Source: Candidatus Omnitrophota bacterium (GTDB lineage: Bacteria > Omnitrophota > Gorgyraeia > Duberdicusellales > 4484-171). From it: a stretch of 64,000 nt of DNA. Position numbers and translations under genes: made by a program. Positions 1-64,000 of the stretch are shown here, in pieces; positions within the stretch are counted from its first letter, which is position 1; every line of letters starts with the position of its first letter. The notes under the pieces were generated by a model. The model was given only the letters and a program-made list of their open reading frames with translations, searched no databases and was not told the DNA's origin. Where the stretch lies: assembly GCA_021735655.1 (NCBI GenBank), contig JAIPGM010000005.1:45461-109460 (forward strand), in the 5' to 3' direction.

Positions 1-260
1 TGAATATGCCGATAGTTTACACCGAGATCTAACCAACTAACCAAGCCAGAATAAGTTACTCCTAGATCTGAATGATTATAGTAAGGATTATTAGCATTAT
101 CGCCCCAGCGGAACTCTTCTTCAAACGATAGTTTCCAATCATCATTAATCTTTTTAGATACGTTCGAAGTATTCCAATATTGAAAGTCGCCATCATCAAA
201 AGAAAAGGAACAAAAAGGAAATAATGCAATCGCAATAGTTAAAACAATTAACTTTCTCAT
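1..260 (-). CDS. Partial CDS (N-terminal ~86 aa in window) of a secreted hypothetical protein
   Basis: Reverse-strand ATG at 260 begins MRKLIVLTIAIALFPFCSFS, a signal-peptide-like N-terminus. The ORF runs off the window start. Confidence 0.4.
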   Translation of the reverse strand, partial: MRKLIVLTIAIALFPFCSFSFDDGDFQYWNTSNVSKKINDDWKLSFEEEFRWGDNANNPYYNHSDLGVTYSGLVSWLDLGVNYRHI

Positions 261-320
261 AGAAAAATAATATACATCACGAAACAAAACTGTCAACAAT
301 AAAGTATATAAAGTTGTCTG

Positions 321-1847
321 TTAAACGGGTAGAGTAAATATAAAACGGGAGCCTTTTCCTTCACCCTTAGAACTAGCCTCTATTTTTCCCTTATGTTCCT
401 GAATGATATCTTTACAAATTGCAAGGCCCAGCCCAGTTCCTTCAACTTTTCCGCTTCTGGCTGGTTTAATTTGCTCAAAGGAATGAAAAAGTTTTGGAAT
501 ATCATTTTTCTTTATACCGATTCCGGTATCAAAAACTTCAACTTCGATACTATTGTCTATTTTTCTGGTAACTACAATAACTTCGCCTTTTTTGGTAAAT
601 TTAATCGCATTACTGACTAAGTTGCTGATAACTTGACTAATCCGATCCTTATCAAACCTTGGCTTAGGTAAATCCTGACCAAGCTTTAAGCTAAACTGCA
701 AACCTTTACGCTCAGCCAAAGGTTGCATTATTTCATAAACATCCCTGACAACCTCATTGACATCGTCCTCTTTAAGCCTAAGCTCCATCTTGCCGGCTTC
801 CAGCTTTTGAAATTCTAAAACATCATTAATCAAACGAGCTAGACGATTAACGTTCTTTTTGGCCATCGAGAGAAGGTTCTTTTGCTCAGTGTTTGTATCT
901 CCGGCCAACCCATCGAAAACTATACTAATGCTGGTTTTAATTGCCGCCAAAGGTGTCCGCAGCTCATGAGAAACCATTGAAGTTAGTTTTGACTTATATT
1001 CCACAGCCTCGCGTAACTTTTCTTCAACTCTTTTACGTTCGCTAATCTCTTTTTTAAGTTCAAGAGTACGCTCATCGACTAATTCTTCAAGATGATCCTG
1101 ATATTTCTTTAACTCATCGGTCATCGTATTAAACAAAGAAGCCAAATCGCCGATCTCGTCATTGCCCTTGACCTCGGTATGACGTCCAAATTCCTTATGA
1201 GAAATAATATATCTAATAGCTCCCAACAGCTTCGAAATCGGAACAATAACAATCCTAGAAAGGCTCTGATAAAATAAAAATATACAAAAACCTAAGGCTA
1301 ACAGTAAAACCAAAAGGTTTTGAGCCCGCATTTTTCTTATTTTACTATTTATAATTTCTTGTTTTATCCCAACATTGATCGTCCCGATAACCTCTTCGAA
1401 CCAAGGAATTGGAATAATTGACTCATAATACTTACCAATAACCAAAGTCCTCCGTTGGGAAGTTTTTAACGGATAGAGGTCACCGTATTTACCTTTGTCA
1501 TAAATACTACTAAAAAAAGGAGATTTAGCATGGTATAAAATCTTTCCATCCCGATCAGCAATAAAGCAATAATCAATGCCTTCATTTGCAAATAAAACAC
1601 TCTGCAAATATTCATCCATACCCGAAAATTCATCGAGCGAAAAATAACGTAAATTATTGTGTACAGTCCGACGCAAAGCCTTACCAACCGCATAAGATTT
1701 TTCCTCCAAGGCTTCTTTATAAGCTACTTTAAAAGAAAAAATGGTAATCAATGAATTAGCAGCTACCGCTACAACAATAACTAAAAGAATAACCGAAAAT
1801 AGCTTGGTTTTGACACTTATATATTTCTTCTCTGATTTTTTATTCAT
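321..1847 (-). CDS. Sensor histidine kinase (TM - HAMP-like - HisKA - HATPase_c)
   Basis: N-terminal TM helix. H-box MVSHELRTPLAAI. N, G1 and G2 boxes (NLVSNAIKFT, DTGIGI, GTGLGLAICKDII). 4-nt overlap with the upstream binding-protein gene. Confidence 0.9.
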   Translation of the reverse strand: MNKKSEKKYISVKTKLFSVILLVIVVAVAANSLITIFSFKVAYKEALEEKSYAVGKALRRTVHNNLRYFSLDEFSGMDEYLQSVLFANEGIDYCFIADRDGKILYHAKSPFFSSIYDKGKYGDLYPLKTSQRRTLVIGKYYESIIPIPWFEEVIGTINVGIKQEIINSKIRKMRAQNLLVLLLALGFCIFLFYQSLSRIVIVPISKLLGAIRYIISHKEFGRHTEVKGNDEIGDLASLFNTMTDELKKYQDHLEELVDERTLELKKEISERKRVEEKLREAVEYKSKLTSMVSHELRTPLAAIKTSISIVFDGLAGDTNTEQKNLLSMAKKNVNRLARLINDVLEFQKLEAGKMELRLKEDDVNEVVRDVYEIMQPLAERKGLQFSLKLGQDLPKPRFDKDRISQVISNLVSNAIKFTKKGEVIVVTRKIDNSIEVEVFDTGIGIKKNDIPKLFHSFEQIKPARSGKVEGTGLGLAICKDIIQEHKGKIEASSKGEGKGSRFIFTLPV

Positions 1848-3043
1848 TTAACTATATTTTCTCCGGACATTTCTATATATTCAACCGGAACTTTAATTCC
1901 GAACTCCTCAGCTTTACGCAAATCAAAAGCAAAACCATTATTCTTCGGCCATTCTGGATATATCTCTTTGATTGATCTACCTTCGAATAGCTCTTTAATC
2001 ATTCTGGCAGCTTGGTGGCCCATGCTTCGGTTAGAAGGATATACAACCATAGTCGCTCCCCAGCCTTGCATAACCGACTCCTTTCCTAGACCAATCAAAG
2101 GCTTAGTCGCGTTTTCATAAACCATACGACAAAAATACTCCTGCACCCCCATCTGATCATTAGGGGCCAAGAAAACATCAACTATCGGATCAAGTTCTAA
2201 AACAAACCTCTTAGCTGCTTCAGCCATATATTTGCTTCCTTTTTCGCCAACAACTAAAGGCACTGAACGAAAAATAATCTTAAAATTCTTAAACTCAAGA
2301 TTAGTTTTAAAAAGCTCCTCGGCCCACTTACGATAACTCCTTGACTGAGGCATATCAGCATAAATAAGACCAATAATTTTTGCCTTAGGCATTAACTCTT
2401 TGATAAATTCAAAACGGGTCGCAACTCTTAGAGGGTAATGGACTCCGGTAAAATTATACTTAGGCGGCGCATCAAAATCTTCAATTACTCCAATTCCAAC
2501 TGGATCGGTATTAGCAGCAAAAACAGCTACTTGATCCTTGCCTAAAAGTACATTTTTAGCAGCAACGGTCATCACTGTACCATTAATAAAAATAATATCA
2601 TAATTGTTCGGTAACTGTTCCTTGAGAATCGCCTCGCCTTTTTTTATATCATTTTCAATGACAAAGTAAGCCAGGCTTAAATTGCCCCCTTCTCGATAAC
2701 CCCAATAACTGAGACGTTCAAGCATAGCTTCCCTTACCTCTTTATAGGGCTCTCCGGTTTGAGAATCCAAAATAAGCAGTTTAAAATTTCGGGAAGAATT
2801 TTTAGCCACCGCTGGCTGATTCTCGGTAAATAGTGCGGTTTCCTCAACTCGATCAGAATTAGTACAGGAAATAATTAGGCCTAGGCAAACAAAAATAAAC
2901 GACCTTAATAATAAATTTAAAAAATTAACACCTTTCATCTTATGGTGATATTTTACCATAAACCATAAGACACAAAAACAAAAAATCCCCACCTTTTTTA
3001 AGGTGGGGATAGCTTGCTTAATTGTTCCTTCAGCCCAATTCAA
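1844..3043 (-). CDS. Periplasmic substrate-binding lipoprotein (ABC-type periplasmic component-like), co-transcribed with the sensor kinase; true start probably near 2938 (MKGVNF..LIISC lipobox)
   Basis: Internal Met is followed by a hydrophobic stretch and a Cys lipobox. The protein is a mixed alpha/beta periplasmic-binding type. Its stop overlaps the kinase start (ATGA). Confidence 0.5.
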   Translation of the reverse strand: MNWAEGTIKQAIPTLKKVGIFCFCVLWFMVKYHHKMKGVNFLNLLLRSFIFVCLGLIISCTNSDRVEETALFTENQPAVAKNSSRNFKLLILDSQTGEPYKEVREAMLERLSYWGYREGGNLSLAYFVIENDIKKGEAILKEQLPNNYDIIFINGTVMTVAAKNVLLGKDQVAVFAANTDPVGIGVIEDFDAPPKYNFTGVHYPLRVATRFEFIKELMPKAKIIGLIYADMPQSRSYRKWAEELFKTNLEFKNFKIIFRSVPLVVGEKGSKYMAEAAKRFVLELDPIVDVFLAPNDQMGVQEYFCRMVYENATKPLIGLGKESVMQGWGATMVVYPSNRSMGHQAARMIKELFEGRSIKEIYPEWPKNNGFAFDLRKAEEFGIKVPVEYIEMSGENIVK

Positions 3044-3052
3044 GGACTAAGG

Positions 3053-4228
3053 TTATTTCCCTAAGTTAATCGCTCTGACCTTTACAACACCTTCAATCTT
3101 AGAAAGAGCTTTTATAGTCTCCTCCTTAGGTTCATCTGAAGCATCGATAATCGTACAAGCATAGCCGGCTTTACTCTTATTTAACATCTCAACGATATTA
3201 ATATTGGCTTTAGCTAAAATCGTTGAAACCTGACCAACCATATTCGGAATATCTTTATTCATAACTATCAACCGGTGACTAGAATTTTGCTCTAATTTAC
3301 AGTCAGGAAAATTAACTGAATTCTTAATAACCCCCCGCTCAATGAAATTACGCAACTGCTTAACAACCATTACTGCGCAATTAGTTTCGGCCTCTTGGGT
3401 TGAAGCACCAAGATGAGGTATGGCTATTACCTTATCCATGTTAAGTAGTTCATCATCAGGAAAATCAGTTACATATCTCTCAACTATACCGTCTTTGATT
3501 GCTTTAGCTAAATCATCATTGTTTACTATTCCACCACGGGAAAGATTTAAAATCCTGACACCTTTTTTCATCCGAGAAAACTTCTCACTATCAACCATTC
3601 CTTTAGTTGCATCAGTCAAAGGCGTGTGCAGCGAAATATAATCTGCTTCAGCCATAAGTGCATCTAAACCATTAGCTCGTTTTACCTGTCTTGAAAGACC
3701 CCAAGCCGACTCAACCGAGATAAACGGATCATAGCCAACAACCTCCATACCCAAATCTAAAGCAGCATTGGCCACCATAACCCCGATTTTACCTAAGCCA
3801 ACAATACCGAGAGTTTTGCCCATAATCTCAAAACCGGCAAAATCTTTCTTATTCTTTTCTACCGAGGTCGGAACTTCAGTTCCCTTTCCCTTAAGTGATT
3901 CAGAAAAGGCAATACCCTTAGAGATATCCCTTGAAGCTAGCAGCAATCCGGCTATAGTCAACTCTTTTACGGCGTTAGCATTGGCTCCCGGAGTATTAAA
4001 AACAACCACCCCTCTTTCTGAGCACTTATCAATCGAAATATTGTTGGTTCCGGCTCCAGCCCGACCCACCGCAAGAAGAGATTTCGGTAACTCCATATCA
4101 TGCATCTTAAAGCTTCGGAGGATTATTGCTTCGGGATTAGTAACTTCAGTACCAATCTCATATTGATCAAGCGGAAAAAGGGCTAAGCCCTCTGTTGAAA
4201 TTTTATCTAGTTTCATTACCTTATACAT
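3053..4228 (-). CDS. serA: D-3-phosphoglycerate dehydrogenase (2-hydroxyacid dehydrogenase with C-terminal ACT domain)
   Basis: NAD-binding motif GLGKIGVMVANAALDLGMEVVGYDPF. Catalytic His/Glu region (IPHLGASTQEA). C-terminal ACT-like region. The longer ORF to 4318 would overlap serC. An AGGAGG sits just before the ATGATG at 4228. Confidence 0.85.
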   Translation of the reverse strand: MYKVMKLDKISTEGLALFPLDQYEIGTEVTNPEAIILRSFKMHDMELPKSLLAVGRAGAGTNNISIDKCSERGVVVFNTPGANANAVKELTIAGLLLASRDISKGIAFSESLKGKGTEVPTSVEKNKKDFAGFEIMGKTLGIVGLGKIGVMVANAALDLGMEVVGYDPFISVESAWGLSRQVKRANGLDALMAEADYISLHTPLTDATKGMVDSEKFSRMKKGVRILNLSRGGIVNNDDLAKAIKDGIVERYVTDFPDDELLNMDKVIAIPHLGASTQEAETNCAVMVVKQLRNFIERGVIKNSVNFPDCKLEQNSSHRLIVMNKDIPNMVGQVSTILAKANINIVEMLNKSKAGYACTIIDASDEPKEETIKALSKIEGVVKVRAINLGK

Positions 4229-4247
4229 CATATCCTCCTTTAGTTGC

Positions 4248-5330
4248 TTATCGGTTTGTTTTTTCGAATTCTTCCATAAGTTCAACAAGTTTTTTAACCC
4301 CTTCAACCGGCATGGCATTGTAAATACTAGCTCGCATGCCGCCGACAGTACGGTGTCCTTTCAAAGTCTTAAAACCTTTAGCTGAAGCCTCCTCGATGAA
4401 TTTCGCATCTAGCTCCTTATTCCCGGTAACAAAAGGGACATTCATCAAAGAACGGTTTTCTTTTTTAACCGGACTGCTGAAAAGTTTTGACTGATCTAAA
4501 TAGCTATAGAGAATTTCTGCTTTTTCACGATTGAGCTTTTCGATTGCCGCCAGTCCTCCTTTTCCCTTAATCCAGGCAAAAACTAACCCGGCTATATAGA
4601 TTGAATAGCAGGGCGGTGTATTGAACATCGAACCGGCGTCAAGATGAGTTTTGTAATTAAGCATCGCCGGAATACTGTCTGGAGCCTGGCCTACTAAATC
4701 TTCACGGATGATAACCAAGGTAACACCGGCTGGTCCGATATTTTTCTGAGCTCCGGCAAAGATAACTCCAAATTTTGAAACATCAATTGGCTCAGACAAA
4801 ATATTAGAAGACATATCGGCGATTAAAGGAACTGCCCCTGTATTAGGGATCTTTTCATAAACTGTTCCGTAAATCGTATTGTTAGTTGCGATATAGAAAT
4901 AGTCAGCGTCTTTAGAAAAATCATCAGAATTAAGTTCCGGGATATAAGTAAAATTCTTATCTTCGGAACTGGCAACAACCTTAACCGCCCCCTGTTTCTT
5001 AGCTTCGGCTATTGCTTTCTTGGTCCATTGGCCGGTATGCACATAGTCGGCTTTTTTATTTTTGACCATTAAGTTCAAGGGAATCATCGAGAACTGTAAA
5101 CTTGCCCCGCCTTGCAAAAACAAAACCTTATAGTTATCCGGAATAGCCATGATTTCTCGTAGGGTAGCTTCGGCCGTCTCGATAATACCTTTAAACTCCT
5201 TGCCGCGATGAGAAAGTTCCATTACACTCATACCACTTCCTTGATAATTAAACATCTCTGCGGCAGCTTTCTTCAAAACTTCCTCTGGCAAAACTGCTGG
5301 TCCAGCACTAAAATTGTATACCCTCTCCAT
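4248..5330 (-). CDS. serC: Phosphoserine aminotransferase
   Basis: N-terminus MERVYNFSAGPAVLPEEVL is typical of SerC. PLP-fold length of 360 aa. Immediately followed by serA. Confidence 0.9.
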   Translation of the reverse strand: MERVYNFSAGPAVLPEEVLKKAAAEMFNYQGSGMSVMELSHRGKEFKGIIETAEATLREIMAIPDNYKVLFLQGGASLQFSMIPLNLMVKNKKADYVHTGQWTKKAIAEAKKQGAVKVVASSEDKNFTYIPELNSDDFSKDADYFYIATNNTIYGTVYEKIPNTGAVPLIADMSSNILSEPIDVSKFGVIFAGAQKNIGPAGVTLVIIREDLVGQAPDSIPAMLNYKTHLDAGSMFNTPPCYSIYIAGLVFAWIKGKGGLAAIEKLNREKAEILYSYLDQSKLFSSPVKKENRSLMNVPFVTGNKELDAKFIEEASAKGFKTLKGHRTVGGMRASIYNAMPVEGVKKLVELMEEFEKTNR

Positions 5331-5332
5331 GG

Positions 5333-5950
5333 TTACCCCCCTTTAAGTGATGCGGCAACAAACCGCAAAGCATTAGTAAAATCCATATCTAAATACATAA
5401 TATTTTCTGGCACTATAATTTTAATCGCTGAAAAATTTAAAATACCACGCACCCCGGCTTTGATTAACTTATCGGCTACGGCCTGAGCTGAGCCTGCCGG
5501 AACAGCGATTATTGCCAACTCAATGTTTCGCTGTTTAATAATACTTTCTAATTGGTTATCGCCAAAAACATCGATAGCAGTGCGAATTCTTTCAATCTTA
5601 TTAATACTGCAATCAAACCCAGCCACAATTTCAAATCCATCCTCCTGAAACTTTTCATAATCTAGGAGAGCGCTCCCGAGACGTCCCAAGCCAACAATAC
5701 AGGCCTTGCGCTTCTGATTTAAATTAAGCTTACGCCCCAACTCTTGCTTTAAACCGCTAACTTCGTAGCCTTTTCGAGTGTAACCGGTAAGGCCTAAAGA
5801 GCTAATATCTTTACGCACCGTATATTCAGTAGCACCAATAGCTTTAGCCAGATTCAGAGAAGATACAAAATCAACTCCTTGCTTTTCTAAGGTGTTTAAA
5901 TATCCAAAAATCTTACAAATTCGCTCAAGACTATTATCTGATAAACTCAT
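5333..5950 (-). CDS. rex: Redox-sensing transcriptional repressor Rex
   Basis: N-terminal winged-helix region (YTVRKDISSLG) and a C-terminal Rossmann/CoA-binding motif CIVGLGRLGSAL. Length 205 aa. Lies 2 nt upstream of serC. Confidence 0.85.
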   Translation of the reverse strand: MSLSDNSLERICKIFGYLNTLEKQGVDFVSSLNLAKAIGATEYTVRKDISSLGLTGYTRKGYEVSGLKQELGRKLNLNQKRKACIVGLGRLGSALLDYEKFQEDGFEIVAGFDCSINKIERIRTAIDVFGDNQLESIIKQRNIELAIIAVPAGSAQAVADKLIKAGVRGILNFSAIKIIVPENIMYLDMDFTNALRFVAASLKGG

Positions 5951-5973
5951 ATATGTTCCTTAACCTTATTTAA

Positions 5974-5987
5974 GTGAAATAATTCAC
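5974..5987. promoter_or_regulatory. Candidate Rex operator (GTGAA-N4-TTCAC) upstream of rex-serC-serA
   Basis: AAGTGAAATAATTCACTA matches the Rex consensus TTGTGAA-N4-TTCACAA. It lies 24 nt upstream of the rex start. Confidence 0.55.
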
Positions 5988-6107
5988 TATTATAGCTAAT
6001 TTATACCCTATATTACCCTGAATGTCAAGATATTTTATGGTATTTTTTAGGCTAACTAATAAATGTATATTTTTCAATCGATTATCAGTATGATTCCTAT
6101 AATATTA

Positions 6108-6121
6108 GTGAAATTTTTCAC
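6108..6121. promoter_or_regulatory. Second candidate Rex operator (GTGAAATTTTTCAC)
   Basis: Second GTGAA-N4-TTCAC palindrome in the same intergenic region. Confidence 0.45.
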
Positions 6122-6144
6122 CCCATTATCAAAAAAAGGGGCGA

Positions 6145-7551
6145 TTATTGCCGGCCAGACAAAAATACAGTTTCGTCTTTTGCCGGAATACTGACTTTAA
6201 TATTGTGCTTTTTCAGGTTAGTTCTTAATACCTCAGACTGCTCTTCGTCACCATGAACAATAAAAACCTTCTTTAACTTACCTTGGCATTTTTTAACATA
6301 TTCGACCAGACCATTTTTATCCGAATGTGAACTAAAAGCATTTAAAGTAACTACTTCGGCATTTAATTTATAAGGATGACCAAAGATCTTAACTTCCGGG
6401 TTTCTTTCAACAATTCTTCGGCCTAAGGTATTTTTAGCCATATAGCCAATTGCAATTATGGTGTTGTGTGGATTTTCAATATTGTTTTTTAAATGGTGAA
6501 GTATTCGACCATTTTCGCACATTCCGGAAGCTGATATTATTATCATCGGGCTTTTCTTTTCATTAAGCTTCTTTGATTTGTTGACATCAGTTATATAGGT
6601 AATGCTGCCATAACCTAAAGGATCCTCTTCTCTTTGAAAAGCCTGCTGAGTGATATCATCGAAATACTGCCAATTTTCCCGAAATACTTTAGTCAAATTC
6701 ACCGCCAGGGGACTATCAACATAAATTGGAATCTTTTTTATCTTTTTACGCTTTATCAACTCACTGATAAAAAATACAATTAACTGTGTTCTTTCTAAAG
6801 CAAAAGAAGGGATGATAATTTTACCGCCCCGCTTAATCGTACGATTTACAGCAGCAGCCAGCTCTTCCTCAGCATCTTCGATACTTGAGTGACTTCTCCC
6901 ACCATAGGTACTTTCAATTATAAGGTAATCTATATCTTTGGGAACTTCCGGATTTCTAAGTAAGGGCATGCCATAGCGGCCTAGGTCTACGGCATAAGCT
7001 ATGCGCATATTGCCATGAGTAGTTTTAATATCAAGGGTTGGTACAGTTGAACCAAGAATATGCCCGGCTTCAAAAAAAGTTAAATCTATCTCTCTGGCCA
7101 AAGGAAATTTTTGATGATATTCCAAAGATCTAATATATTTAAGTGACTTCTCAGCATCTTTTTTAGTATAAAGTGGTTCCCTTGGCGGGAGATGTTTACG
7201 ACGGTTAATCTTATTTACATAACGAACATCTTCTTCCTGGACATAACCACTATCAGCAAGCATGTAATGCAATAATTTCTTAGTGACCGGAGTAGCAAAT
7301 ACATGTGAACGATAGCCGTTTTTTATTAAAGTCGGGATATTACCACAATGATCGATATGAGCGTGGGAGACCACGCAGGCCTTTAAGCTTTGTGGGTTAA
7401 AGGAAAACTTTGAATTAACTTGGTAGGTTTCATCCCGACGACCATGGAAAAGGCCGCAATCAAGCAATATACTGGAATGATCTGTAGATACAAGATGCTG
7501 CGAGCCGGTAACTGTACGAGCTCCGCCGCAGAATTTAATCGTTACTGTCAA
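6145..7551 (-). CDS. Metallo-beta-lactamase fold hydrolase, beta-CASP RNA-metabolising family
   Basis: HAHIDHCG (HxHxDH) motif, with further His/Asp motifs and a beta-CASP-like C-terminal half. 468 aa. Confidence 0.7.
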   Translation of the reverse strand: MTVTIKFCGGARTVTGSQHLVSTDHSSILLDCGLFHGRRDETYQVNSKFSFNPQSLKACVVSHAHIDHCGNIPTLIKNGYRSHVFATPVTKKLLHYMLADSGYVQEEDVRYVNKINRRKHLPPREPLYTKKDAEKSLKYIRSLEYHQKFPLAREIDLTFFEAGHILGSTVPTLDIKTTHGNMRIAYAVDLGRYGMPLLRNPEVPKDIDYLIIESTYGGRSHSSIEDAEEELAAAVNRTIKRGGKIIIPSFALERTQLIVFFISELIKRKKIKKIPIYVDSPLAVNLTKVFRENWQYFDDITQQAFQREEDPLGYGSITYITDVNKSKKLNEKKSPMIIISASGMCENGRILHHLKNNIENPHNTIIAIGYMAKNTLGRRIVERNPEVKIFGHPYKLNAEVVTLNAFSSHSDKNGLVEYVKKCQGKLKKVFIVHGDEEQSEVLRTNLKKHNIKVSIPAKDETVFLSGRQ

Positions 7552-7666
7552 CTAATACTCCTGGTGTTTTCATATCTACGTAGGAAACTTTTATTCCATG
7601 ATTAATTATACCCTAATAATGAGAAAACCTAAAGTAAAAATAATTAGCGATTTCTTTGAATTAAAC

Positions 7667-8233
7667 TTACTTTAGATAAGCCTTGATGATTTTTTGCTCT
7701 TTTAACGGCTTACTGGCTGAATTAACCGCTGTGCCTTCTATTTTTTGAACAACTTCATAACCGGAGATTACTTCGCCAAAAATTGTATGCTTCATGTTAA
7801 GCCAAGGAGTAGGAACCGTAGTAATAAAAAATTGACTTCCGTTACTATTGGGTCCGGAATTAGCCATCGCCAATAGACCCGGCTTATCAAATTTAAGAGT
7901 TGGAGTAAATTCATCCTCAAACGACGCACCCCAAATTGAGCGACCGCCCATGCCGGTACCAGTCGGGTCTCCGCCTTGAATCATGAAATCAGCCATCACC
8001 CTGTGAAATATTATTCCGTTATAATAACCCTGCTCAACCAGTCCGATGAAATTTTCACAAGCTTTCGGTGCCCGCTCCGGCATAAGTTTAAGCTCGATAT
8101 TACCCTGATTTGTTTCTAGAACTACTATATTTTTTTCCATAGCTTTAACCTCCCCAAAAATACTGCCGGTAAAAATACCAATTAATAAAAAAACAAATAA
8201 CCTTTTCATAAACCCCCTCTCCTCCTTCAGCAA
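7667..8233 (-). CDS. ppiB: Peptidyl-prolyl cis-trans isomerase, cyclophilin type, secreted
   Basis: Signal peptide. Cyclophilin signature FHRVMADFMIQGGDP and the FFITT motif. Confidence 0.9.
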   Translation of the reverse strand: MLKEERGFMKRLFVFLLIGIFTGSIFGEVKAMEKNIVVLETNQGNIELKLMPERAPKACENFIGLVEQGYYNGIIFHRVMADFMIQGGDPTGTGMGGRSIWGASFEDEFTPTLKFDKPGLLAMANSGPNSNGSQFFITTVPTPWLNMKHTIFGEVISGYEVVQKIEGTAVNSASKPLKEQKIIKAYLK

Positions 8234-8248
8234 TATTTCAACCGATCC

Positions 8249-9418
8249 CTAAACCATTCTTATCGCTAGGGCCAAAGCACTGCCACCGCCTAGACAAGTA
8301 GCGGTTAAACCAATTTTTTTATTCTGAACCTTAAGCACATTGATCAAAGTAACTAGCCCTCGGGCTCCGGAAACTCCCAAGGGATGACCCAAGGCAAGGG
8401 TTCCGCCAAAAACATTCAAACGTTGCTTATCCGCACCGCTTAAATTCATAGTCACTAAAGCTTGAACTGAAAAAGCCTCATTTATTTCAAATATATCCAC
8501 GTCAGACAATTCAAGCGAGCTCAACTTAAGGCACTTTTTAATCGCCAAGGCCGGAGCAGTAAAAACTAACTTTGCTTCAACAGCAACTGTAGCATATCCC
8601 AAAATATAAGCTAAAGGAGTAAGTTTATTTTCCTTAAGCCCCTTATCGGAAGAAAAAATCAAAGCCGCGGCTCCGTCTGCCGGGGCTGAAGAACTACCGG
8701 CAGTAACCGTACCGTTAGCTTCGAAAGCCGCAGGTAAATTGGATAATTTTTCTAAAGATAAGTTTTTTCTTGGCTTTTCATCGAGACTGAAAATCTTATC
8801 GTCATTTATAGAAATTGGTACAATTTCATTAGCAGATAGTCCTTGTTCTTGAGCATGGATCGCTTTGCGATGACTATCTAAAGTATAGATATCCTGATCC
8901 TCTCGGGATATATTAAACTCTTTAGCCGTATACTCAGCGATTACTCCCATATGAGTATTGTTTAACTTACACCAAAGGCCGTCGTCAATTAAACTGTCAC
9001 CTAAATCTTCCTTCTTGAATTCTCCTGACTTTTTATTTCGTGGCAAAATATATGGACATTGAGAAGCACTTTCCAAGCCTCCGGCAATAATTAAATCTGA
9101 ATCTCGACAAAGTATAGCCTGACTTGCCAAAACTGCTGATTTTAAACCCGAACCACAAACTTTGTTTATGGTAAAAGCCGGAGTTTCAACTGACAAACCG
9201 GCAGCAACTAAAGCCTGCCTAGCCGGATTCTGCCCTAAACCGGTGCTTATGACATTCCCCATTATTACTTCATCTAGTGACGATTTATTTATCGAATTTT
9301 TTTCAACAATTTTTCTGATTACCGAACCGCCAAGTGAAACCGCAGATAGCGTTTTCAAGCTCTGCCCCATGCCACCGATAGGAGTTCTTAAGCCATCTAC
9401 TATAAATACCTTTTCCAT
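8249..9418 (-). CDS. Acetyl-CoA C-acetyltransferase (thiolase II)
   Basis: Active-site region NKVCGSGLKS. C-terminal thiolase signature with catalytic Cys (TCLGGGSALALAI). 389 aa. Confidence 0.85.
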   Translation of the reverse strand: MEKVFIVDGLRTPIGGMGQSLKTLSAVSLGGSVIRKIVEKNSINKSSLDEVIMGNVISTGLGQNPARQALVAAGLSVETPAFTINKVCGSGLKSAVLASQAILCRDSDLIIAGGLESASQCPYILPRNKKSGEFKKEDLGDSLIDDGLWCKLNNTHMGVIAEYTAKEFNISREDQDIYTLDSHRKAIHAQEQGLSANEIVPISINDDKIFSLDEKPRKNLSLEKLSNLPAAFEANGTVTAGSSSAPADGAAALIFSSDKGLKENKLTPLAYILGYATVAVEAKLVFTAPALAIKKCLKLSSLELSDVDIFEINEAFSVQALVTMNLSGADKQRLNVFGGTLALGHPLGVSGARGLVTLINVLKVQNKKIGLTATCLGGGSALALAIRMV

Positions 9419-9435
9419 ATCCTGAAATATCTCCT

Positions 9436-10536
9436 CTAGCGAGACTTCGATTTAATTAATTCAAGTATCCGACCTACATCAACATACTTATCAATCAAAT
9501 CTTCAGTTTTTTTAATCTTAGGTTTATCTTCGGCCCGGATCTTAAAAATCATATTGTTAATCCTTCTAGCTGTAGAAAAAGAATCTTCCTCAACCAAGAT
9601 TAAAGGAATATTAGCCCGGTCAATCGCCTCAATTATCTTTTTGACTGGTTTTTTTCCATAAGTAGCTATGATCCCGGAGATGTGATATTTATCAGCCACA
9701 CCCAAAACCCAGCCACTTAAGGCTGAAAATATGATATCTTCACGATTTCCAGGAACAATCAAAAGAGTTCCGCCGGAAAAATAATCTAAAGCCTGATGAG
9801 CAACCACATCTCCAATGACAAAACGCTCAACCACTCTACCGAGACCATTATGACCACAGATAAGCTTACCCTTAAAATCCTCAAGCAACTCCGAAATTGT
9901 AGGATTAGAAAGCACCTCTTCAAAAGGAATCACTCCCAAAACCTCTACCCCTTTTCTGGTTAAGCCTTTGCGAATTAGACGGTTAATTTTTTTGTATTTA
10001 CTTTTTTTAACCTTATTAATGATTACCCCTAAAACTTCTACCCCTCGAAGATCGAATTCAGCCCGATTAAGCATAATTTCATCAATCGGCCGGCCAATAC
10101 CACCACAGCTCACAATAATAACTTTGAGTTTAAGTAACTTTGCCACATCAGCATTAGACATGTCAAACACCGAACCCACGCCAGCATGGCCAGTTCCTTC
10201 AACTAACAAAAAATTACACGACTTCTTTAAGCGCTCATGGGAACTTTTAACTTTATTAGCCAAAACAGAACGTTTACCGTGCAAGATATATTCCTCGGTA
10301 AAACCTGGAGGGATAGCTATCGGACTCATATCCTGCAAATTACCCTTAAAGCCAAATATCTGTTTCATAAGCACTGCGTCTTTATCTATCTTTTTACCGT
10401 CAACAATCCGATACTGCTGCCCAACCGGTTTCATATAGCCTAGGCGCTTAACCCGTTTTTTCAAAACTGAAAGAAGCCCCAATGAAACTATAGTCTTTCC
10501 GTCATTTTGCCTGGTAGCACCAATATAAATACTCAT
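9436..10536 (-). CDS. BioD-like ATPase fold plus DRTGG domain protein (Pta N-terminal-like)
   Basis: N-terminal P-loop-like region GATRQNDGKT. C-terminal DRTGG-type motif IVPGNREDI. Architecture matches the N-terminal part of phosphotransacetylases. Confidence 0.5.
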   Translation of the reverse strand: MSIYIGATRQNDGKTIVSLGLLSVLKKRVKRLGYMKPVGQQYRIVDGKKIDKDAVLMKQIFGFKGNLQDMSPIAIPPGFTEEYILHGKRSVLANKVKSSHERLKKSCNFLLVEGTGHAGVGSVFDMSNADVAKLLKLKVIIVSCGGIGRPIDEIMLNRAEFDLRGVEVLGVIINKVKKSKYKKINRLIRKGLTRKGVEVLGVIPFEEVLSNPTISELLEDFKGKLICGHNGLGRVVERFVIGDVVAHQALDYFSGGTLLIVPGNREDIIFSALSGWVLGVADKYHISGIIATYGKKPVKKIIEAIDRANIPLILVEEDSFSTARRINNMIFKIRAEDKPKIKKTEDLIDKYVDVGRILELIKSKSR

Positions 10537-10604
10537 AAATTATCACCTCTCTCTTCTAATCTGCTCCGGTAAAAAATATAAAAAATCGTCTTGCCAAAAT
10601 CATC

Positions 10605-11819
10605 CTAACTTTTTTTCTCTAAGCTCTGCCACTTAGTTTTTAAATCATCTCTATTTATCGCTTCTAAAAGATAATTAGTAAATTCACCGGCAGTTGCACC
10701 ATTATCACGACCGGTAATTTTAATTTTTTGTTCAAAGTTTCCGCAAATATCCAAAGCCATACTTACCTTCTCAGCCTGATCCTTAAAACCAATATGGTTT
10801 AAAAGCATTGAACTTGCCCGAATCATTGATGATGGATCAGCATACTTAGCCCGTCCCTCCTTAACCATTCGAGGAGCACTCCCATGGATAGCCTCAAACA
10901 TTGCCCAAAATTTACCGATATTAGCACTACCGGCAGTCCCTACTCCGCCTTGAAGTTGAGCAGCTTCATCAGTTAAAATATCACCGTAAAGATTAGGTAA
11001 TACCATAACTTGAAAGTCGCTGCGACGGGCCGGATCAAGTAGTTTAGCAGTCATAATATCAATATACCACTCATCAGAGCTTATGCCTTCGGCTTCATAC
11101 TCTTTAGCAATAGCTTTAGCTACTTTTGAAAATCTACCATCAGTAGTTTTAACTACATTTGATTTTGTAACTACAGTTACCCGTTTTAAATTATTTTTCC
11201 GGGCATATTCAAAAGCCATACGGATAATTCGCTCAGCCCCTTGTTCAGTAATAACCTTAAAATCAATACTTAGATCATCACCGACATTTACCCCGCTAGA
11301 ACCTAGAATATAGGCGCCTTCAGTATTCTCACGAAAAAAAATCCAATCAATACCTTGGGCCGGGACTTTAACCGGCCGAACATTAGCAAAAAGATCCAAC
11401 TCCCGACGCATAGCAACATTAGCACTTTCAATATTCGGCCAAGAATCTCCGGCTTGCGGCGTGGTAGTCGGACCTTTTAAAATAACATGGCATTTTTTTA
11501 TTTCCTTTAAAACGTCATCGGGAATTGCCTTCTTATGTTTTGCCCGGTTTTCAATAGTTAAACCTTCAATAGTTTTAAAAGCGACTTTTCCTTGCTCAAG
11601 CTCTTTAGCCAACATGGCCTCTAAAACCTTACGGGCATGTTTTGAAATTTCCAGGCCAATTCCATCTCCGGCACAAATACCGATAATTATCGGTTTCAAA
11701 GTTGCATAATCAATCCAATCTTTAGCCTGTTTCATTTCCTTAATCCGCAAAAGTTGTTCTCTAATCAATTGGTCAAATTTATTCTTTGCTTCCTCTATTA
11801 ATTTAGACTCTTTAAACAT
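10605..11819 (-). CDS. Isocitrate/isopropylmalate dehydrogenase family enzyme, most like NADP-isocitrate dehydrogenase
   Basis: Family signature NLYGDILTDEAAQLQGGVGTAGSANIG. N-terminal GDGIG motif. 404 aa. Confidence 0.75.
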   Translation of the reverse strand: MFKESKLIEEAKNKFDQLIREQLLRIKEMKQAKDWIDYATLKPIIIGICAGDGIGLEISKHARKVLEAMLAKELEQGKVAFKTIEGLTIENRAKHKKAIPDDVLKEIKKCHVILKGPTTTPQAGDSWPNIESANVAMRRELDLFANVRPVKVPAQGIDWIFFRENTEGAYILGSSGVNVGDDLSIDFKVITEQGAERIIRMAFEYARKNNLKRVTVVTKSNVVKTTDGRFSKVAKAIAKEYEAEGISSDEWYIDIMTAKLLDPARRSDFQVMVLPNLYGDILTDEAAQLQGGVGTAGSANIGKFWAMFEAIHGSAPRMVKEGRAKYADPSSMIRASSMLLNHIGFKDQAEKVSMALDICGNFEQKIKITGRDNGATAGEFTNYLLEAINRDDLKTKWQSLEKKS

Positions 11820-11877
11820 CGCTTGCTCCTCGTTTATTACACTTTATCAAAAAAATTGAAAACCGGCTGAAATTTAT

Positions 11878-13818
11878 TCATTCAAAAAATAAGTTGTGCC
11901 AAATAGCAAAATTAAGCAAAGCCCAAATTTTAAAAGTATTATTTCCGGCTCCGGAAAAATGTCGCTTTAGCAAACTTTGAACATATTCCACGTTAAAGTA
12001 ACCCATTTTTTTCAGATTCGCCTCAGAAAGATAATCAGTAACCATAGGCTTAGCTTCCTTTTTCATCCATGGACCCACTGGCACACTGAGCCCTTTTTTA
12101 GCATTAAATATAATTTTAGCAGGAAGTTTACCTTTCATAGCTTTTTTTAGGCAATATTTCGATTCCAACCTCCTGACTTTTAAATTAAACGGCATCGCCA
12201 TTATAAAATCTATCAAAGAATTATCTAGAAACGGTGATCTTATTTTTAATCCGGTAGCTCTACTTGCACAATCAAACATCGGCTGCAGAAAGTTTGGAGA
12301 AAGTATGTTAAAATCAGCAGCTATAATCTTATTGAAATCACTTATACCTTTTATACCGCTTAATTGTTTTTTATAGGCATCAAAAGAATCATGCGAAGCA
12401 ACCCCTCGTAAATCATTGCTATAAAGCTTCTGCTTTTCCTGCTCGCTGAAACTCAAACGCCAAAAATAATGGGCTCGGGCAACATCATTATAACGAGTTC
12501 CAGTCATAAGGTGCCGGATTTTAAAACTTAGGCTAACCGGCCAATTAGAAATCGAAAATTTATCGGCAATCGTTGCGATACCTCTTTTTAATCCTTTGGG
12601 AACTAACCGACTGTAATGAAAATTTGCTATATCTGCCAAGTAAGTATTAAACCCGCCTAGCGTTTCATCCGAGCCAGATCCGCTAAAAGCCACTTCTAAA
12701 TCGGTATTATTTTTGATATAGTCAGAAACCAAATAAGTTCCCAGTATGGCCGGATTAGCGGCTAGACTGTCCCGATGCCAAATAATCTTTGGCAGCAATT
12801 TACATGCTTCTGGTCCAACATCTACCCTAGTAGCATCAATGTTTAAACTATCCGAAGCATCTAAAACAGTCTTAGCAGTGTTATACTTTTTAACCCTGAA
12901 TGCTGCATAAAAAGCTCTTGGCTTAACTTTTCCAAAGCTATCAGTCAAATATGCTAAGCTGCTAGAATCTACCCCTCCACTGAAAAGAAGGCCGATGGAT
13001 TTTTCCTGATCCAACTGACGTACCGCTGATTCTTTCAACTTTTCATAGAACGAATCAAAATAATAAGAGTCAGATTTTGCCTCTTGTTTAACTTCTGAAG
13101 GCTTCCAATACTCTCTTAAGCTAACTTTTTTTCCCGAACACAACAATAAATGCCCCGGAGGAAGTGTATTTACGTCTTTGACTAATGTCTTAGGATCAGG
13201 AACATAGTTGTAAGAAAAAAAATCATGTAATCCGGAATAATCTAAATGCTTATTGAAATTAGGATCGGCTAATATGGCCTTAATCTCTGAGCCAAAACTA
13301 ATTCCTCCAGATTGAATAGTATAAAATAAAGGTTTATTGCCGAACCTGTCCCTGGCCAGCAATAATGCTTTTGCTCTTTTATCCCAGATTGCCAAAGCAA
13401 ATATTCCATTTAAATACTTTATGCAATCAGCTCCGTATTCTTCGTAAAGATGGATTATAACTTCTGCCCGGTGAGCTGTTTTTAAGATATGGCCTTTCTG
13501 TTCTAGATCCTGCCTTAATTCATTAAAGTTATAGAGCTCCCCTTCATAGACTAGTAGGAGATCTTTTTCTTTAGAAGTTAACCCTTTAGCTTTTTCTAAA
13601 TCAGCTGTATTTTGAATCCCAGTGCATACGCAACCAGAACATCTAGTTTCTTTTTTGCTGCCACAACAATTCGTTATGAGGCCTAATCCGATATTATCAT
13701 CAATAAATACATCTCGCTTGCTGGGACGATGTTTTAAAGTATCGGCCATCTTGATGATCACACTTTGACTCACCTGCCGATCAGAATTAAACTCAAATTT
13801 TCCGCATATTCCACACAT
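11878..13818 (-). CDS. asnB: Asparagine synthase (glutamine-hydrolysing), with an atypical Cys-rich segment in the glutaminase domain
   Basis: N-terminal MCGICG (Ntn Cys2). PP-loop SGGVDSS. 646 aa. Unusual segment NCCGSKKETRCSGCVC. Confidence 0.85.
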   Translation of the reverse strand: MCGICGKFEFNSDRQVSQSVIIKMADTLKHRPSKRDVFIDDNIGLGLITNCCGSKKETRCSGCVCTGIQNTADLEKAKGLTSKEKDLLLVYEGELYNFNELRQDLEQKGHILKTAHRAEVIIHLYEEYGADCIKYLNGIFALAIWDKRAKALLLARDRFGNKPLFYTIQSGGISFGSEIKAILADPNFNKHLDYSGLHDFFSYNYVPDPKTLVKDVNTLPPGHLLLCSGKKVSLREYWKPSEVKQEAKSDSYYFDSFYEKLKESAVRQLDQEKSIGLLFSGGVDSSSLAYLTDSFGKVKPRAFYAAFRVKKYNTAKTVLDASDSLNIDATRVDVGPEACKLLPKIIWHRDSLAANPAILGTYLVSDYIKNNTDLEVAFSGSGSDETLGGFNTYLADIANFHYSRLVPKGLKRGIATIADKFSISNWPVSLSFKIRHLMTGTRYNDVARAHYFWRLSFSEQEKQKLYSNDLRGVASHDSFDAYKKQLSGIKGISDFNKIIAADFNILSPNFLQPMFDCASRATGLKIRSPFLDNSLIDFIMAMPFNLKVRRLESKYCLKKAMKGKLPAKIIFNAKKGLSVPVGPWMKKEAKPMVTDYLSEANLKKMGYFNVEYVQSLLKRHFSGAGNNTFKIWALLNFAIWHNLFFE

Positions 13819-13878
13819 TATCTCTACCTGTTTATCTGCAAGTATCGATCACGACTGTTGTTTTGATTAAGCTACGGT

Positions 13879-15471
13879 TTACTTGAAACGTTTTTTCTTC
13901 TTTGTGTTTTTAGCTCTTTCGACTAGCGGTTTTTTACCTGATTTTGTTTTTTTAAAAGCATCGAGGATTTTTTCGGCTTCCTTAAAGGATACCGTAATAA
14001 ATGAAAACTTATCAAAAACACTGACATCATTTATTTTTCTCTGGTCGATTCGCGAAACCTGCTGAATCAGTTCAACTATTTTGCGGGCAGTCATTTTATC
14101 AATCTTACCCTTAGCTACAAAAAGTCGAGTTGTTCCCTTTTTGTCAACATAGGGTTCTCGAATCATCGAATATTTAGCTTCATCCAGCTCTTCGCCAAAG
14201 GAATACTCAATTAAAGCTGAGATTACACTTTCCGGATCATTTTCAGCTAAGATATCTTTAGCAAAAGATTTATGCTTTTGTGCATTCTCGGTATCAATTA
14301 AATCATCAAGACTTTTTTTAATCCGTACCTTCTTTGAGCTAATAACTTCTTCAACCCCAGGAATCTCTTTCCGACGAATATCAGTCTTAGTAAGTCTTTT
14401 GATAAATGTTAACTTTCGGTATTCATCAGAGGTAACAAATGTGATCGCCGTACCAGTTCTGCCAGCTCTACCGGTTCTACCGATTCGATGCACATAGCTA
14501 TGTGGGTCTTGAGGAAGTGCAAAATTTATAACGTGAGTTAAATCATTCACATCGATTCCTCTGGCGGCAACATCGGTAGCGACCAAAATAGTAGAACGCT
14601 TTTGCTTGAACTTATCAAGAATTCGTTCACGTTGGTTTTGAGAAATATCTCCATGAAGGCCATCTGAATCGTAACCACGGAAGCTAAGTTTTCGTGCTAA
14701 TTCATCAACATCAATTTTAGTTCTACAAAAGATTAAACCATAAAATTCATTTTCGCTATCAATAATTCTACATAATGCCTCAAATTTGTCGGCTCGATTC
14801 ACTTCGAAATATATCTGATCAGTTAAACTTACCGTTAATTGATCTTGAGAAGCTCTAACCAGTTTATAACTTTTCATGTATTTCTTAGCAAGTTCGAGTA
14901 TCGGCCTTGGCATGGTGGCCGAAAAAAGTAAAACCCGTTTTTCTTTACTCGCATAAGAAAGTATCTCCTCAACATCATCAATGAAACCCATATTAAGCAT
15001 TTCATCAGCTTCATCGAGAATAAAATAGTTCACCTCGGAGAGATCTAAGGTTTTTCTTAATAAATGGTCTTTTACCCTTCCCGGGGTGCCAACTACAATG
15101 TCTACACCTTTGCGCAATCTGCGTAATTGCTGGTCTATAGACTGACCGCCGTAAATTGCGGCAATATCTAGACTCTTATTGCCTCTTAAAGAATTTATTT
15201 CTTCAGCAACTTGCACTGCTAGCTCTCTAGTCGGGGTTAAGATGATAGCTTGGGGGGATCTTGTTCTATTGGTAATTTTTTCAATTAAAGGCAGGCCAAA
15301 AGCAGCAGTTTTACCGGTTCCGGTTTGGGCTTGGCCAACAATATCGCAGCTATCCTTTAAAAACAAAGGAATAATTTCCTTTTGTATTTGGGTTGGTTCT
15401 TCAAAGCCTTTTCTTTTTAAGGCTGCTAAAGTGCTATCGGCTAAACCTAATTCTTTAAATTTCTCTAACAT
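13879..15471 (-). CDS. DEAD-box ATP-dependent RNA helicase (DeaD/CsdA-like with C-terminal extension)
   Basis: Q-motif, Walker A AQTGTGKT, DEAD box (ILDEADEM), SAT, HRIGRTGRAG. Basic C-terminal tail. Confidence 0.9.
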   Translation of the reverse strand: MLEKFKELGLADSTLAALKRKGFEEPTQIQKEIIPLFLKDSCDIVGQAQTGTGKTAAFGLPLIEKITNRTRSPQAIILTPTRELAVQVAEEINSLRGNKSLDIAAIYGGQSIDQQLRRLRKGVDIVVGTPGRVKDHLLRKTLDLSEVNYFILDEADEMLNMGFIDDVEEILSYASKEKRVLLFSATMPRPILELAKKYMKSYKLVRASQDQLTVSLTDQIYFEVNRADKFEALCRIIDSENEFYGLIFCRTKIDVDELARKLSFRGYDSDGLHGDISQNQRERILDKFKQKRSTILVATDVAARGIDVNDLTHVINFALPQDPHSYVHRIGRTGRAGRTGTAITFVTSDEYRKLTFIKRLTKTDIRRKEIPGVEEVISSKKVRIKKSLDDLIDTENAQKHKSFAKDILAENDPESVISALIEYSFGEELDEAKYSMIREPYVDKKGTTRLFVAKGKIDKMTARKIVELIQQVSRIDQRKINDVSVFDKFSFITVSFKEAEKILDAFKKTKSGKKPLVERAKNTKKKKRFK

Positions 15472-15749
15472 GGCGGTTATTATAGCAGATTATCCAATAT
15501 TATAAAGGGTTTGTTTTAGGCGACGATATTGACTTGGGGAACGTAAATTGCTCCTACAAGCCCAATTCAAACTAGATTCCAATCAACCTTTTTATAAACA
15601 TACTCAAAAACTACCCTGCGACAGGCTAATAGGAAAAAACAGAATTAAAAAAATAGCTTTTATTTTACAATTCTTGTCAACTTTTTTAACCTACCCTACG
15701 TCTTATATATGTAAAGATTGAAATATCAAGCCTAAAAAAGGAGGTAGCC

Positions 15750-16139
15750 ATGAAAAACCTAGTTGTTCTGATTCTCATTACTATGATGTCCCTAACCGGT
15801 ACGGTTAAAGTTTTTGCTAGCGACTGGGATGTTGCTGGTAAAGTACTAACCGGTATTGCCGGATTAAGAGTTATTACCGGCGGCAAAGTAGATTTAATTG
15901 GTGGTATAACTGGTATAAACAAAAACCGCTATGTTTCCAGTAAAAAATATCGTAATCAAAGTAAAAACCATGAATACTGTCAACAAGAATGGGTTCCCTA
16001 CTACAGTTGGGAACGAGAATGGATTCCGACCCATAGTGAATACAGCAAGAAAAAAGGTGAGATTATTGTCGAAGGCCACTACATTAAATATAAAGTCACC
16101 AACAATGGTCATTGGCAAACAAATCACAGATGCAGATAG
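15750..16139 (+). CDS. Small secreted hypothetical protein
   Basis: AAAGGAGG RBS 6 nt upstream. Signal peptide MKNLVVLILITMMSLTGTVKVFA. Basic, Trp/Tyr-rich mature part. Confidence 0.5.
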   Translation: MKNLVVLILITMMSLTGTVKVFASDWDVAGKVLTGIAGLRVITGGKVDLIGGITGINKNRYVSSKKYRNQSKNHEYCQQEWVPYYSWEREWIPTHSEYSKKKGEIIVEGHYIKYKVTNNGHWQTNHRCR

Positions 16140-16188
16140 ATCCCTTTTCAACTAAACCAATAAGTCTGATTTAACATCTAGGTAAGAC

Positions 16189-17424
16189 TCATAAGCTATT
16201 ACCACAAACCCAGCCGGTAGAAAATGCTGCTTGCATATTATATCCACCGGTTCCAGCGTCAATATCAATCATCTCGCCGGCAAAATAAAGTCCGGAGATG
16301 AGTTTTGACTCCATTGTCTTAGGATTAATTTCTTTTGTGTTAACGCCGCCCCTGGTAACAACGCCATCTTTAAGTGGCATCACTCCGGTTACAGTTAACC
16401 GTAAATCAGATAACCCCTTGACCATCCTCTTTCTCTCCTCAGCTGTAATTTGACTTGCTGTTTTGCCTGCATCAAGGCAACAATATTGGAAAAATCCATC
16501 TATTACCTTATTTGGCAAAAGGTTTTTGAATATATTTTTTATAGTCTTTTTGGGGCTAGTGCTGAACTCACTCAAAAACATTGCATCTAACTTTTTATTA
16601 TCCAGGGTCGGTTTAAAATTAATTCCTAGAGTTACTTTATCTGCGGACCTTAAAGCATCATAGATATCGGCGCTAAGATCAAGAACAATTGGACCGGATA
16701 TCCCAAAATGAGTAAAAAGCATCTCACCAAAACGATGGCTCATCTCTTTTTTGCCCGAAAAAAGGGTCAAGCGTACATTTTTAAATGCTATCCCCTGCCA
16801 AGCTCTGATAAATTTTTCTTTAATCCTCACCGGGACTAAGGCCGGCTTTAAAACTATGATTTCATGACCAAGCTCCTCTGCCATTCTATATCCATCGCCA
16901 CTTGAGCCGGTCAAAGGATAGGAAAGACCCCCGGTTGCAATCACCACTTTCCTGGCACTAAAAGAGTTATTAGAATTAGTTAAAACTCCCCTAACTGATC
17001 CATCTCTAAGCAAAACTTTTTTTACCCGCTGATTAAAAATAATTTTAATATTTCTATTTTTTAACCTTGTTTTTAAAGCGCCTAGAACATCTCCGGCTTG
17101 ATCAGTTTTGGGAAATATTCTTCCGTCATTCTCCACCTTAAGTTTAAGATTGGAATTTTCAAAAAATGATACTAGTTCAGTGTTAAAGAATTTTGCAAAA
17201 GCATTTCTTAAAAAGTTACCGGAAGCAGAAAACTTATCTAAAAATTCTCTAATCTCACAGGAATTAGTCAGATTGCACCTACTATTTCCTGAAATAAGCA
17301 GTTTCTTGCCTGGAGAACTATTTCGTTCAATCAATAAAACTTTTCTTTTTCTTTGGGCCGCGCCGATTGCTGCCATCATCCCCGAAGGACCGGCCCCGAC
17401 TATAATTACATCAAATTCTTCCAT
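16189..17424 (-). CDS. HI0933/BaiN-family FAD-dependent oxidoreductase (aminoacetone oxidase-like flavoprotein)
   Basis: N-terminal dinucleotide fold DVIIVGAGPSGMMAAIGAA. 411 aa. C-terminal GEMIDIDAGTGGYN typical of the family. Confidence 0.8.
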   Translation of the reverse strand: MEEFDVIIVGAGPSGMMAAIGAAQRKRKVLLIERNSSPGKKLLISGNSRCNLTNSCEIREFLDKFSASGNFLRNAFAKFFNTELVSFFENSNLKLKVENDGRIFPKTDQAGDVLGALKTRLKNRNIKIIFNQRVKKVLLRDGSVRGVLTNSNNSFSARKVVIATGGLSYPLTGSSGDGYRMAEELGHEIIVLKPALVPVRIKEKFIRAWQGIAFKNVRLTLFSGKKEMSHRFGEMLFTHFGISGPIVLDLSADIYDALRSADKVTLGINFKPTLDNKKLDAMFLSEFSTSPKKTIKNIFKNLLPNKVIDGFFQYCCLDAGKTASQITAEERKRMVKGLSDLRLTVTGVMPLKDGVVTRGGVNTKEINPKTMESKLISGLYFAGEMIDIDAGTGGYNMQAAFSTGWVCGNSL

Positions 17425-17557
17425 AAAAAATACTCCGAGGCATTATACTTTCTTAAACACCTCTAGTCAAAAGCAAAACGGTCTGACCCATAAGCCCAGC
17501 GCTCGACTGAAGCACTTCATAAAACCACTTATTACTATTTTAAAAAAAATCGTAAAT

Positions 17558-19474
17558 TTAGGTAAGCATTGCCAGCAGTTGGGAGAGCTTTATCGTAGCT
17601 ACACCGATCACCGAATCAGCTCCTCCATAATAATTATAAATAGTGTTGCCACGACAAATATGGCCGCAAGGAAAAACAACATTGGGAATTTGACCTTCTT
17701 TTTCGTATTTTTTTTCCGGGTTAAATATTGCTTCGCTGGTACGCGAAAGAACAACCAGAGGGTTTTTAAGATCAAGTAAAGCCGCCCCTAAACTATAATG
17801 ACAATCTTCAGAAACTCCGTGATAAAATAAAATCCATCCAGCCTTGGTTTTTATCGGTGGCCCGGCTAAGCCAATTTTTTTACTGTCCCACATTCCATAA
17901 CGCGGACCCATGAGCCAAAGACCTTTAGCAACCTCCTGTGGTGCTTTTTCCAAAGAATTCACAAAATCCACACAGATCTGACTATTGATCCGATGAACTA
18001 TCAAGTATTGACCATTAATCTTTTCAGGAAAAATGCAGGCATCTTTATCATCAATCCCCAAAGGAGTAATCAAAACTGGTTTCGTCCAATTCCATTTATG
18101 GTTGAGAAAATCTTTCACGCTGATCGAAGAAAGCCCTACCCGCGGTGGCTCAACTCCGTTATAGGCGGTATAGCACATATATAAAGTATTACCTATTCTA
18201 ACAATTCGCGGATCTTCACAGCCAGAGTTACCATTAGGAACTTTCTTTATCTCACAATCTAAACGCGGCAGGTAAATCGGTTCAGACAACCTCTGAGTAA
18301 TTGTTAAACCATCCGAACTCATCGCATAACCCAAGGTTGAAGTATTATCTTCAGACATTGCCCGGTAAACAATATGAATTTTACCATCAAGCTCAATTGC
18401 TGCCGGGTTAAAAGTTGCCTTGCTTTCCCAAGGATGTCCGCTAATCGGAGCAATTATCGGATTCTTCTTATGCCGAACAACGTAGCCAGATTTTGACTTC
18501 GGATGAATACTATTAATTAAATCTTTCAGCCTGACCTTAGCCAAGCAAGAAGTAGTATCGGCGGCGCCGTAAAAAATCCAAAGATCTCCATCGCGAATTA
18601 AAGCTCCCGAAGGAAAAATAACATTGTTAATCTGCCCATACTTCTCGTAACTTTCTTCCGGAACCAACATCGGATGCCGAGTGCGCCCGATGATCTTTCT
18701 AGGATTTTTTGAATCAAGCAGCAAAGCTTCAATACCAAAGATCTTATTGGTATCACGATAGTTCTGAATATGCGAATAAATCAACAGCCAACCTTCCTTA
18801 ATCTTTAAAGGTGCAGCTCCAATTTCAATATGATCCGTAGCCACTCGACGCACATGAACAATATGTTTATTGAGATTTTTATACCAATCAGCCCAATACA
18901 ACGAATTCCAAATATCAGCCTCCCGGTCAAACTGGGCTAAAGCAATTCGAGCCGTACGGTTTAGGTTATCAGTATTTACCGTAAGCAGAACTGTCATCTT
19001 ACCATTAATTTTTGAAGAAAAAAGAGCCATAGCTTTGGCATTAAACGGTGTAACCAAGTGCTTTTCTTCAATCTTCTTAAAATCCCTGGTTATCGCGCAA
19101 GCTACTCTGATACCGTCAAAACGAAATGGGTAGACTGACAACGCAGTGTAAAAAATATAATATTTACCATTCAGTTGTGTAACTCTTGGGTCTTCACAGC
19201 CATACCTCTCCCAATCCAACTCAGGCCTTATCAGCTGGGACCGATCGCTATAGTGAATACCGTCTTTACTGACAGCGTGTCCAATCGAGGAAATACGTAA
19301 ACCATTATTCGGTATTAAGTCCGGCTCAGACATTGCCCGGTAAACACAATGAATTGTTTCTTTATCGGTTTTACTAACCACCGGAGACCAGTTGAAAGCA
19401 GCAAAAGTCTCCCAGAAATGCTGTTGGGTAGGAACTAAGACTGGGTTATGTGTTGAACGTCTAACAACGAACAT
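17558..19474 (-). CDS. Tandem double GH130-family glycoside phosphorylase-like protein (mannoside phosphorylase family)
   Basis: Two repeats of the GH130 hallmarks: VYRAMS.. GCEDPRV..YYIFYTA, then FNPAAIELDGKIHIVYRAMS.. GCEDPRI..YTAYNG, each ending in an ALLDLK-type motif. 638 aa against about 330 aa for a single domain. Confidence 0.7.
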   Translation of the reverse strand: MFVVRRSTHNPVLVPTQQHFWETFAAFNWSPVVSKTDKETIHCVYRAMSEPDLIPNNGLRISSIGHAVSKDGIHYSDRSQLIRPELDWERYGCEDPRVTQLNGKYYIFYTALSVYPFRFDGIRVACAITRDFKKIEEKHLVTPFNAKAMALFSSKINGKMTVLLTVNTDNLNRTARIALAQFDREADIWNSLYWADWYKNLNKHIVHVRRVATDHIEIGAAPLKIKEGWLLIYSHIQNYRDTNKIFGIEALLLDSKNPRKIIGRTRHPMLVPEESYEKYGQINNVIFPSGALIRDGDLWIFYGAADTTSCLAKVRLKDLINSIHPKSKSGYVVRHKKNPIIAPISGHPWESKATFNPAAIELDGKIHIVYRAMSEDNTSTLGYAMSSDGLTITQRLSEPIYLPRLDCEIKKVPNGNSGCEDPRIVRIGNTLYMCYTAYNGVEPPRVGLSSISVKDFLNHKWNWTKPVLITPLGIDDKDACIFPEKINGQYLIVHRINSQICVDFVNSLEKAPQEVAKGLWLMGPRYGMWDSKKIGLAGPPIKTKAGWILFYHGVSEDCHYSLGAALLDLKNPLVVLSRTSEAIFNPEKKYEKEGQIPNVVFPCGHICRGNTIYNYYGGADSVIGVATIKLSQLLAMLT

Positions 19475-19505
19475 ATTTAATTTTTATCCTCTTTTGACCT
19501 CACTG

Positions 19506-21359
19506 TCAAGAGTAAACTACTTTTCTTAGTTGATAACTGACGGCTTTATCTTTTTTAACGCTTTTAATAAGCTGATCAAGCTGAGCAGTAGCACAGCACA
19601 CCACCCGGTCTCCGCCGCCATAATAAACAAAAAGTTCATCGCCCAAAACTACGGCCCCGCAAGGATAAACTACTCCCGGTTTTCCTTCATTCTCGTAATG
19701 CTCATCGGGCTCAAGTATCGGGTTAGAAGTACGAAAAAGAACCTTTGAGGGATCTTTTAAATCCAAAATCATGGCTCCAATCTTATAGCGAGTATCGTCC
19801 CGATCATCAACAGCATGGTAGATAACTAACCAACCCTGGCTGGTCTTAATCGGGGTTGCTCCTACGCTAAGCTTTCGACTATCCCACATGCCCGGTCGAG
19901 TAGTGATTTTACCCTTAGTCTCAAGCCAACTACCATCGTCAAACTTAAGATCATCACGGTAGTCAATCAGAATATGTGGAAAGATTCTGTGAAAAATAAC
20001 ATACTTGCCTTTAACTTTTTCTGGCAGAATACAACCACTTTTATCAACAACTCCCGGAGGCGAAATTAATTTCGGTTTTTCCCAATTCCATTGCTGGTTA
20101 AGAAAATCTTCCCGCTCAATCGTACTTAAAGCAATCCGTGGATGAGAATAACCGTTGTAAGCAACGTAGGTAAGGTAAACCTTATTATCGATAGCGGTAA
20201 GCTTGGGGTCTTCGCAACCACCCCAACCGCAACCGGACTTATAAAGATCAATACGTTGAGCCGGTTTCGTATGAACTCCTTCGAAATCTTCACGCGGAAC
20301 ATAAGAGAGGTCTATTGAATCTGGTTCAATGCTAAAACCGTCTTTGCTTGCAGCATAACCAAAAGAAGATAAACCGCCCTTACTGACTGCCCGATAAAGA
20401 ATATGAACTTTTCCGTCATCATACAAAGCTGCTGGATTAAAAGTAGCCTCAGCTTCCCAATCATTTGCCGTGTTAGGAACAATGATCGGATTATTATGAA
20501 ACCGCTTTAGATTAGCAAAAACTTTTTTGGCCCGAACCGAAGGAAAAGGTTGATGAATCGTAAGTATGCTAATCTCACCGGTTTTTGAAACAAAATAAAC
20601 TAAAATTTCTTCTTTATGAAAAACTGCTCCCAAAGGATTTAATTCCTGACTTCCAATATCCCGTAAATCATCCCAAAGCGGAACTTCTGAGCGCCAAATT
20701 AAATTATTCGGATCAGAAAGAGAAAATAAAGCTCCTCCGATCTGCAAAGTTTGGCGACCGTTTTGTTTATAAGATGAATCATAAATTACCAACAGCCCAC
20801 TAGGAGTCAGAGCTGCTGCCAAAACACTTAACGGAGCTTGATCAAAACAGCTACTCCTTGGAGCAAGACAAGCGACATCAGAAATTTTCCATTTTTTTAA
20901 ATCCGAAGAAAACGCAGTCTTGATTGACCCTTGGCCAAAATAAATACCATACTTACCATTAAGCTTGTAATTAGAAACTAAAACGCCCCTCTCCTGAACT
21001 TTTGATATTTTACCGCTGATCTTAAAACGCTTTAAATCCTTGGAAGTTGCACCAATCAAGCAATCCGTGGTTTTACCTTTCTGAAGGAAAGTCATAAAAT
21101 AACCTTTGTCCGATAGCGAAACTGCCAAGTACTGGTAAGATTCTATTTTTGCCTTTTGACCAAAGGCGGCAGCTATCTCAACCTTAGTTTTCGCCTGTGT
21201 AAAACGCCGACCGGTTTTTCCCTTAGCAAGATAAAGTTCGGGTTTACCGAGATCAGTTGATTTAAACAAAAGCCCCACCGAATCTTTATCAAACATTACC
21301 CCAACTGGAAAAATTGATTTTTGACCCTGGTTTTTTTTGGTTATTTTCTTCTTAATCAT
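19506..21359 (-). CDS. Second tandem GH130-like protein (paralog; N-terminal copy degenerate)
   Basis: C-terminal half has FNPAALYDDGKVHILYRAVS, GCEDPKL, YVAYNG and AMILDLKDP. N-terminal half retains only GALFSLSDPNNLIW-like remnants. Confidence 0.65.
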   Translation of the reverse strand: MIKKKITKKNQGQKSIFPVGVMFDKDSVGLLFKSTDLGKPELYLAKGKTGRRFTQAKTKVEIAAAFGQKAKIESYQYLAVSLSDKGYFMTFLQKGKTTDCLIGATSKDLKRFKISGKISKVQERGVLVSNYKLNGKYGIYFGQGSIKTAFSSDLKKWKISDVACLAPRSSCFDQAPLSVLAAALTPSGLLVIYDSSYKQNGRQTLQIGGALFSLSDPNNLIWRSEVPLWDDLRDIGSQELNPLGAVFHKEEILVYFVSKTGEISILTIHQPFPSVRAKKVFANLKRFHNNPIIVPNTANDWEAEATFNPAALYDDGKVHILYRAVSKGGLSSFGYAASKDGFSIEPDSIDLSYVPREDFEGVHTKPAQRIDLYKSGCGWGGCEDPKLTAIDNKVYLTYVAYNGYSHPRIALSTIEREDFLNQQWNWEKPKLISPPGVVDKSGCILPEKVKGKYVIFHRIFPHILIDYRDDLKFDDGSWLETKGKITTRPGMWDSRKLSVGATPIKTSQGWLVIYHAVDDRDDTRYKIGAMILDLKDPSKVLFRTSNPILEPDEHYENEGKPGVVYPCGAVVLGDELFVYYGGGDRVVCCATAQLDQLIKSVKKDKAVSYQLRKVVYS

Positions 21360-21380
21360 TGGATACCTCTTTTTAATAAA

Positions 21381-21764
21381 CTAGCCAGTCCGGTTATACT
21401 TATCCTCCAACCTCACGATATCGTTTTCGTCAAAATCGCCAAAAGAAATCTCTAAAACTTTTATTGATAAATTATCTGCCTGAATTCGATGATTTTGACC
21501 CCGAGCGATGAAGAATTCATCGCCCTCCCGGGCATTAAAAACATTATCTCCAACAACAATCGTAGCCTCTCCGGAAATAACTTTCCAAAATTCCGAACGT
21601 TGACGATGATATTGAAGGCTTAAGGCTTGATGAGGATTAACCGTAAGAATTTTAACTGTGCTGGATTGATCATGGGTAAACTGTTCAAATTCCCCCCACG
21701 GTTTGGTTTCGGTATGCTTTTTTTCTATGCCCTTCGACATACATACACCCCTGCAAGCAGGCAC
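21381..21764 (-). CDS. Cupin-domain protein (mannose-6-phosphate isomerase type II-like cupin)
   Basis: Motifs WGEFEQF..SLQYHRQRSEFWKVISGEA are typical of the ManC/PMI C-terminal cupin. Adjacent to the GH130 genes. Confidence 0.65.
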   Translation of the reverse strand: MPACRGVCMSKGIEKKHTETKPWGEFEQFTHDQSSTVKILTVNPHQALSLQYHRQRSEFWKVISGEATIVVGDNVFNAREGDEFFIARGQNHRIQADNLSIKVLEISFGDFDENDIVRLEDKYNRTG

Positions 21765-22076
21765 AATAATCCTGCCGACACAACTTTAGTTGCATAACTG
21801 CTAACTAATTTTACTTTTTTAACTTGAGACGGGTTGGTAAACTTAACTGTTTTACTGAAGCAGTATTATACTCAAAACGCCACCCTTGTCAACTAAAATA
21901 ATTGTAAAAAATTCTCTAATTTGGTTCCTTTTTCCAAATCTAATCCGGATTATTTTTTCTACTTTCCAAACATTTCAACGGGGTAAATTGTCGGCATTTC
22001 GAAATAAAAAACTTCCTTTACAGTAAAATGTTTACCAAAAAAATATTTTGATCTGATGATTTATAAATCTTAATGA

Positions 22077-23414
22077 TTAGAGTTTTCTTAAAACAATTCT
22101 GGCGGTATTAATCGATAAAACTCCGGCCGCCAAGTTAGCTATACATAAACCGACGAATAATCCGGCTAATCCGGCCAAGTAACCGCCAACCAAAGCTAAA
22201 GGAATATACAAAACAAGCATTCGAATCAAATTAATTACGATAGCCACCAAAGGTTTATTAATGGCGTTAAAGGTCGAAGTTACCAAAAAAGAAGTCCCCC
22301 TTAAACCATAGCTTATCGGAATAATCCACAGGTACCATCTAATATATTTAGCAACCTCTAAATCTTTACCGAAAAGATTTCCTAAGGGTGCGGCCAAAGC
22401 CAATAAGAATAAAAAACAACCTAAGCCCCATAAAAGAGAAAAATTATTGGCCTTTTTTAAAGCTAGCTTTACTCGACTGAAATTATTTGCCCCCCAATTT
22501 TGGCCGATAAAAGGAATTAAAGCAGTTGCCAAGGCCATTACAACCATAAAAGCAAACATCTCGATCTTTAAGGTAACACCAAGAGCAGCAACTGCGCTTG
22601 GTCCAAAACCAGCGACTAAACGCATAATTACTGCCATAGACAAAGGCATAATCACACGGGATACTGCCGAAGGAACGCCGATATAAAAAAAATCTTTTGC
22701 CGAATTAACCAGCCCTTTAAGTGGTGGCAAAGTAAAATCAATTATTTTCTCTTTAAAACGCAAAATTAGTAACGAAAAAACCATCGCAAAGGCCCGGGCA
22801 ATAACTGTAGCAATAGCTGCTCCCTTCAACTCCCAACGAGGGAATCCTCCCAAGCCAAAAATCATTAAAGGATCCAAAATAATATTAATCACCGTTGAAA
22901 TGATCATGATTAAACTAGGGAAAAAGGTATCACCGCAGGCTCTGATAGCATTATTCCCCACCATCGGAATAACCACAAAAGCCGCACCCAAATACCAAAC
23001 ATACATATATTGTTTAACCAAAACTAAAATTCTCCCTTTGGCCCCTAATAAACCAAACAACCAATTCATCGAGAATAAACCTAAAACAGAAAAAATAACA
23101 ACAATGAAAAGTGAAATAAGCAGGCTATCGGTAGTGAGCCGCTTTACCCGATGTAAATCCCCTCTACCGATAGCCCGAGAAACTATCGAAGAAGTTGCCA
23201 CACCAAAACCTAAAGACAAACTTAAAATAAGCATAACTACCGGGAAGGTAAATCCCATTGCTGCCAGCTCTTCGGTACCCAACCGGGAAACAAAAAAGCT
23301 ATCAACCAGATTAAATAACACCATCGAAAGCATACCAAAAACCATTGGGATGGTAAGTGAGGTTAGCTTTTTAACTACTGAGCCTTGAGTAAGATGATTT
23401 TTTTGATTAGCCAT
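22077..23414 (-). CDS. MATE family efflux transporter
   Basis: 445 aa with about 12 TM helices. The MATE N-terminal pattern (LTQGSVVKKL..PMVFGML) is repeated in both halves. Confidence 0.85.
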   Translation of the reverse strand: MANQKNHLTQGSVVKKLTSLTIPMVFGMLSMVLFNLVDSFFVSRLGTEELAAMGFTFPVVMLILSLSLGFGVATSSIVSRAIGRGDLHRVKRLTTDSLLISLFIVVIFSVLGLFSMNWLFGLLGAKGRILVLVKQYMYVWYLGAAFVVIPMVGNNAIRACGDTFFPSLIMIISTVINIILDPLMIFGLGGFPRWELKGAAIATVIARAFAMVFSLLILRFKEKIIDFTLPPLKGLVNSAKDFFYIGVPSAVSRVIMPLSMAVIMRLVAGFGPSAVAALGVTLKIEMFAFMVVMALATALIPFIGQNWGANNFSRVKLALKKANNFSLLWGLGCFLFLLALAAPLGNLFGKDLEVAKYIRWYLWIIPISYGLRGTSFLVTSTFNAINKPLVAIVINLIRMLVLYIPLALVGGYLAGLAGLFVGLCIANLAAGVLSINTARIVLRKL

Positions 23415-23546
23415 AATAGGGCCTATTATATCACAGCCAGTCTCTTTTAAAAAAACCCTGACAAAAAGTCAGGGCCTAATTAATAAGAAAAATACTGACT
23501 CAAAATTTAGATGACCTTCAAAGAAGGTAAAAATACATATAGCTCC

Positions 23547-24395
23547 TTAATTAAAAATCAACCGACTGATCTTTTTCCAATGCCTCGAAACATAATTAGT
23601 TGTATAAGTACTGCCAGTATTGGTCCATAAGTATTTATTATTAAACATATACTGGGGGTGATAATCTGTAGCTAGGGCTGCTAAGGGATAAGCTTTTAAG
23701 TTTTTTATCTTGGCCTTTTCAGTGGCCTCAAGAAGAAATACTCCATCGCTATGAAAAATAACCACCCAGGCGTGCATCGCTGTCCCATACCTTCCTAAAA
23801 CCACTCTGGCATCCAGACCCATCTCAATAAGCCAATCAGCTAAGAACAAAGAGTGGTCTTCGCAATCACCAATCCCGGTTTCAAAAACTTCTTTTGAAGT
23901 CAGCCAAAGGTCGGATAATCCTGTAAATTGGGTCTGATCAGACTGATACTTTAATCTCATCGTAGTAATATAATGAGGAACCCAATAATCTTCAACCTCA
24001 AAAGGTTTCCAACCGATAATAAAGCTATTTACAAAGTGATGCCGATGGTCACTACCTAAGGCAGATAATGCAGCTATGTCTTTATTTTCTCCCAATAACC
24101 AGCTACGAGGTAATGAAACATCTGACAAAGACATACCCGAGAAGTATCTTTGGATACTTTCCTCATCAAGGCGAGTATTAGTATTATCAATTAATTCAAC
24201 GTAAGAAGTCTTTAGGAAAGGCTTACTAACATCAAAAAGGGAATTCTCCAATGCCTTATTTATTTTATTAGAGTAAAATTCAGATTCCTCCTTAACCTTA
24301 ACAACATAAGGCTCCGGACTAAAAAACCTCATTAGCAAAGAGCTAGTAACCAAAAATAGTATTGCAACGATAAATGGCTTCGCCGAAGATTTCAC
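23547..24395 (-). CDS. Membrane-anchored transglutaminase-like cysteine protease domain protein
   Basis: N-terminal TM anchor. C-terminal Cys-His-Asp core (GIGDCEDHSLFLADWL ... AMHAWVVIF ... DGVFLLEAT). Confidence 0.6.
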   Translation of the reverse strand: MKSSAKPFIVAILFLVTSSLLMRFFSPEPYVVKVKEESEFYSNKINKALENSLFDVSKPFLKTSYVELIDNTNTRLDEESIQRYFSGMSLSDVSLPRSWLLGENKDIAALSALGSDHRHHFVNSFIIGWKPFEVEDYWVPHYITTMRLKYQSDQTQFTGLSDLWLTSKEVFETGIGDCEDHSLFLADWLIEMGLDARVVLGRYGTAMHAWVVIFHSDGVFLLEATEKAKIKNLKAYPLAALATDYHPQYMFNNKYLWTNTGSTYTTNYVSRHWKKISRLIFN

Positions 24396-24396
24396 T

Positions 24397-24627
24397 TTAA
24401 ATCTTTAAGCCAAACGAAATAATTAACGCTACAAAAATAAGGGCTGTAGAAGCAAATATAGCTACTGAGATATTGTTTTTCTTAAGCTCTTCTTGAATCT
24501 CAAGCTTAGTTAAAAGATACTTATCTATTATCTTTAAAGCAACAATGCCGATAGTAAAGGCAACCAAGGTATTAAATATACTTACTCCTAAATTAAAAAA
24601 TACTGCCCTCAAAAAACTAAAATTCAT
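24397..24627 (-). CDS. Small two-TM membrane protein, hypothetical
   Basis: 76 aa with two hydrophobic helices. Start/stop abuts the downstream transglutaminase-like gene. Confidence 0.35.
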   Translation of the reverse strand: MNFSFLRAVFFNLGVSIFNTLVAFTIGIVALKIIDKYLLTKLEIQEELKKNNISVAIFASTALIFVALIISFGLKI

Positions 24628-24791
24628 ATCCTACCTCCCTTTTGTAACGACTTATCCCTGTTCAAAAATCGCAAAAACAAGTAAACATAAAAACTAGCTA
24701 TCCGATTTAGGTCTATTCAAACTACATTATACCAATAATTATCCTTCACTCAATGGTTAGAATTTCCAAAATTTATTACAAAGATATAAAA

Positions 24792-25805
24792 TTAGTTAAC
24801 CACGATTCCTTTCTCTCCTAATAATTCTTTAGCCGAGTCCCTATAACAAGTGTCATCATTAGCGCCCATTGCGACTGCTTTCTTGTAAGTTGCCTCAGCT
24901 AAATATAATTTGCCCATTCTTGTATAGGTCCAAGATAATTCATAAAGAGTTGTCGACCTCGGATAAAGTTTTAACGAATATAAATAATCTTTTTCTGCTT
25001 TTTCGTATTCTCCATCTCGATAGTGAAAACCGGCATTAATTTCCCATGCTCTCCAGGAATTAGGATACAAAAATAACGCTTTCTTTATGATTTTCTTCCC
25101 TTCCTCAGGATGAACCTGCAATTGTTCGCAAAAACGCGCAACGATAAGCATCGGTTCGAGTTCATTATCTGCCACCTCTACGGATCTTGCATAAGCTTGG
25201 AAAGCTTCTTCATTGTTATTGTTATAACGATGAATTAAAGCGATATTATGATAAGGCATCCAATTTGTGGGATTATGCAATATCTCTAACTCAAACTCCT
25301 TTTGTGCGACTTGGTAGTTTTTATCAATTTCCATATAGACGCTGCCGATACTATTATGAACATTCAATAAGCGGGTATTAATTTTTTCAGCTTGCAAATA
25401 ATAATCTAAGGCTTTTGACAAATCTTTTTCTGCTAAGAATGTATCACCTATCAAATTCAGTACCTCGGCGTCTCTCTTGTCAATTTCCAACATTTTTAAA
25501 GCACTACTCCTTGCCATACTATAATCATTTTCAGCCATAAAAAGATCATAGGCTTTAATTAGAAACTTTTTATCATAGCTTTTAGTTGCAGTTTTGGTTT
25601 CTAAGTCATAAATCAGTGGTTGCACCCAATCTTTATTGCTGGAAAAATCCGGTAAAGGCACATAATAAGGTTTAAGGAGTATCGGCTTAAGAATAATATC
25701 ATTACAAGACTTAAAGGAAAGGCCAATCGGACTGATGCCGATTTGAGCAAAAGAATTAATACTAATAAAAGTAAAAATGAGCAACAAATTAAAAAATTTC
25801 CGCAC
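24792..25805 (-). CDS. Secreted tetratricopeptide (TPR) repeat protein
   Basis: Signal peptide. Several approximately 34-aa repeats with the TPR pattern (..AL..Y..A..). 337 aa. Confidence 0.6.
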   Translation of the reverse strand: MRKFFNLLLIFTFISINSFAQIGISPIGLSFKSCNDIILKPILLKPYYVPLPDFSSNKDWVQPLIYDLETKTATKSYDKKFLIKAYDLFMAENDYSMARSSALKMLEIDKRDAEVLNLIGDTFLAEKDLSKALDYYLQAEKINTRLLNVHNSIGSVYMEIDKNYQVAQKEFELEILHNPTNWMPYHNIALIHRYNNNNEEAFQAYARSVEVADNELEPMLIVARFCEQLQVHPEEGKKIIKKALFLYPNSWRAWEINAGFHYRDGEYEKAEKDYLYSLKLYPRSTTLYELSWTYTRMGKLYLAEATYKKAVAMGANDDTCYRDSAKELLGEKGIVVN

Positions 25806-25999
25806 AGCTTCTTCTCCTTTTATAGTCTCACTTTATCAAAAAATCCATTAGTGTCAATATTTCGAAAAAATCTGATCAAAAATAGCAGACCAACAGGTTT
25901 GTAAATAAAGACGAGCTTCCCGGCGAGGACTGATTTTGCAACTTTTTGATATTTAATACTATCAAATACTGGATATAATTTTTGCACCAATCGGGTAAG

Positions 26000-26830
26000 T
26001 TATTCAAACTTAATCTCATCTAAATAGAATACAATTCCATCTGGGTTAGCATCTGGAGTTGCTATCCAGCAAAATCCACCAATTATATATGACATATCTT
26101 TATCTTTTAAATCAATTGTATATTGTGTCCATTCCTTATTCAAAACTAAGGGACCGGTACTAACTCTATCTGAATCGGAAAACTCATTCATGATGCCACC
26201 AACCTTAAATTCCTCAATATTCTCTCCTCCCTTTGCGCCTCTGGCCCAAAAGGTAAGTTTAGCGGCTTTTGACAGGTTATATCCAGCATCAACAGTGCCC
26301 CAGTTGTTCGCTGGAGCTTGCCAATATATACCTGCCCAACGTGCGTATTGAAAACCACAAGCGCAATAATTAATTTCAATACAAGTCTCCCCTGAATAAG
26401 GGTTTTCTTTACTGAGGTAAGAATATTTTATATCACCATAATCTCCCATCAATCCATAAGGAAAAAAATGGTTCTTGGCTGAGCCTCTGTCTGAATAAAC
26501 ATAAAAAGGCATGTCTTGGGCCTTGCCCACTGTTCCTGCCTCCATGGGACCGGTATAAGGAGGCGGCACAATAGGAGTTTTAGTATATAATCCCTCGGGA
26601 CACAAGAAGTGTGCTTCAGTGGTTTTAACCCCGTCAATAGTTTCAATTTCATCAAAATAGTAAGTTATCGGTACACCTTCTATATCTACGACGATACTTT
26701 TGTCGGTTTTTCTCAGGTATTTTCCTTCTACTGATTTTCCTGATTTAAGGACTAGAACTTCAGAAAAAGCTGGGATTGCTAACGATAAACAGATCAATAA
26801 AGCTAGAGTTACTATGTATTTTTTATCCAT
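26000..26830 (-). CDS. Secreted hypothetical protein
   Basis: Signal peptide MDKKYIVTLALLICLSLAIPAFS. Composition is aromatic/Gly-rich. No recognised motif. Confidence 0.45.
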   Translation of the reverse strand: MDKKYIVTLALLICLSLAIPAFSEVLVLKSGKSVEGKYLRKTDKSIVVDIEGVPITYYFDEIETIDGVKTTEAHFLCPEGLYTKTPIVPPPYTGPMEAGTVGKAQDMPFYVYSDRGSAKNHFFPYGLMGDYGDIKYSYLSKENPYSGETCIEINYCACGFQYARWAGIYWQAPANNWGTVDAGYNLSKAAKLTFWARGAKGGENIEEFKVGGIMNEFSDSDRVSTGPLVLNKEWTQYTIDLKDKDMSYIIGGFCWIATPDANPDGIVFYLDEIKFE

Positions 26831-27036
26831 AAATGTTTATTTTGACACGAATTATAAAGCCCTCTAAAAATATATTATCACAAAAGGCCAGAAAGACAAG
26901 GCTCACCCAATTGGACGAGTTTCACACTTTTTTAGCCTCGGAAAAAATATAAAAGGACCAAAAAGGATACTTTCTGATGTTTAGAGGTAATCAATAAAAA
27001 ATCAAGGAGCATTAGAAAGATGGTCTACCCTCTTTT

Positions 27037-28302
27037 TTACTGATCAGAAAAACTATGAACATTTTCATCGATAATAATATCACTTAAACTGAGCGGTTTA
27101 TCCAAGGTTATTCCTTCTAAGCTCCGACAACGGCTTAAGGCAACATAAAGTTGTCCCGGGCTAAATGCACCATGGCCTATATCGATAATTACTTTTTCAA
27201 AAGTTTGACCCTGACTTTTATGAATTGTAATCGCCCAGGCTAGTTTTAGGGGATATTGTCTAAATGATCCGTCTATTTCCTGTTTGATGCCTTGAGTAGA
27301 ATCATCGAATATGTACCGTATTTTTTCCCAGGTAAATTTTTCTAAAACATACACTCTACCTTCAATACTAACTCTAACCAAATCACCTGTAAGTTCTGCG
27401 ATTTCGGCAAGAGTACCATTAACCCATCTTTTTTCTTTATCATTATTTAGCAATATTACCCGAGCCCCTTTTTTAAGGAACAATACCTCTTCAGTAGGAT
27501 AGAGATTTGATTTATAATTTTCAGATACCTCGGCGGTGTATTGATATTGTTTTGAGTCAATTTCATCAAGAAAACTTTTGTTTATTTTTTCAGCATTTTT
27601 GTTAGTTGTAGTTAAAGTAATAGCTCCATTTTTAATATTGCCAGCATTTACTCTTTTATTTAAGCTATCAATATCCTTGAGGCTACACTTATTTAAACGT
27701 ATTCTACCAAGAAGATCGACAAACTTCTTATCAGTTTGTCGATATATCCGGTCAAGCTGAATGCGATGTAATTCTATCTGGTTAATCACATTTGCATTAA
27801 AAAAATAAGAGTGGCTATAATATTGCTTAATCAAGGGCTCCAGGTTCCTCTCAACTACCGGCGGAAGTTGGAAAACATCTCCAAACATAATTATTCTTAT
27901 TCCGCCAAAGGGAATATCTTTTTTTCGGTTTATTCTTAAAGAATGGTCTATTGCATCAAACATGTCAGCTCTGACCATTGAGGCCTCGTCGATTAGGAGA
28001 ATGTCGAGGTTTTCGATTATTTTCTTTTTAGCACGGTATAATCTCTTAACCTGTTCTTTTTGAATAAACCCCAATGGAAAACTAAAAAAAGAATGAATGG
28101 TTTGCCCTTCGACATTTATTGCTGCGATTCCGGTAGGCGCCAAGGTAATAACATTTTTTTTAGTAATCTCCTTAAAGTAACGTAACAAAGTGGATTTTCC
28201 AGAACCGGCTTTCCCGGTAATGAATAGATGTTTGTCGGAATCCTCCATCAATTCTAATGGCTCTTTAAACTCTCCACAAAAATCAAACTTATCACTATTC
28301 AT
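27037..28302 (-). CDS. PIF1/RecD-family SF1B DNA helicase (small, ~420 aa)
   Basis: Walker A ITGKAGSGKST. Walker B LLIDEASMV. SF1 motif V ITIHKSQGQTF. C-terminal LYVALSRCRS. Confidence 0.75.
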   Translation of the reverse strand: MNSDKFDFCGEFKEPLELMEDSDKHLFITGKAGSGKSTLLRYFKEITKKNVITLAPTGIAAINVEGQTIHSFFSFPLGFIQKEQVKRLYRAKKKIIENLDILLIDEASMVRADMFDAIDHSLRINRKKDIPFGGIRIIMFGDVFQLPPVVERNLEPLIKQYYSHSYFFNANVINQIELHRIQLDRIYRQTDKKFVDLLGRIRLNKCSLKDIDSLNKRVNAGNIKNGAITLTTTNKNAEKINKSFLDEIDSKQYQYTAEVSENYKSNLYPTEEVLFLKKGARVILLNNDKEKRWVNGTLAEIAELTGDLVRVSIEGRVYVLEKFTWEKIRYIFDDSTQGIKQEIDGSFRQYPLKLAWAITIHKSQGQTFEKVIIDIGHGAFSPGQLYVALSRCRSLEGITLDKPLSLSDIIIDENVHSFSDQ

Positions 28303-28336
28303 TTTATTCTACTAACAATGGCTAATTCCGGGTTAA

Positions 28337-28993
28337 TCAAACAAGATAAGCTTCTACCTTAGCAAGAAGCTTATTTATATCGTTGGCAATATCTTCCGGA
28401 AGAACAGAAAGAGTCTCAATTTCACGCCTAACCCTTTTTAAATCAGAAATAAATCTCATAATCGCTACCCTACCAGAGCGGGTTCTTTCTTTTTCAGGAT
28501 CTATATCCTCCCTTCTTTGTCTTATCATTTGGGTAAGATCTTTTTTAACCTCACCAAGATGTTTTCCTTTATCTAATAAATCAGATTTTACTTTTCGGTA
28601 ATCATCGTCGCTTAAAGTTTTACGTGCCCGCTGTAAAGCATTAACTACATCGAAACTAGGCGTTACCTTATTCGGTTCATCTTCAGCACGAGAATCTTTT
28701 AAATACAATGGCTCTTCTTTTTCAAGGAACGCATATGAACGAATGAGCTTCATTGCGGTGTGTTTACGAACATGCACTTCTTTTTCAGTAAATTGGTCGA
28801 ATTTCTCATATCCCCAATTACGGTATAACTTTTCTTCCCAAACAATATGTAAAACTTTTGCAAGACTTTTCCATGAATTTTTGAAATCCCGAGTTGCCCT
28901 TACTACTTGGGCTCTCACCTCATCAGCATCGATATCTTTACTTGGTAGATCAATTATCTGATTACTTTCTAGCTGATACACCTCTGGCTCCAT
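28337..28993 (-). CDS. Hypothetical protein upstream of the PIF1-like helicase
   Basis: 218-aa ORF with charged helical composition. No recognised motif. Confidence 0.4.
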   Translation of the reverse strand: MEPEVYQLESNQIIDLPSKDIDADEVRAQVVRATRDFKNSWKSLAKVLHIVWEEKLYRNWGYEKFDQFTEKEVHVRKHTAMKLIRSYAFLEKEEPLYLKDSRAEDEPNKVTPSFDVVNALQRARKTLSDDDYRKVKSDLLDKGKHLGEVKKDLTQMIRQRREDIDPEKERTRSGRVAIMRFISDLKRVRREIETLSVLPEDIANDINKLLAKVEAYLV

Positions 28994-29066
28994 AAGTTAT
29001 TTCCTCCAATTTCCTTCTACCCTGCGTTTTCTTCTTTAAAAAAATACCCCAAGAGATCAATCGCCT

Positions 29067-30308
29067 TTATTTATGTTTTTTCGCTCTTTTGCTTTTGGAT
29101 TTAAATCGCTCTGTTTCTTTTTCAATTATGCTCATCCAATCGCTGTTCTGATTAACCGGATTAACAACTGTCGAATAATCCCCTTTACTAACTTCAATAA
29201 CTCCTATCTCTTTATCTAAAAATGTCTGAATTTCATCAAGCAATTCTAATTCTTCTTTACTGCAAAAAGAAATAGCAACACCCTTATTGATCCCTCTGCC
29301 GGTACGCCCAACCCGATGGACATAATTTTCTGTTTTTATCGGTAGGTCATAATTAATAACATATTTAATATCGACAACATTAATTCCTCGAGCACTAATG
29401 TCGGTAGCGATCAAAATATTGCACTCGCCTGCTTTAAATTTTTTCATTACATCGGTGCGTTTATCCTGTTCTTTATCTCCATGAATAGATAAAGAACTTA
29501 TCCCCACTCTCTCCATTGCTTTGGCTACCCGCTGAGCACGGACTTTTGTCCGAACAAAAACAATAATTTTACTCGCTGGATTATCCTTAATAAAACTCTC
29601 CAAGAAAAACCGCTTATCCTCCATTTCGACAAACATCACATAATGAGTAACGTTCTTTGATACCGGATCTTTAGGTGAAATTTGGATACGTATTGCTGAT
29701 CCCTTAACTTGAGAATAAGCTAATTTCTTAATCTTATCGCTTATGGTTGCTGAAAAGAAAAGAGTTTGATGGCGGCGCTTTAGCATTTTCTTAATATATT
29801 TGATATCTTCAATAAACCCTAATTCAAGCATATGATCAGCCTCATCAAGAACTAAAATTTCAATATGATCCAAATTAATATACTTCTGATTAATCAAATC
29901 AAACATTCGCCCGGGAGTTGCAATTAAAATGTCTATACCCTCCTGGAGTTTTTTAATTTGTTGATCCTGCTCAACCCCACCGCATAAAGCAAAAGTTTTG
30001 ACTTTAGTGTGTTTGGACAACTGAATGAAAACTTCTCCGATCTGCAACGCTAGCTCACGAGTAGGCGCCATAATAATACATTTAATTCCTCTTGACCTCT
30101 TACTCCTTTTATCAGAATGAATCCTATTGATAATCGGAATAGCAAAGGCCGCTGTCTTACCAGTACCAGTTTGAGCAACAGCCAAAACGTCTTCTCCTTT
30201 AAGAATTGAAGGTATCGCCTTAAACTGAATATCTGTAGGCCGAACAAAGCCTAATCGAGCTAAGTTTCTTTTGATATCACTAGAAATATAATACTTTTCA
30301 AATTTCAT
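29067..30308 (-). CDS. DEAD-box ATP-dependent RNA helicase (second copy, compact)
   Basis: Q-motif, AQTGTGKT, DEAD (VLDEADHM), SAT, HRVGRTGRG. 413 aa. Confidence 0.9.
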   Translation of the reverse strand: MKFEKYYISSDIKRNLARLGFVRPTDIQFKAIPSILKGEDVLAVAQTGTGKTAAFAIPIINRIHSDKRSKRSRGIKCIIMAPTRELALQIGEVFIQLSKHTKVKTFALCGGVEQDQQIKKLQEGIDILIATPGRMFDLINQKYINLDHIEILVLDEADHMLELGFIEDIKYIKKMLKRRHQTLFFSATISDKIKKLAYSQVKGSAIRIQISPKDPVSKNVTHYVMFVEMEDKRFFLESFIKDNPASKIIVFVRTKVRAQRVAKAMERVGISSLSIHGDKEQDKRTDVMKKFKAGECNILIATDISARGINVVDIKYVINYDLPIKTENYVHRVGRTGRGINKGVAISFCSKEELELLDEIQTFLDKEIGVIEVSKGDYSTVVNPVNQNSDWMSIIEKETERFKSKSKRAKKHK

Positions 30309-30461
30309 AATGCCTATCTTACCATAAAAACAAAAATCTGCTATTGTTTAAGAAACGGTAATTTTTAGTAAATTTGACGAAGAAAACATTATTCTTTAAA
30401 AAACCCACCTAAAGAAATCTTTTAGATAGAAATTTCCCAACTCCTACTATATAATATAGTT

Positions 30462-33400
30462 ATGCGGATTTTAGAAAAAACAATTGCTTACTTTGCCAAC
30501 CGACATCTTTTAACTAACCTAATGTTTGTGGTCGTCTTTATCGGCGGCGTTATCGCCTGGAACAATACCGGCAAAGAAGAACTGCCGGATATTGAATTTG
30601 ACCACGCCCATGTATCGGCTCGCTATCCGGGAGCCACCGCCGAAGAAGTTGAACATTTTCTGACCAAACCCCTGGAAGAACAAATTAAAGGCCTCGACGG
30701 TGTCTACCGAGTAAACAGCACCTCCAGCGACGGTGGGACTAGTATCAGTGTTGACTTCGAACAAAACTACCCCGACCTTGACGAAGCAGTGATGGAATTA
30801 AGAAATGCCGTGCTTGACACTGACCTACCTGATGATGTTACTGATGAACCAGAAGTAAACATCTGGAAAACTACTAAAATGGCAATCATTGATCTTGCCT
30901 TAATCGATACCCGAAAACACCTCCTTGATAAACCATCTCGGCAACGGCTGCAACAATATGCTTACACTCTTGAGCAACAACTGCTGAATATGCCTCAGGT
31001 AAACAGCGTGGAAAAATCCGGCTACCATCAGGAAGAAATAAAAATAATGATCAAGCCGGATAAATTAAAACAGTTCGATATTCCTTTTAACACTGTATTA
31101 CGGGAAGTTAAAAATAACCACATCCGCCAGCCAGCCGGAAACCTGGAAGCAAAAAATGAACCAAAGATTACCCTCCTCTCAGAACTGGATACCGCTGAAA
31201 AATTAAATCAGCTGATAATCCAAGGCGGCTTTGAAGGCCAAGTAGTAAGACTCAAAGAAGTAGCAGATATCGAATATGGATTCGAAAAAAATAATTCCAT
31301 ATCCAAAGTCAACGGCCACGAAGCAATAACACTCAGGGTAGTCAAAAACAGTTCTTACGGTATCCTAGAAGCTATTGAAGCTGTAAAAAAACAGGTTAAA
31401 AATTTTCAAAATACCAGCTTGCAGAATACCGATATCCAGCTAGTCAGTCTTGATGATGAATCAGTAGATTTAAAAAACCGTTTATCGATCGTAGTAACTA
31501 ACGGTGCTATCGGTTTTATTCTAATTTTAATCAGTCTGTTTTTCTTTTTGAATTTTCGCTCAGGTCTCTGGGTAGCTATGGGCATACCCTTTACCCTCTG
31601 TTTTTCAATGATTTGCGTAGCCATGGCCGGCTATACTATCAACAACATAACTTTAGCGGCGGTAATAATTGTTTTAGGCATGATCGTTGACGATGCTATT
31701 GTGGTATCAGAAAATATCAGCCGCCTGCGTCTACAAGGTATACCCGACGAAGAAGCGGTAGTCAATGGCACGGCTTTTGTTTTTCTGCCGGTAGTAGCCA
31801 GTATCTTAACCACCTGTATTGCTTTTGTGCCGCTGTTTTTTTTTCAAGCCCGCTTCGGCAAAATGTTGGTATTCATCCCGCCGATAATCTTTTTTATGCT
31901 CGGAGCCAGCCTCTTTGAATCTTTATTCATCCTCCCTGGACATATGCATCTTAAAGTTCCGATTTTTAACCAGCTGGTAAATCGGTTTAAGAAAAATAAA
32001 TCTAAGCCCTTAAAAACTAACTGGTTTAACAAAGTAGAAGATATGTACGGCGGGATCCTTAAGCGGCTGCTACCTTTTAAATGGCTCATCTTTATCGGCT
32101 TTATCGGCCTTTTGATATTTTCCGGATTCATCATCAAGACTAAGATGAAATATGTAATGTTTCCCGACGAAGAGACGCGTGAAATCAGGATCTCTGGCGA
32201 AGCACGCCTTGATGCTGACCGCTATGAAACTGCTGAGCTAACCCAAAAAGTAGAAGAAATGATTCTGTCCTACTTAGGAAAAGAAGTGATCGGTTTTCGC
32301 ACTCAAATAGCTAGAAACCGCTGGGGAAGAGCGATCCAGGAAAATAAATTTCAGATGCGTATTGAGATCCTGCCCAAAGAAAAACGTAAGAAATCTGCCG
32401 ACCAACTGATTAAAGAATGGGAAAATAAATTCTCAGGAATAAGCGGCCTGGTCAATCTAAAAGCCTCTAAGAGCCGCTGGGGACATTCTAGCGGTAGTCC
32501 GATAGAGATAATCGTCCAGGAAAACAATGATCAGACCAGAAAAAAAATAGTTGAAAAACTGGTTGAAGCGATGAAAAACCACCCGGGGCTAGAAAATGTA
32601 GAAATAGATGAACCTTTGGAAAATCCCGAATATAAAATAAGTCTTAACCGGGAAAAAATTAAACGCCTCTCGATAACTCCAGCTGATGTCTCATCAACCT
32701 TAAGAGCTGCCCTAGAAGGAACGATCGCTTATGAATTATTAAAAGGTGATGAAGAAGTGAATGTCCGTTTTACTGTTATCGAAGCCGCTAAAACTGATAT
32801 TGAAAAAATCCTTGATATCCCGATAGAGAATGCCGGAAATTATCTGGTACCTTTGCGAAATATCGTAGAAGTCAATCAAACCCTAACCCCTAACTCCATC
32901 GAAAGAAAAGATTCGAAACGCCTCACCACTATTTTTGCTGATATAAATAGCAGCTCAAAACTCACCCCGTTAGAAATAGCCAAGCAACTTGAAGCTAAAC
33001 AATTACCCGAGATTTTATCCCAATACCCCACGGCTTTAATTAACTTTGAAGGAGAAATAAAAGATACCCGTGAAAGCAAAGGTGACTTTACCGGATCAAT
33101 AGTGATGGCTGTTTTGCTTATTTATATTGTCTTAGTCTTATTATTTAATTCCCTGATCAAACCGCTGATTATTATGCTGGCTATTCCTTTTGGCATCGTC
33201 GGTATAGTTTTGGCTTTCTGGCTGCATGGCAAAGTTTTATTCGGATTTTTCGCCGCAATCGGCGCGATCGGCTTAGCCGGTGTTGTGGTCAATGACTCAA
33301 TAATCATGCTGGTAAAACTGGAGAAAAGCTACGATAAATCGCTAAACAAAGATCATTACAACCAGCAGATAGCTGATATTGCTAAAACCCGTTTAAGAGC

Positions 33401-33599
33401 CGTGGTCTTAACCACCCTTACTACGGTAGCCGGGCTTTTGCCTACTGCCTACGGCTTTACCGGCTATGATGCAATGTTAGCTGAGATGATGCTGGCTCTT
33501 TGCTGGGGCTTGATCTTCGGAACCCTGATCACCTTAATTTTAGTTCCCTGTATGTATAGCCTAATTAAACAAATGCACTTTAGACTACAAAAAACATGA
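30462..33599 (+). CDS. RND superfamily efflux transporter (AcrB/HAE1-like)
   Basis: 1045 aa in two halves, each with a large periplasmic loop and six TMs. Conserved GMIVDDAIVV and VVNDSIIM motifs. Stop overlaps the downstream OMP start (ATGA). Confidence 0.9.
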   Translation: MRILEKTIAYFANRHLLTNLMFVVVFIGGVIAWNNTGKEELPDIEFDHAHVSARYPGATAEEVEHFLTKPLEEQIKGLDGVYRVNSTSSDGGTSISVDFEQNYPDLDEAVMELRNAVLDTDLPDDVTDEPEVNIWKTTKMAIIDLALIDTRKHLLDKPSRQRLQQYAYTLEQQLLNMPQVNSVEKSGYHQEEIKIMIKPDKLKQFDIPFNTVLREVKNNHIRQPAGNLEAKNEPKITLLSELDTAEKLNQLIIQGGFEGQVVRLKEVADIEYGFEKNNSISKVNGHEAITLRVVKNSSYGILEAIEAVKKQVKNFQNTSLQNTDIQLVSLDDESVDLKNRLSIVVTNGAIGFILILISLFFFLNFRSGLWVAMGIPFTLCFSMICVAMAGYTINNITLAAVIIVLGMIVDDAIVVSENISRLRLQGIPDEEAVVNGTAFVFLPVVASILTTCIAFVPLFFFQARFGKMLVFIPPIIFFMLGASLFESLFILPGHMHLKVPIFNQLVNRFKKNKSKPLKTNWFNKVEDMYGGILKRLLPFKWLIFIGFIGLLIFSGFIIKTKMKYVMFPDEETREIRISGEARLDADRYETAELTQKVEEMILSYLGKEVIGFRTQIARNRWGRAIQENKFQMRIEILPKEKRKKSADQLIKEWENKFSGISGLVNLKASKSRWGHSSGSPIEIIVQENNDQTRKKIVEKLVEAMKNHPGLENVEIDEPLENPEYKISLNREKIKRLSITPADVSSTLRAALEGTIAYELLKGDEEVNVRFTVIEAAKTDIEKILDIPIENAGNYLVPLRNIVEVNQTLTPNSIERKDSKRLTTIFADINSSSKLTPLEIAKQLEAKQLPEILSQYPTALINFEGEIKDTRESKGDFTGSIVMAVLLIYIVLVLLFNSLIKPLIIMLAIPFGIVGIVLAFWLHGKVLFGFFAAIGAIGLAGVVVNDSIIMLVKLEKSYDKSLNKDHYNQQIADIAKTRLRAVVLTTLTTVAGLLPTAYGFTGYDAMLAEMMLALCWGLIFGTLITLILVPCMYSLIKQMHFRLQKT

Positions 33600-34993
33600 A
33601 GAAAATAACTATAGTCTATTTATTTTCTTTTTTGATTTTGTTGACGGTCTACGCTCAAGAAGAACCACAAGAAATCTCCCTGGAAGAATTCATCCAGAAA
33701 GCCTGCCGTAAAGATACGGTGTTTCAGTCGATCCTTATTGATGAACTAGCCCTCAAATACCGAAAAGCGCTGACCCTTCCGGCTGGAGATTTAGTAGTCT
33801 CAATAACCAATCAATATCATACTTTTTTTAATCCCAAAGAAAACGAAATAGACAATTCCTTTTCCTTAAGTAAATTATTTCCCAACACCGGAACCACAGT
33901 CAGCGCTGACTATACTTCTTCGGTTTCAAACAGTAGCCGGGCAGTTAATTCAGAATTAGATCTTTATATTTCCCAGCCGATCGCCGAGAATGCTTTTGGT
34001 AAAGATACCCGCCTATTAGATAAACTTACCGGTATTGAAATCGATGTGGCCCAGCATCAAGTCATTGAAGCCTACGAAGACTACCTAGCCTCTTTGGTTC
34101 AGACCTATCTTGACTGGTATTCAGCCTACAAAAGCGTAGAAACAGCTGAAAATTCCTACAAAGTGAATCTGAAACTCTTAAAAAACGTTAAAGAACGCCA
34201 GCGTAACAGCATTGCCTTACCAATTGATGTTAATAAAATTAATGTCCAAGTCCTAGCTAAAGAGGAAAACCTAGTTTCCCTTAAAAATCAATATACCGAA
34301 TACTTTAATCTGATCAAGCAAGCTCTACGTAGTGATGAAAATATAGAACTTAAGCCTTTAGATCCTGATTCTTACGATCAAATTGCAATTGACTTTGACA
34401 ACGGCTATCAGCAATTCCGTAGCCAAAGCCGAACCTATCAGATGCTTTTGCTGTTAGAAGAAAAAAGTTCAGTTCAAGTAGCCAGAGATGCTGATAAACT
34501 CCTACCATCTATCGACTTAAAACTTGGTTACTTAATAGAGGGCGATAACCACGGGTTAAGCAATAACCAGAATACGTTCTACGGTAAAATCGAACTAGAC
34601 TGGCCTTTTTTCGGCCAAAAAGAACAAGCACAGCATGAAACCTCAAAAATCGCTCAGCGCAAACAAAAGCTTAATAATCAAAGTACTTATGCTGACCTTT
34701 ACACTAATCTAAAAAATATTTATGAGGCTGTCGAACGAGAAAAGAAACTAATCTCCCTGTCCGATGAAAAAATTGGCCTGGCTGAAGCTATCGTCAAAGA
34801 TGAAACTAAAAACTACTCTTACGGCAAAGTGACCTTAAAAGATTATATCGATGAAATCAACAAGTTGGAAGATAATAAGTTCACTAAAATTACCCATACC
34901 ATTCAACTGCGCAAGCTAATCGTCGAATGGCTGCGCTTAAACGATCTTTTGATCACTCAAGACGAAACCCTAACCTTAACTGCCCCCGAATAA
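33596..34993 (+). CDS. Outer-membrane efflux protein (TolC/OEP family)
   Basis: Signal peptide. Two internally repeated helical/beta segments typical of OEP. Translationally coupled to the RND gene. Confidence 0.7.
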   Translation: MKKITIVYLFSFLILLTVYAQEEPQEISLEEFIQKACRKDTVFQSILIDELALKYRKALTLPAGDLVVSITNQYHTFFNPKENEIDNSFSLSKLFPNTGTTVSADYTSSVSNSSRAVNSELDLYISQPIAENAFGKDTRLLDKLTGIEIDVAQHQVIEAYEDYLASLVQTYLDWYSAYKSVETAENSYKVNLKLLKNVKERQRNSIALPIDVNKINVQVLAKEENLVSLKNQYTEYFNLIKQALRSDENIELKPLDPDSYDQIAIDFDNGYQQFRSQSRTYQMLLLLEEKSSVQVARDADKLLPSIDLKLGYLIEGDNHGLSNNQNTFYGKIELDWPFFGQKEQAQHETSKIAQRKQKLNNQSTYADLYTNLKNIYEAVEREKKLISLSDEKIGLAEAIVKDETKNYSYGKVTLKDYIDEINKLEDNKFTKITHTIQLRKLIVEWLRLNDLLITQDETLTLTAPE

Positions 34994-34997
34994 AAAA

Positions 34998-35018
34998 GCC
35001 TGCCAAGAAATGGCAGGC
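34998..35018. terminator. Stem-loop GCCTGCCA-AGAA-ATGGCAGGC between convergent operons, flanked by A-run/T-run (bidirectional terminator candidate)
   Basis: Perfect 8-bp stem 4 nt after the OMP stop. A T-tract follows on the minus strand, 120 nt downstream of ccdA. Confidence 0.6.
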
Positions 35019-35141
35019 TAAAAAGTTTGTAATTCGAAGACTGGCTCCCCCCAATTGGACGAATTTCGAAACTTTCTAAAAAAATTTAGATATTATTATG
35101 CAGCCGCTAACAAGAAAAAATTGGACACCATATTAATATTA

Positions 35142-35837
35142 TCACCATAATGTATTAACAACAGTATAATTCCAAATAAAATAAATCCCAACAAGTATGA
35201 ATATAATGCCCGTAATCTTCCTCGTGTATAATTCTAGCACCGCTACTTTATGGAACCATTTCGAAAAAGAAGTAACACCCGCAGCAATTCCCAAGGCAAA
35301 TACAACTACAGGAATACCTGTACCTATACCATAGAAAAAAGGTAAAATAATCCCATGAGGACTCTTTAAAGCAAGAGGGATTAAGCTGCCGAAAAATAGG
35401 GCTGCCGCTATTGGACAAAAAGATAAAGCAAACACTGCCCCAAGAACAAAAGCCCCCCTGGCTCCTGATTCTGACAATGCTGTCTGCTTGTCTTTAGAAA
35501 TTGAGAATCTCAAAGCATTTATTTTTAGTATATCTAGCAAAGACAATCCAACCATTAGCAAAATAGGACCCAAAATCTTATTCATGTATTTCTGCAAAAA
35601 ATTAGCTACTATCGGAATACTAACCAAAGAAGTTATGATAATAGATCCTAACACCGCATAGGTAAGCATACGCCCAACAGTATAAGCAAGGCTTGATTGC
35701 AATACTTGTTTTGGATGATTTATTCTTTTTGATAGAAATGATATAGCCGCTATATTTGTAGCAAAAGGACAGGGACTTATTGAGGTGAGAATTCCAAACC
35801 ACAATGCAGAAACCAATGGTAGCACAATTTCAATCAT
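35142..35837 (-). CDS. ccdA: CcdA/DsbD-family transmembrane thiol-disulfide electron transporter
   Basis: Six TMs with membrane-embedded Cys in TM1 (SPCPF) and TM4 (SFCPIAA), typical of DsbD_2/CcdA. Confidence 0.7.
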   Translation of the reverse strand: MIEIVLPLVSALWFGILTSISPCPFATNIAAISFLSKRINHPKQVLQSSLAYTVGRMLTYAVLGSIIITSLVSIPIVANFLQKYMNKILGPILLMVGLSLLDILKINALRFSISKDKQTALSESGARGAFVLGAVFALSFCPIAAALFFGSLIPLALKSPHGIILPFFYGIGTGIPVVVFALGIAAGVTSFSKWFHKVAVLELYTRKITGIIFILVGIYFIWNYTVVNTLW

Positions 35838-35839
35838 CT

Positions 35840-36256
35840 CTAAATATCCTTTAAGTAAGTGCTAATTTCAGTTGTGACATAGTTAAAAAATTTCTTTTTA
35901 TCTCTTACATATTCCCATATTTTGGTAAGTTTCTTATGCTTTATTTCTTTGCCATCTTCAATGTATGAAATTACAAGAGTTTTTGTGTAGAGTTGGTATT
36001 CATCCACGAAATGCTTATTCTCTTTTTCTTCAATATTCACTTCCTTAAAGACCAACAAGCCCTTAACCAGCTCGTCTTTAAAATTTTCTTCAATTGCTTC
36101 CTTTGCATACTGCTCCATCTTATAACAAGTCACGCAACGTGCATTGCCGTGAAAATAATACGCAATTATTTTAGTATCTTCACCAAACGCCATTGTTATA
36201 TTTATTGATAACAATGCCATTAAAATAATTAGTAGAAAAATTTTCTTTATAGCCAT
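35840..36256 (-). CDS. Secreted thioredoxin-fold protein with CxxC (CVTC)
   Basis: Signal peptide. The CVTCYKM redox motif sits at the start of a helix in a Trx-like fold of ~138 aa. Confidence 0.65.
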   Translation of the reverse strand: MAIKKIFLLIILMALLSINITMAFGEDTKIIAYYFHGNARCVTCYKMEQYAKEAIEENFKDELVKGLLVFKEVNIEEKENKHFVDEYQLYTKTLVISYIEDGKEIKHKKLTKIWEYVRDKKKFFNYVTTEISTYLKDI

Positions 36257-36259
36257 GTC

Positions 36260-37216
36260 TTACATTACCAATTGAAGCATATTGAATAAATATCCTGTAA
36301 TAATTATCGCCACCGTTGTTATTCCAAAAAAGATTGTTATTAACTGCAATTTCATTGCTCTCCTTAAGATTATCGCTTCCGGAAAACTCAAGGCAGCTGT
36401 TGCCATCATAAAAGCAAGCGCTGTCCCCAGAGGAACACCTTTTTTAAATAAAACCACCGCTATCGGCACAATTGCCGCACAACTCCCATACATTGGCACA
36501 CCTAAAATAGCTGCGATAGGCACTGAAAATAGGCCTGTTTTACTTATTATTGTATGTATTGTTTCTTGGGGGATATAGTTATGGATAAAAGCACCTATAC
36601 CTACGCCTAATAATACCCACATCCATAATTTTTTTGTAATAGATTTGGCCTCATCTATTCCAAAAGCAAGCCTATCTCTTATCCCTTTGTAATCTACCTC
36701 TTTAATCACTTGTTTATCTTCTGAGACTAAGCCTTTAACAAGATATCTCTCTAAGTTCATCTTCCCCAGAATTACCCCTGAGAAAACACCTATTATAATT
36801 CCGCTTAATACATAAAAAAGAGTAATTTTCCATCCGAAAAAACCAAGCATTACTATTACCAAATACTCATTAATCAAGGGTGAAGTTATCAAAAAAGAAA
36901 ACGTAGCCCCTAAGGGGATACCGGCTTCTAAAAAACTCAAAAAAATAGGTATAGATGAACATGAACAAAATGGAGTTATTGAACCAAAAAGCGAAGCAAA
37001 AAGATTACCGAGAACTTTCTTCTTACCAATCCAATTCTTAATCTTATTCTGAGATATGTAAGTTCTAACAAAACCGATGGCTGCTATCATGAAAAACAAC
37101 AGTAATAGTATTTTAATAGCGTCATACAAAAAGAAATTAGTTACTCCTGCCAATCTTGACTCCGGGGCCAAGCCAAAAACAGAATAAACTAACCAATCTA
37201 TTATCGGCTGCAGCAT
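36260..37216 (-). CDS. Permease of the DUF318/ArsP family (TPFCSCS motif)
   Basis: About 8-10 TMs. The signature [13 protein letters not shown] is diagnostic of the predicted-permease family that includes ArsP. Confidence 0.7.
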
Positions 37217-37337
37217 GATTTGCCCTTATCTTTATCCTTACTCTCACAACAAGATTTTGTTTTTGCCTTTTTTTCCATCTTTTTATCTAACTTTTCCACT
37301 AACTTACAAAAAAAACCTTTCTTCTTTTTTGAATCAC

Positions 37338-37640
37338 TCATTTCTTCCTCCTTGTAATTTTGCAACATCCACCCTCAATCTTTATTGCTTTTATATTTAC
37401 CAATGCATCACCTATTTTACTATAGGCAGAAGCAATTATTCTTGAAAAGGTAGGCCGAGATATTTTTAGTTTCTTTGCTGCTGCTTCTTGCGTCAATCCT
37501 TCATAATCAGCCAATCTTACTGCCTCAAACTCATCTAAAGTCATGTGTACCCCGTCTAATTGATTAGATGACTTACACTGTGGCCTGAAACATCTTTCTC
37601 CTGGCTCACATTTAACCCATCTGGTCTTTTTCGGTCTCAT
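37338..37640 (-). CDS. DUF134/UPF0251-type small DNA-binding protein (sigma-70 region-4-like HTH, C-terminal Cys pair)
   Basis: N-terminal MRPKKTRWVKCEPG..RCFRPQ pattern is typical of the family. HTH (LTQEAAAKKLKISRPTFSRI). C-terminal GGCCK. Confidence 0.6.
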   Translation of the reverse strand: MRPKKTRWVKCEPGERCFRPQCKSSNQLDGVHMTLDEFEAVRLADYEGLTQEAAAKKLKISRPTFSRIIASAYSKIGDALVNIKAIKIEGGCCKITRRKK

Positions 37641-37650
37641 AGCTACCTCT

Positions 37651-37680
37651 TTATGTTATGAACATATGTTCATAACATAA
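37651..37680. promoter_or_regulatory. Perfect 30-bp palindrome TTATGTTATGAACAT|ATGTTCATAACATAA, 11 bp upstream of the DUF134 operon start codon (candidate operator)
   Basis: Exact 15+15 inverted repeat, verified base by base. Position is consistent with a promoter or operator. Confidence 0.6.
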
Positions 37681-37710
37681 TATCAGCCAAAACCGCTCAT
37701 GTCAAAAAAA

Positions 37711-37739
37711 ATATCCCGAAGGAAAAATCTTCGGGATAT
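37711..37739 (-). terminator. Rho-independent terminator of the MBL-rhodanese gene
   Basis: Stem ATATCCCGAAG / CTTCGGGATAT with an 8-nt T-run on the minus strand, ~110 nt after the stop at 37850. Confidence 0.7.
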
Positions 37740-37849
37740 TAAAAAATAAATATAAGCTCTAATCCAAAACTATTAAAATTATTTACCGATTATTACCTCC
37801 CACAACCTGTAACCATGTTAGCTTAATTCTTCTAAATCTTTCACCTGAA

Positions 37850-39091
37850 TCATTGACTGATTGAACAAGTTCCACCGCCGATTTTCGACTTGTATATCTT
37901 TTTGTTATAAGGAAGCTTCATCAGCAACATTCCCATAAGGCAACTATTAGTTACCCCGGCAAAAATTAAAGCACAAGCAACCCATATTGAAATCCAAATA
38001 AAACCACTATGTAAAAAGTAAGCTAAAACTATCCCTAACAACATCAAAATTCCAGCAACAACTCTCACTTGTCGCTCCAAAGACACCGAAGACTCCCCTT
38101 TGAGGACCGGAAATTTCTGCTTTTGCCAGGCAATTAAGCCTCCCTTCATTACTTTAACCGAAACAATGCCAGACTGCAATAACATATCAGCAGCCATCGG
38201 AGAACGGTTTCCGGTACGACAAAACACTATATACGATCGATCAGTCTGACTTAAATCTTTTATTTTAGAATTCAACATATCTATTGGAATATTGATTGAA
38301 TCCTTAATATGGGACTCATTAAACTCTAATGCTGAACGCACATCTAAAAACTTCAAATTAGAGTCTTTAGAAGCATACTCTTTAGCTTCACCAGCTGAAA
38401 CCATCTCTAAGGTCGTAGCTTCCCCTTTCTGATTAACCCTAATGATATTATCAATATTAAATGGTTTAGGAAGCTGCTTTGAACGAGCGTCGCTGACAAA
38501 CTTATCTTTACTGATTTGGCGCATAAAAGGATTATTATTTTTTTCCTTGGCAATAGTAGATGAAACCTTCCCGTTGTAGTCGTGCGAAGGAAAAATAATA
38601 GTGTCTCCCGGAAAATTCTTAAACCTCTGTAAAGTTTCAAACATTGCTTCCGGAGACCCATTTTGAAAATCGGTTCTCCCGACACTTCCGATCAGAAGAA
38701 CGTCACCGGTAAATAATCGACCCTCTCCGTAAATAGCTATGGTATCATCGGTGTGACCAGGAGCATATACAACCTTAAACTGCTTTGTTGCTAAAGCTAT
38801 AGTATCCCCATCTTTAAGCTTTTGATCAACTACTTCGGAAATTACTTTTTCGTGCATCAAAACAGGTACTTTAAGCAATTTCTTCAAATTTGCCGCTAAA
38901 GAAAAATGATCAGCATGAGTATGGGTATCGATTATATACTTTAAGTTTAGTTTCTTTTTTTTAAGATAATTGAGATAGTCTTCCTGAAGGCTTATATGTG
39001 GATCGATAACTAAGGCTTGATTTTGCGAGCCTAAAATATAAGAATAGCAACTTCCAGCAGTAAATTGTTTCATTGAAAAATCTTTATTCAT
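37850..39091 (-). CDS. Fusion protein: MBL-fold (persulfide dioxygenase/glyoxalase II-like) + rhodanese + C-terminal two-TM DUF2892-like domain (CstB-like)
   Basis: HTHADHFS metal motif. Rhodanese active-site loop FCRTGNRS. Hydrophobic C-terminal ~70 aa. Confidence 0.7.
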   Translation of the reverse strand: MNKDFSMKQFTAGSCYSYILGSQNQALVIDPHISLQEDYLNYLKKKKLNLKYIIDTHTHADHFSLAANLKKLLKVPVLMHEKVISEVVDQKLKDGDTIALATKQFKVVYAPGHTDDTIAIYGEGRLFTGDVLLIGSVGRTDFQNGSPEAMFETLQRFKNFPGDTIIFPSHDYNGKVSSTIAKEKNNNPFMRQISKDKFVSDARSKQLPKPFNIDNIIRVNQKGEATTLEMVSAGEAKEYASKDSNLKFLDVRSALEFNESHIKDSINIPIDMLNSKIKDLSQTDRSYIVFCRTGNRSPMAADMLLQSGIVSVKVMKGGLIAWQKQKFPVLKGESSVSLERQVRVVAGILMLLGIVLAYFLHSGFIWISIWVACALIFAGVTNSCLMGMLLMKLPYNKKIYKSKIGGGTCSISQ

Positions 39092-39187
39092 ACCCCCCCT
39101 TTTTTTTACTTAATTTAATGATAAAACTTAGTTTCAAAATGTCAAGAAACAAAAAAGCCTGCCAAGAAATGGCAGGCCAAAAAGCAA

Positions 39188-39221
39188 AACCCCTTGCAGT
39201 CTCAATGATTGCAAGGGGTTT
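39188..39221 (-). terminator. Terminator hairpin after the small secreted peptide gene
   Basis: Stem AAACCCCTTGCA / TGCAAGGGGTTT with an 11-nt loop. U-rich on the minus strand. Confidence 0.55.
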
Positions 39222-39244
39222 AAAATTCAACTCACTAAAGAGAA

Positions 39245-39394
39245 TTACCAACCAGGTCCATCAGGGATACCATCTCCTGAATTAGGAGCTGGACCAGGCC
39301 CATTTCCCTTTTTGCTCTTTTCTTCAGCGAAAGAACTTCCAACAGTAGCAAGGAATAAGAGTAAGATTAGGATTAAACCAGTAACTTTTTTCAT
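39245..39394 (-). CDS. Small secreted Gly/Pro-rich peptide (49 aa; below the ORF-track cutoff)
   Basis: GGAGGTGAG RBS 6 nt upstream of the ATG. The peptide MKKVTGLILILLLFLATVGSSFA-EEKSKKGNGPGPAPNSGDGIPDGPGW has a clear signal peptide. Own terminator downstream. Confidence 0.55.
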   Translation of the reverse strand: MKKVTGLILILLLFLATVGSSFAEEKSKKGNGPGPAPNSGDGIPDGPGW

Positions 39395-39708
39395 ACTCAC
39401 CTCCTTCTAGATTATTAAACTTCTATTTATTTTATCGCATGGATTTTTCCTGTCAAATAATTAAAAAGAATGTTAAAGTCAAGCCTTTATATCTTACATT
39501 ACGGCAACTTTTTAACTACTATGTCAAATGTAAAAGTGCTGACCCCTTCAGGACGACAGGCAAAAAAATACCCCCCATCAAACAACAGAAAAGCAACAAC
39601 TACAAGCTCCTTGTCTAAGTCTATACCCATTATTCTTCCTAAAATACAAATTTATCAATTTATCTATAGATGTTGACCAACCCCTCCGCCTTGGTATAAT
39701 AATATCGA

Positions 39709-41112
39709 ATGAAAAACAAGATAGCTATTATTGGTGCCGGGGTTGGCGGCTTAGCTACAGCTGCCCGCTTAAGCTTTAAAGGCCACCCGGTAGAAGTCTA
39801 TGAAAAACTTACCTGTTGTGGCGGCAGAGCCAATATCATAGAAGACAAAGGGTTTAAGTTTGATACCGGGCCTTCTTTTGTGATGATGCCTGACTTCTTT
39901 AAAGAAGTCTTTGACTACTGCCAAGAAGATATCAAAGCTTATCTGGACTTAAAAGTCCTGGATAAAAATTATAAAATATTTTATCCTGACGGCGATTCGC
40001 TTACTATCCATAAAGACAATCAAAAAACCGAAGCTGAACTGGAAAGGATAGAACCGGGAAGCTCTAAAGGCTATAAAAACTTTATTGTTGAAACCGGTAA
40101 AATCTATAAAGCCGTAGTTCCTCTGCTCTATCGCTGTTTCCGGCCCCAGGATGCCTTTAATCCGGCTTACTGGAAACTGATCAACAAACTGCATCTGGGA
40201 AAATCTTACTGGCAACTGGCAAAAAAGTTCTTTAAATCCGATAAACTCTGCTACGCTTTTACCTTTGAAGCTATGTTTATCGGCGTCTCCCCTTTTAAGA
40301 CTCCGGCCTTTTACAGTGTGATCGGTTACACTGACCAAGTCGATAAAATCGCTCACCCCATAGGCGGAATGTACCAAATACCTAAAGCTTTAGAAAAAAT
40401 GGCTTTGAAATTCGGAACAAAGTTTAACTACCAACGTGAAATAACCTCGCTAGAAGAAATCAAGGCTGATAAATTTGTGATCAATGCCGACTATTCTTTT
40501 GCTCAAAGTAAACTACTGGGAAAAAAGATCCCTGATTACGACTATTCCTGCTCAGTGCTCCTGTTCTACTGGGGAATGAAAAAGAAAATACCCAACCTCG
40601 AGCATCACAATCTTTTCTTTGCTCAAGACCTAAGAAATAACCTGAAAAATATTTTCCAAAACGGTATTGTGGGCGATGATTTTTCTTTTTATATTCACGT
40701 TCCCACAGTCACTGACCCCTCACTGGCCCCTGAAGGAAAGGATATCCTCTATATTTTAGCTCCGGTGCCGAATCTTAAAACATTTAAAGGGGATTTCAAA
40801 ATCTACGAAGATAGAATAAGAAAAAAAGTTATTGCTAAAATTGAATCACTGTGCGGATTTAAAATTGAAGATTCAATTGAAACCGAACACAAGTTTTACC
40901 CCGAAGATTTTATAAAAAAATACAGTATACTCTACGGGGCTACTTTTGGCCTAGCTCACAGCTTAAAACAAAGTGCTTTTTTCAGACCGCCTAACTACAC
41001 CTCTAAACAAAAAAACATTTATTTTGTAGGGGCCAGCACCCAGCCTGGGGGCGGACTACCTCCAGTTATTGCCTCATCACGAATAGTGGCTGATTTGATT
41101 ACTAAGAGCTAA
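39709..41112 (+). CDS. crtI: Phytoene desaturase family oxidoreductase (CrtI/CrtN-like)
   Basis: N-terminal FAD fold IAIIGAGVGGLATAARL. 467 aa. Amine-oxidase-like C-terminal region (YFVGASTQPGGGLP). Confidence 0.75.
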   Translation: MKNKIAIIGAGVGGLATAARLSFKGHPVEVYEKLTCCGGRANIIEDKGFKFDTGPSFVMMPDFFKEVFDYCQEDIKAYLDLKVLDKNYKIFYPDGDSLTIHKDNQKTEAELERIEPGSSKGYKNFIVETGKIYKAVVPLLYRCFRPQDAFNPAYWKLINKLHLGKSYWQLAKKFFKSDKLCYAFTFEAMFIGVSPFKTPAFYSVIGYTDQVDKIAHPIGGMYQIPKALEKMALKFGTKFNYQREITSLEEIKADKFVINADYSFAQSKLLGKKIPDYDYSCSVLLFYWGMKKKIPNLEHHNLFFAQDLRNNLKNIFQNGIVGDDFSFYIHVPTVTDPSLAPEGKDILYILAPVPNLKTFKGDFKIYEDRIRKKVIAKIESLCGFKIEDSIETEHKFYPEDFIKKYSILYGATFGLAHSLKQSAFFRPPNYTSKQKNIYFVGASTQPGGGLPPVIASSRIVADLITKS

Positions 41113-41953
41113 CCCCGATCAAGGCCCTTATTTTCTCAATTATTTTTTTGGTGACTTTATCAGGAGTAGAAGCTCCGGCGGTTATTCCGATTCTTTTAGC
41201 ACCTTTAAACCATTCTTTTCTTAAGTCATTATCTGACTGAACCCAATGGCTTTTCTTATTAACTGACCGTGATATTTCATATAGGCGCCGAGTATTAGCG
41301 CTGGTCTTTGAACCGATAATAACAACTACATCATTCTTAAGCGGCAAAATTCGAATCTCAGCCTGTTTTCTTCGGGTAGGAACACAGATGGTGTTAAAAA
41401 ATTTTAAATCCTTAATCTGAACCCTTAAACTTTTAACTATTTTTTTTACCTTCTCGCTATTTTGAGTTGACTGCACTACCATCCCGGCTTTTTTTATTTT
41501 TTTGAGTCGGGCTAAAGATAACTTATTGCTAATAATCAAAGGTTTACGCTTAAGGTTTCCCACAATGCCTTTAACTTCATGGTGATTCTCATCTCCGATA
41601 ATAATTACCACTCTGCCTTCTTTTTCCAGGCCTTGAGCTATTTTATGGATTTCTTTAACCATCGGACAAGTAGCATCAATCAGCTTATAACCTAAGCCTC
41701 TAGCCTGCTTCATGGTCTTGAGGCTGCTCCCGTGAGCCCTTATTAGCAAAACTTTACCTTTACCATTTTTTAATACTTTTACCTTTTTTATTCCTGAGGC
41801 GGCAATATCCCGGCAAACATCTTCGTTGTGAACAATATCACCGAGCATCTCTACCAAAGGATAATCTCCGGCAGACTTTAAAGCAATGTCTATTGCTCTT
41901 TTTACACCAAAACAAAATCCGGCTGATTTAGCTAGATTGATTTTAGGTTTCAT
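41102..41953 (-). CDS. ispH: 4-hydroxy-3-methylbut-2-enyl diphosphate reductase
   Basis: N-terminal AGFCFGVKRAI. Three conserved Cys regions and an HNE motif. 283 aa. Stop overlaps the crtB-like start. Confidence 0.85.
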   Translation of the reverse strand: MKPKINLAKSAGFCFGVKRAIDIALKSAGDYPLVEMLGDIVHNEDVCRDIAASGIKKVKVLKNGKGKVLLIRAHGSSLKTMKQARGLGYKLIDATCPMVKEIHKIAQGLEKEGRVVIIIGDENHHEVKGIVGNLKRKPLIISNKLSLARLKKIKKAGMVVQSTQNSEKVKKIVKSLRVQIKDLKFFNTICVPTRRKQAEIRILPLKNDVVVIIGSKTSANTRRLYEISRSVNKKSHWVQSDNDLRKEWFKGAKRIGITAGASTPDKVTKKIIEKIRALIGVSS

Positions 41954-42813
41954 CGGTATTTTCCTTCAATAATTACCTTGGCTAAGAGCCCCAATTTACC
42001 TAAGCGGCTCACCGAAGCCCGCTGGAAAAACAAATCGTAATTATTCTTTTCAATCTGATCAAGGATCGCCCCATATACCTTGCTCATCGCACAAACTACA
42101 AATCTGGAGCGCTTATCGGTTATCATCTTAATCCCTTCATCAGCCAATTGATAGTAATTTCTGGCCCGCCGAATCTGATATTTAATAAAAGTGATAAACT
42201 TATCGCTAATTTTTTCTGAACTCAAATCCTCCTGGCTCAAGCCAAAACTTTTTAGTTCATCCTGAGGTAGGTATATTCTGCCTAAGCCTAAATCCTCTTT
42301 GACATCGCGCAGGATATTGGTAAGCTGCATGGCAATACCCAGATCAACTGCCGGCTGTTTTGCCTTATTGTCCCGATAACCAAAAACCTCAAGCATGATC
42401 AAACCCACCACTCCGGCAACTTTATAGCAATAATCGTATAGCTGCTTGAAATCAGCATAACTTTTCTTTTCCAAATCTAAATGCATACCTTTTATCAATT
42501 GATCAAAATAGTTCTTGGGTATATTATATTTATCTACTGTCTGCTTAAAAGCTAAAAGCAAAGCTTCCCGGGAGCAATCCAAGCCATACGCAGAATTTAT
42601 CTTTTCTTCAATCCGGCTTAATTTTTTTAAGCCGCCGTTTGCGTTATCTACGCTGTCGTCGCTTATCCGACAAATGGCATATATACTGTAAGCGGCACGC
42701 CTTTTCTCTAAACCTAGAAATTTCGAGGCAAAATAGAAGGTTTTGGCGTGTTTTTTAGTCAGCTTTTCAGCCTCTTTAAATCCTTGATCAATGACTTTAC
42801 CCATTGAAACCAT
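41950..42813 (-). CDS. crtB: Phytoene/squalene synthase family protein (CrtB-like)
   Basis: Asp-rich motifs ICRISDDSVD and later D-rich region. YCYKVAGVVG. Confidence 0.75.
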   Translation of the reverse strand: MVSMGKVIDQGFKEAEKLTKKHAKTFYFASKFLGLEKRRAAYSIYAICRISDDSVDNANGGLKKLSRIEEKINSAYGLDCSREALLLAFKQTVDKYNIPKNYFDQLIKGMHLDLEKKSYADFKQLYDYCYKVAGVVGLIMLEVFGYRDNKAKQPAVDLGIAMQLTNILRDVKEDLGLGRIYLPQDELKSFGLSQEDLSSEKISDKFITFIKYQIRRARNYYQLADEGIKMITDKRSRFVVCAMSKVYGAILDQIEKNNYDLFFQRASVSRLGKLGLLAKVIIEGKYR

Positions 42814-42852
42814 TTTATATTACCGACCCCAAAAAGCCAACAAGAATTTACC

Positions 42853-43197
42853 TTGCTAAATCCTAGATTGCTAACTAAAATATATCTGATGTCAGATTAT
42901 TTAAAGGTTTTAATCCTTTCAGTTCTGGTTCCTTTTGCCTGCAGCTTCTACCGGCCACTGAGGTTTTATGAAAATCTAAAAGCCTTGCTTGTTAGTGTAG
43001 GCTTAGTGGTCCTGATTTTTGGAGCCTGGGACATCTTAGCTACAGCCCGCGGCCACTGGCATTTCAATCCTCAAGGAGTAGGATCGCTAAAAATAATTAA
43101 CTTACCCCTAGAAGAAGTATTATTCTTTATAGTTATTCCTTTTTGCTGTATTTTTACCTGGGAAGCAATAAACTATATTAAAAATAAAATCCAATGA
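42853..43197 (+). CDS. Lycopene cyclase domain protein (heterodimeric cyclase subunit, CrtYc-like)
   Basis: ~110-aa, 3-TM protein with the PLEEVLFFI motif of the lycopene cyclase domain. Overlaps its partner. Confidence 0.65.
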   Translation: MLNPRLLTKIYLMSDYLKVLILSVLVPFACSFYRPLRFYENLKALLVSVGLVVLIFGAWDILATARGHWHFNPQGVGSLKIINLPLEEVLFFIVIPFCCIFTWEAINYIKNKIQ

Positions 43198-43481
43198 AAG
43201 AATATACTCTCTTAGCTATAAGTTCGGTGGTTTTAACTATTATCTGGAATAATTTAAGCGGAGTAAAGCTGTTTAAAAAGAAAATTTTTTATTTATTTCT
43301 TTTTATAATCTTTCTGTTTAAACTCCTAGTCAATGGAGCCCTAACTAAAACTATTGTTTTATATAATCCCGATTTCTTTTTGGGCTTAAGACTGGGCACC
43401 ATCCCCCTGGAAGACTTTCTTTTTGGCTTTAGCATGGTCACTCTCTCTATAATATTCTGGGAACAGTTTAAAAAGCAATGA
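43194..43481 (+). CDS. Lycopene cyclase domain protein (partner subunit, CrtYd-like)
   Basis: 95-aa membrane protein with the IPLEDFLFGF motif. Translationally coupled to both the previous and next genes. Confidence 0.65.
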   Translation: MKEYTLLAISSVVLTIIWNNLSGVKLFKKKIFYLFLFIIFLFKLLVNGALTKTIVLYNPDFFLGLRLGTIPLEDFLFGFSMVTLSIIFWEQFKKQ

Positions 43482-44338
43482 AAAAAATATTTTTTATTCT
43501 TATTCTTTTAATATTCTTCTCCCTGCCATTGTTTGCTTTGGACTGGATAAATCTCCACCAACAGGCCTCGACTCAAACTCTGAGTAAAAATCCTCAATCT
43601 GAAAACGAACTATACATCCAGGGATTGGTTTATCTAAACGAACATAAAGACAATGAAGCTAAAGAGGTCTTCGACAAGCTTATTTCCCAAAACAACAACC
43701 TCTTTGAAGCCCGCTGGGGCCTAGCTGAAGTCTTGCGGCGTAAAAAAGCCTTAAAACAAAGCCAGGAAATACTTGATCAAATAATCCAAACTAATCCCGG
43801 TTTCTCACCGGCCTACATAACTCTTGCCTATATAAAGTATACCCAAACTAAATTCAATGAAGCCGCAAAACTGGCTTTAAAAGTCATAAAACAAGGCCCT
43901 GAGGCATCCGATATTGATAACTTTAGCCGGGCTTACCTTATTTTTGCCGGCTCCAAAGGCTTAATCGCTTCAAAGGGCGGACCGCTCTCAAAACTGATAA
44001 ATGGAACTCAGGTATTACCGAACTTAAAACGGGCTGAAAAGCTACGGCCGGACGCTCCGGAAGTCTTATTTGGCCTAGGCAACTTTTATTTCTTGGCCCC
44101 TGGTATTGCCGGCGGTAATCTGGACAAAGCCCAAGACTATTTGAAACGCTGTCTTAAAAAAGATCCCTCGTTTGCCGATGCCTATGTAAGGCTGGCTCAA
44201 GTATATAAAGCCAAAAACAATGCCGAACAGTATGAGCTCTATCTTAAAAAAGCAAAAGCCATTGATCCGCTTAACGAACTGCTCAACGATGAGCTCTCGG
44301 GAGAATGTAAGTTTAATTGCCAGACAGTAGAAGAATAA
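43478..44338 (+). CDS. Secreted TPR-repeat protein
   Basis: Signal peptide. TPR-like repeats. Confidence 0.55.
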   Translation: MKKIFFILILLIFFSLPLFALDWINLHQQASTQTLSKNPQSENELYIQGLVYLNEHKDNEAKEVFDKLISQNNNLFEARWGLAEVLRRKKALKQSQEILDQIIQTNPGFSPAYITLAYIKYTQTKFNEAAKLALKVIKQGPEASDIDNFSRAYLIFAGSKGLIASKGGPLSKLINGTQVLPNLKRAEKLRPDAPEVLFGLGNFYFLAPGIAGGNLDKAQDYLKRCLKKDPSFADAYVRLAQVYKAKNNAEQYELYLKKAKAIDPLNELLNDELSGECKFNCQTVEE

Positions 44339-44348
44339 ACCCGGTGGT

Positions 44349-45389
44349 TTAAGACTTTAGCAGTTTTTCCGGATATTTAATTAAAAAATCCTTATAGTTG
44401 CCGCTGATCGAAGACGAGTTTATCAAAGCTTGTGATCTTTTAACCAAAGAATTAATTTCTCTCTCAGCATAATCCAAGGCTCCGGATTCAGTAATAATCC
44501 GACGCACCTTTACCAAATCGTTTTGGCTTACCTTACTTTTAGCCAATAATCTTTTTATCGACATCCTAACAGCTTTGCTGCTATTCTGATAAGCTTGCCA
44601 GATAAGCAGGGTCTTTTTTGACTCCTGTAGATCAGAAAGGGTTGATTTACCGATTTTCTGCTCATCGCCAAACATACCTAAAATGTCATCTCGTATCTGA
44701 AAAGCCCTTCCCAAAAATATTCCAAACTTAAATAGTTTATCGATTTCTTTTTTAGGGGCTCCGGCTAATATCGCACCGCTAGCTAAAGGCGTAGAAAAAG
44801 TATAACAAGCAGTCTTATAATCATATATCCGATAAATATTGTCTTTAGTTATCTTTTCAATCGAATCTATTCCACCCAAAAGCTCAATAAACTCTCCTGA
44901 ACCAGTGTAGATAGCCGCCTCGATAAATTTTTTTAAAGCCTTTTCCTTGCGTTCCGGGTCCTCTCTTATCGCCAGAAAAGCTTTTATAGCAATAGCATAC
45001 ATTACATCACCGATAACTATACTTAAATCTTGACCGCTAAATTTAACCTTCTTATAGTTTTTTAAATATTTATCCAATAATTTATGCATTGAAGGCTTAC
45101 CACGACGAGTATCAGACTTATCAATTATATCGTCATGGACAAGCATGAAATCATGCATCAGCTCTATAGCCAAAGCACTGCGGTATAATCCGGCAGGTAA
45201 TTTCTTACTAAATCCCGAATAGCCGACCACAAAAAGTATCGGCCTGATCCGTTTTCCTTTACGCAGGATAAAATCTTTGATTGATTTAAACAGCAGCGGT
45301 GAGATTTTGCTCAAAGAATAGGTTTTATCTATATCGGTAGCGAACTTTTTAAGCTCAAGCTCAACTTTCTTTTTTATTTTATCAGGCAT
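44349..45389 (-). CDS. Polyprenyl diphosphate synthase (GGPP or longer-chain)
   Basis: First Asp-rich motif LVHDDIIDKSDTRRG. Second motif FQIRDDILG. 346 aa. Confidence 0.8.
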   Translation of the reverse strand: MPDKIKKKVELELKKFATDIDKTYSLSKISPLLFKSIKDFILRKGKRIRPILFVVGYSGFSKKLPAGLYRSALAIELMHDFMLVHDDIIDKSDTRRGKPSMHKLLDKYLKNYKKVKFSGQDLSIVIGDVMYAIAIKAFLAIREDPERKEKALKKFIEAAIYTGSGEFIELLGGIDSIEKITKDNIYRIYDYKTACYTFSTPLASGAILAGAPKKEIDKLFKFGIFLGRAFQIRDDILGMFGDEQKIGKSTLSDLQESKKTLLIWQAYQNSSKAVRMSIKRLLAKSKVSQNDLVKVRRIITESGALDYAEREINSLVKRSQALINSSSISGNYKDFLIKYPEKLLKS

Positions 45390-45411
45390 TTATTTATGCT
45401 ACCATATAAAC

Positions 45412-46308
45412 ATGGGCAGTTCAAATATTAAAAACTATACAAGAGCCTTAAGGCTTCCCTTTGTCACTGCTAGCCTATTTCCTTTTATTTTCGGATCATT
45501 ATTGAGCTTCTCCTCCTGGCTAAACTTTATTCTCGGCTTAACTTGCGCTATCGCCACTCACCTAGGAGCCAATCTAATCAATGACTATGCCGACTCAAAA
45601 TCCGGAGCTGACTGGCAAGATACAAAGTTTTACCGCTTTTTCGGCGGCTCTAAATTAATTCAGGAAGGAGTCTTTTCGGAAAAGTTTTACCTAAAAAATG
45701 CGATTTTTGCTTTTTTACTGGCCTTAGCCTGTGTTCTGATTCTAGCAGCACGATTTAAAAATTTATCAGTGTTAGGTTATTATTTATTTATCTTGTTTTT
45801 GGGCTTTTCCTATTCCCATAAACCGCTTAAATTTTCTTACCACCGCCTCGGTGAATTGATTATTTTTCTTCTTTTCGGACCGGCTCTGGTCATGGGTGCT
45901 TTATTTATCCAAACCCAACATTTTCCTACCTTGCAAGGTTTTCTGCTTTCAATACCCTTAGGAATATTTACCACGGCGATTCTTTTTGCCAATGAAATAC
46001 CTGATTATCTAGATGACCGAAAAGCTAATAAATTTACTTTAGTCAGCTTGTTCGGACCGAAAAAATCATATATATTTTATTATCTTCTCTTGCTCGTGGG
46101 CTTTTCCTCAATAATTATTAATGTTATCCTAGGCTATCTGGACTGGCCGGCGCTTTTGGCTCTTGCCTTAGCCTTACTTGGTTATAAAGCCGGCAAAATA
46201 TTAAAAGAAAACTACGCCGACAAAACAAAACTAATAAATTCGGCTAAAATGACCATAGCTTTACATAGCCTGGTAAGTATAATTTTAATTTTAAGTCTGA
46301 TCTTATGA
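45412..46308 (+). CDS. UbiA-family prenyltransferase (MenA-like or lycopene-elongase-like)
   Basis: About 8 TMs. NDYADSKSGAD Asp-rich motif. 298 aa. Confidence 0.7.
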   Translation: MGSSNIKNYTRALRLPFVTASLFPFIFGSLLSFSSWLNFILGLTCAIATHLGANLINDYADSKSGADWQDTKFYRFFGGSKLIQEGVFSEKFYLKNAIFAFLLALACVLILAARFKNLSVLGYYLFILFLGFSYSHKPLKFSYHRLGELIIFLLFGPALVMGALFIQTQHFPTLQGFLLSIPLGIFTTAILFANEIPDYLDDRKANKFTLVSLFGPKKSYIFYYLLLLVGFSSIIINVILGYLDWPALLALALALLGYKAGKILKENYADKTKLINSAKMTIALHSLVSIILILSLIL

Positions 46309-47372
46309 AAAAAATTGTTATTGTCGGTGGTGGCTTTGCCGGAATTTCAGCCGTAAAAACCCTGGCTAAATCTAAACTGGAATTAGTTCTTATCGATAAA
46401 AAGCAAAGTTGGGATTTTCTACCCTGCCTTCCCGATATCCTCAGCCAAAAAATAAATCCTGTATTTCTTACCGTAAATTTAGCTGATTTTATTAAAAAAC
46501 TTGGCGGTAAATTTATCAATCAAGAAGTAAAATCGGTAGATTTGGCTCAAAAGAATCTTAAGCTAGATTCTCAAGACCTAAGCTATGACTATCTGCTTCT
46601 TTGTAGCGGAACTAAAACTAATTTTTTCGGTAACTCGGAGATGAAAAGACAGGCACTAAAACTAGACTCAATAGCAGACGCCGAGCTTATCCTTAGCCGC
46701 CTAGAAAAAGATGACTTTGATAAAATAGTCGTTATCGGTGGTGGTTATACCGGAATTGAAATTGCCACTAACCTGCGACAGCGTCAGGCTAAACCGATCA
46801 GCATTATCGAAAAATCACCCAACCTGCTCGGTACTCTGCCTCAATGGATGAAAGATTACGTTAAAGCTAATCTTGATAGATTAAATATTGAAGTCCTGGC
46901 TTCTTCTGAAATCAGCCAGATTCCCAAAAGAACTTTGCTGATCTGGTCAGCCGGAGTAAAATCAGACGACTACATCTTTAACTTAAAACAAAACAAAACT
47001 CCCCAGGGAAGATTAAAGGTGGATAAATACTTAAAAATAACCGACAACTGCTTTGTGGCCGGCGACATAGCTAACTTTGATTATCGCAGCCGGCCCTTAA
47101 GAATGTCTATACAATTTGCTATTACTCAAGGCAGACTAGCTGCAAGAAATATCATAAACAGCATCAAAGGCAAACCTCTAACCGAATACAAACCTAAGGA
47201 TTTAGGCTATGTTATACCCATGCCCAACAACAAATCCTGCGGTTTAGTCTTGGGCTTGAGAGTAAAAAGCCGCTTAGCCACTTTTCTCCACTATTTTATG
47301 TGTATTTTTCGCTCGGAAAGTTTTAAAAATAAGCTGGGAATAATTAAAAATCTTATAAAAGGAGGTGCCTGA
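46305..47372 (+). CDS. NDH-2-like pyridine nucleotide-disulfide family FAD oxidoreductase
   Basis: Two dinucleotide folds: VIVGGGFAGISA and VVIGGGYTGIEIA. 4-nt overlaps with the UbiA and DoxX genes. Confidence 0.7.
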   Translation: MKKIVIVGGGFAGISAVKTLAKSKLELVLIDKKQSWDFLPCLPDILSQKINPVFLTVNLADFIKKLGGKFINQEVKSVDLAQKNLKLDSQDLSYDYLLLCSGTKTNFFGNSEMKRQALKLDSIADAELILSRLEKDDFDKIVVIGGGYTGIEIATNLRQRQAKPISIIEKSPNLLGTLPQWMKDYVKANLDRLNIEVLASSEISQIPKRTLLIWSAGVKSDDYIFNLKQNKTPQGRLKVDKYLKITDNCFVAGDIANFDYRSRPLRMSIQFAITQGRLAARNIINSIKGKPLTEYKPKDLGYVIPMPNNKSCGLVLGLRVKSRLATFLHYFMCIFRSESFKNKLGIIKNLIKGGA

Positions 47373-47785
47373 TGAAAAGCTATGCGACTCTGCCTCTGCG
47401 CCTGGCTCTTGGAGCAGTGTTTATTTTTCACGGCCTACAAAAAGCCTTTGGGCTATTTGGCGGACCAGGAATAAAAGGTTTCTCAGGAATGCTTGCTGGA
47501 CTAGGCTTTCCTTTTTCGGAAATCATGGCAATTCTAGTTGCCTACGTTGAGCTAATCGCCGGAATCCTTTTAGTTTTGGGGGTTCTAACAAGAATCTCTT
47601 CTCTATCACTTTTAATAATTATGATAGTTGCCCTGCTTAAAGTCCATCTAGCTAAAGGTTTTTCGATTATGAACGGTGGTTATGAATATGATCTGGTTCT
47701 AATTTTGATTTGTCTTTCGCTAATCATCTCCGGAGGCGGAAAATTAAGTTTAGGCCAAAAACTAAATAAATTAAAAAATCTTTAA
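47372..47785 (+). CDS. DoxX family membrane protein
   Basis: Four TMs. N-terminus LRLALGAVFIFHGLQK is typical of DoxX. Confidence 0.7.
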   Translation: MKSYATLPLRLALGAVFIFHGLQKAFGLFGGPGIKGFSGMLAGLGFPFSEIMAILVAYVELIAGILLVLGVLTRISSLSLLIIMIVALLKVHLAKGFSIMNGGYEYDLVLILICLSLIISGGGKLSLGQKLNKLKNL

Positions 47786-47802
47786 AATAAAGTTACAATA
47801 AG

Positions 47803-48132
47803 TTAAATCTTACAGCCACAATTTTTTCTTTTTAATATCTTTACCTGCTCTTTATAGGAATCTATAAATATACACTGCTTTTTTGAGCCGGTAGCTAATT
47901 TTCTATCAAGGTCGCTCTTATGCCTATATCCTCTATTGGCCATCTCCGCAACAAGTTTATTGTGCCGCAAATATAACGAAGCCAATTTACACTTCCATCT
48001 AAGCGTCTCCGGATGCCGAGAGTATCCTTTTTTATTCTTAGTTAGAATAGACCAAATAGCATGTAATTCCCTATGCTCACCTAGAAGATGATTGCGACAA
48101 AGTTTTTTTGGAGGTATATCCCAAATTCTCAT
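47803..48132 (-). CDS. Pyrimidine-dimer DNA glycosylase (T4 EndoV-like, Pyr_excise) family small protein
   Basis: N-terminus MRIWDIPPKKLCRNHLLGEHRELHAIW follows the MR.W..P..L....L..EHRE pattern of the family. Confidence 0.45.
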   Translation of the reverse strand: MRIWDIPPKKLCRNHLLGEHRELHAIWSILTKNKKGYSRHPETLRWKCKLASLYLRHNKLVAEMANRGYRHKSDLDRKLATGSKKQCIFIDSYKEQVKILKRKNCGCKI

Positions 48133-48261
48133 AATTAAAAGCTTGATTCTTCACAGCCTTTTCTGCTATTTCTACCGCCATTACCCGCCAACAACAAAAA
48201 CAAAAAAGCAACCCTAGGTAGAGAGCAGTAAAAAAGTTTAAGATATTTTGTTGCGAAATAA

Positions 48262-50010
48262 TTAAAAACTAACTTTGTAAGTAACCGATCCGCCAAGTTC
48301 GTAAAAGTCTTCTTTAAGCTGAGTTTCTAAATCAACCAAAAGAGTGGTATTTTTCTTGTTGAAGAATTCAAAACGGGAACCGACATTAAAGCTTGAGGGT
48401 GCCGGTCGGTAGCCTGAAGTTTCAAAAGAAGCCCCACCGCCCTCAAAACTGGCTAAAGACTGCTGTTTTTCATTCACCACACTGTAGAAATAACGAAAAC
48501 GAAGCTCGGGAGTGAACAGCATCTTCTCGCTCTCAAAAACCTTACTCAACCTAAGACCTCCGCCCAGCTGTAAAGTTTGGTAATTCTGAGACTCAACGCT
48601 GAGATTCAGCGCTCCGGCTCCAGTCTCAGTATAATCATCGAGCTCGAGATTAGTGTAGCTTAAAGCTAAAAGCGGAATGATCTCGAAATTCTTCTTTTTC
48701 AACTTATAGCCGCCTTCCAGGTAAGCTGAGAGCTGCTGGCCATCGTAATCAGCATTAGCCGTCCTTTCGATAGAACCGACAGTTACCTTTCTCGAATTAT
48801 TATATTCACTGTAGCCGTAAGTCAGCACTGCATCAAACAGATAAGGCTTATCCGGATGGCTATATTCTCCGTAAAGGCCGGTCTGATAACTTGTTATCCG
48901 AGTGCGCTCTTCGTTATCTTTTGACCTGATCTTACCTTCGCTAAACCCTTGGTCTATACCCAAGCGTAAAGAATTATTCAAAAACCCGTGGTCAAAGCCG
49001 ATAACATTACCCCAAAGCTTAGCCCGGTAACCCTTACTTGCACCACGCTCACCCTGCCGGGCATAGCCACCATAAGACTGAAACCAGATATCGTTATTAA
49101 AAGAATCCTCTAATGAGTCTTCCTCAAGGCTATCTTCCTCGATCTTTGAATCTTGTAAACGCAATACCGTGGTCCTGACAAATTTATCCAGGGAACCGTT
49201 TGAGGTATTGATTACTCCCCTGTTAGCAGAAAGGCCCATGTCGTTCTCGGCCGAAGCTACGCCACCACCAGATAAAGCTTCGAGAGTATTAAGAATCGTG
49301 GTCATGTCCGAAGAAGGATTGCTTATATTATCGAGAACCCGACCGACAGCAGCTGAATTAGAGCTGGAAGCCTGGCTTTCAAACCCAGAGGTTGACCGGT
49401 CAGCAGTTAAAACCAAGTTGCCTCCGGAATTTGACGCGCTAAATGACACCCGAGAGTTACTTGAGGTAACTGTAGTCGGAGCATTCCCTATTCCTGAACC
49501 ATTAGTATCGATAATAGTAAAGGTTGCATTTGACGGTATATAGATATCATTGCTAACTGTAACCGCCACTGTACTTGCTGTATTTACCACTGCTGCGGCA
49601 CCAGAAGTTATCCTGCCTGAGGTTGAAGGCGTATCAACGGTCAGGTTAAGGGTAGTCCCTGATCCTTGAGTATAAATGCCGGTACCGCCAAGAGTAAGAG
49701 TATTGGCTCCCAAGCCCAAACTGCCGGCATTATCTAAAGTAAGGTTTCCGGTAATTGTGCGGCTGCCAGTAAGATTTAAAGTTCCGCCGTCTCCTGCCGA
49801 ATCTACAGTAGTAGTTACGGCCGCCAGGTTATGCCCTAGAAAAAGTGTACCCTCCCCGGGCAGACGTCTGACTGCGGCTCGATTCGCTATGAATTCCGCA
49901 TAGAAGTCACCAGACCCAGCAAAAATCACGCCAGAATACGCCTGATTCCGACGGATTCCGAGGATCCGAAACAAAGCCCTGCCTTTGCCCTTGAAGCTCA
50001 AGGGTGCCAA
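48262..50010 (-). pseudogene. Autotransporter-like outer-membrane protein (Gly/Thr/Ser-rich passenger + C-terminal beta-barrel ending in F); N-terminus lacks a signal peptide, possibly 5'-truncated next to the IS
   Basis: C-terminal ~280 aa has alternating amphipathic beta strands and a terminal aromatic. Passenger has TLNLTG repeats. First 60 aa are non-hydrophobic and lie in the higher-GC DNA adjoining the transposase. Confidence 0.5.
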
Positions 50011-50139
50011 AATAGCCTTAAATACGCCTTAAAATAATGAGAATTTTTGAGGGGTTTTATGCCCAGAAAGGGCTATATGCTGTTTAGCGGGGTGCAGTTA
50101 ATATGCGACCGGTTTTTAAGGTAGGAAAAGTCGCCTAAC

Positions 50140-51295
50140 TTGTTGTAGAATGGACACTTACTCAAAACAACACTTTTTGCCATGAAAGGAGCTTTTGTAT
50201 CATGAACCACACCCAATCTTATACCATAAACGGCTGTATATTCCAAGAGTTTTTACTGCTTCTGGGCAGGGTTGTCCACAGTGACCTGATCCGGCAGATG
50301 GAGTACCTGAAAGTGGAGAATGAGGTTCTGCGGACCAAATGCCCGAAACGGATAACCACAAGCCCGGCCGAGAAACGTAAGCTCATCAAATACGGCCTTG
50401 CCTGCAGGGGCAGAATAAAAGGCATTATATCCATCGTAAGCTATTCTACCTTCAGGCGCTGGGTAAATGGCGATATCCGCAATAAATATAAGCCTTCCAA
50501 GCAAGGCACGCCCAGAAAGACCACACAGGAAATAATAGACCTTATAGTACGCCTTGCCCGGGAAAACTGCGACTGGGGCTATGGCCGGATAATGGGCGAG
50601 TTAAAGAAACTAAACATCATCAGACTGTCCCGGAATACCATAAAGGCCATAATGCGCCAGAACGGCCTTGATCCGGCACCAATAAGGGCCCATGACTCAT
50701 GGGATGCCTATATAAAGCGCCATTTCGAAACCTTATGGGCTTGTGACTTCTTTACCAAGACCATCTGGACAGCCATGGGGCCCAAGCTATTCCATGTATT
50801 ATTCTTCTTGAATATCAGAACCCGGAAGGTCCATATAGCCGGTATAACAGAAAAACCTAAAAAGGAATGGGTGATGGAAGCGTCAAAGACGGTATCGTTT
50901 CTATTCAAAGATAAGACCAAGAAGCTCCTTATTCGAGACGGTGATGCTAAATTCCCGAAAGAGTTCAATAGCCTTTTCAAAGACTGTAATACAAAAGTCA
51001 AAAAGATACCGCACCGGTCACCGAATCTTAACCCTTATGCCGAAGGCTTCGTGGGAACCATAAAAAGGGAATGCACGGATCACTTCTTCGTGTTCGGCGA
51101 ACGTCACTTCGAATACCTTGTCCGGGAATACGTCAAATACTATAATACCAAACGTCCGCATTCCGGCCGGGATAACCGGCCCCTTGAATATCATTCGGAG
51201 AAATCAACCGGCAAGCTCAAATGCGACTCACGCCTGGGTGGGATGATTAAGCATTATTATTGGGGGTAACGGAAGGTCACAGTAACTCATCCTCA
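50140..51295 (+). mobile_element. IS element (IS481/IS3-like, single DDE transposase ORF); ends approximate
   Basis: Transposase ORF with a local rise in GC relative to flanks. Terminal inverted repeats could not be defined by eye. Confidence 0.4.
50202..51269 (+). CDS. DDE transposase with N-terminal HTH/leucine-zipper and rve integrase core domain
   Basis: AAAGGAG RBS. rve-type motifs (..WACDFF.., RDGDAKF, NTKRPHSG). 355 aa. Codon usage and GC differ from neighbours. Confidence 0.8.
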   Translation: MNHTQSYTINGCIFQEFLLLLGRVVHSDLIRQMEYLKVENEVLRTKCPKRITTSPAEKRKLIKYGLACRGRIKGIISIVSYSTFRRWVNGDIRNKYKPSKQGTPRKTTQEIIDLIVRLARENCDWGYGRIMGELKKLNIIRLSRNTIKAIMRQNGLDPAPIRAHDSWDAYIKRHFETLWACDFFTKTIWTAMGPKLFHVLFFLNIRTRKVHIAGITEKPKKEWVMEASKTVSFLFKDKTKKLLIRDGDAKFPKEFNSLFKDCNTKVKKIPHRSPNLNPYAEGFVGTIKRECTDHFFVFGERHFEYLVREYVKYYNTKRPHSGRDNRPLEYHSEKSTGKLKCDSRLGGMIKHYYWG

Positions 51296-52101
51296 TTAAT
51301 GTAACGAAATATAGCAGTGTCATTCGAAGCTTTCATTGCGTATTCGTTTTCTAATCGATATCGTGCCACACACTGGAGAAAAGAACCAATGTCATGAAGA
51401 TGGCGAACTTGATCCCATGAATCCAACTTTAAATCAATGCCATAACCAGGCTTTCTAACAATATGAGCAATGCTGTGTCTAATCGAATCCTTCACGTATT
51501 CTCCGGCACTCACATTATTAGTATTTTGATCATGAAGAAAAATTCTATTGGCTGTAAAACGAGTTATAGTTTCACGCATATACTCTAACTCTCGAGGCCA
51601 ATTACCAACAAGATTATTAATATAAGCAACGGCCACACTTTCATCTGCGCTGGGATATACCAAACAATGCCAGAAAAAAAGAATTTGCAAATAAATATTA
51701 TTTGAGCTATTTGCTTCCCGATATAAACGGGCTAACTGGATTTGCTCCGGTGTACTCAAAAGAGATATTGTATAGAATTCGTCCATGGATTCACTGGCAT
51801 TTATCGACCTTTTGACGGAAAAACGAATGTTAACCTTGTTTAGTTTAGCGTCTACCTGCGAACTTATCCCGGAGTGCGTTATAACCCGAGCATTATTAGC
51901 AAAGGTAAAAGCGGAAAGAAATTCAGTCATCAGCTCAAACATCTTCGGTTGGCTACTGCCCTTGGGAATCTTGCATACCAGATCGTCAGTTTCATTGCTC
52001 TTATAATGAGGCACATATTTAAAATCAACATCCTTATAACGAAAATAATATACATCCTTGCGGAAAGCTATCGATATGTCTACTCCGATTGCATAAATCA
52101 T
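51277..52101 (-). CDS. Hypothetical protein, fourth gene of the SIR2 operon
   Basis: 274-aa ORF, 34 nt after the preceding gene, same strand. No recognised motif. Confidence 0.45.
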   Translation of the reverse strand: MIYAIGVDISIAFRKDVYYFRYKDVDFKYVPHYKSNETDDLVCKIPKGSSQPKMFELMTEFLSAFTFANNARVITHSGISSQVDAKLNKVNIRFSVKRSINASESMDEFYTISLLSTPEQIQLARLYREANSSNNIYLQILFFWHCLVYPSADESVAVAYINNLVGNWPRELEYMRETITRFTANRIFLHDQNTNNVSAGEYVKDSIRHSIAHIVRKPGYGIDLKLDSWDQVRHLHDIGSFLQCVARYRLENEYAMKASNDTAIFRYINEDELL

Positions 52102-52135
52102 ATTAATTCCATGATATAAAGGTTGTTTTCAAAGT

Positions 52136-53029
52136 TTATTGTTCGATAGAAGGCTTTTTGGCTTTAAAATAGTTCAGTAATAAGTAATAACGCAGTGCCA
52201 ATTTTTTATCTCCGGCTTCTTTTCTTTTTTTGTATTCTGATTCCACAAATTTAGATGCTTGGCCAAGTCCTTCTTCAAATTTCTTTGCCTGTTCTGAGTT
52301 TTCATTTATACTTTGTAAGAATTCCTTACCGAGATAATCTAATATTGACACACCATCTAAATCCCGGACTATCATTTTTAGACAACTCGTTGCCATAACC
52401 TTGCACAGCTCGACATCCTCATTGGTTTGTGCGGGTAATTGCGGATGCTTATTTGCTAACGTCGCCAAATAATTTAACAGTTCCCGCCCGATAACTATTC
52501 GTGGATATTCCGCAATTTTGCTTTCCAATGCATATGCCTTATATAAGGCAAGTCCATAAATTTCGCCATTAACCAATTCAGTTCCCAAGCCCACTTCTAT
52601 ACCGGCTCGAAATGCCTTTTTCATTGCCAAAGATAAAACCATCATGCCTCCACACGCTAACAGTGTGCCAAAGACACCATTAATTGCATGTGAGTGATAT
52701 TTATCCGTATGCAGACAAACGTAAGCTTGAATACAATCTGAAAAACGTTGATGCTTCAAATTGCTTTTTAGCATTTCTTTGAATTGCTCCATTTTTTCCG
52801 GAGGCACTTTAACCGAAGGCTCCCTTTCTTCTGTATAAGCATCAAAGAAATCCTGGAATCCATTGCGCAAAGTTTCGACGAACATCGCTGTTTGTTTATG
52901 GGCTTCTACTAAGCGTGGATGATTATCTTCAAGGGATTGGCCTTCAAGCCCTTGAAAAGCTTCTTTCTGGCCTAAAATATCGATAAAAGCTACAAGATAA
53001 TAATAGTAATTTATGTTATCTTTTGCCAT
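52136..53029 (-). CDS. Nucleotide-cyclase/GGDEF-like palm-domain protein (third gene of the SIR2 operon)
   Basis: YLVAFIDILGQKEAF resembles the metal-binding strand FaDIvGFT of class III cyclases. FRAGIEVGLGTELVNGEIYG..AYALES resembles RiGIhtGpvvaGviG..VNtAsRlES. The central segment ACGGMMVLSL occupies the position of a GGDEF-like turn. Confidence 0.45.
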   Translation of the reverse strand: MAKDNINYYYYLVAFIDILGQKEAFQGLEGQSLEDNHPRLVEAHKQTAMFVETLRNGFQDFFDAYTEEREPSVKVPPEKMEQFKEMLKSNLKHQRFSDCIQAYVCLHTDKYHSHAINGVFGTLLACGGMMVLSLAMKKAFRAGIEVGLGTELVNGEIYGLALYKAYALESKIAEYPRIVIGRELLNYLATLANKHPQLPAQTNEDVELCKVMATSCLKMIVRDLDGVSILDYLGKEFLQSINENSEQAKKFEEGLGQASKFVESEYKKRKEAGDKKLALRYYLLLNYFKAKKPSIEQ

Positions 53030-53045
53030 AATACGTCTCAGCCCA

Positions 53046-55826
53046 CTACTTGTTATATTTCTTATAAATTTCTGTTAAAAACTCAAACCCTGCTCTAGCA
53101 TATTTATCACAAATAGAATTTGCAATTTCATTTTTAAAACCAGCTAAATAAATTTTTTCAACAATAGATTGAATATTTTCTTGCTTATACCACGGAATAC
53201 TTTTTTCTATCATTATTAAAAATACATTCCCTACGTCTTTTGGGTTAACGTCTGCTAATTTATCGAAATACTCAAGTAAGAATGAACTATGGTAACGCTC
53301 TTCTACATATTTAATTGACTGCTTCAACCAATCCACCTGCTCTGTTTGTAATTGATCAAGAAATACCGCGAGTAGATTCAAATCGGAAAGGATGTCTTTG
53401 TTTTTGTCTTCTTTTCCTTTTGTTCTGTTAAAACAATACCGCCAAAATTCAAATATTCTTTCCTTTTGGTCGCAATCTAATTGCGCATCCCTATGAGCCC
53501 AAAAAAGACTGATCACCTCTTCAATATCATTTGGGTCCCATTTTTCTAAAATATATTTAAACAAACTGTCTTGGCCATCTATAGTCTCTTGCCCCCTTAA
53601 GTAGGATATTGTTACATTTTCTACAATTCGTCTTTTCGCTTGATCGTTCGAAAATTTTGTATCAAGCGCACGCCTTAGATGACCGTTATCTTTTAATAGA
53701 TTGTAGATAACAGCATAAACGGTATTGACATAAGAATATCCTTGCATAGCGCATCGCCAATGCTTTTCTTCAGCAGGAAAGATATTATTAATATTCGAAG
53801 TAACCCAATTTTTCTGCAAATAATACAAATTAGGCAAATAAGCACCAGATAGGCTTGAGAATTCGAAGTTTCCTTCCTTTGTTCTTTCAATCTCCCGACT
53901 AAATAGTGGCGCTACTGTCTTCCAGAAATCCTCTTTTTCTTTTATACCTTTATCAGGCAATTTTTCGAAATCACGGTACCGCCTAAGGACATAACTTTTA
54001 AAACTCTCTAGCACATGACCCTTTGTGGTATTAATCGCTTCGGTAAGCGCGTCTTCATCTTTACCACTTGCTGTTGATTCTTGTTTATCAAGCAGGGTCC
54101 GAATAATATTGTCTATTCTCTTATAATTATTCTCAGTAAGATTCAAATCGTCATTCTGAATCCCATTCTTGATCAAATCCGAGATAGCCGCAGGAATCCA
54201 ACTTTTCTTAGGTTCAAGGGGAAACTGACTCTCCTTCTCTTTCCCGTCCCACAATACATCATCGCAGACGATAGCTTGACAAAAGTCTAAAATCTTGTCC
54301 CAATTAATCTCTTTTTTATCCCGCGCAAGTTCTTCAAACGCCTCTATTACATAATACCAATATTCGTAACTAGACTTCTTGAACTCAATGAGACAATTTT
54401 CAAAAAATCCCTGTTTTAGCTTAATCGCTTCTTTTAAAGACTGGCCTGCTTCTCGTATCGCAGTTTCTCCAAAGCGGTTTTTACCTTTGAAGTTACCAAG
54501 GAAAGTAATAATTTCGTTAATGCTTCCCTGTGCCAACAATTCACTAGCTGAAAATAGAGACTCATCCCCCCATGATACAGGTCCAATATAACTTAAGAAT
54601 TCTGGATGTTCCGGCTTATAATCAATCCCTTTAAAATATTTCTCCTCTACATCATTCGGTATTGAATATCCCGAAACTTTAATAGCATATAGCCATCGCC
54701 TGCGAAGTATCGCATCCAATTTTTCCTTATCAACATCTTTTCTCCAGTCCCCGGACAACTGAACAACATCATTCATCAATGAATTCTGAAGATCTTGAGA
54801 AAATTGTTTAAAGTGGCGTGTTATCAGCTTATACAGTTCGTGGTGATAATTACTTTCGAGGAAAATAGTTTTACCGGTATCGCGAATGATTTTTTCACTA
54901 GTGGTTTTGTATTTATCAAACAACTGTCCTGTAATATACAATGAAAAACGTCTAATAATATGCTTGTCTGACCTAAAGCATGATTCAATAATAGTAGACG
55001 CTTCCTGTGAGGACGCATAGGCAAGAAACACATCTCTTAATCCAGAAACTAAAATATGTCGATATTCATCTCTGCTTATATTCTGTTCGCTATCTTCGAT
55101 TGCTGGACGCCACATATAAGAATATGCGTCATCCTTTTCCGTCACAATATGCTCAATTTTCTTCTTAAGAATTTCGACAATTTCGGCACCATATTTTTCG
55201 CCCAAATGCGTAGCATTGATCTTAAATAATTCCTGCAAACTATGGGCACCAAGGCTATGCCGATTTTCAATCCTGATGAAGTCAAGAATGATTTCTATAA
55301 GTCGGCTAACTTTTTGTAACTCCTCTGGTTCTTTCAATAAGTTTGGCAAAAGGGTTTTGCCAATCTCCAGCATTACCATTGAGGCATCAAACTTACTGTC
55401 AAGCCAATCAGCAATAAGCTCAATATCTTTTATTTCCACGACATCTGACGGCAAGAGTGCCATGATTTTAACAAAAGACTGCCACGTACGCCAATTATCT
55501 GCTTTTTTGGTCTTATCATCGGGACGAGTCACCTCACGAATAATTGACATTAACTTTCGGACATGCTCTTTATTTCCAGATTTCGAGCATTCTTTGGATA
55601 CCTTTTCTAAATATGTCAAAGCAGGCCAATATGGAATTGAGAAGAAACCTTTGTTTTTTTCCGACTCTACTGGAGAAGGATTATTTGTTGAACCAAAATA
55701 ACCATGATCTTTAAGCAAAGTAAGATATTCAACCTTCGACAATTCATTAAAGACCTGTGCTCGGTATTCAGCCCCTTTTGCCATGTAATCTAAAAGACTT
55801 TTTTGCTCTGGAGTTATATTCGTCAT
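53046..55826 (-). CDS. Large (926 aa) all-alpha-helical repeat protein, second gene of the SIR2 operon; no NTPase motifs
   Basis: No Walker A/B. Helix-rich composition throughout. Start overlaps the SIR2 stop (ATGA). Confidence 0.5.
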   Translation of the reverse strand: MTNITPEQKSLLDYMAKGAEYRAQVFNELSKVEYLTLLKDHGYFGSTNNPSPVESEKNKGFFSIPYWPALTYLEKVSKECSKSGNKEHVRKLMSIIREVTRPDDKTKKADNWRTWQSFVKIMALLPSDVVEIKDIELIADWLDSKFDASMVMLEIGKTLLPNLLKEPEELQKVSRLIEIILDFIRIENRHSLGAHSLQELFKINATHLGEKYGAEIVEILKKKIEHIVTEKDDAYSYMWRPAIEDSEQNISRDEYRHILVSGLRDVFLAYASSQEASTIIESCFRSDKHIIRRFSLYITGQLFDKYKTTSEKIIRDTGKTIFLESNYHHELYKLITRHFKQFSQDLQNSLMNDVVQLSGDWRKDVDKEKLDAILRRRWLYAIKVSGYSIPNDVEEKYFKGIDYKPEHPEFLSYIGPVSWGDESLFSASELLAQGSINEIITFLGNFKGKNRFGETAIREAGQSLKEAIKLKQGFFENCLIEFKKSSYEYWYYVIEAFEELARDKKEINWDKILDFCQAIVCDDVLWDGKEKESQFPLEPKKSWIPAAISDLIKNGIQNDDLNLTENNYKRIDNIIRTLLDKQESTASGKDEDALTEAINTTKGHVLESFKSYVLRRYRDFEKLPDKGIKEKEDFWKTVAPLFSREIERTKEGNFEFSSLSGAYLPNLYYLQKNWVTSNINNIFPAEEKHWRCAMQGYSYVNTVYAVIYNLLKDNGHLRRALDTKFSNDQAKRRIVENVTISYLRGQETIDGQDSLFKYILEKWDPNDIEEVISLFWAHRDAQLDCDQKERIFEFWRYCFNRTKGKEDKNKDILSDLNLLAVFLDQLQTEQVDWLKQSIKYVEERYHSSFLLEYFDKLADVNPKDVGNVFLIMIEKSIPWYKQENIQSIVEKIYLAGFKNEIANSICDKYARAGFEFLTEIYKKYNK

Positions 55827-56812
55827 TTGTTTAATAACCGCCTTATGACATCTTTTTCTTCTTCAAAATTAGGCTTATTGACTTTAGCTTTTAGAACAGC
55901 TGCCCATTTAATAATGATCTCTTCCAAATGAACGTGTCCTTTTTTGTCGATGTTATAGTCAATCAATTTTATGCCACAATGTCTTTCAAAATATCCCTTA
56001 AGATGCTTATAGGCAGCGTTATCCCTGCTCATACGTGGATATAGCCAAAAATGCCTTGGTTCTTCAACCCTCGGGGAATTGCTTTTTCTAACAATGAACT
56101 CCAATATTTCTTCTTCTTCCAGTCCATATCCAATAAACAAGACAATCTTCCGCGAAAACAAATCATTTAAAAAATCTATAACAAATCTATTCATATAATG
56201 ATCCATATAATCTCTGGTGGTCATAATCATGGTTTCTTTGCTTTTTACGCTTCCATGAAGATGAATAACCGAGCCTGGCTGATCTAGTCGCGCAGATGTT
56301 AAATCCTCTTTCCTGAAAAATACAGAAGTAGGAGAGGTAATTCCAGAGTTTCCCAGAGAACTGTCATCACCTTTTGAACTTAATATTTTATTATCAGCGA
56401 GCTTATCAAGGCAATCATCATAATTAGTCGTTACAAAAACAGTCCCTATCGAATACAAAGCATCGTATATCGCCGTTTTTACCGCTATTTCTTTATCCTG
56501 AAAAATTAACCTTCCATAATCATAATCGATGCCTTTTGCTTTGTAGTTATCAAAAAAAATAGAGAGTTGAATCTTGGGGTTTAAGGCTAAGAGAGAAGAT
56601 TTTTCTGAATATTCGATGTGCCCTTCTTTATAGAGAATGTCAATCGCCCGTCTTCCAAGCTCAACCCATGAAGGGTACCCCAATAATCTAGATACTCCAT
56701 TGCCGACAAACAAAATTAATTTGCCGTTTTGAGCTGCGTCGATAATAGACGAATGATCTTCTATGTTGGGAATAATTCTTGACGCAGGATTTTTATCTTC
56801 TATCGTCATCAA
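55823..56812 (-). CDS. Stand-alone SIR2_2-family (defence-type sirtuin-like NADase) domain protein
   Basis: Motifs in the canonical order: KLILFVGNGVSR (GAGxS equivalent), VFVTTNYDDCLD, VIHLHGSV (catalytic His), IVLFIGYGLEE. 329 aa. Confidence 0.75.
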   Translation of the reverse strand: MMTIEDKNPASRIIPNIEDHSSIIDAAQNGKLILFVGNGVSRLLGYPSWVELGRRAIDILYKEGHIEYSEKSSLLALNPKIQLSIFFDNYKAKGIDYDYGRLIFQDKEIAVKTAIYDALYSIGTVFVTTNYDDCLDKLADNKILSSKGDDSSLGNSGITSPTSVFFRKEDLTSARLDQPGSVIHLHGSVKSKETMIMTTRDYMDHYMNRFVIDFLNDLFSRKIVLFIGYGLEEEEILEFIVRKSNSPRVEEPRHFWLYPRMSRDNAAYKHLKGYFERHCGIKLIDYNIDKKGHVHLEEIIIKWAAVLKAKVNKPNFEEEKDVIRRLLNK

Positions 56813-57157
56813 TAATACCCCCTAATATACGTTTCTAAATCTACCTCTCCGTCCAATACCTCTGCTTGATCCAAAACCTTTTTGACGGGTACAGTATATT
56901 CACCGGTCGGTTAGTTCCCCACTACCTGCTAACCCTTCTACCAACCTAATTTACCAACCCATGATTCTTACTGGTTAGTTATCTGGGCAGTTTTCAGGGT
57001 AGTCTTTTTAGGATATTCAAAATATTTGTTACTCATACATGACCTTTATAATATTACTTTCATAAAAAATGCCATAACCTGAATTCTATCGGGCTACGGC
57101 AAATCGCAATGGCAGGTCTTTTAGTCTAAAACTCTCGAGCAACCTTCGCCCATCAAA

Positions 57158-57931
57158 TTAGCACTTTAAACATTTTTCTTTTTTAGTCGACTGCTGTTTT
57201 GAATGTATTCGTTCCCGCGCCATCCGACAATACTCTGGAGAAATATCAATGCCGATATAATTTCGTTTAAGGTCCCTTGAAACAACGGCTGTCGTTCCCG
57301 AGCCCATAAAAGGATCAAGTACAATTTTAGCATTGGTTGATGATACAATTCTTTGAATCAAAGATACAGGAAATGGAGCAGGGTGCCCATTTTTCATTTC
57401 CTGCGTAAATTCCCAAACATCACCGTAGGCATTCGCTTTTTTTGCCAATTTGAAATCCGGTTTAGCTATCAAGTATATAACCTCATAAGTAGGCAAGAAA
57501 TACCCTGCGTTAAAATTAATTCCACCTTTTCTTTTCCAAACAATAATCTGGCGCACAGGAAATTTACTGACAATGTCATGCCGGTCTTGAAGCAAGCCAT
57601 TTTGTACCCGCCATTTATGATTATAAAAAATTGCTCCGTCATTTTTTATTAATCTATACATTTCATCGAGACATTTAATTTGCCATGACACATATTCTTC
57701 ATGAGGCATACAGTCATCATGATGACTGTATCCGTTAATCAAAGCGGCTCTCGACCATTTACCACCGCGACCATCTTTCATACCGTTTCCTGTAGAATTC
57801 TTAAGATTGTAAGGCGGAGATGTCACAGCCAAATCAATCGATTCGTCCGGCATTGCTTTCATTACTTCTAAACAATCACCGCAAATGATCTTATTCAGAT
57901 AATCCTTAGGAAATTTTAGTTTAGCACTCAT
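57158..57931 (-). CDS. DNA amino-methyltransferase, beta-class (motif IV SPPY N-terminal, motif I FMGSGTT C-terminal); N4-cytosine or N6-adenine
   Basis: LAVTSPPYNL near the N-terminus. DPFMGSGTTAVVS near the C-terminus. Confidence 0.8.
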   Translation of the reverse strand: MSAKLKFPKDYLNKIICGDCLEVMKAMPDESIDLAVTSPPYNLKNSTGNGMKDGRGGKWSRAALINGYSHHDDCMPHEEYVSWQIKCLDEMYRLIKNDGAIFYNHKWRVQNGLLQDRHDIVSKFPVRQIIVWKRKGGINFNAGYFLPTYEVIYLIAKPDFKLAKKANAYGDVWEFTQEMKNGHPAPFPVSLIQRIVSSTNAKIVLDPFMGSGTTAVVSRDLKRNYIGIDISPEYCRMARERIHSKQQSTKKEKCLKC

Positions 57932-57955
57932 TTCATTCTTTCGATAACAGGTTAA

Positions 57956-58762
57956 TCAAAACACCTCTTTAACATCATCATATAGATCCGACCACACGCC
58001 TTGCTTGAGCCGAAATTTTGTTCCGTGGTTATGTCCCGTTCGGGCGTCAAAATCAATCAACAAACTTCCTGCCTCTACACAGCACAAGAATTTCTCAAAT
58101 GAAAAACCAGATAGAACAGAAAGGTGTTGATAGCAAAAATACTCATGCCCGTCGTCAATTTTGGCCTCAGCGATAACGTAAAAACAATTCTTTATTTTTT
58201 CGCCAATCGCATACTTCAAATCTTCAAAGCCCCAATAAGGCTCCGGTGAAATCGCTCCCAAGCCAGCTCTTTTTTTAACAGAAGATAGCCATGCCTTGAT
58301 CTCAGGGTCTGCCATATCAGCCTTCTTTGAGTCAAATACGAACTTCAACTTTTTAGCAGTACGATCAACGACTACTGTAAATCCGCGATTTGTAAAACTA
58401 CTAGAGCTGGTGGTAGACCGAAAACTCATTTCAGTTTTGGGGTATTTAAACCCAGCCTGTTTATGTGGCCAACCATATTTTGGTAAAAGAATATTGCTTA
58501 CAATCCGAGCCGCTGTTGGCGATGGTTCAATGTGCTTTAATGTTATAAGCGAAGAAGAATGCGCTCGCTGTCCTTTAAGCTCCCATTCTCGAGCATTAGG
58601 AATCGGCAGATTGTTTTCTGTAATGCCAAGAAGAACTTCAAGCGTGTTGCCAACAGCGCCATCATTTCGAGTGTCTCGTGTTTGTTTTACGCTCTTATGC
58701 CACCCTTTCGATGCGATAGCTTTAATTTCCTTGATTAACTCATCCTTTGAAAATAATTTCAT
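57956..58762 (-). CDS. Type II restriction endonuclease, MvaI/BcnI-like
   Basis: Sandwiched between two MTase genes with 24- and 13-nt spacers. N-terminal pattern MKLFSKDEL..DGAVGNTLEVLLGI.ENN..EWELKG matches my recollection of this family. A candidate ExK (VIAEAK) follows acidic residues. Confidence 0.5.
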   Translation of the reverse strand: MKLFSKDELIKEIKAIASKGWHKSVKQTRDTRNDGAVGNTLEVLLGITENNLPIPNAREWELKGQRAHSSSLITLKHIEPSPTAARIVSNILLPKYGWPHKQAGFKYPKTEMSFRSTTSSSSFTNRGFTVVVDRTAKKLKFVFDSKKADMADPEIKAWLSSVKKRAGLGAISPEPYWGFEDLKYAIGEKIKNCFYVIAEAKIDDGHEYFCYQHLSVLSGFSFEKFLCCVEAGSLLIDFDARTGHNHGTKFRLKQGVWSDLYDDVKEVF

Positions 58763-58775
58763 AATCTCCCTTTCA

Positions 58776-59768
58776 CTAATACCTTTTTTGGGGCGGCTTC
58801 CAGAAATCTAAAAGATATTCAAAAGTTACACCCATTGTTATATAATTGCTTGGCCAGCCAAAAATACCAATGCCATTGACCACATTGGTACGATCCCATA
58901 TTATGACATTTCGTAATTCATAGCCTCTCTTACGGAGTTCCTCAATCAACGAAACGTGAATTGTAATGCGCCGGTTTTCCCACCACATATCCGGAACATT
59001 AATAACGCAATGTGCTTTCTCTCTAAGCAGAGGAAGTAACCCTTCAAAAATATCTCCCATTGCCGTCGTATAGGAATCAATAGCCATTGTGCCTAGATCA
59101 CGCACATCTTGAGAATATTGCTCAACTTTACCCAATTGCTTGTTGTTCCTGTCGCGTCGAGATTTGTTTTGACGGGATCTATTTAAAAGATTTGCGTAGG
59201 GCGGAGATGTCCAGATCAAACTTACAGTATTGGGGGAGAGATATTCTGAAATATTTCTGGCGTCATCCTGAATGGCCATCTGAGCACATGCATTAAACAG
59301 GTTAGGATTCTTTTGGAGCCGCTTAACACATAACTCAATGTATTTTTTTTGGAGATCGAACCCAACGGCATTTCGGTTCAAATCAGTTGCGGCAATAAGT
59401 GATGTTCCACTTCCAACAAACGGGTCAATAACCAATTGTCCCTGATGTGTGAATAATTCGATGACTTTTTTTGCGAGGGATATTGGAAAAGTTGCAGGAT
59501 GAACAGATTTATCTCTTATATCGCGAGTTTCATAAAAAAACTGCCAAACTCCTATTTGGGATTTAAGCCAGTCCTTGGGGCCCATGCAATTAATATGTGT
59601 ATGGCCACAATTACATAAACGCTCGTGCGCCATACCTAGCTTTGTGCCATATAAAGAATCGCCTTCAAAAACGGCCAAGGCTTTTTGCTCTGTTTTACTC
59701 TTATCATTGTGACCCTGATCAATAGATCTTTTGTCAACCGCGCTATGACCAAAACTTTGATTTCCCAT
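58776..59768 (-). CDS. Second DNA amino-methyltransferase (motif I DPFVGSGTS precedes motif IV SPPY)
   Basis: DPFVGSGTSLIAATDL at ~aa 113. IWTSPPYANL at ~aa 187. 330 aa. Confidence 0.8.
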   Translation of the reverse strand: MGNQSFGHSAVDKRSIDQGHNDKSKTEQKALAVFEGDSLYGTKLGMAHERLCNCGHTHINCMGPKDWLKSQIGVWQFFYETRDIRDKSVHPATFPISLAKKVIELFTHQGQLVIDPFVGSGTSLIAATDLNRNAVGFDLQKKYIELCVKRLQKNPNLFNACAQMAIQDDARNISEYLSPNTVSLIWTSPPYANLLNRSRQNKSRRDRNNKQLGKVEQYSQDVRDLGTMAIDSYTTAMGDIFEGLLPLLREKAHCVINVPDMWWENRRITIHVSLIEELRKRGYELRNVIIWDRTNVVNGIGIFGWPSNYITMGVTFEYLLDFWKPPQKRY

Positions 59769-59825
59769 TTCTATCTCTTTTCCCCTTCCCTCAATCGATT
59801 ACTTCGTTTAGGTAAAATAAAAAAA

Positions 59826-60446
59826 TTAGATATTTCGAATCGTAGTAACTACAATACCCTGCACCTGAAAATCTCTAGTAACCACTATTGGCTTATGTTG
59901 TTTATTGCTCGAACACGGTTTCAAAACGACCGTATCTCCTGATGAATTATATTGTTTAACTGTAACCTCGTTGTCAACTAAAGCAATGATGACATCTCCT
60001 GTGTTTGCGGTTTCCTGTTTGCGCACGAGTAGGAAGTCACCATCTTCAATACCTTTCTGATTCATTGAGTCGCCTTTGGCTCTGACAAGAAAATATTTAT
60101 GCGGAAGTTGGGCTAATTTTGTTGAAACCGGAAACCACGATTCGATATTTTCTTCAGCTAAAATAGGAATACCACAGGCAACAGTACCGACAAGAGGCAC
60201 GCTGATTGTCTGAACATTATCACTGTTATTAATATCCATAACCAATCGCAAGGCCCCTGAAGGATTTCTACGCAACACTCCTTTAGAAATTAATTTGTTA
60301 ATCAATAGGGCAACAGAGCGAGGTGAACGATATCCTAAAGTCCCCATTAAGTCTCTTAATGAAGGGCATTTGCCAAAATTGACAAGAGCATTTCGGATGG
60401 CTTTAATGACAATCGCTTCTTTATCGGAAATCATTATATTGCTCAT
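59826..60446 (-). CDS. LexA/CI-like repressor with S24 peptidase domain (ORF-track extent 59826..60527; start more likely at 60446 or 60434)
   Basis: N-terminal HTH (LVNFGKCPSLRDLMGTLGYRSPRSVALLINKLISKG). VACG cleavage-site analogue. S24 Ser/Lys region (AKGDSMNQ..). A perfect palindrome lies at the start. Confidence 0.7.
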   Translation of the reverse strand: MSNIMISDKEAIVIKAIRNALVNFGKCPSLRDLMGTLGYRSPRSVALLINKLISKGVLRRNPSGALRLVMDINNSDNVQTISVPLVGTVACGIPILAEENIESWFPVSTKLAQLPHKYFLVRAKGDSMNQKGIEDGDFLLVRKQETANTGDVIIALVDNEVTVKQYNSSGDTVVLKPCSSNKQHKPIVVTRDFQVQGIVVTTIRNI

Positions 60447-60463
60447 GTATACAATTGTATACA
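60446..60463. promoter_or_regulatory. Perfect 18-bp palindrome TGTATACAATTGTATACA at the repressor start (SOS-box-like operator candidate)
   Basis: Exact palindrome with the half-site pattern TGTATAC..GTATACA, reminiscent of CTGT-N8-ACAG LexA boxes. It overlaps or abuts the repressor start codon. Confidence 0.5.
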
Positions 60464-61085
60464 ACATGGATAACTTTGTCAATGATTTATTTTCTTGATG
60501 ATGAAAAGGCAACGCTGATAATAACATATGTGTTTTTCAGAACATCAAAACTTGTTCAGGTTTTACTGACTTTCAAAGCCACGGCTTAACAGGACAAAAC
60601 TACATTTATACTGACATTCGCATGTCAATGATGACAATTTTGCCCTGTTTTGACCCTGTTTTGAGCCATTTTGGGCCCTTTTTACTGACATATTGGCATT
60701 GGAATGTCAGGGTGTACCGGCCGTTTTGCCCTCAAATCGTGAAATAATTCCAATCATAACATCAATAACTACAATATATTACGCATAAATAGTCTTTTCC
60801 AAGATCATGATGCGAATGACAAAATTGTCCCTGACATCGTTTTTTGAAGTCAAAATCACTGACAAACTGCGCCTCGGCTGACCCTCGGCCCAGGCCCGCC
60901 CGGGAAGGACCCACAATAATAATGCGTGCGGAGGAGGGTGGCAAGGAGGCCAATCTCCACCCTCTGCCAAGGCGCATTTACTCCATTAGAAAGCCGTCAT
61001 TTCTAACAGAGTTTACCTGACAAAACCTTTGCGATGGAACAGCGTCCGAGATCATCGCTTGGGCTTCTCCGCATTATTTGACTTG

Positions 61086-61769
61086 TTACTCCGTTACCGC
61101 TTCCGAAACATCCACAGCAAGGGAAGACTGCACACTGAAACGTTTCGTAAGTTTGTCTATTTCTTCCTCGATATCGAAGCTCCGCACCCAGCTCTCCTTT
61201 CGCTCGATATCCTTTTCGATATCCGCAACCGTCGGCTTACTTCTATCGGCCAAGGCTCTGTCTTTGGCCTCATGAAATATGTCATACGGTTCACTTCCAA
61301 GCGCCGGACTGAACGATGGATATTCCTCAAGACGTCTTCGTGCGGTTTCCGGATGACCATATATTGCGATAGCCATAGCGTAAAGCCTGCCTTTTTCACG
61401 CCAGAGCTCAAGCTCCACCTTCAAACGCTTGCTGTTAAGCACTCTGCGCTCTGTCACGATATTGCGTGATTCTTCCTCATGCAGGGCTGTCAGTGTTTCA
61501 GAAAGCTTTGCCTTTAGCTTTTCGATAGTTTCGTCAACGATCTCGAGATTTATCTTGGCCTCATCGAAACGCTTGTCCGCTTGCTTTACCGCATCCGGAC
61601 TTATTTTCTCGTCGCATATTGCCCGGCTTCTGATTTCTTTTACCTTTTCCTTCGCCTCGTCGTGTTCCTTCTGATATTGCCTTTGCTTTTTCTCAAGCGC
61701 TACTATCTGTTCGACAATCTCATCCGGCGTGCTTTTCTTATTCAGAATATTCAGAAAATTAAGTTTCAT
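61086..61769 (-). CDS. Coiled-coil hypothetical protein
   Basis: 227-aa ORF, highly charged with heptad-like patterns. Preferred over the shorter overlapping plus-strand ORF. Confidence 0.45.
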   Translation of the reverse strand: MKLNFLNILNKKSTPDEIVEQIVALEKKQRQYQKEHDEAKEKVKEIRSRAICDEKISPDAVKQADKRFDEAKINLEIVDETIEKLKAKLSETLTALHEEESRNIVTERRVLNSKRLKVELELWREKGRLYAMAIAIYGHPETARRRLEEYPSFSPALGSEPYDIFHEAKDRALADRSKPTVADIEKDIERKESWVRSFDIEEEIDKLTKRFSVQSSLAVDVSEAVTE

Positions 61770-61775
61770 GATTTT

Positions 61776-62195
61776 TTATCTCCTTTCGATTTTGTTAGGT
61801 GCTGTAATAGATAAGGCTTCTTCCAGGCTACAACCATTCGATTCCTGATAACTTCTGGCACGTTCGATATGCTCCAACTGCTCGGCAATTAAAGCGCTGT
61901 CGGAATCAACCTTTTTATCCGGCGCTGTCCGGCTTAAAGCCTCGGTTAACGTACACTCGAATTTATCCCTGTACTCATAGGCCCGCTTGAGATGTTCAAG
62001 CCGGATATCGCCGGTAGAGACCATTCCCGGATGTTTCTTTGCTGTCACCCGTAAAGCCTCGGCAAGAGTGCATTTATTGCGCTTCATGTAGATATTGGCG
62101 TCGATTAAATGCACAAGTTGTTTTTCTTCCTCCGAGCCCGGGACATAACGCTTGATCATCTGACTGATCGTATTCAATACATGTAATTGGTTCAT
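61776..62195 (-). CDS. Small protein with three ~40-aa internal repeats (C(T/S)L(A/T/E)EAL..TA)
   Basis: Repeats RNKCTLAEALRVTAKKHP / KFECTLTEALSRTAPDKK / ESNGCSLEEALSITAPNK. Confidence 0.45.
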   Translation of the reverse strand: MNQLHVLNTISQMIKRYVPGSEEEKQLVHLIDANIYMKRNKCTLAEALRVTAKKHPGMVSTGDIRLEHLKRAYEYRDKFECTLTEALSRTAPDKKVDSDSALIAEQLEHIERARSYQESNGCSLEEALSITAPNKIERR

Positions 62196-62282
62196 TTTTA
62201 GTCTCCTCCTGTTTTGGTTTTCGTTACTATGAAATTACCCATGGCTTTTTATCTACACCCTCATAGAATCACCTCCCCCTGT

Positions 62283-62549
62283 GATGACCGTGAACGTTGT
62301 GAACGTAAATTCCTGTCTTTTCTAATTACCTCTTTTTGCGTAGTTTCTTGACCTTTTACCCTTATTTTTCTAAACCTTAAAAAGCAGGAAATTACGTTCA
62401 AGATCTTCACAATCTTCATAACTTGTTATGGCTTCATGCGTTACCCCATGAATATGGCTGTGACCGTGGAAGGCTGATATTCACAACGTTCACTCGAATC
62501 AGCCCGGCGTATCTTCGCAACGTTCACAGACGTTCACACCTTCGTTCAC
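62283..62549. repeat. Iteron-like array: two GTGAACG repeats (62290-62305) and four inverse-oriented CGTTCAC copies (62485-62549) bracketing an AT-rich spacer; candidate origin
   Basis: Direct reading gives GTGAACGTTGTGAACG, and then CACAACGTTCAC, GCAACGTTCAC, GACGTTCAC, TTCGTTCAC. TGACCGTG is also duplicated at both ends. Confidence 0.55.
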
Positions 62550-63992
62550 ACTGTTTTCAAAAAACGTATCGCCTTTATTCTTGCGTAAAATAAATAGCTT
62601 CCGGCCCGTTCCGGATTCCCGCTTTTTGCTACGTACAATATCAATTCCTATACCACGCATAACCGGCGCTATCCTCATAAGCTCCGATGATAGAGCCTTG
62701 GGATTATCGGGAATGCGTTTATCGAACCCGGACTCCGGCTTAATATACTCAAGCAAGGTAGTGGCTGAACCGCACCACTGTCCGCCGTTGGATTCCACAA
62801 GATAGGCTAACTTCTGCGTAATAGGGTTCTCTTCGGCAGTATCTTCCCATTTATACTCAACCGACTCCTGATACTTTTTGAAAAACTCATCCTGTGAATA
62901 TCCCAGTGTCTCGGAAAGGGCCGCGCCCCACCTGGCAAAGTCTGACATTCTAAACTTTTCATGGCCGGTTACTTTATTAACGATGGCCATAGCATTGGAT
63001 ATCGCCGAGAAGAAACCGCCCAATATGCCCGGAAGCGATGCCTGCCATTCATCGGCAATCTGCTTTTCGGGCCTTGTTTCTTTTAAAGGCGGGATATCGA
63101 AGATGATGGATCTATCCAGTAAATCCGGCCTGCATACGGAATTGCCTATACCGTTTAATACAAAGCACCGGCGGTATGTCCGTATGAATACCTCGTCATT
63201 CGTGTAAAGCGAGCGTTTCATGTCACCTTCACCGGTTACGGCCCGGCAGAGGAAATCACTGAACCATTCGGAAATCTTCGAAAGGTTATCGAAAGTATTT
63301 ATCCAGTGTTTATCTGCTATCATTTGAGCCTGATCCAAATCCTTTGGGCTTGAGATGAGCATAACCTTGGAAGGGTCGCATAGGCTTTTAATCAACCGGG
63401 AATTATTGGATTTTCCCGTGCCTTGCTCGCCGACTTGAACAGGTATAACGTGGGGAATATCTGGAATAAAAAACGACGCTAACATCGTCATGAAAAGACA
63501 GTAATCATCCTTGTTGATATTACAGAATTCCAGAAACCTCTTCGGATCATGTCCTTTAACAGGTATAACCTGCGTATCCTGATGATTGTATCTTTTGAAT
63601 ACCGGCGGAAGGTAGACAACCTGCCAGCCTTTCTTATCTATAAAGACTCCCTTCCAATCGGGTGTAGTAAGATCATAATAAATGCTGTCTTTATACCAGC
63701 CGACACGGTTATAAAGTTCGAATTTGGGCGAATCTTCGCATTTTGCCTCTGCCTGAATCCGTGCCTGTTTTAATGCTTCGTTACATGGCGGGCTTTTGTA
63801 TTTATAGCGGTAGCGCTTGGCAAGCCAGTTCCTGAAGCGGGAGCTGTTGGTCTGGCATACCTCCAGATGATTATCGATAGGGAGCACTATAAAGGAGTTG
63901 CCTTGCTGATCACGATAATAGTCTGTTATTTCTTTTTCGCAGTATCGTGTAAGTATTTCACCCTGGGTGGGATGCGCCTTGCGATAATTCAC
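62499..63992 (-). CDS. VirE/P4-primase C-terminal-like P-loop ATPase (replication protein of a mobile element)
   Basis: Walker A VGEQGTGKSNNSRLI. A hydrophobic stretch followed by D (Walker B-like). 497 aa. Next to the iterons. Confidence 0.55.
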   Translation of the reverse strand: MNYRKAHPTQGEILTRYCEKEITDYYRDQQGNSFIVLPIDNHLEVCQTNSSRFRNWLAKRYRYKYKSPPCNEALKQARIQAEAKCEDSPKFELYNRVGWYKDSIYYDLTTPDWKGVFIDKKGWQVVYLPPVFKRYNHQDTQVIPVKGHDPKRFLEFCNINKDDYCLFMTMLASFFIPDIPHVIPVQVGEQGTGKSNNSRLIKSLCDPSKVMLISSPKDLDQAQMIADKHWINTFDNLSKISEWFSDFLCRAVTGEGDMKRSLYTNDEVFIRTYRRCFVLNGIGNSVCRPDLLDRSIIFDIPPLKETRPEKQIADEWQASLPGILGGFFSAISNAMAIVNKVTGHEKFRMSDFARWGAALSETLGYSQDEFFKKYQESVEYKWEDTAEENPITQKLAYLVESNGGQWCGSATTLLEYIKPESGFDKRIPDNPKALSSELMRIAPVMRGIGIDIVRSKKRESGTGRKLFILRKNKGDTFFENSVNEGVNVCERCEDTPG

Positions 63993-64000
63993 CTGGCAAT

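Follow-up and report, generated by a model that had tools for sequence, protein, structure and literature searches.

Gene content and layout of the cassette

Analysis of the window, the whole 64-kb stretch of DNA studied here, showed that positions 57158-59768 are filled exactly by three intact minus-strand open reading frames of 330, 268 and 257 aa in the ORF list, bearing out an earlier, sequence-only reading of this segment as two methylases flanking a nuclease. The first to be transcribed encodes methyltransferase 1 (58776..59768, minus strand; 330 aa), a permuted amino-methyltransferase. It is followed after 13 nt by the gene for a restriction endonuclease of the MvaI/BcnI family (57956..58762, minus strand; 268 aa) and, after a further 24 nt, by that for methyltransferase 2 (57158..57931, minus strand; 257 aa), of the beta class. 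The unit reaches beyond this segment on both sides. Upstream, and separated from methylase 1 by 57 nt, lies a LexA-like repressor gene (59826..60446, minus strand; 206 aa from the ATG at 60446, with a maximal ORF extending to 60527), together with its promoter and operator (to ~60482), and downstream the unit ends in a terminator (~57064).

The promoter is of the sigma-70 type (60454..60482, minus strand), with a -35 hexamer TTGACA at 60482-60477, a 17-nt spacer and a -10 hexamer TACAAT at 60459-60454; with 11 of 12 matches, it was the best site of the region in a promoter scan. The ATG at 60446 is only 7 nt past the -10 hexamer, from which a leaderless transcript is predicted. Overlapping the -10 hexamer, the predicted transcription start and the start codon is a putative operator (60446..60463), a perfect 18-bp palindrome TGTATACAATTGTATACA of the form TGTATA-N6-TATACA, which occurs in exactly this form only once in the 64-kb window. 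At the other end, an intrinsic-terminator-like hairpin followed by T6 (57064..57100, minus strand; hairpin 57100-57071, T6 57069-57064) closes the operon. The hairpin has a 10+2-pair stem (z = -2.6 over a 121-nt stretch in RNA folding), and hairpin and T-run are also kept in two related loci, L002 and L003. The intergenic gaps from the LexA-like gene to this terminator contain no terminator-like site, the three matches of the scan all falling inside coding sequence, and the 57 nt ahead of methylase 1 gave no promoter-like site in the promoter scan. Going by this close spacing, we infer that the LexA-like gene is co-transcribed with the methylase and nuclease genes.

The identities and order of the genes and their promoter/operator architecture are established features of the locus, as is its conservation as a unit amid unrelated flanks, and the locus is almost certainly a Type II restriction-modification (R-M) system of the MvaI/BcnI family. 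We consider it likely that the cassette, running on the minus strand from ~60482 to 57064 (about 3.4-3.5 kb), is a mobile operon of four genes, LexA-like repressor, methylase 1, nuclease and methylase 2, that works by the mechanism proposed below. With its transposase and Dsr1, the surrounding region of the window has the appearance of a mobile or defence island.

Family, active site and target of the nuclease

The proposal that the 268-aa middle protein is MvaI/BcnI-like was upheld by family, profile and fold comparisons. The protein matches Pfam MvaI_BcnI (PF15515) at 1.2e-62 (212.3 bits, cut-off 25), its residues 10-261 spanning the full profile (positions 1-227 of 227), and the PADLOC REase_II model PDLC03524 at 1e-73. 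A profile built from 40 homologues of the nuclease matched only MvaI (8e-37) and BcnI (3e-28) in the PDB. The AlphaFold2 model (pLDDT 94.4, pTM 0.89) predicts the two-lobed MvaI/BcnI fold, with a catalytic and a recognition lobe; Foldseek placed the MvaI-DNA complex 2oaa first among PDB structures (E 6e-20, TM 0.75/0.81) and BcnI (2odh/2odi) second (BcnI-DNA TM 0.67/0.74), the remaining matches having E > 0.08. R.MvaI (CC/WGG; 2oa9, 2oaa) is thus the best match in sequence and structure, with BcnI slightly further off in both respects; the identity of the nuclease to R.BcnI is only ~20-25%.

Candidate active-site residues, identified by sequence comparison, are E42, N56 (at the position of the PD aspartate), E59, E61 and K63. 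The alignments show the catalytic pattern of the family, E...PD...ExK, to be incomplete: E42, E61 and K63, corresponding to MvaI E36, E55 and K57 (the ExK residues of BcnI being E60 and K62), are kept, and the metal-bridging aspartate, Asp50 of MvaI (Asp55 of BcnI), which bridges both catalytic metals, is replaced by Asn56. Taken alone, this substitution would predict an inactive nuclease, and the PD-to-PN change could have crippled the enzyme so that the locus serves chiefly to methylate DNA, as an epigenetic module, or acts through nicking, in place of classical double-strand restriction. The loss of the two-metal aspartate is fixed among close relatives, Asn56 being invariant in the 120 closest cluster representatives and also present in 50 of 109 more distant representatives covering the position. 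Nevertheless, the PN clade (268-aa proteins of 67-97% identity, found in many phyla) is, judging by its sequence conservation, under strong purifying selection, with E42, E61 and K63 invariant. A methylase partner is almost always present, the type of methylase is shared between PD- and PN-type relatives, and CCSGG is avoided within the genes of the cassettes themselves, as expected of a cutting enzyme (see below). Among the more distant representatives, an acidic residue at position 59 also co-varies with Asn56 (45/49 vs 19/52), and we assume that Glu/Asp59 makes up for the substitution. A crippled nuclease is accordingly improbable in our assessment; Asn56 is a variant active site inside the family and no argument against homology.

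The sequence-only reading gave CC/NGG as the cut, which holds as shorthand only: MvaI cuts CC/WGG and BcnI CC/SGG, and which site is cut here we infer from residues and site counts. Candidate recognition residues in the sequence are N33, T74, H77, D237, H244-N245-H246 and R251. The residues with which MvaI reads CC:GG, H223/H225, R230, D207, T68 and N28, are kept as H244/H246, R251, D237, T74 and N33. Arg209 of MvaI, the reader of the central W, which contacts the central T and G+1, is replaced in the alignment by D239, and H77 and H244 align with H77 and H219 of BcnI, the readers of the central S. BcnI H219 and MvaI H223 occupy one column yet read different base pairs, so a target call made from these residues is soft.

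Site counts point in the same direction as the BcnI-like residues. In 36 non-identical cassettes we observed 7 CCSGG sites against 29.9 expected from synonymous-codon shuffles (n = 300), an O/E of 0.23 that none of the 300 shuffles matched, although shared descent among the cassette sequences means that this statistic overstates their independence. This O/E was the lowest of the 18 patterns compared, which included CCWGG (O/E 0.63), CCNGG (0.44, z = -5.0) and the control GGSCC (0.66). Across the 64-kb window there was no avoidance of CCSGG or CCWGG, and CCSGG is in fact over-represented window-wide; the longest CCSGG-free gap of the window (6.1 kb) covers the cassette. The 3.5-kb module in the window has zero CCSGG and zero CCWGG sites, which is not significant taken alone.

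On these sequence data, we put CC/SGG (CCSGG) as the target at about even chances. A target like that of ScrFI (CC/NGG) or MvaI (CC/WGG) is possible, with chances clearly short of even. It would fit the slightly greater nearness of the nuclease to MvaI, the retained MvaI-like H-x-H motif, the reduced O/E of CCWGG and CCNGG in the cassettes and the lack of CCWGG in the window module, whereas the change of MvaI Arg209 to Asp and the counterparts of both BcnI central-pair histidines argue for CC/SGG, as does the far stronger depletion of CCSGG, CCWGG being no lower than unrelated controls, GGSCC among them.

Two methylases of permuted architecture

The two methylases differ in the order of their motifs, as the sequence-only reading had described. 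The methylase it called the first has SPPY at residue 38 and DPFMGSG at 206, which is indeed the beta order; that enzyme comes first in plus-strand coordinates only and, as methylase 2, is encoded by the last gene of the operon. The other, said to have FxGxG before SPPY, is methylase 1, in which DPFVGSG at 115 precedes SPPY at 188 with 73 aa between them and no inserted target-recognition domain (TRD).

Methylase 1 matches Pfam N6_N4_Mtase at 1.3e-25, and because its residues 71-147 align with the C-terminal SAM-binding part of this beta-ordered model, the match is direct evidence of circular permutation; BLASTP between the two methylases likewise gave local matches in permuted order. The conserved core of methylase 1 begins at about residue 46, and the PADLOC Type II MTase model PDLC03363 matches residues 43-325 (5e-140). 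Its best solved relatives are the putative methylase 2zie (1.6e-15) and then the N4-cytosine enzyme N4CMT (1.8e-14). According to a 2025 preprint, a rare arrangement termed topology E, exemplified by M1.BcnI, places the SAM motif ahead of the catalytic motif, with fewer than 100 aa between them, and is TRD-less. By motif order and spacing, methylase 1 falls within this definition, and it is through the definition that it is likened to M1.BcnI.

Methylase 2 is collinear with the N6_N4_Mtase model (3.5e-43), and its best solved relative is the beta-class N4-cytosine methyltransferase N4CMT (8s9n, 1.2e-38), of bacterial origin, from the rotifer Adineta vaga (8s9m/n/o), the likeness extending over residues 6-245. 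N4CMT differs in being eukaryotic, chromodomain-linked and outside any R-M system, and its bacterial relatives are less than about 40% identical to it. The type of motif IV indicates a tendency toward m4C and is not proof of it. Both enzymes carry the SPPY variant, which the sequence-only reading had linked chiefly to N4-cytosine methylases, and this together with the N4CMT relationship suggests that both are probably of the N4-cytosine type.

Gene neighbourhoods indicate that methylase 1 and the nuclease form the conserved core, to which only the closest cassette clade has added methylase 2. Of 34 genome loci, spread over many phyla, 29 have a methylase 1 homologue upstream of the nuclease gene, and in 27 of these the two genes are immediate neighbours. 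Locus L004, with a nuclease 96% identical to the one here, lacks methylase 2 and has an insertion sequence in its place. Methylase 2 is 67% and 72% identical to single methyltransferases adjoining MvaI/BcnI-family nucleases on an Acinetobacter plasmid and in an Alistipes MAG; these homologues (67-72% identity) are the only methylase beside nuclease homologues of 38-53% identity. Each methylase type thus co-occurs with nuclease homologues across phyla, and the pair does not fall among orphan methylases. In addition, a single PADLOC model, PDLC03305 (513 positions), matches methylase 2 with positions 10-242 (2e-125) and the nuclease with positions 254-510 (8e-73), implying natural fusions of the two.

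These implied fusions, and the role of methylase 2 as sole partner of related nucleases elsewhere, suggest that both methylases are cognate, and from these gene contexts we think it probable that they are isospecific. Alternatively, each could modify one strand at an asymmetric central pair (CCCGG vs CCGGG), so that both would be needed. The presumed site is pseudo-palindromic, the nuclease family reads its site asymmetrically and the architectures of the two enzymes are very different, all of which would suit such a division of labour. Most related cassettes, however, carry methylase 1 alone and others the methylase-2 type alone, and with the fusions implied by the PADLOC model this means that either type alone must protect both strands. 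Given also that L004 lacks methylase 2 and that the BcnI pair is reported to be isospecific, we regard non-redundant methylases as very unlikely.

The two-methylase arrangement had been compared with that of the BcnI system of Bacillus centrosporus (R.BcnI, M.BcnIA/M1.BcnI, M.BcnIB, C.BcnI), described in the literature as one nuclease with two isospecific methylases, of which M.BcnIA also methylates single-stranded DNA. The comparison holds for the enzymes, methylase 1 having the rare topology E of M1.BcnI: both systems combine a monomer-type MvaI/BcnI-family nuclease with two permuted amino-methyltransferases, one of the beta class and the other of the short, TRD-less topology E, and the likeness extends to the counterparts of the central-pair readers H77 and H219 and the avoidance of CCSGG within cassettes. 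It does not hold for gene order, the cassette here being a collinear M-R-M array. The cassette also has Asn in place of the PD Asp, and a LexA-like gene where BcnI has a C protein. The BcnI genes reportedly form two converging pairs, C-R and B-A, and the beta methylase is said to be essential there; here, by contrast, the core partner is the topology-E methylase and the beta methylase is the add-on. The MvaI system has a single methylase. A further parallel is the DpnII system (DpnM, DpnA, DpnB), with two isospecific methylases, of which DpnA acts on incoming single-stranded DNA. Close relatives of the repressor, with an identical operator, stand at the head of DpnII-like M-R-M cassettes, but the nuclease family is unrelated, the target is GATC, the modification is m6A and pneumococcal dpnA is under competence control, as opposed to a LexA-type repressor here.

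A LexA-like repressor gene at the head of the operon

The protein encoded at the head of the operon has an N-terminal LexA winged-HTH domain (Pfam LexA_DNA_bind, 3e-7) and a C-terminal S24 peptidase domain (Peptidase_S24, 3e-28). It scores 157.7 bits against NCBIfam lexA TIGR00498, above the cut-off of 110.95, and shares 35.5% identity with E. coli LexA across 97% of its length; its 207-aa orthologues begin at the equivalent ATG. Ser127 (GDSM), Lys164 (TVKQ) and Cys91-Gly92 (VAC-G) are invariant in five orthologues and are, we presume by motif from what is known of LexA and UmuD, the counterparts of LexA S119, K156 and A84-G85. With the Ser/Lys dyad and the Cys-Gly site intact, RecA-stimulated self-cleavage is predicted.

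This regulatory unit recurs in front of different cassettes. In L002-L005, L007, L042 and L043, whose flanks all differ, the LexA-like gene likewise lies ahead of the cassette, and the arrangement of promoter, operator and leaderless ATG is common to six related loci and metagenomic relatives, with unrelated sequences upstream of the -35 hexamer. The same 18-mer precedes LexA-like genes heading DpnII-like cassettes (L046-L048, L050), and variants of it stand before other cassettes. Relatives of the repressor head DpnII-, HaeIII- and TdeIII-like systems as well as CBASS-like operons; altogether, the set of repressor, promoter and operator was found before CBASS-like operons and six or more types of R-M system, with gaps of 10-150 nt. 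In a sister cassette (nuclease 86% identity), the slot of the LexA-like gene is taken by a 66-aa ORF with its own palindrome-overlapped promoter; this ORF has no Pfam match and reads by eye as ribbon-helix-helix-like.

These findings lead us to favour, with some reserve, control of the operon by the LexA-like protein. Its position could instead be incidental, the gene being the host SOS repressor or a leftover prophage or ICE immunity repressor and the R-M genes having a promoter of their own that went unrecognized. The protein does pass the lexA equivalog cut-off, the neighbours of its ~48-52% identical relatives include recA or Y-family polymerase genes, as expected of a genuine SOS LexA, most cassettes of this R-M family are without a LexA-like gene, and the region has the look of a mobile or defence island. 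Its closest relatives, though, adjoin defence cassettes, and the block of homology with other genomes starts exactly at the -35 box, beyond which the flanks are unrelated. The association of the repressor/promoter/operator set with so many R-M types and CBASS-like operons, the single operator in the 64-kb window, the lack of a promoter-like site before methylase 1 and the other small gene, a putative repressor, that fills this slot in the sister cassette all speak against coincidence, making an incidental LexA-like gene unlikely, if by no means negligible.

Returning to control by the LexA-like protein, the closest functional analogy is with C-protein systems, in which a small co-oriented regulatory gene also lies ahead of the R-M genes with an operator on its own promoter and is autoregulated, as predicted here. 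The presumed role of C proteins is to set expression after transfer into a new host. The analogy is functional only: C proteins, Xre-type HTH regulators of ~80 aa, first activate and later repress and lack a signal-sensing domain, whereas the regulator here is a 206-aa LexA/S24 repressor predicted to be self-cleaving and to be made from a leaderless mRNA. No ORF for a C-type HTH protein (Xre-type, ~80 aa) was found at the locus. The repressor genes of CapW/BrxR, CapH+CapP and CapK+CapS, which lie directly before CBASS, BREX and R-M operons and whose repression is released by DNA damage or single-stranded DNA, are similar in that regulator and promoter form a modular, swappable unit. They differ in mechanism, relying on WYL single-stranded DNA binding, metallopeptidase cleavage and kinase phosphorylation, as against the predicted RecA-stimulated S24 self-cleavage. 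The papers on these regulators do not mention LexA/S24, and the literature that we searched on R-M control and immune-operon regulators contains no mention of a LexA/S24-type R-M controller.

We propose that the nuclease would work as a monomer in the manner of MvaI and BcnI, as a PD-(D/E)XK enzyme with two lobes. At a pseudo-palindromic site of the CCNGG type it would nick one strand behind the second C and then turn round to nick the other. Both SPPY methylases, probably N4-cytosine enzymes, would modify one shared site and so protect host DNA, methylase 1 being the ancestral partner and methylase 2 an additional one, sufficient by itself, that this clade captured; as the analogy with BcnI and DpnII suggests, single-stranded DNA may be a further substrate of one of them. 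The LexA-like protein would bind the 18-bp palindrome of its own leaderless gene, keeping the whole operon low and autoregulated, and expression would rise once DNA damage or phage attack led to its RecA-stimulated self-cleavage, so that the repressor would stand in for the C protein of classical systems. In sum, the R-M system is real yet largely ordinary, and its unusual feature is the LexA-like, probably DNA-damage-sensitive repressor at its head.

Gene content and methylase pairing of the cassette

Three ORFs on the minus strand are bounded exactly by 57158-59768, the interval that the sequence-only reading had assigned to a Type II restriction-modification (R-M) system. These encode methylase 1 (330 aa; 58776..59768), a 268-aa nuclease (57956..58762) and methylase 2 (257 aa; 57158..57931), with gaps of 13 and 24 nt between them and purine-rich ribosome-binding sequences 5' of the nuclease and methylase 2 genes. 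The middle protein, predicted to be MvaI/BcnI-like, matched the whole Pfam MvaI_BcnI model (1.2e-62). The two proposed motif orders were also found, with SPPY before FxGxG (beta order) in the 257-aa protein (SPPY 38, DPFMGSG 206) and FxGxG before SPPY in the 330-aa protein (DPFVGSG 115, SPPY 188). Coordinates, motif orders and Pfam matches therefore confirm the observation that a permuted methylase pair flanks the nuclease, although the methylase called first is actually encoded by the last gene of the operon. Observation and interpretation are both supported: the locus is a BcnI-like Type II R-M system from an uncultured lineage rather than a new kind of thing, and PADLOC-DB already contains models for all three R-M proteins.

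Comparison of the two methylases with each other and with Pfam N6_N4_Mtase, a model written in beta order that matches both, revealed the permutation directly. Methylase 2 is collinear with the model (residues 32-239 to positions 1-220), residues 71-147 of methylase 1 match its C-terminal SAM-binding part, and BLASTP of methylase 2 against methylase 1 gave permuted local matches (SAM region 172-243/74-152; motif IV 16-47/166-198). Assignment of methylase 1 to the alpha class was ruled out by the 73 aa that separate its SAM and catalytic motifs, with no inserted TRD. This spacing fits topology E of a 2025 preprint, defined by a SAM motif less than 100 aa before the catalytic motif with no TRD inserted and exemplified by M1.BcnI and M4.BstF5I. 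BcnI is cited as one nuclease with two isospecific methylases, and M.BcnIA of that system as also methylating single-stranded DNA, as does DpnA of DpnII; the topology E fit and the two-methylase BcnI system together give the BcnI analogy drawn earlier a sound basis. The best solved relative of methylase 2 was the N4-cytosine methyltransferase N4CMT of Adineta vaga (1.2e-38), an enzyme of bacterial origin, and this relationship, together with SPPY in both methylases, favours m4C as the product.

Two features of methylase 1 lie near its N terminus. The first ~45 residues are not conserved, and the NCBI annotation of the identical gene begins at Met46; residues 46-330 share 100% identity with an NCBI protein from a Candidatus Omnitrophica MAG. 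The core opens with a conserved R-x-C-x-C-x3-H-x-N-C pattern (residues 50-61), in which C52, C54, H58 and C61 may bind a metal.

A survey of 34 genome loci encoding nuclease homologues of 50-98% identity bore on whether each methylase is a cognate partner. A methylase 1 homologue was found upstream of the nuclease in 29 of these loci, directly adjacent in 27, in contexts that were otherwise unrelated. Only the closest clade (L001-L003, L006, L007, L036-L038, L042 and L043) has methylase 2 positioned 3' of the nuclease. This methylase is missing from an Omnitrophica MAG locus with a 96%-identical nuclease (L004), where homology at the DNA level stops with the nuclease stop codon and the next gene encodes a DDE (IS) transposase (6823-7686). 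Elsewhere, methylase 2 relatives accompany more distant nucleases: in an Alistipes MAG, one of 72% identity is the sole methylase next to a nuclease of 53% identity, and on an Acinetobacter plasmid one of 67% identity adjoins a nuclease of 38% identity. In addition, a single 513-position PADLOC model spans both methylase 2 (positions 10-242, 2e-125) and the nuclease (254-510, 8e-73), which implies that natural methylase 2-nuclease fusion proteins exist. The possibility that methylase 2 is an unrelated orphan was ruled out by this spanning model and by its role as sole partner of related nucleases; judged from these comparisons, the methylase 2 type is a genuine partner of this nuclease family. 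Together, the pairing evidence for each methylase and the spanning model indicate that both are probably isospecific with the nuclease.

Relative to the BcnI prototype, both the gene order and the ancestral methylase differ. The cassette represents a second natural case, far from Bacillus, of one nuclease with two circularly permuted methylases, and the comparative data reveal the ancestral methylase partner; this is relevant to the evolution of such redundancy, with protection of single-stranded DNA as one possible reason.

Active site and target of the nuclease

Sequence and structure comparisons placed the nuclease firmly within the MvaI/BcnI family. The only solved relatives found by phmmer were R.MvaI (4e-14) and R.BcnI (4e-9), and a profile of 40 diverse homologues improved these PDB matches to 8e-37 and 3e-28, respectively. 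An AlphaFold2 model built from the same alignment of homologues (pLDDT 94.4, pTM 0.89) had as its sole significant Foldseek matches in the PDB the MvaI-DNA complex (TM 0.75/0.81) and BcnI (0.67/0.74), and the PADLOC-DB Type II REase model PDLC03524 fits the protein end to end (1e-73). The family comprises 6320 clusters at E ≤ 1e-5, of which the best 120 are nearly all 268 aa long, 67-97% identical and drawn from many phyla, and searches of plasmid and phage collections returned only distant homologues (≤38% identity) with generic labels. One distant member (32% identity), at 4742-6928 of a Lactococcus lactis plasmid locus (L044, NZ_CP065985), has a small HTH (C-type) gene in front of it and faces a single 728-aa methylase whose N terminus carries an HTH-like segment and which weakly matches several methylase families; this arrangement shows another organization and control mode for nucleases of this family.

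The active site of MvaI consists of Glu36, Asp50, Glu55 and Lys57, with Asp50 ligating both metals. In alignments, the corresponding residues of the nuclease are Glu42, Asn56, Glu61 and Lys63, a PN-type active site that distinguishes it from BcnI. In the 120 closest cluster representatives residue 56 is always Asn, and representatives at 50% identity have Asp there in 54 cases and Asn in the other 50 noted. An acidic residue (Glu or Asp) three positions on, at 59, accompanies Asn56 in 45 of 49 sequences and Asp56 in 19 of 52. These patterns suggest a clade-wide variant active site, PN..E/D-x-E-x-K, with residue 59 perhaps assuming the metal-binding role, and the PD-to-PN change with a co-varying acidic +3 residue would represent a possible active-site migration. 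Strong purifying selection, constant methylase pairing and avoidance of the presumed target inside cassettes argue that the nuclease is active. The PN clade comprises thousands of sequences and would offer an example of active-site migration in a monomeric enzyme whose structure is well understood and which has been used for nickase engineering.

Residues that contact the target in MvaI and BcnI were examined for clues to specificity. The MvaI readers of the outer C:G pairs are kept (MvaI = nuclease: H223/H225 = H244/H246, R230 = R251, D207 = D237, T68 = T74, N28 = N33), and the central-base reader Arg209 is replaced by Asp239. BcnI reads the central C:G pair with two histidines, H77 and H219, which align with H77 and H244 of the nuclease in a residue alignment that is not unambiguous.

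Avoidance of the candidate sites was assessed by pooling 61 kb of coding sequence from 36 non-identical cassettes and shuffling synonymous codons 300 times; these cassettes are related by descent, which qualifies the statistic. CCSGG was observed 7 times against 29.9 expected (O/E 0.23; 0/300 shuffles at or below the observed count) and was the lowest of 18 patterns. CCWGG (20 against 31.5; O/E 0.63; 3/300) was no lower than controls such as GGSCC (30 against 45.7; O/E 0.66; 1/300). This test replaced an earlier pooled one based on dinucleotide shuffles, in which CCSGG and CCWGG were low but controls were also biased. The count of CCNGG sites proposed from the sequence was uninformative for the window by itself: the 64 kb showed no avoidance of CCWGG or CCSGG by maximal-order Markov or dinucleotide-shuffle expectations, CCSGG was in fact commoner there than expected (91 versus 57), and a signal emerged only from the pooled cassettes with codon-preserving shuffles. 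The longest CCSGG-free gap of the window, 54751-60898, spans the cassette, and the zero sites in the 3.5-kb module are not significant by themselves. Weighing the conserved contacts and the pooled counts, we favour CC/SGG as the target, at about an even chance. In the window, GTAC, TGCA, CGCG and GATC were under-represented (maximal-order Markov; O/E 0.54-0.76, z −5 to −7), which hints at other restriction pressures on the genome.

Genomic setting

The setting of the cassette is a defence or mobile island. A Logan contig (L001) is 100% identical to the window over 51158-60572, and the most closely related cassettes come from MAGs of Omnitrophota and Planctomycetia. The downstream side of the cassette carries a Dsr1-like sirtuin defence gene in two ORFs, along with two unknown genes, a transposase and an autotransporter; upstream are ORFs without family hits. 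The Dsr1-like gene consists of a 329-aa SIR2-domain protein (55823-56812, minus strand; Dsr1 model positions 9-283 of 1227, E 4e-55) and a 926-aa protein (53046-55826, minus strand; positions 310-1225 of 1227, E 6e-165), whose ORFs overlap by 4 nt and together cover one PADLOC Dsr1 model. Since Dsr1 is usually a single polypeptide, the defence gene here is either split or frameshifted, and L001 carries the identical two-ORF arrangement. Just past the cassette terminator, a 22-codon ORF (56968-57036, minus strand) corresponds to the opening codons of the Lipase_3 gene found after the cassette in two related loci (L002 and L003) and looks like a remnant from replacement of the downstream region by the Dsr1 segment.

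Upstream, the ~430 nt preceding the cassette promoter (60560-60990, minus strand) contain several copies of short words with TGTCA or TGACA and, at ~60830-60980, a short G+C-rich stretch unlike its surroundings; the region has no Rfam hit. Further upstream are three co-oriented ORFs of 227, 139 and 497 aa (61086-63992, minus strand) with no Pfam or PADLOC hits, in a segment of higher G+C (0.44-0.46) that may be part of a mobile element. An Rfam search of 48-64 kb returned nothing. A tRNA scan of the window was likewise negative and therefore gave no tRNA-linked integration site.

A LexA-like leader gene and its relatives

The cassette is headed by a LexA-like gene (59826..60446, minus strand) that ends 57 nt upstream of the methylase 1 gene. 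Its product combines a LexA winged-HTH with an S24 peptidase domain, passes the NCBIfam lexA cut-off and conserves Ser127, Lys164 and the Cys91-Gly92 site. Orthologues are 207 aa long and start at the ATG at 60446, which lies 7 nt past a near-consensus promoter (TTGACA-17-TACAAT), so the mRNA is predicted to be leaderless. A perfect 18-bp palindrome, TGTATACAATTGTATACA (60446-60463), the sole such site in the 64-kb window, overlaps the −10 element, the start site and the ATG. No promoter-like site was found by a promoter scan of the gap before methylase 1, and a terminator scan found no terminator-like site in the intergenic gaps of the operon, its three matches falling inside coding sequence. 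A hairpin followed by T6 after methylase 2 (57064-57100), missed by the consensus scan and found by folding, is conserved in L002 and L003. The same LexA-like gene heads the cassette in L002-L005, L007, L042 and L043, where flanking genes differ in every locus, and alignment of the upstream regions showed conservation from the −35 box on and unrelated sequence before it.

We conclude that the cassette is probably controlled by the LexA-like gene, functionally in place of a C protein, which is a further difference from the BcnI prototype. The LexA-like protein would bind and autorepress the operon, in which its gene is presumably co-transcribed with the R-M genes, and self-cleavage on RecA filaments, if it occurs, would release the operon after DNA damage. 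In a sister methylase-nuclease-methylase cassette (L036-L038; nuclease 86% identical), the LexA-like slot is occupied by a 66-aa ORF (L036 4700-4966), ribbon-helix-helix-like by eye and without a Pfam hit, whose promoter is overlapped by the inverted repeat TGCTATA-N2-TATAGCA; a DUF2188 gene follows this cassette.

Scanning of metagenome contigs for relatives of the LexA-like protein revealed that those of 52-70% identity share the same promoter, operator and leaderless-ATG layout, whereas those of 33-38% identity, the canonical LexAs, instead carry Shine-Dalgarno sequences and GAAC-N4-GTTC boxes; plasmid and phage collections contained only canonical LexA (~35%). Close relatives (47-70% identity overall) head various defence cassettes, co-directionally and with a gap of 10-150 nt. 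These include a D12 methylase, DpnII nuclease and permuted N6_N4 methylase in the same methylase-nuclease-methylase order with an identical 18-bp operator (L046-L048); a D12 methylase and DpnII nuclease only, after which the contig ends (L050); Vsr, a C5 methylase and a HaeIII nuclease (L051); a methylase with an HNH nuclease (L052) or a TdeIII nuclease (L055); a D12 methylase, PD-(D/E)XK protein and methylase (L059); and an Eco57I-like fused enzyme (L076). Others head SMODS or SAVED (CBASS-like) operons (L060, L062, L077 and L083) or an operon with a HerA helicase (L061). Some relatives of ~48-52% identity lie beside recA or Y-family polymerase genes (L068 and L069), as expected of a true SOS LexA. 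The repressors carried by cassettes probably originated from the LexA of these lineages.

We tentatively propose, at a likelihood somewhat short of even, that a distinct S24 self-cleaving LexA-like clade serves as a portable DNA-damage-responsive controller module for defence operons in uncultured phyla. Such a module would comprise the leaderless gene and a promoter overlapped by the TGTATA-N6-TATACA operator, and would have recombined before at least six Type II R-M types (BcnI/MvaI-like, DpnII-like, HaeIII-like, TdeIII-like, HNH-type and Eco57I-like) as well as CBASS-like operons and the HerA-containing operon. The R-M operon of the window would then be SOS-inducible, its expression subject to RecA-mediated feedback from restriction damage or phage attack. 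No LexA/S24 controller of an R-M or defence operon was found in R-M reviews, the CapH/CapP and CapK/CapS papers or keyword searches, which is not proof of novelty. If the proposal is true, the classical LexA mechanism would join the list of CapW, CapH/CapP and CapK/CapS, as an R-M controller type undescribed in the literature searched. The LexA-type leader common to unrelated R-M and CBASS-like cassettes suggests a simple route by which restriction may be tied to the SOS signal.

Follow-up and report, generated by a model that had tools for sequence, protein, structure and literature searches.

A probable terminator and lambda-type cos site, both conserved, in a phage satellite-like element of Omnitrophota

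Introduction

In lambda-type phages the DNA packaging site, cos, covers ~200 bp and comprises cosQ, a highly conserved element of 7 bp, together with cosN and cosB (PMC4669245, PMC9026076). The elements of cosB are ordered R3-I1-R2-R1, with R2 inverted and the lambda R3 at bp 48-65 (PMC4669245, PMC9026076). Termination of lambda packaging requires only cosN and the conserved 7-bp cosQ site, and variation in cosN among lambda-like phages falls mainly in its right half (PMC4669245). Beyond lambda, the physical ends of Vibrio phage X29 (NC_024369) have been defined by coverage drop-offs (PMC5690320).

Related sites are carried by phage satellites, since the cosQ and cosN sequences of PICIs barely differ from those of the helper phage (PMC9026076). 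Cos-carrying satellites such as the EcCICFT073 PICIs and P4 (PMC6739421, PMC9026076) are among the known systems closest to the element described here.

This paper analyzes a gap without genes in a 64,000-nucleotide stretch of DNA from a Candidatus Omnitrophota bacterium (the whole stretch is called the window). Read on the minus strand, the gap is likely to contain a terminator followed by a lambda-type cos site. The kind of cos site is already known, so what would be new is the unusual phylum in which it occurs and the unexpectedly deep conservation of the cosQ-like heptamer. No phage system amenable to experiment is known to us for Omnitrophota, and a literature search found no report of a phage satellite in this phylum, for which the site would provide the first phage link.

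A gap without genes that is rich in conserved repeats

The gap extends from 60447, at the start of lexA, to 61085, on the stop side of p227, and at 640 bp is wider than the interval 60580-61030 that a first-pass annotation of this DNA had described as a non-coding, repeat-rich part of a mobile element (Table 1). The two genes that border it are on the minus strand, as are all of the flanking genes, and the lexA product, whose ATG is at 60446, scores 158 bits for TIGR00498, where the cutoff is 111. The ORFs of 58-71 aa within 60580-61030 shift frame between relatives and none is conserved, which bears out the non-coding assignment; the placement in a mobile element also holds.

All of the patterns that had been listed for this interval were also recovered. 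The local GC content is 0.535 in 60800-60999 compared with ~0.38 for the window, and the GC-rich imperfect hairpin is present at 60921-60978. The interval 60560-61025 contains 6 CTGACA sites where the remainder of the window would predict 0.12 (Poisson P = 5e-9) and, by the same reference, 9 occurrences of TGACA where 0.58 are expected; the CTGACA sites are genuine in the further sense that they are kept in homologous elements. The inverted repeats TGACAT-N4-ATGTCA (60612-60627) and CTGACAT-N12-ATGTCAG (60685-60710) lie where they had been placed, and the tandem 11-mer CCCTGTTTTGA does occur twice, at 60643-60664 rather than one base away at 60642-60663. Searches of the gap by blastn gave no match to GenBank phages or to PLSDB plasmids, and a tRNA/tmRNA scan of the window found none.

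Table 1. Features of the p227-lexA gap and its borders, in window coordinates and in the order of the minus strand. Identity is that between the window and the phage contigs L054, L062, L059, L079, L024 and L045.
Feature	Position	Strand	Identity (%)	Description
p227	61086-61769	minus		227-aa coiled-coil protein, last gene of the primase-polymerase/p139/p227 operon; context, outside the site
CTGACA sites	60611, 60685, 60831, 60859, 61017	plus		
CTGACA site	60705-60710	minus		
Hairpin A	60980-61012	minus		13-bp stem, 7-nt loop
GC-rich hairpin B	60978 to 60921	minus		Probable intrinsic terminator of the primase-polymerase/p139/p227 operon
Upstream flank			16-32	
Core	60912 to 60683	minus		~230 bp; also in ~190 metagenomic and viral contigs
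cosQ-to-R3 block			82-88	
cosQ-like heptamer GGGTCCT	60912 to 60906	minus		Kept in nearly all of the ~190 homologs
cosN-like GC-rich block GAGGGTC-AGCCGAGGCGCA	60886 to 60868	minus		Putative nicking region; nick positions conjectural
Conserved TCAGTGA	60856-60862	minus		Overlaps a CTGACA site; I2-like position between cosN and cosB
A-tract and R3-like tandem unit CGATGTCAGGGACAAT	60824-60845	minus		~41-56 nt into the putative left end
R3-like tandem unit	60839 to 60824	minus		Tandem TGTC units
Spacer	60714-60823	minus	36-44	AT-rich, poorly conserved; promoter-like TTGGAA-18-TATATT
R2/R1-like units ACCCTGACAT-N12-ATGTCAGTA	60713 to 60683	minus	78-81	R3 unit repeated once inverted and once direct
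Beyond the R2/R1 block			25-35	
Satellite-only repeat field	60609-60682	minus		TCAAAACAGGG twice (60643-60664) and TGTCA-N5-TGACAT-N4-ATGTCAGTA (60609-60636)
lexA promoter TTGACA-17-TACAAT with tandem palindrome TTGTATACAA twice	60445-60482	minus		Palindrome abuts the ATG; context, outside the site

Distribution of the core in genomes and viral contigs

A core within the gap proved to be conserved across homologous elements. Omnitrophota and related MAGs contain 58 members of the p227 family, and from an alignment of this family 17 genome loci were retrieved by the protein alone. In 9 of the 17 the core lies downstream of p227 at 72-78% nucleotide identity; the blastn block in these p227 loci corresponds to window positions 60832-60915, reaching 60980, and its identity is above that of much of the coding DNA. 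The MAG contig L002 is 93.5% identical to the window and, with the names that homologous proteins bear, assigns it to Candidatus Omnitrophota. A profile search found a single copy of the core in the window and detected it in addition in L013 and L017, p227 loci without the exact pattern described next.

A 20-base pattern taken from the core matched 57 viral contigs in IMG/VR and at least 120 contigs from metagenomes, for a total of 173 distinct sequences. Part of the invariance of the core among these sequences is forced by the search pattern, and positions outside the pattern are also kept, namely the upstream GGGTCCTT and, downstream, the A-tract and tandem TGTC units. The GGGTCCT heptamer was likewise not demanded by the pattern. 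In the homolog alignment, the invariant stretch of the core has zero synonymous-site variation, a further sign that no ORF is conserved. Other routes to relatives were less productive: scans of viral contigs with single proteins found no relatives, blastn of the consensus core against phages gave chance matches only, and exact-protein look-ups of p227, p139 and the 206/207-aa LexA returned no record.

A census of 193 core loci classified 93 as phage-like and 51 as satellite-like, with 49 too short or unclassified. In the 93 phage-like loci, a gene for a ParB_N and methylase protein starts 104-214 nt past the core and is followed by the small terminase gene, and the large terminase gene starts at a median of +2073 from the core. 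The large terminase lies within 4 kb in 46 of the 75 loci that have at least 4 kb of downstream sequence. By Pfam, the large terminase of core-linked phage loci has the GpA_ATPase and GpA_nuclease domains (PF05876/PF20454) and the portal protein encoded after it is of the lambda family (PF05136), and by PHROGs the 208-aa protein after the ParB-methylase is a small terminase (phrog_57, E = 4e-16). The phage loci thus have a site upstream of terS and a GpA-family terL, the arrangement that characterizes lambda-type packaging sites.

The gap is best regarded as a functional, cis-acting region of the mobile element that presumably binds protein.

A probable terminator at the end of the p227 operon

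The gene order primase-polymerase, small ORF, p227 and core is kept in L002-L023, and hairpin B starts 107 nt past the p227 stop codon. Its stem is kept in 22 relatives, where compensatory changes convert AUGCGU/ACGCAU to AUGGUG/CACACC and, in the second stem, GGGCG/CGCCC to GGGU/(G/A)CCC, and a U-run follows the stem. Because of these compensatory changes and the U-run in the 22 relatives, hairpin B is read as a minus-strand structure and is probably the intrinsic terminator of the primase-polymerase/p139/p227 operon. In the window the U-tract is degenerate or interrupted (AUUAUUAUUG), and a consensus terminator scanner run on the window did not call hairpin B. Hairpins A and B fold together at -38.4 kcal/mol (z = -2.0); in the alignment, hairpin A is found only in the window and L002 and is missing from L004 and L010. 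The strand of the terminator is opposite to that on which the hairpin had been read in the first-pass annotation.

Organization of the core and comparison with lambda and X29

The core begins, on the minus strand, with GGGTCCT, which we take to be the lambda cosQ heptamer. In lambda, TTTACGGGTCCTT leads to GGGCGGCGACCT at a distance of 30 nt, counted from the G of GGGTCCT, and in the family consensus the same TTTACGGGTCCTT leads to GGGCGAGGCGC at 32 nt, counted from the first G; the corresponding distance in the window is 33 nt. A 7-bp element ~30 bp upstream of the cut, as in a lambda-type cosQ, is therefore present, if this heptamer is indeed cosQ. The joined lambda ends read ...CACTTTACGGGTCCTTTCCGGTGATCCGACAGGTTACG followed by GGGCGGCGACCTCGCGGG, and the likeness consists of an identical GGGTCCT, 30 nt before the right end, and of a GC-rich block starting GGGCG ~30 nt on. 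When the family profile was compared with circularised lambda on both strands by nhmmer, the best match was the heptamer region on the correct strand. This match is weak alone (4.4 bits, E = 1.6) and it is its position that counts, as ~40 of 97,000 positions would have been acceptable.

The GC-rich block at 60886 to 60868 resembles cosN and is a putative nicking region. In L017 and L018, which were found without the pattern, this block varies mainly in its right half, the half that is also the more variable in lambda-like phages (PMC4669245). In a difference from lambda-type cosN, a nicking site with partial two-fold symmetry that gives 5' cohesive ends of ~12 nt, inspection of the family's cosN-like block revealed no convincing two-fold symmetry, so nick positions are not claimed and cohesive ends are presumed by analogy. 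None of the IMG/VR contigs with the core begins or ends at the predicted cut, which is uninformative as these are metagenome assemblies.

Past the putative cut, the conserved TCAGTGA owes part of its conservation to the search pattern, and L013 reads TGAGTGA at this place. The tandem TGTC units that follow the A-tract change together from one subfamily to another. Phages and satellites alike have the R3-like unit again, inverted and then direct, ~130-150 nt further on, and the CTGACAT-N12-ATGTCAG palindrome of the window corresponds to R2/R1-like units and its CTGACA sites to R-like units. R units match within a site and differ between subfamilies: TGTCCATGTCCA occurs with TGATGGACATG..GGACAT, and TGTCAGGG occurs with CCTGACAT..GATGTCA..ATGTCAG. 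This behavior is that expected of protein-binding sites, and by sequence the repeated units with R2 inverted have the organization of a lambda-type cosB, in which small-terminase binding sites stand at a fixed distance from cosN in the order R3, bend site, inverted R2 and R1, with the reservation that the distal units of the phages overlap ParB codons.

That overlap concerns the R2/R1-like block, which in phages coincides with the opening codons of the gene for ParB-methylase (KPDI..MS), so coding constraint adds to its conservation there. In the window there is no ORF at this block, the start codon and reading frame having been lost. As a counterpoint to a cos site, the R2/R1 copy of the window could be a relic of the 5' end of a ParB gene.

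The likeness to lambda extends to an A/T-rich stretch followed by repeated units of which one is inverted, and to a location upstream of genes for a small terminase, a GpA-type large terminase and a lambda-family portal. The differences are that the hosts in the Omnitrophota setting are uncultivated, that a ParB-methylase gene stands between the site and terS in the phages of the family, and that the family's R units are TGTC-type tandem pairs whose distal members are ~150 nt off and partly in a gene.

Phage X29 offers a comparison in which the ends are physically defined. Its GGGTCCT is 40 nt from the right physical end, and at its left end an A-tract and 5 GTTAACAC repeats occupy a stretch of ~140 nt, which is followed by genes for a ParB-like protein, TerS and a GpA TerL. 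It differs from the family in the repeat unit, GTTAACAC, and there is no detectable similarity beyond the heptamer; BLASTP of the family's phage TerS against X29 TerS also showed no significant similarity. At the right ends of two other phages, Paenibacillus phage Lily and Roseburia phage Shimadzu, GGTACTT is found at -28 and GGTTCTT at -40, and both are heptamer variants known within the family. If these correspondences reflect common function, GGGTCCT and a ~30-nt spacing to the cut have been kept from lambda and X29 to uncultivated phages of distant phyla, and the genome termini of phages with GpA terminases could be predicted from sequence.

The putative packaging signal of the element resembles sites in phage contigs

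Comparison of the window with six phage contigs (Table 1) shows two blocks of 78-88% identity set in unrelated flanks, which is the pattern expected of a satellite whose packaging signal is like that of its helper phage. R3 unit types are common to phage and satellite loci, and the R3-like variant of the window is found in phage contigs L054, L059, L062 and L079. The element has its core in common with a phage family, probably as a means of having its DNA packaged by those phages. A common packaging signal would also allow satellites to be paired with candidate helper phages in metagenomes, and by this means the window element pairs with L054, L059, L062 and L079.

The repeat field past the R2/R1-like units is of a different kind, as 60609-60682 is 87% identical to L002 and 25-35% identical to the phages, and colinearity between the window and L002 stops at 60609. 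Other satellites have comparable inverted sets of TGACA/TGTCA together with CAAAACAGG motifs. This field could contain further R-like sites, or it could be a site for replication or regulation.

The element looks like a phage satellite

Bounded relatives define the element more completely than the window does. In L019, L020 and L022, the genes run from host genes through cos, p90, lexA, a methylase, an MvaI/BcnI endonuclease and a methylase to an HTH protein, p79, the primase-polymerase (PF22763), a small ORF, p227, the terminator and cos, and then to p73, the Xis-like p59, a large serine recombinase and host miaB. The elements of L022 and L019 occupy ~11 kb between host genes and have the PF22763 primase-polymerase, an HTH_17 Xis-like gene and the large serine recombinase; no capsid or virion structural genes were found among the annotated genes of the bounded relatives. 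The order in the window is primase, p139, p227, terminator, cos, lexA, restriction-modification genes and SIR2; the window stops inside the primase gene at 64000, and no recombinase is visible within it. The 582-aa ORF at 48262-50010 was considered as the missing recombinase and rejected, as it encodes an autotransporter. Integration at tRNA genes was also considered, and rejected: tRNA genes lie ~5.5 kb upstream in L003, L008 and L017, with no repeat of the tRNA 3' end downstream.

Because the relatives carry excisionase and serine recombinase genes and no capsid genes, the element looks like a phage satellite, and some satellites of the family have their own TerS homolog straight after the core. 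Searches with p139, p227 and the primase fragment in Pfam, PHROGs and NCBIfam detected no P4, PICI or PLE marker proteins, examples of which are P4 alpha, Sid, Psu and Delta, PICI AlpA and Rpp, and the capsid proteins of cfPICIs, so the element is not filed in the P4-like, PICI, cfPICI or PLE families.

The element is nevertheless like the cos-carrying EcCICFT073 PICIs and P4 (PMC6739421, PMC9026076) in being a small integrative element that lacks virion genes, in having cosQ- and cosN-like sequences that match lambda-type phages, in encoding, to judge from the bounded relatives, its own replication, excision and integration functions, and in adjoining defence cargo, here a restriction-modification system and a SIR2 gene. 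It differs from these satellites in its replicase, an NrS-1-type primase-polymerase, and in its integrase, a large serine recombinase. In addition, PICIs of the EcCICFT073 type lack a cosB like that of the helper and redirect TerS by means of Rpp, whereas in the present element the match to phage contigs includes the R units.

Alternative functions of the conserved region

The function that competes most directly with packaging is transcriptional. The core could be a promoter for late expression of the packaging operon, or its regulatory leader, such as a site for the phage-encoded ECF-like sigma factor or for an antiterminator, through which satellites respond to the late phase of their helper. 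The core is always just upstream of the ParB-TerS-TerL operon, phages with the core encode an ECF-type sigma factor upstream, the satellite core precedes the operons p73-Xis-recombinase or p90-lexA, and a promoter-like site is present in the spacer. Such a role would leave unexplained the identity to the lambda GGGTCCT and its spacing to the GC-rich block, the physical ends of X29 at the equivalent position, and the recurrence of inverted R units within a coding region. As a replacement for cos it is unlikely, and a promoter role may overlap with that of cos, adding to it without replacing it. Replication provides another use for repeats that lie downstream of a replicase operon, since the TGACA/TGTCA units could be iterons of an origin for the element's primase-polymerase, comparable to P4 ori/crr or a SaPI ori. 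The satellite-only field, which is absent from phages, and the several inverted TGACA sets in other satellites are in line with this proposal. The cosQ-to-R3 and R2/R1 blocks, however, are also present in phages without this primase-polymerase, which have an HTH_36 O-like initiator instead, and the unit type tracks the phage contigs, so that an origin is distinctly unlikely for the region as a whole and possible for 60609-60682 only.

The remaining functions were among those suggested in the first-pass annotation, and none of them finds support. It is very unlikely that the region is an attP, attL or attR site of the large serine recombinase. The recombinase gene is 620-700 nt downstream of the core in many relatives, the element could end at 60609, where L002 colinearity breaks, and a Logan contig starts at 60572. 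The same core, however, accompanies serine recombinases that are only 23-25% identical, at positions anywhere between -9 kb and +1.8 kb and in either orientation (including genes 2.5-9 kb away on the other strand), the recombinase gene of L019 and L022 abuts host miaB on the far side from the core, and a search for an att signature in the form of a tRNA or direct repeats found none. An oriT, the other DNA-processing site that had been suggested, would be expected to accompany a relaxase, and no relaxase gene is present among the annotated genes. A small structured RNA encoded by the GC-rich part is suggested by the GC spike, by a single-sequence fold slightly better than those of shuffled sequences (z ~ -2.2 on both strands) and by a CCUU..GGGG segment with U-to-C changes. 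An Rfam scan of the window produced no match at gathering score and only chance-level ones at E up to 10, with no Rfam family for the region even at E = 10, and RNAalifold on 127 non-redundant homologs returned no consensus structure for the core on either strand; the sole covarying helix is the terminator, and an RNA gene is most improbable. Equally hard to credit is an operator field for the adjacent LexA repressor, despite CTGACA sites that lie upstream of lexA and in two cases form palindromes. The lexA promoters of L005, L019 and L022 share a TGTATAC-type palindrome that overlaps the -10 element, is kept upstream of lexA and is distinct from the CTGACA field; these promoters have no CTGACA array, and CTGACA units occur in phage contigs where no lexA was found near the core.

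On balance, a terminator and lambda-type cos site in a satellite-like element is probably the best reading of the conserved region. The GC spike and repeats would then be ascribed to these two features, and annotation of the region as an RNA gene or att site would be unwarranted.

A model for helper-dependent packaging

By analogy with lambda and with cos-carrying PICIs, packaging of the element would begin in the presence of a helper phage in the same cell, whose small terminase would attach to the TGTCA-type R units. Once bound, the small terminase would place the GpA-type large terminase so that it nicks the GC-rich block, presumably creating cohesive ends, the element DNA would be reeled into helper capsids, and the cosQ and cosN of the next copy would end packaging. 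In this model the satellite copies its helper's packaging signal, supplies its own replication, excision and integration genes, and dispenses with virion genes.

A variation on this model is suggested by L019, L020 and L022, each of which has two cos copies in direct orientation, with different R3 types, ~8.6 kb apart. Between the two copies are p90, lexA, the restriction-modification system, the primase-polymerase and p227, and the excisionase and recombinase genes are outside. As lambda termination uses cosQ and cosN only, two direct cos copies make excision-free packaging from cos to cos conceivable. It is a doubtful but conceivable possibility that a helper packages the LexA, defence and replicase cassette in situ, and that this unit then persists as a plasmid or is re-inserted by cos-cos recombination. 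If so, cyclisation of the cos-to-cos unit would give the p227-cos-lexA order that is found in the window and in L005, L121 and L161.

Paired cores and the genes between them

In the satellite relatives L019/L020 and L022, two copies of the cos-like core (the conserved non-coding block of ~230 bp that is a putative lambda-type cos site) lie ~8.6 kb apart in direct orientation, and the two copies differ in the type of their R3 units, the tandem TGTC-type repeats likened to lambda cosB R3 (TGTCCATGTCCA versus TGTCATGTCAT). The interval between these cores contains the small satellite gene p90, lexA, restriction-modification genes, the primase-polymerase and its operon partner p227, and the genes for the Xis-like (excisionase-like) protein and the serine recombinase are external to it.

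Coordinates of the features discussed
Feature	Sequence	Position	Strand or orientation	Remark
p139	window	61776-62195	minus	
lexA promoter, TTGACA-17-TACAAT	window	60445-60482	minus	
Methylase/endonuclease/SIR2 gene set	window	53046-59768	minus	downstream of lexA
Two cos-like cores	L019/L020	2232-2312; 10797-10880	direct	
Two cos-like cores	L022	1914-1998; 10526-10609	direct	
Pyrimidine-dimer DNA glycosylase	window	47803-48132		raised-GC stretch
Autotransporter	window	48262-50010		raised-GC stretch
rve-family IS transposase	window	50202-51269		raised-GC stretch

In the window, the gene set downstream of lexA includes an MvaI/BcnI-family endonuclease between two N6_N4 methylases, followed by a SIR2_2 protein and a protein of 926 aa that matched no family. 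The block of lexA, methylase, endonuclease and methylase is also present in L019 and L022, and it looks like defence cargo that moves along with the element. Within the primase-polymerase operon, p139 has no family match and contains three internal repeats of the motif C-[TS]-L-x-E-A-L-x-[IVR]-T-A-[PK]; other satellites have an ORF of 52-60 aa in its position.

The lexA promoter and a nearby break in colinearity

The lexA transcript appears to be leaderless; its promoter ends ~7 nt 5' of the ATG. A tandem self-complementary 10-mer (TTGTATACAA, twice) sits directly against the start codon and overlaps the -10 element; the layout upstream of lexA in the satellite relative L005 is identical, and an equivalent arrangement with CTGTATAATACTGTATACATG precedes lexA in L019 and L022. 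This repeat is a candidate for the SOS box of LexA in Omnitrophota.

Colinearity between the window and L002, a MAG contig with 93.5% identity, stops exactly at 60609, after ...GAATGTCAGTA, and L002 also diverges upstream of window position 62953, so that just a 2.3-kb block is common to both. A separate Logan contig with lexA and restriction-modification genes (L001, SRR12088349) begins at window position 60572, and the interval 60572-60609 may mark a breakpoint, from either recombination or assembly.

Variation among satellites and phages

Six satellites (L084, L098, L100, L120, L187, L195) encode their own small-terminase homolog (phrog_57) directly after the core, followed by the small gene p73, the Xis-like gene and the recombinase. 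R3 units of this sub-group, such as GTTGCATGTTCA and TGTCGGTGTCGG, were not seen among the phage-class loci, in which the core lies upstream of ParB-methylase and small and large terminase genes. In some satellites (L003, L005, L008, L009, L016), an additional small ORF starting MGWYRYKRKKKKWKPGFW..., absent from the window, separates the p227 terminator from the core.

Since the linear records of cultured GpA-terminase phages of Proteobacteria and Firmicutes (phage Lily, L209; Roseburia phage Shimadzu, L210; Vibrio phage X29, L208) have GG[GT][TA]C[CT]T 28-40 nt from their right ends, sequence comparison suggests wide conservation of the cosQ-like heptamer, far outside the enteric lambdoid phages.

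Elsewhere in the window, GC rises to 0.43-0.45 across 47803-51269, a stretch that contains three genes.

Follow-up and report, generated by a model that had tools for sequence, protein, structure and literature searches.

Does the group of short repeats near the end of the window (the whole stretch of 64,000 nucleotides analysed here) serve as the replication origin of an integrated mobile element, and if so, which protein recognises it? The sequence-only reading had noted two GTGAACG copies at 62,290-62,305 followed by copies on the opposite strand, which a motif count finds in exactly these places, and had taken the cluster for an iteron-type origin beside a primase-like ATPase of a mobile element. 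Computational analysis supports this proposal on several grounds, namely the conservation of the array, the identity of the neighbouring protein, the co-variation between the two, the match to the origins of SaPIs and the island setting of related loci. We consider it likely that an integrated mobile element has its vegetative replication origin (oriV) in the array at 62281-62549 and that this array is read by the winged helix of the primase-helicase whose gene ends within it.

Layout and conservation of the repeat array

The repeat cluster itself is genuine. In the 64-kb window the heptamer GTGAACG occurs nine times against an expectation of 3.0 +/- 1.75, a count that none of 100 shuffled sequences reaches, and six of these nine copies fall inside 62290-62549. 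The bare hexamer GTGAAC stays at background level window-wide (15 found, 14.8 expected, no enrichment), and the GTGAAC signal is therefore that of a local cluster: six hexamers are crowded into 270 bp, where 200,000 random placements of 15 sites gave a maximum of five, and the pentamer GTGAA/TTCAC is present eight times in 281 bp, with 0.36 expected (Poisson P = 4.6e-9). If degenerate copies are included, the array comprises about 11 GTGAAC-type sites, spaced 9-12 bp. Its parts are the following:

62290-62296 and 62299-62305, plus strand: perfect GTGAACG copies (motif count)
62487-62493, 62521-62527, 62531-62537 and 62543-62549, minus strand: perfect GTGAACG copies (motif count)
62513..62549, minus strand: iteron block 1, three direct GTGAACG copies and a degenerate GCGAAG, kept in relatives
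62479..62493, minus strand: iteron pair 2, GTGAACGttGTGAAT, period 9, directly past the stop codon
62460..62465, plus strand: single inverted one-mismatch iteron GTGACC, lying within TGACCGTG
62396..62410, minus strand: iteron pair 3, GTGAAGatcTTGAAC, period 9, degenerate in the window copy, bordering the A/T-rich spacer
62306..62393, no strand: A/T-rich spacer of 88 bp, 70% AT, proposed unwinding element
62290..62305, plus strand: inverted iteron pair 4, GTGAACGttGTGAACG, 9-bp spacing, facing the spacer from the far side

The window genes in the array region are all encoded on the minus strand, and along this sense strand the order is three to four direct iterons at the end of the gene, the stop codon, a 9-bp pair, an inverted copy, a second pair, the spacer and an inverted pair, with opposed pairs flanking the spacer on the one side (62396-62410, minus) and on the other (62290-62305, plus). 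The last repeats had been said to overlap the 3' end of the ATPase gene, and they do: its TGA stop codon is located at 62499-62501, and all copies of block 1, three perfect and one degenerate, sit within its last 17 codons. The direct copies of this block (62543-62549, 62531-62537, 62521-62527) follow each other at spacings of 12 and 10, and the degenerate GCGAAG at 62513-62518(-) at a spacing of 9. The remainder of the array occupies a 303-bp intergenic region (62196-62498) between the stop of this gene and an ORF of 139 aa. Here, pair 2 consists of GTGAAT at 62479-62484(-), 9 bp from the copy ending at 62493, and forms a perfect inverted repeat of 14 nt with 62290-62303. Pair 3 is made up in the window of GTGAAG at 62405-62410(-) and TTGAAC at 62396-62401(-); its counterpart in relatives is the perfect GTGAACatcGTGAAC, found as GTGAACatcGTGAACG in the related loci L001 and L002 and as GTGAACattGTGAACG in L004 and L007. 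The single inverted iteron is kept in relatives as ACGGTCACA, and L008 and L010 have it as a perfect ACGTTCACA.

Two statements of the sequence-only reading on this region hold in part. A duplication of TGACCGTG at both borders had been described; two copies are present (62285-62292 and 62461-62468), but the second is internal, not at a border, and itself contains the one-mismatch iteron. Likewise, an AT-rich spacer of about 180 bp had been postulated, which is correct for 62306-62393 but not for 62419-62479, where the AT content is 54% and degenerate iterons are found. The true spacer, with its 70% AT, is only moderately A/T-rich against a genome of 62% AT (z about +1.2), and its least stable 60-mers rank in the top 2.5% of those in 60000-63900.

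Related loci were collected in a one-genome-per-species scan, which gave 23 of them, mostly from Omnitrophota MAGs and one from the complete chromosome of Ca. Velamenicoccus archaeovorus LiM, and in a further scan of metagenomes, which gave 574 more relatives, 80 of which were kept. The layout of the array is conserved in about 40 or more of these loci, again mostly Omnitrophota MAGs; wherever a related locus has enough sequence, the parts recur in the same order at and past the 3' end of the orthologous gene. Every relative that is at least 74% identical and has downstream sequence carries the GTGAA array in the same place and order. In an alignment of 11 such GTGAA sequences (A2), the iteron columns are 93% identical and the columns between them 72%, 23 of 45 columns being invariant in the former and 25 of 208 in the latter (Fisher 4e-8); pair 4 (GTTCACAACGyTCA) is invariant in 11/11 sequences, and so are the GTGAA cores of pair 2, with a variable sixth base. 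Relatives of 61-66% identity show the same architecture with the hexamer (T)GTGAG(G/C), and their alignment (A3) repeats the pattern with 96% against 73% identity and 55/65 against 52/278 invariant columns (Fisher 1e-23). The sequence of the spacer is not conserved in A2 and A3; its A-rich character and its length of 70-110 nt are. Motif densities also speak for a true cluster, the density in the array being 5-53 times that in the rest of each locus, and relatives with flanks of 6-10 kb to either side of the array have the motif gathered in a single cluster.

Directly past the stretch that encodes the winged helix, branches of only 32-40% identity possess hexamer arrays of their own, whose copies take both orientations and include tandem pairs of 8-12 bp (ACTACA x14, AGCTAC x16, CGTTGC x8-10, GCGTCA(C) x5-8 and CCTACA x9). 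In L033 and L035, which are far relatives, the ORF appears to continue through the array from end to end. One copy of 75% identity is situated on a contig classed as viral by IMG/VR, and remote homologues occur also on small plasmids and in one Microbacterium phage; on one of these plasmids, pM44602, no obvious iterons were seen 3' of the homologue.

The primase-helicase and the proposed recognition of the iterons

The genes at the array and the proposed reader of the iterons are arranged as follows:

62499..64000, minus strand: 3' part (499 codons and stop) of the gene for a PrimPol / D5-like SF3 helicase / winged-helix protein of about 780 aa, as judged from homologues, profile and fold
62574..62843, minus strand: coding region of the C-terminal winged helix (residues ~386-475 of 499), proposed iteron reader
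62502..62573, minus strand: disordered C-terminal tail of 24 aa (…SVNEGVNVCERCEDTPG; pLDDT ~31), whose codons are largely the in-gene iterons
61776..62195, minus strand: 139-aa triple-repeat (C[TS]LxEAL) protein, a neighbour and probably not origin machinery

The ORF runs off the window at 64000, and the N-terminal PrimPol domain is encoded beyond this end. The gene specifies a replication protein that combines an NrS-1-like PrimPol, a D5-like SF3 helicase and a winged helix. Hundreds of homologues exist for the 499-aa fragment, and the full-length ones (74-89% identical, 777-791 aa) have an N-terminal PF22763 (NrS-1 pol-like HBD) or PF09250 (Prim-Pol) domain; PF01807 is a third precomputed domain among them. 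Taken alone, the fragment yielded no match in Pfam, NCBIfam or PHROG at E <= 0.01 and none in a single-sequence search of the PDB. Profile A1, built from 51 homologues, has matches in the NrS-1 primase-polymerase (6a9w, E = 8.5e-31) and in the N-terminal primase part of SaPI5 PriRep5 (7ola, E = 1.2e-27). An AlphaFold2 model of the fragment (pLDDT 86.4) was matched by Foldseek to ASFV PrimPol, the NrS-1 CTR, the poxvirus D5/E5 helicases and SaPI5 PriRep5, the TM values for the helicase fold against 7ola_C being 0.49/0.55. The Walker A motif is GEQGTGKS. In the same model the last folded domain (residues ~386-475) adopts a winged-helix topology, and the iteron-binding proteins RepE and Pi are among the structural neighbours of this C-terminal domain. 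The earlier designation as a VirE/primase-like ATPase can thus be kept for its second half, a primase-like ATPase; VirE is not supported, as the 499-aa fragment does not match the PF05272 profile. One remote homologue from a Streptomyces plasmid is annotated as 'virulence-associated E family protein'.

Which part of this protein, if any, reads the iterons can be approached by comparing the two iteron types. In the 33 loci that are 57% or more identical, the wing motif is GTGRK in 16/16 loci of the GTGAA type and GTG[RK]R in 17/17 loci of the GTGAG type. A residue of the recognition helix (position 435 of the window protein) is A in the GTGAA type, with K in L054, and W or L in the GTGAG type. 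When a neighbour-joining tree is built from the helicase part only, it mixes the two types, which implies that the type was switched, or the domain swapped, several times independently: L044, with 77% identity to the window protein and a position as sister of the GTGAA clade, is nevertheless of the GTGAG type, and L013, L046 (66%) and L054 (61%) are of the GTGAA type but fall outside the main clade. This co-variation is the best available computational evidence that the C-terminal domain of the primase-helicase is the reader, a role which, as far as sequences go, may also belong to another co-inherited protein of the element. The tail peptide changes together with the iteron type, from VNEGVNVCER in GTGAA loci to CEEGxEEGVSRG in GTGAG loci, from which it follows that constraint at the level of DNA dominates in that stretch.

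Two neighbouring gene products were considered as binders and rejected, both being absent from many array-bearing loci. The triple-repeat protein, named as a candidate binder in the sequence-only reading, is found only in the window, L022, L004-L006 and L032, and as the array is present in all loci, most of them lacking this protein, it is an unlikely binder. The second, a coiled-coil protein of 227 aa, is absent from a number of loci that do have the array, namely L001, L014-L016, L020, L023 and L024. Generally, the genes beside the array vary between loci and the array stays. The triple-repeat protein consists of three repeats of ~40 aa, each with C[TS]L[AET]EAL…TA(P)(D/N)K; a weak PHROG match of unassigned function was its only hit, and an exact-sequence look-up of the contig returned nothing.

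Some further observations concern the end of the protein. Nearly all relatives terminate in an acidic stretch followed by RP[FY] and the stop codon (for example, EVDSDRPF or EDDPRPY), an ending which resembles the acidic, aromatic-tipped tails of SSB and of T7 gp4/gp2.5 that recruit partner proteins. It is missing from the window copy (…CEDTPG*), L022 (…CEDKPD*) and L040 (…CEDKPD*), and this loss may represent mild decay or a variant of the lineage. With its degenerate pair 3 and without the otherwise conserved C-terminal RP[FY], the window copy as a whole seems mildly decayed, which weighs somewhat against the origin reading. In L012 (6142-7134), the primase-helicase ORF is truncated to 330 aa and the iteron array intact; this locus appears to be a decaying copy that has retained its origin.

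Known origins and other readings of the array

Among known systems, the Rep-ori modules of SaPIs match the design. Directly past rep, their origins carry six to 12 iterons of five or six nucleotides around an AT-rich centre, which has two or more of them to either side in opposite orientation, and their Rep is a self-loading helicase whose C-terminal winged helix recognises the iterons (Qiao et al. 2022, PMC9371898). The window has about 11 sites that extend from the last 17 codons of the gene past its stop, an AT-rich centre between opposed flanking iterons, conserved in A2 and A3, and an SF3 helicase with a C-terminal winged helix. The window family and the SaPI/PICI systems (SaPI5 PriRep5, SaPI1 Rep1) are also alike in the fusion of primase, SF3 helicase and C-terminal winged helix, in clade-specific iterons and in being hosted by an integrative island with a repressor. 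The C-terminal domain may also bind its cognate iterons specifically, as that of Rep does, a reading to which the co-variation of iteron type and C-terminal residues (33/33) and at least six other hexamers in the branches lend indirect support. There are clear differences, too. The hosts are Omnitrophota and other uncultivated lineages instead of Firmicutes, similarity to SaPI Reps at the sequence level is lacking in the helicase and the C-terminal domain, a serine recombinase takes the place of the tyrosine integrase, and the window array starts inside the coding region and encodes the protein tail. Packaging or interference genes were not seen, and the element is at most a putative satellite. 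SaPI/PICI elements leave the chromosome and replicate on their own once induced, PICIs in dependence on a helper phage; the window family may behave in a similar way, to judge from the serine recombinase, HTH_17 and LexA/S24 genes of relatives.

By analogy with SaPI Rep and the alpha protein of phage P4, we infer iteron binding, melting, self-loading of the helicase and episomal replication, which could proceed in the following way. Once the LexA/S24-type repressor is relieved, the element would be excised by its large serine recombinase, and oligomers of the primase-helicase would gather on both iteron flanks through their winged helices. The ~88-bp A/T-rich spacer would be distorted and then melted, the helicase would load itself, the N-terminal PrimPol domain would synthesise the first primer and the host polymerase would continue from there.

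Phage P4 (GenBank X51522) resembles the window in having a primase-helicase-origin-binding alpha protein of ~777 aa and, immediately downstream of its gene, the crr iterons, arranged as pairs at 9-bp spacing and as a triple at 10-11 bp that take both orientations about a stretch of A-rich DNA. In its type-1 form (TGTTCACC/GGTGAACA), the P4 iteron shares the core GTGAAC with the window heptamer GTGAACG and differs from it in the flanking bases; the common core is best treated as coincidence or convergence. Homology to alpha was rejected, as BLASTP returned nothing and hhalign aligned only Walker A at a probability of 1.2%. Furthermore, the P4 primase is of the DnaG/Toprim rather than the AEP type.

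P4 also suggests another reading. It needs a separated ori and crr, both with iterons, and the cluster directly downstream of its alpha gene is crr and not ori, which is 4.5 kb away. The window iterons might similarly be bound by the primase-helicase in a regulatory or auxiliary capacity (autoregulation, copy-number handcuffing or an enhancer like P4 crr), with initiation at a second site, and part of the element does lie beyond 64000. We hold this to be improbable, since relatives with 6-10 kb on both sides have the motif in this single cluster and the cluster shows the complete grammar of a SaPI ori, opposed flanking iterons around an A/T-rich centre.

Should the repeats instead be operator or centromere-like sites, they would be bound by another protein of the element (the 139-aa protein, the 227-aa coiled-coil protein or the small HTH_17/DUF5659 protein encoded upstream of the primase gene) and control the downstream operon or partition. 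Their place in a 303-bp intergenic region upstream of the next operon would suit such a role, parC-type centromeres also consist of two blocks of repeats phased at ~10 bp, and small HTH proteins are conserved beside the primase gene. Against this stand the absence of the triple-repeat protein from most loci and of the coiled-coil protein from several array-bearing ones, the lack of ParA or ParM nearby in the gene content of the window and its relatives, the extension of the iterons into the coding region of the primase gene and the way in which iteron type tracks the C-terminal residues of the primase-helicase across a discordant helicase tree. A scan for promoters and terminators in 61700-62900 gave no promoter-like site, and hence no sigma-70-like promoter in the intergenic region, and a single terminator-like hairpin inside the gene. 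This reading therefore seems distinctly improbable to us as well.

A function as an arm-type att site, a packaging site (pac/cos) or a transfer origin is very unlikely. The element is integrative, and arm-type sites of integrases and some pac sites are indeed short repeated motifs, but the array lies inside the element, with one of its genes on either side and kilobases to the island borders, the gene content of the window and relatives shows no terminase, relaxase or capsid genes, and the recombinases observed are of the large serine type, which to our knowledge does not use arm-type repeats. Finally, that the cluster is due to chance or is the by-product of a repetitive C-terminal peptide can practically be dismissed: three copies do lie in coding sequence and encode the repetitive peptide VNEGVN, but the cluster statistics, the non-coding position of most copies in both orientations, the predicted disorder of a tail whose sequence changes wholesale with the iteron, and conservation of the array across about 40 loci all speak against it.

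With the array taken as an origin of the SaPI kind, other well-known iteron systems can be set apart. Class-A theta iteron plasmids have iterons of 17-22 bp, DnaA boxes and a dimeric Rep with two winged helices, whereas the window iterons measure 6-7 bp and the initiator is a primase-helicase of 780 aa; DnaA-box-like sites are at chance level (14 in the window, 16 expected), and the only one by the array, at 62249-62257, has one mismatch. In mini-F and R6K, the iterons are 19-22 bp long, and the initiators RepE and Pi are neither helicase nor primase and depend on DnaA and DnaB. The origin of phage lambda has its iterons within the coding sequence of its own initiator O, in the middle of the gene and 19 bp in length, and O is neither a helicase nor a primase. 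The window is like lambda in that block 1 lies inside the last 17 codons of the initiator gene, and in L033 and L035 the ORF apparently runs through the whole array. NrS-1, poxvirus D5/E5 and ASFV PrimPol, the best matches in sequence and fold, share the combination of PrimPol and D5-like SF3 helicase; an iteron origin beyond the 3' end of the gene is not known to us from any of them.

The design is one already known from SaPIs and phage P4, which here extends to a distant phylum without a new mechanism. What is added, as read from the sequences, is a natural GTGAA/GTGAG switch in putative specificity that is associated with two residues, and an apparent origin running into the reading frame of its initiator. 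A rather doubtful possibility is that the PrimPol-SF3 family, with over 570 relatives from metagenomes and seven or more iteron specificities, uses a simple, readable recognition code, in which one wing residue (GTGRK vs GTGRR) and one helix residue would switch between GTGAAC and GTGAG; origin and C-terminal tail would then evolve as a unit, because the origin runs into the reading frame of the initiator. If this code were true, it could provide orthogonal, self-contained replicons (initiator and ori in less than 3 kb) for phyla without genetic tools, such as Omnitrophota. A probable origin and its probable reader have now been located for integrative elements that occur widely in Omnitrophota and in further uncultivated bacteria; they are found also in Ca. 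Velamenicoccus archaeovorus, whose genome is complete. With several natural specificities, the unit of initiator and ori of less than 3 kb could seed shuttle vectors and could model the change of specificity in winged-helix initiators.

The surrounding element

Compact islands of ~10 kb house the relatives of the window locus, together with defence cargo and genes for HTH_17 proteins, a LexA/S24 repressor and a large serine recombinase. The ~10-kb island of the Velamenicoccus-type locus lies between greA and miaB and comprises the LexA/S24 repressor, YhcG, DpnI, HTH_17 proteins, the primase-helicase, the array, the coiled-coil protein and a large serine recombinase of 561 aa. One related island is inserted at tRNA-Asn. 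In the relative of 89% identity, tRNA-Asn and a serine-recombinase ORF of 554 aa overlap each other at a distance of 1.4 kb from the primase gene, on its upstream side. The recombinase of the window element would lie beyond 64000. A preprint on IME1 from Dehalococcoides describes neither an origin nor iterons.

The downstream cargo of the window at 53046-60527(-) encompasses a LexA/S24 repressor, an N6/N4 methyltransferase, an MvaI/BcnI endonuclease, a second methyltransferase, a SIR2-like protein and a protein of 926 aa, and looks like a defence island; relatives carry other cargo, including DpnI, YhcG and NOV_C. Pfam, PHROG and NCBIfam scans of the ORFs of 139, 227, 71 and 926 aa gave essentially nothing. 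Upstream of the LexA/S24 gene (59826-60527, minus), a near-consensus sigma-70 promoter, TTGACAtgcgaatgtcagTATAAAt, is found at ~60600-60628(-), embedded in TGTCAG/TGACA repeats that resemble operator sites. Farther away, an IS-type rve transposase (50202-51269, plus) and an autotransporter beta-domain protein (48262-50010, minus) are located in a locally GC-richer stretch (0.43-0.45); the two may mark where the island ends on its far side, or else have been inserted separately.

A GC-rich element of ~56 nt (GGTCCTTc...GAGGGTCrGsCGAGGCGmAGTyTGTsAGTGA) is present in the window at 60850-60912(-), inside the ORF 60762-60977(-), and also in L001 (7770-7825), L012 (7383-7439), L014 (7726-7780), L009 (8609-8663) and others. 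It is common to both iteron types and lies immediately past either the putative origin or the coiled-coil gene; short TGTC/GACA repeats come next. It belongs to no Rfam family, and a structured RNA was rejected after a test of structure and covariation, which gave no support for either; as DNA, the element could have a regulatory role or bind a protein. When the window, L014 and L001 were scanned with Rfam, no family was found at the array; the sole match was a fluoride riboswitch (RF01734, 60.9 bits) in the flank of L001 (2424-2486), which is unrelated to the array.

About 10-20 nt past the last inverted iteron pair, at 62255-62272(-), there is a conserved, strong Shine-Dalgarno-like GGAGGTG, with equivalents in L004, L007, L008, L010, L017-L019 and L021, which lies upstream of the ribosome-binding site that the next gene has of its own. 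It is followed by a mini-ORF of one to five codons, ATG-TAG in L008, L010 and L017 and ATG AGG GTG TAG in the window, and together they may constitute a start-stop or leader element, or merely a conserved DNA motif.
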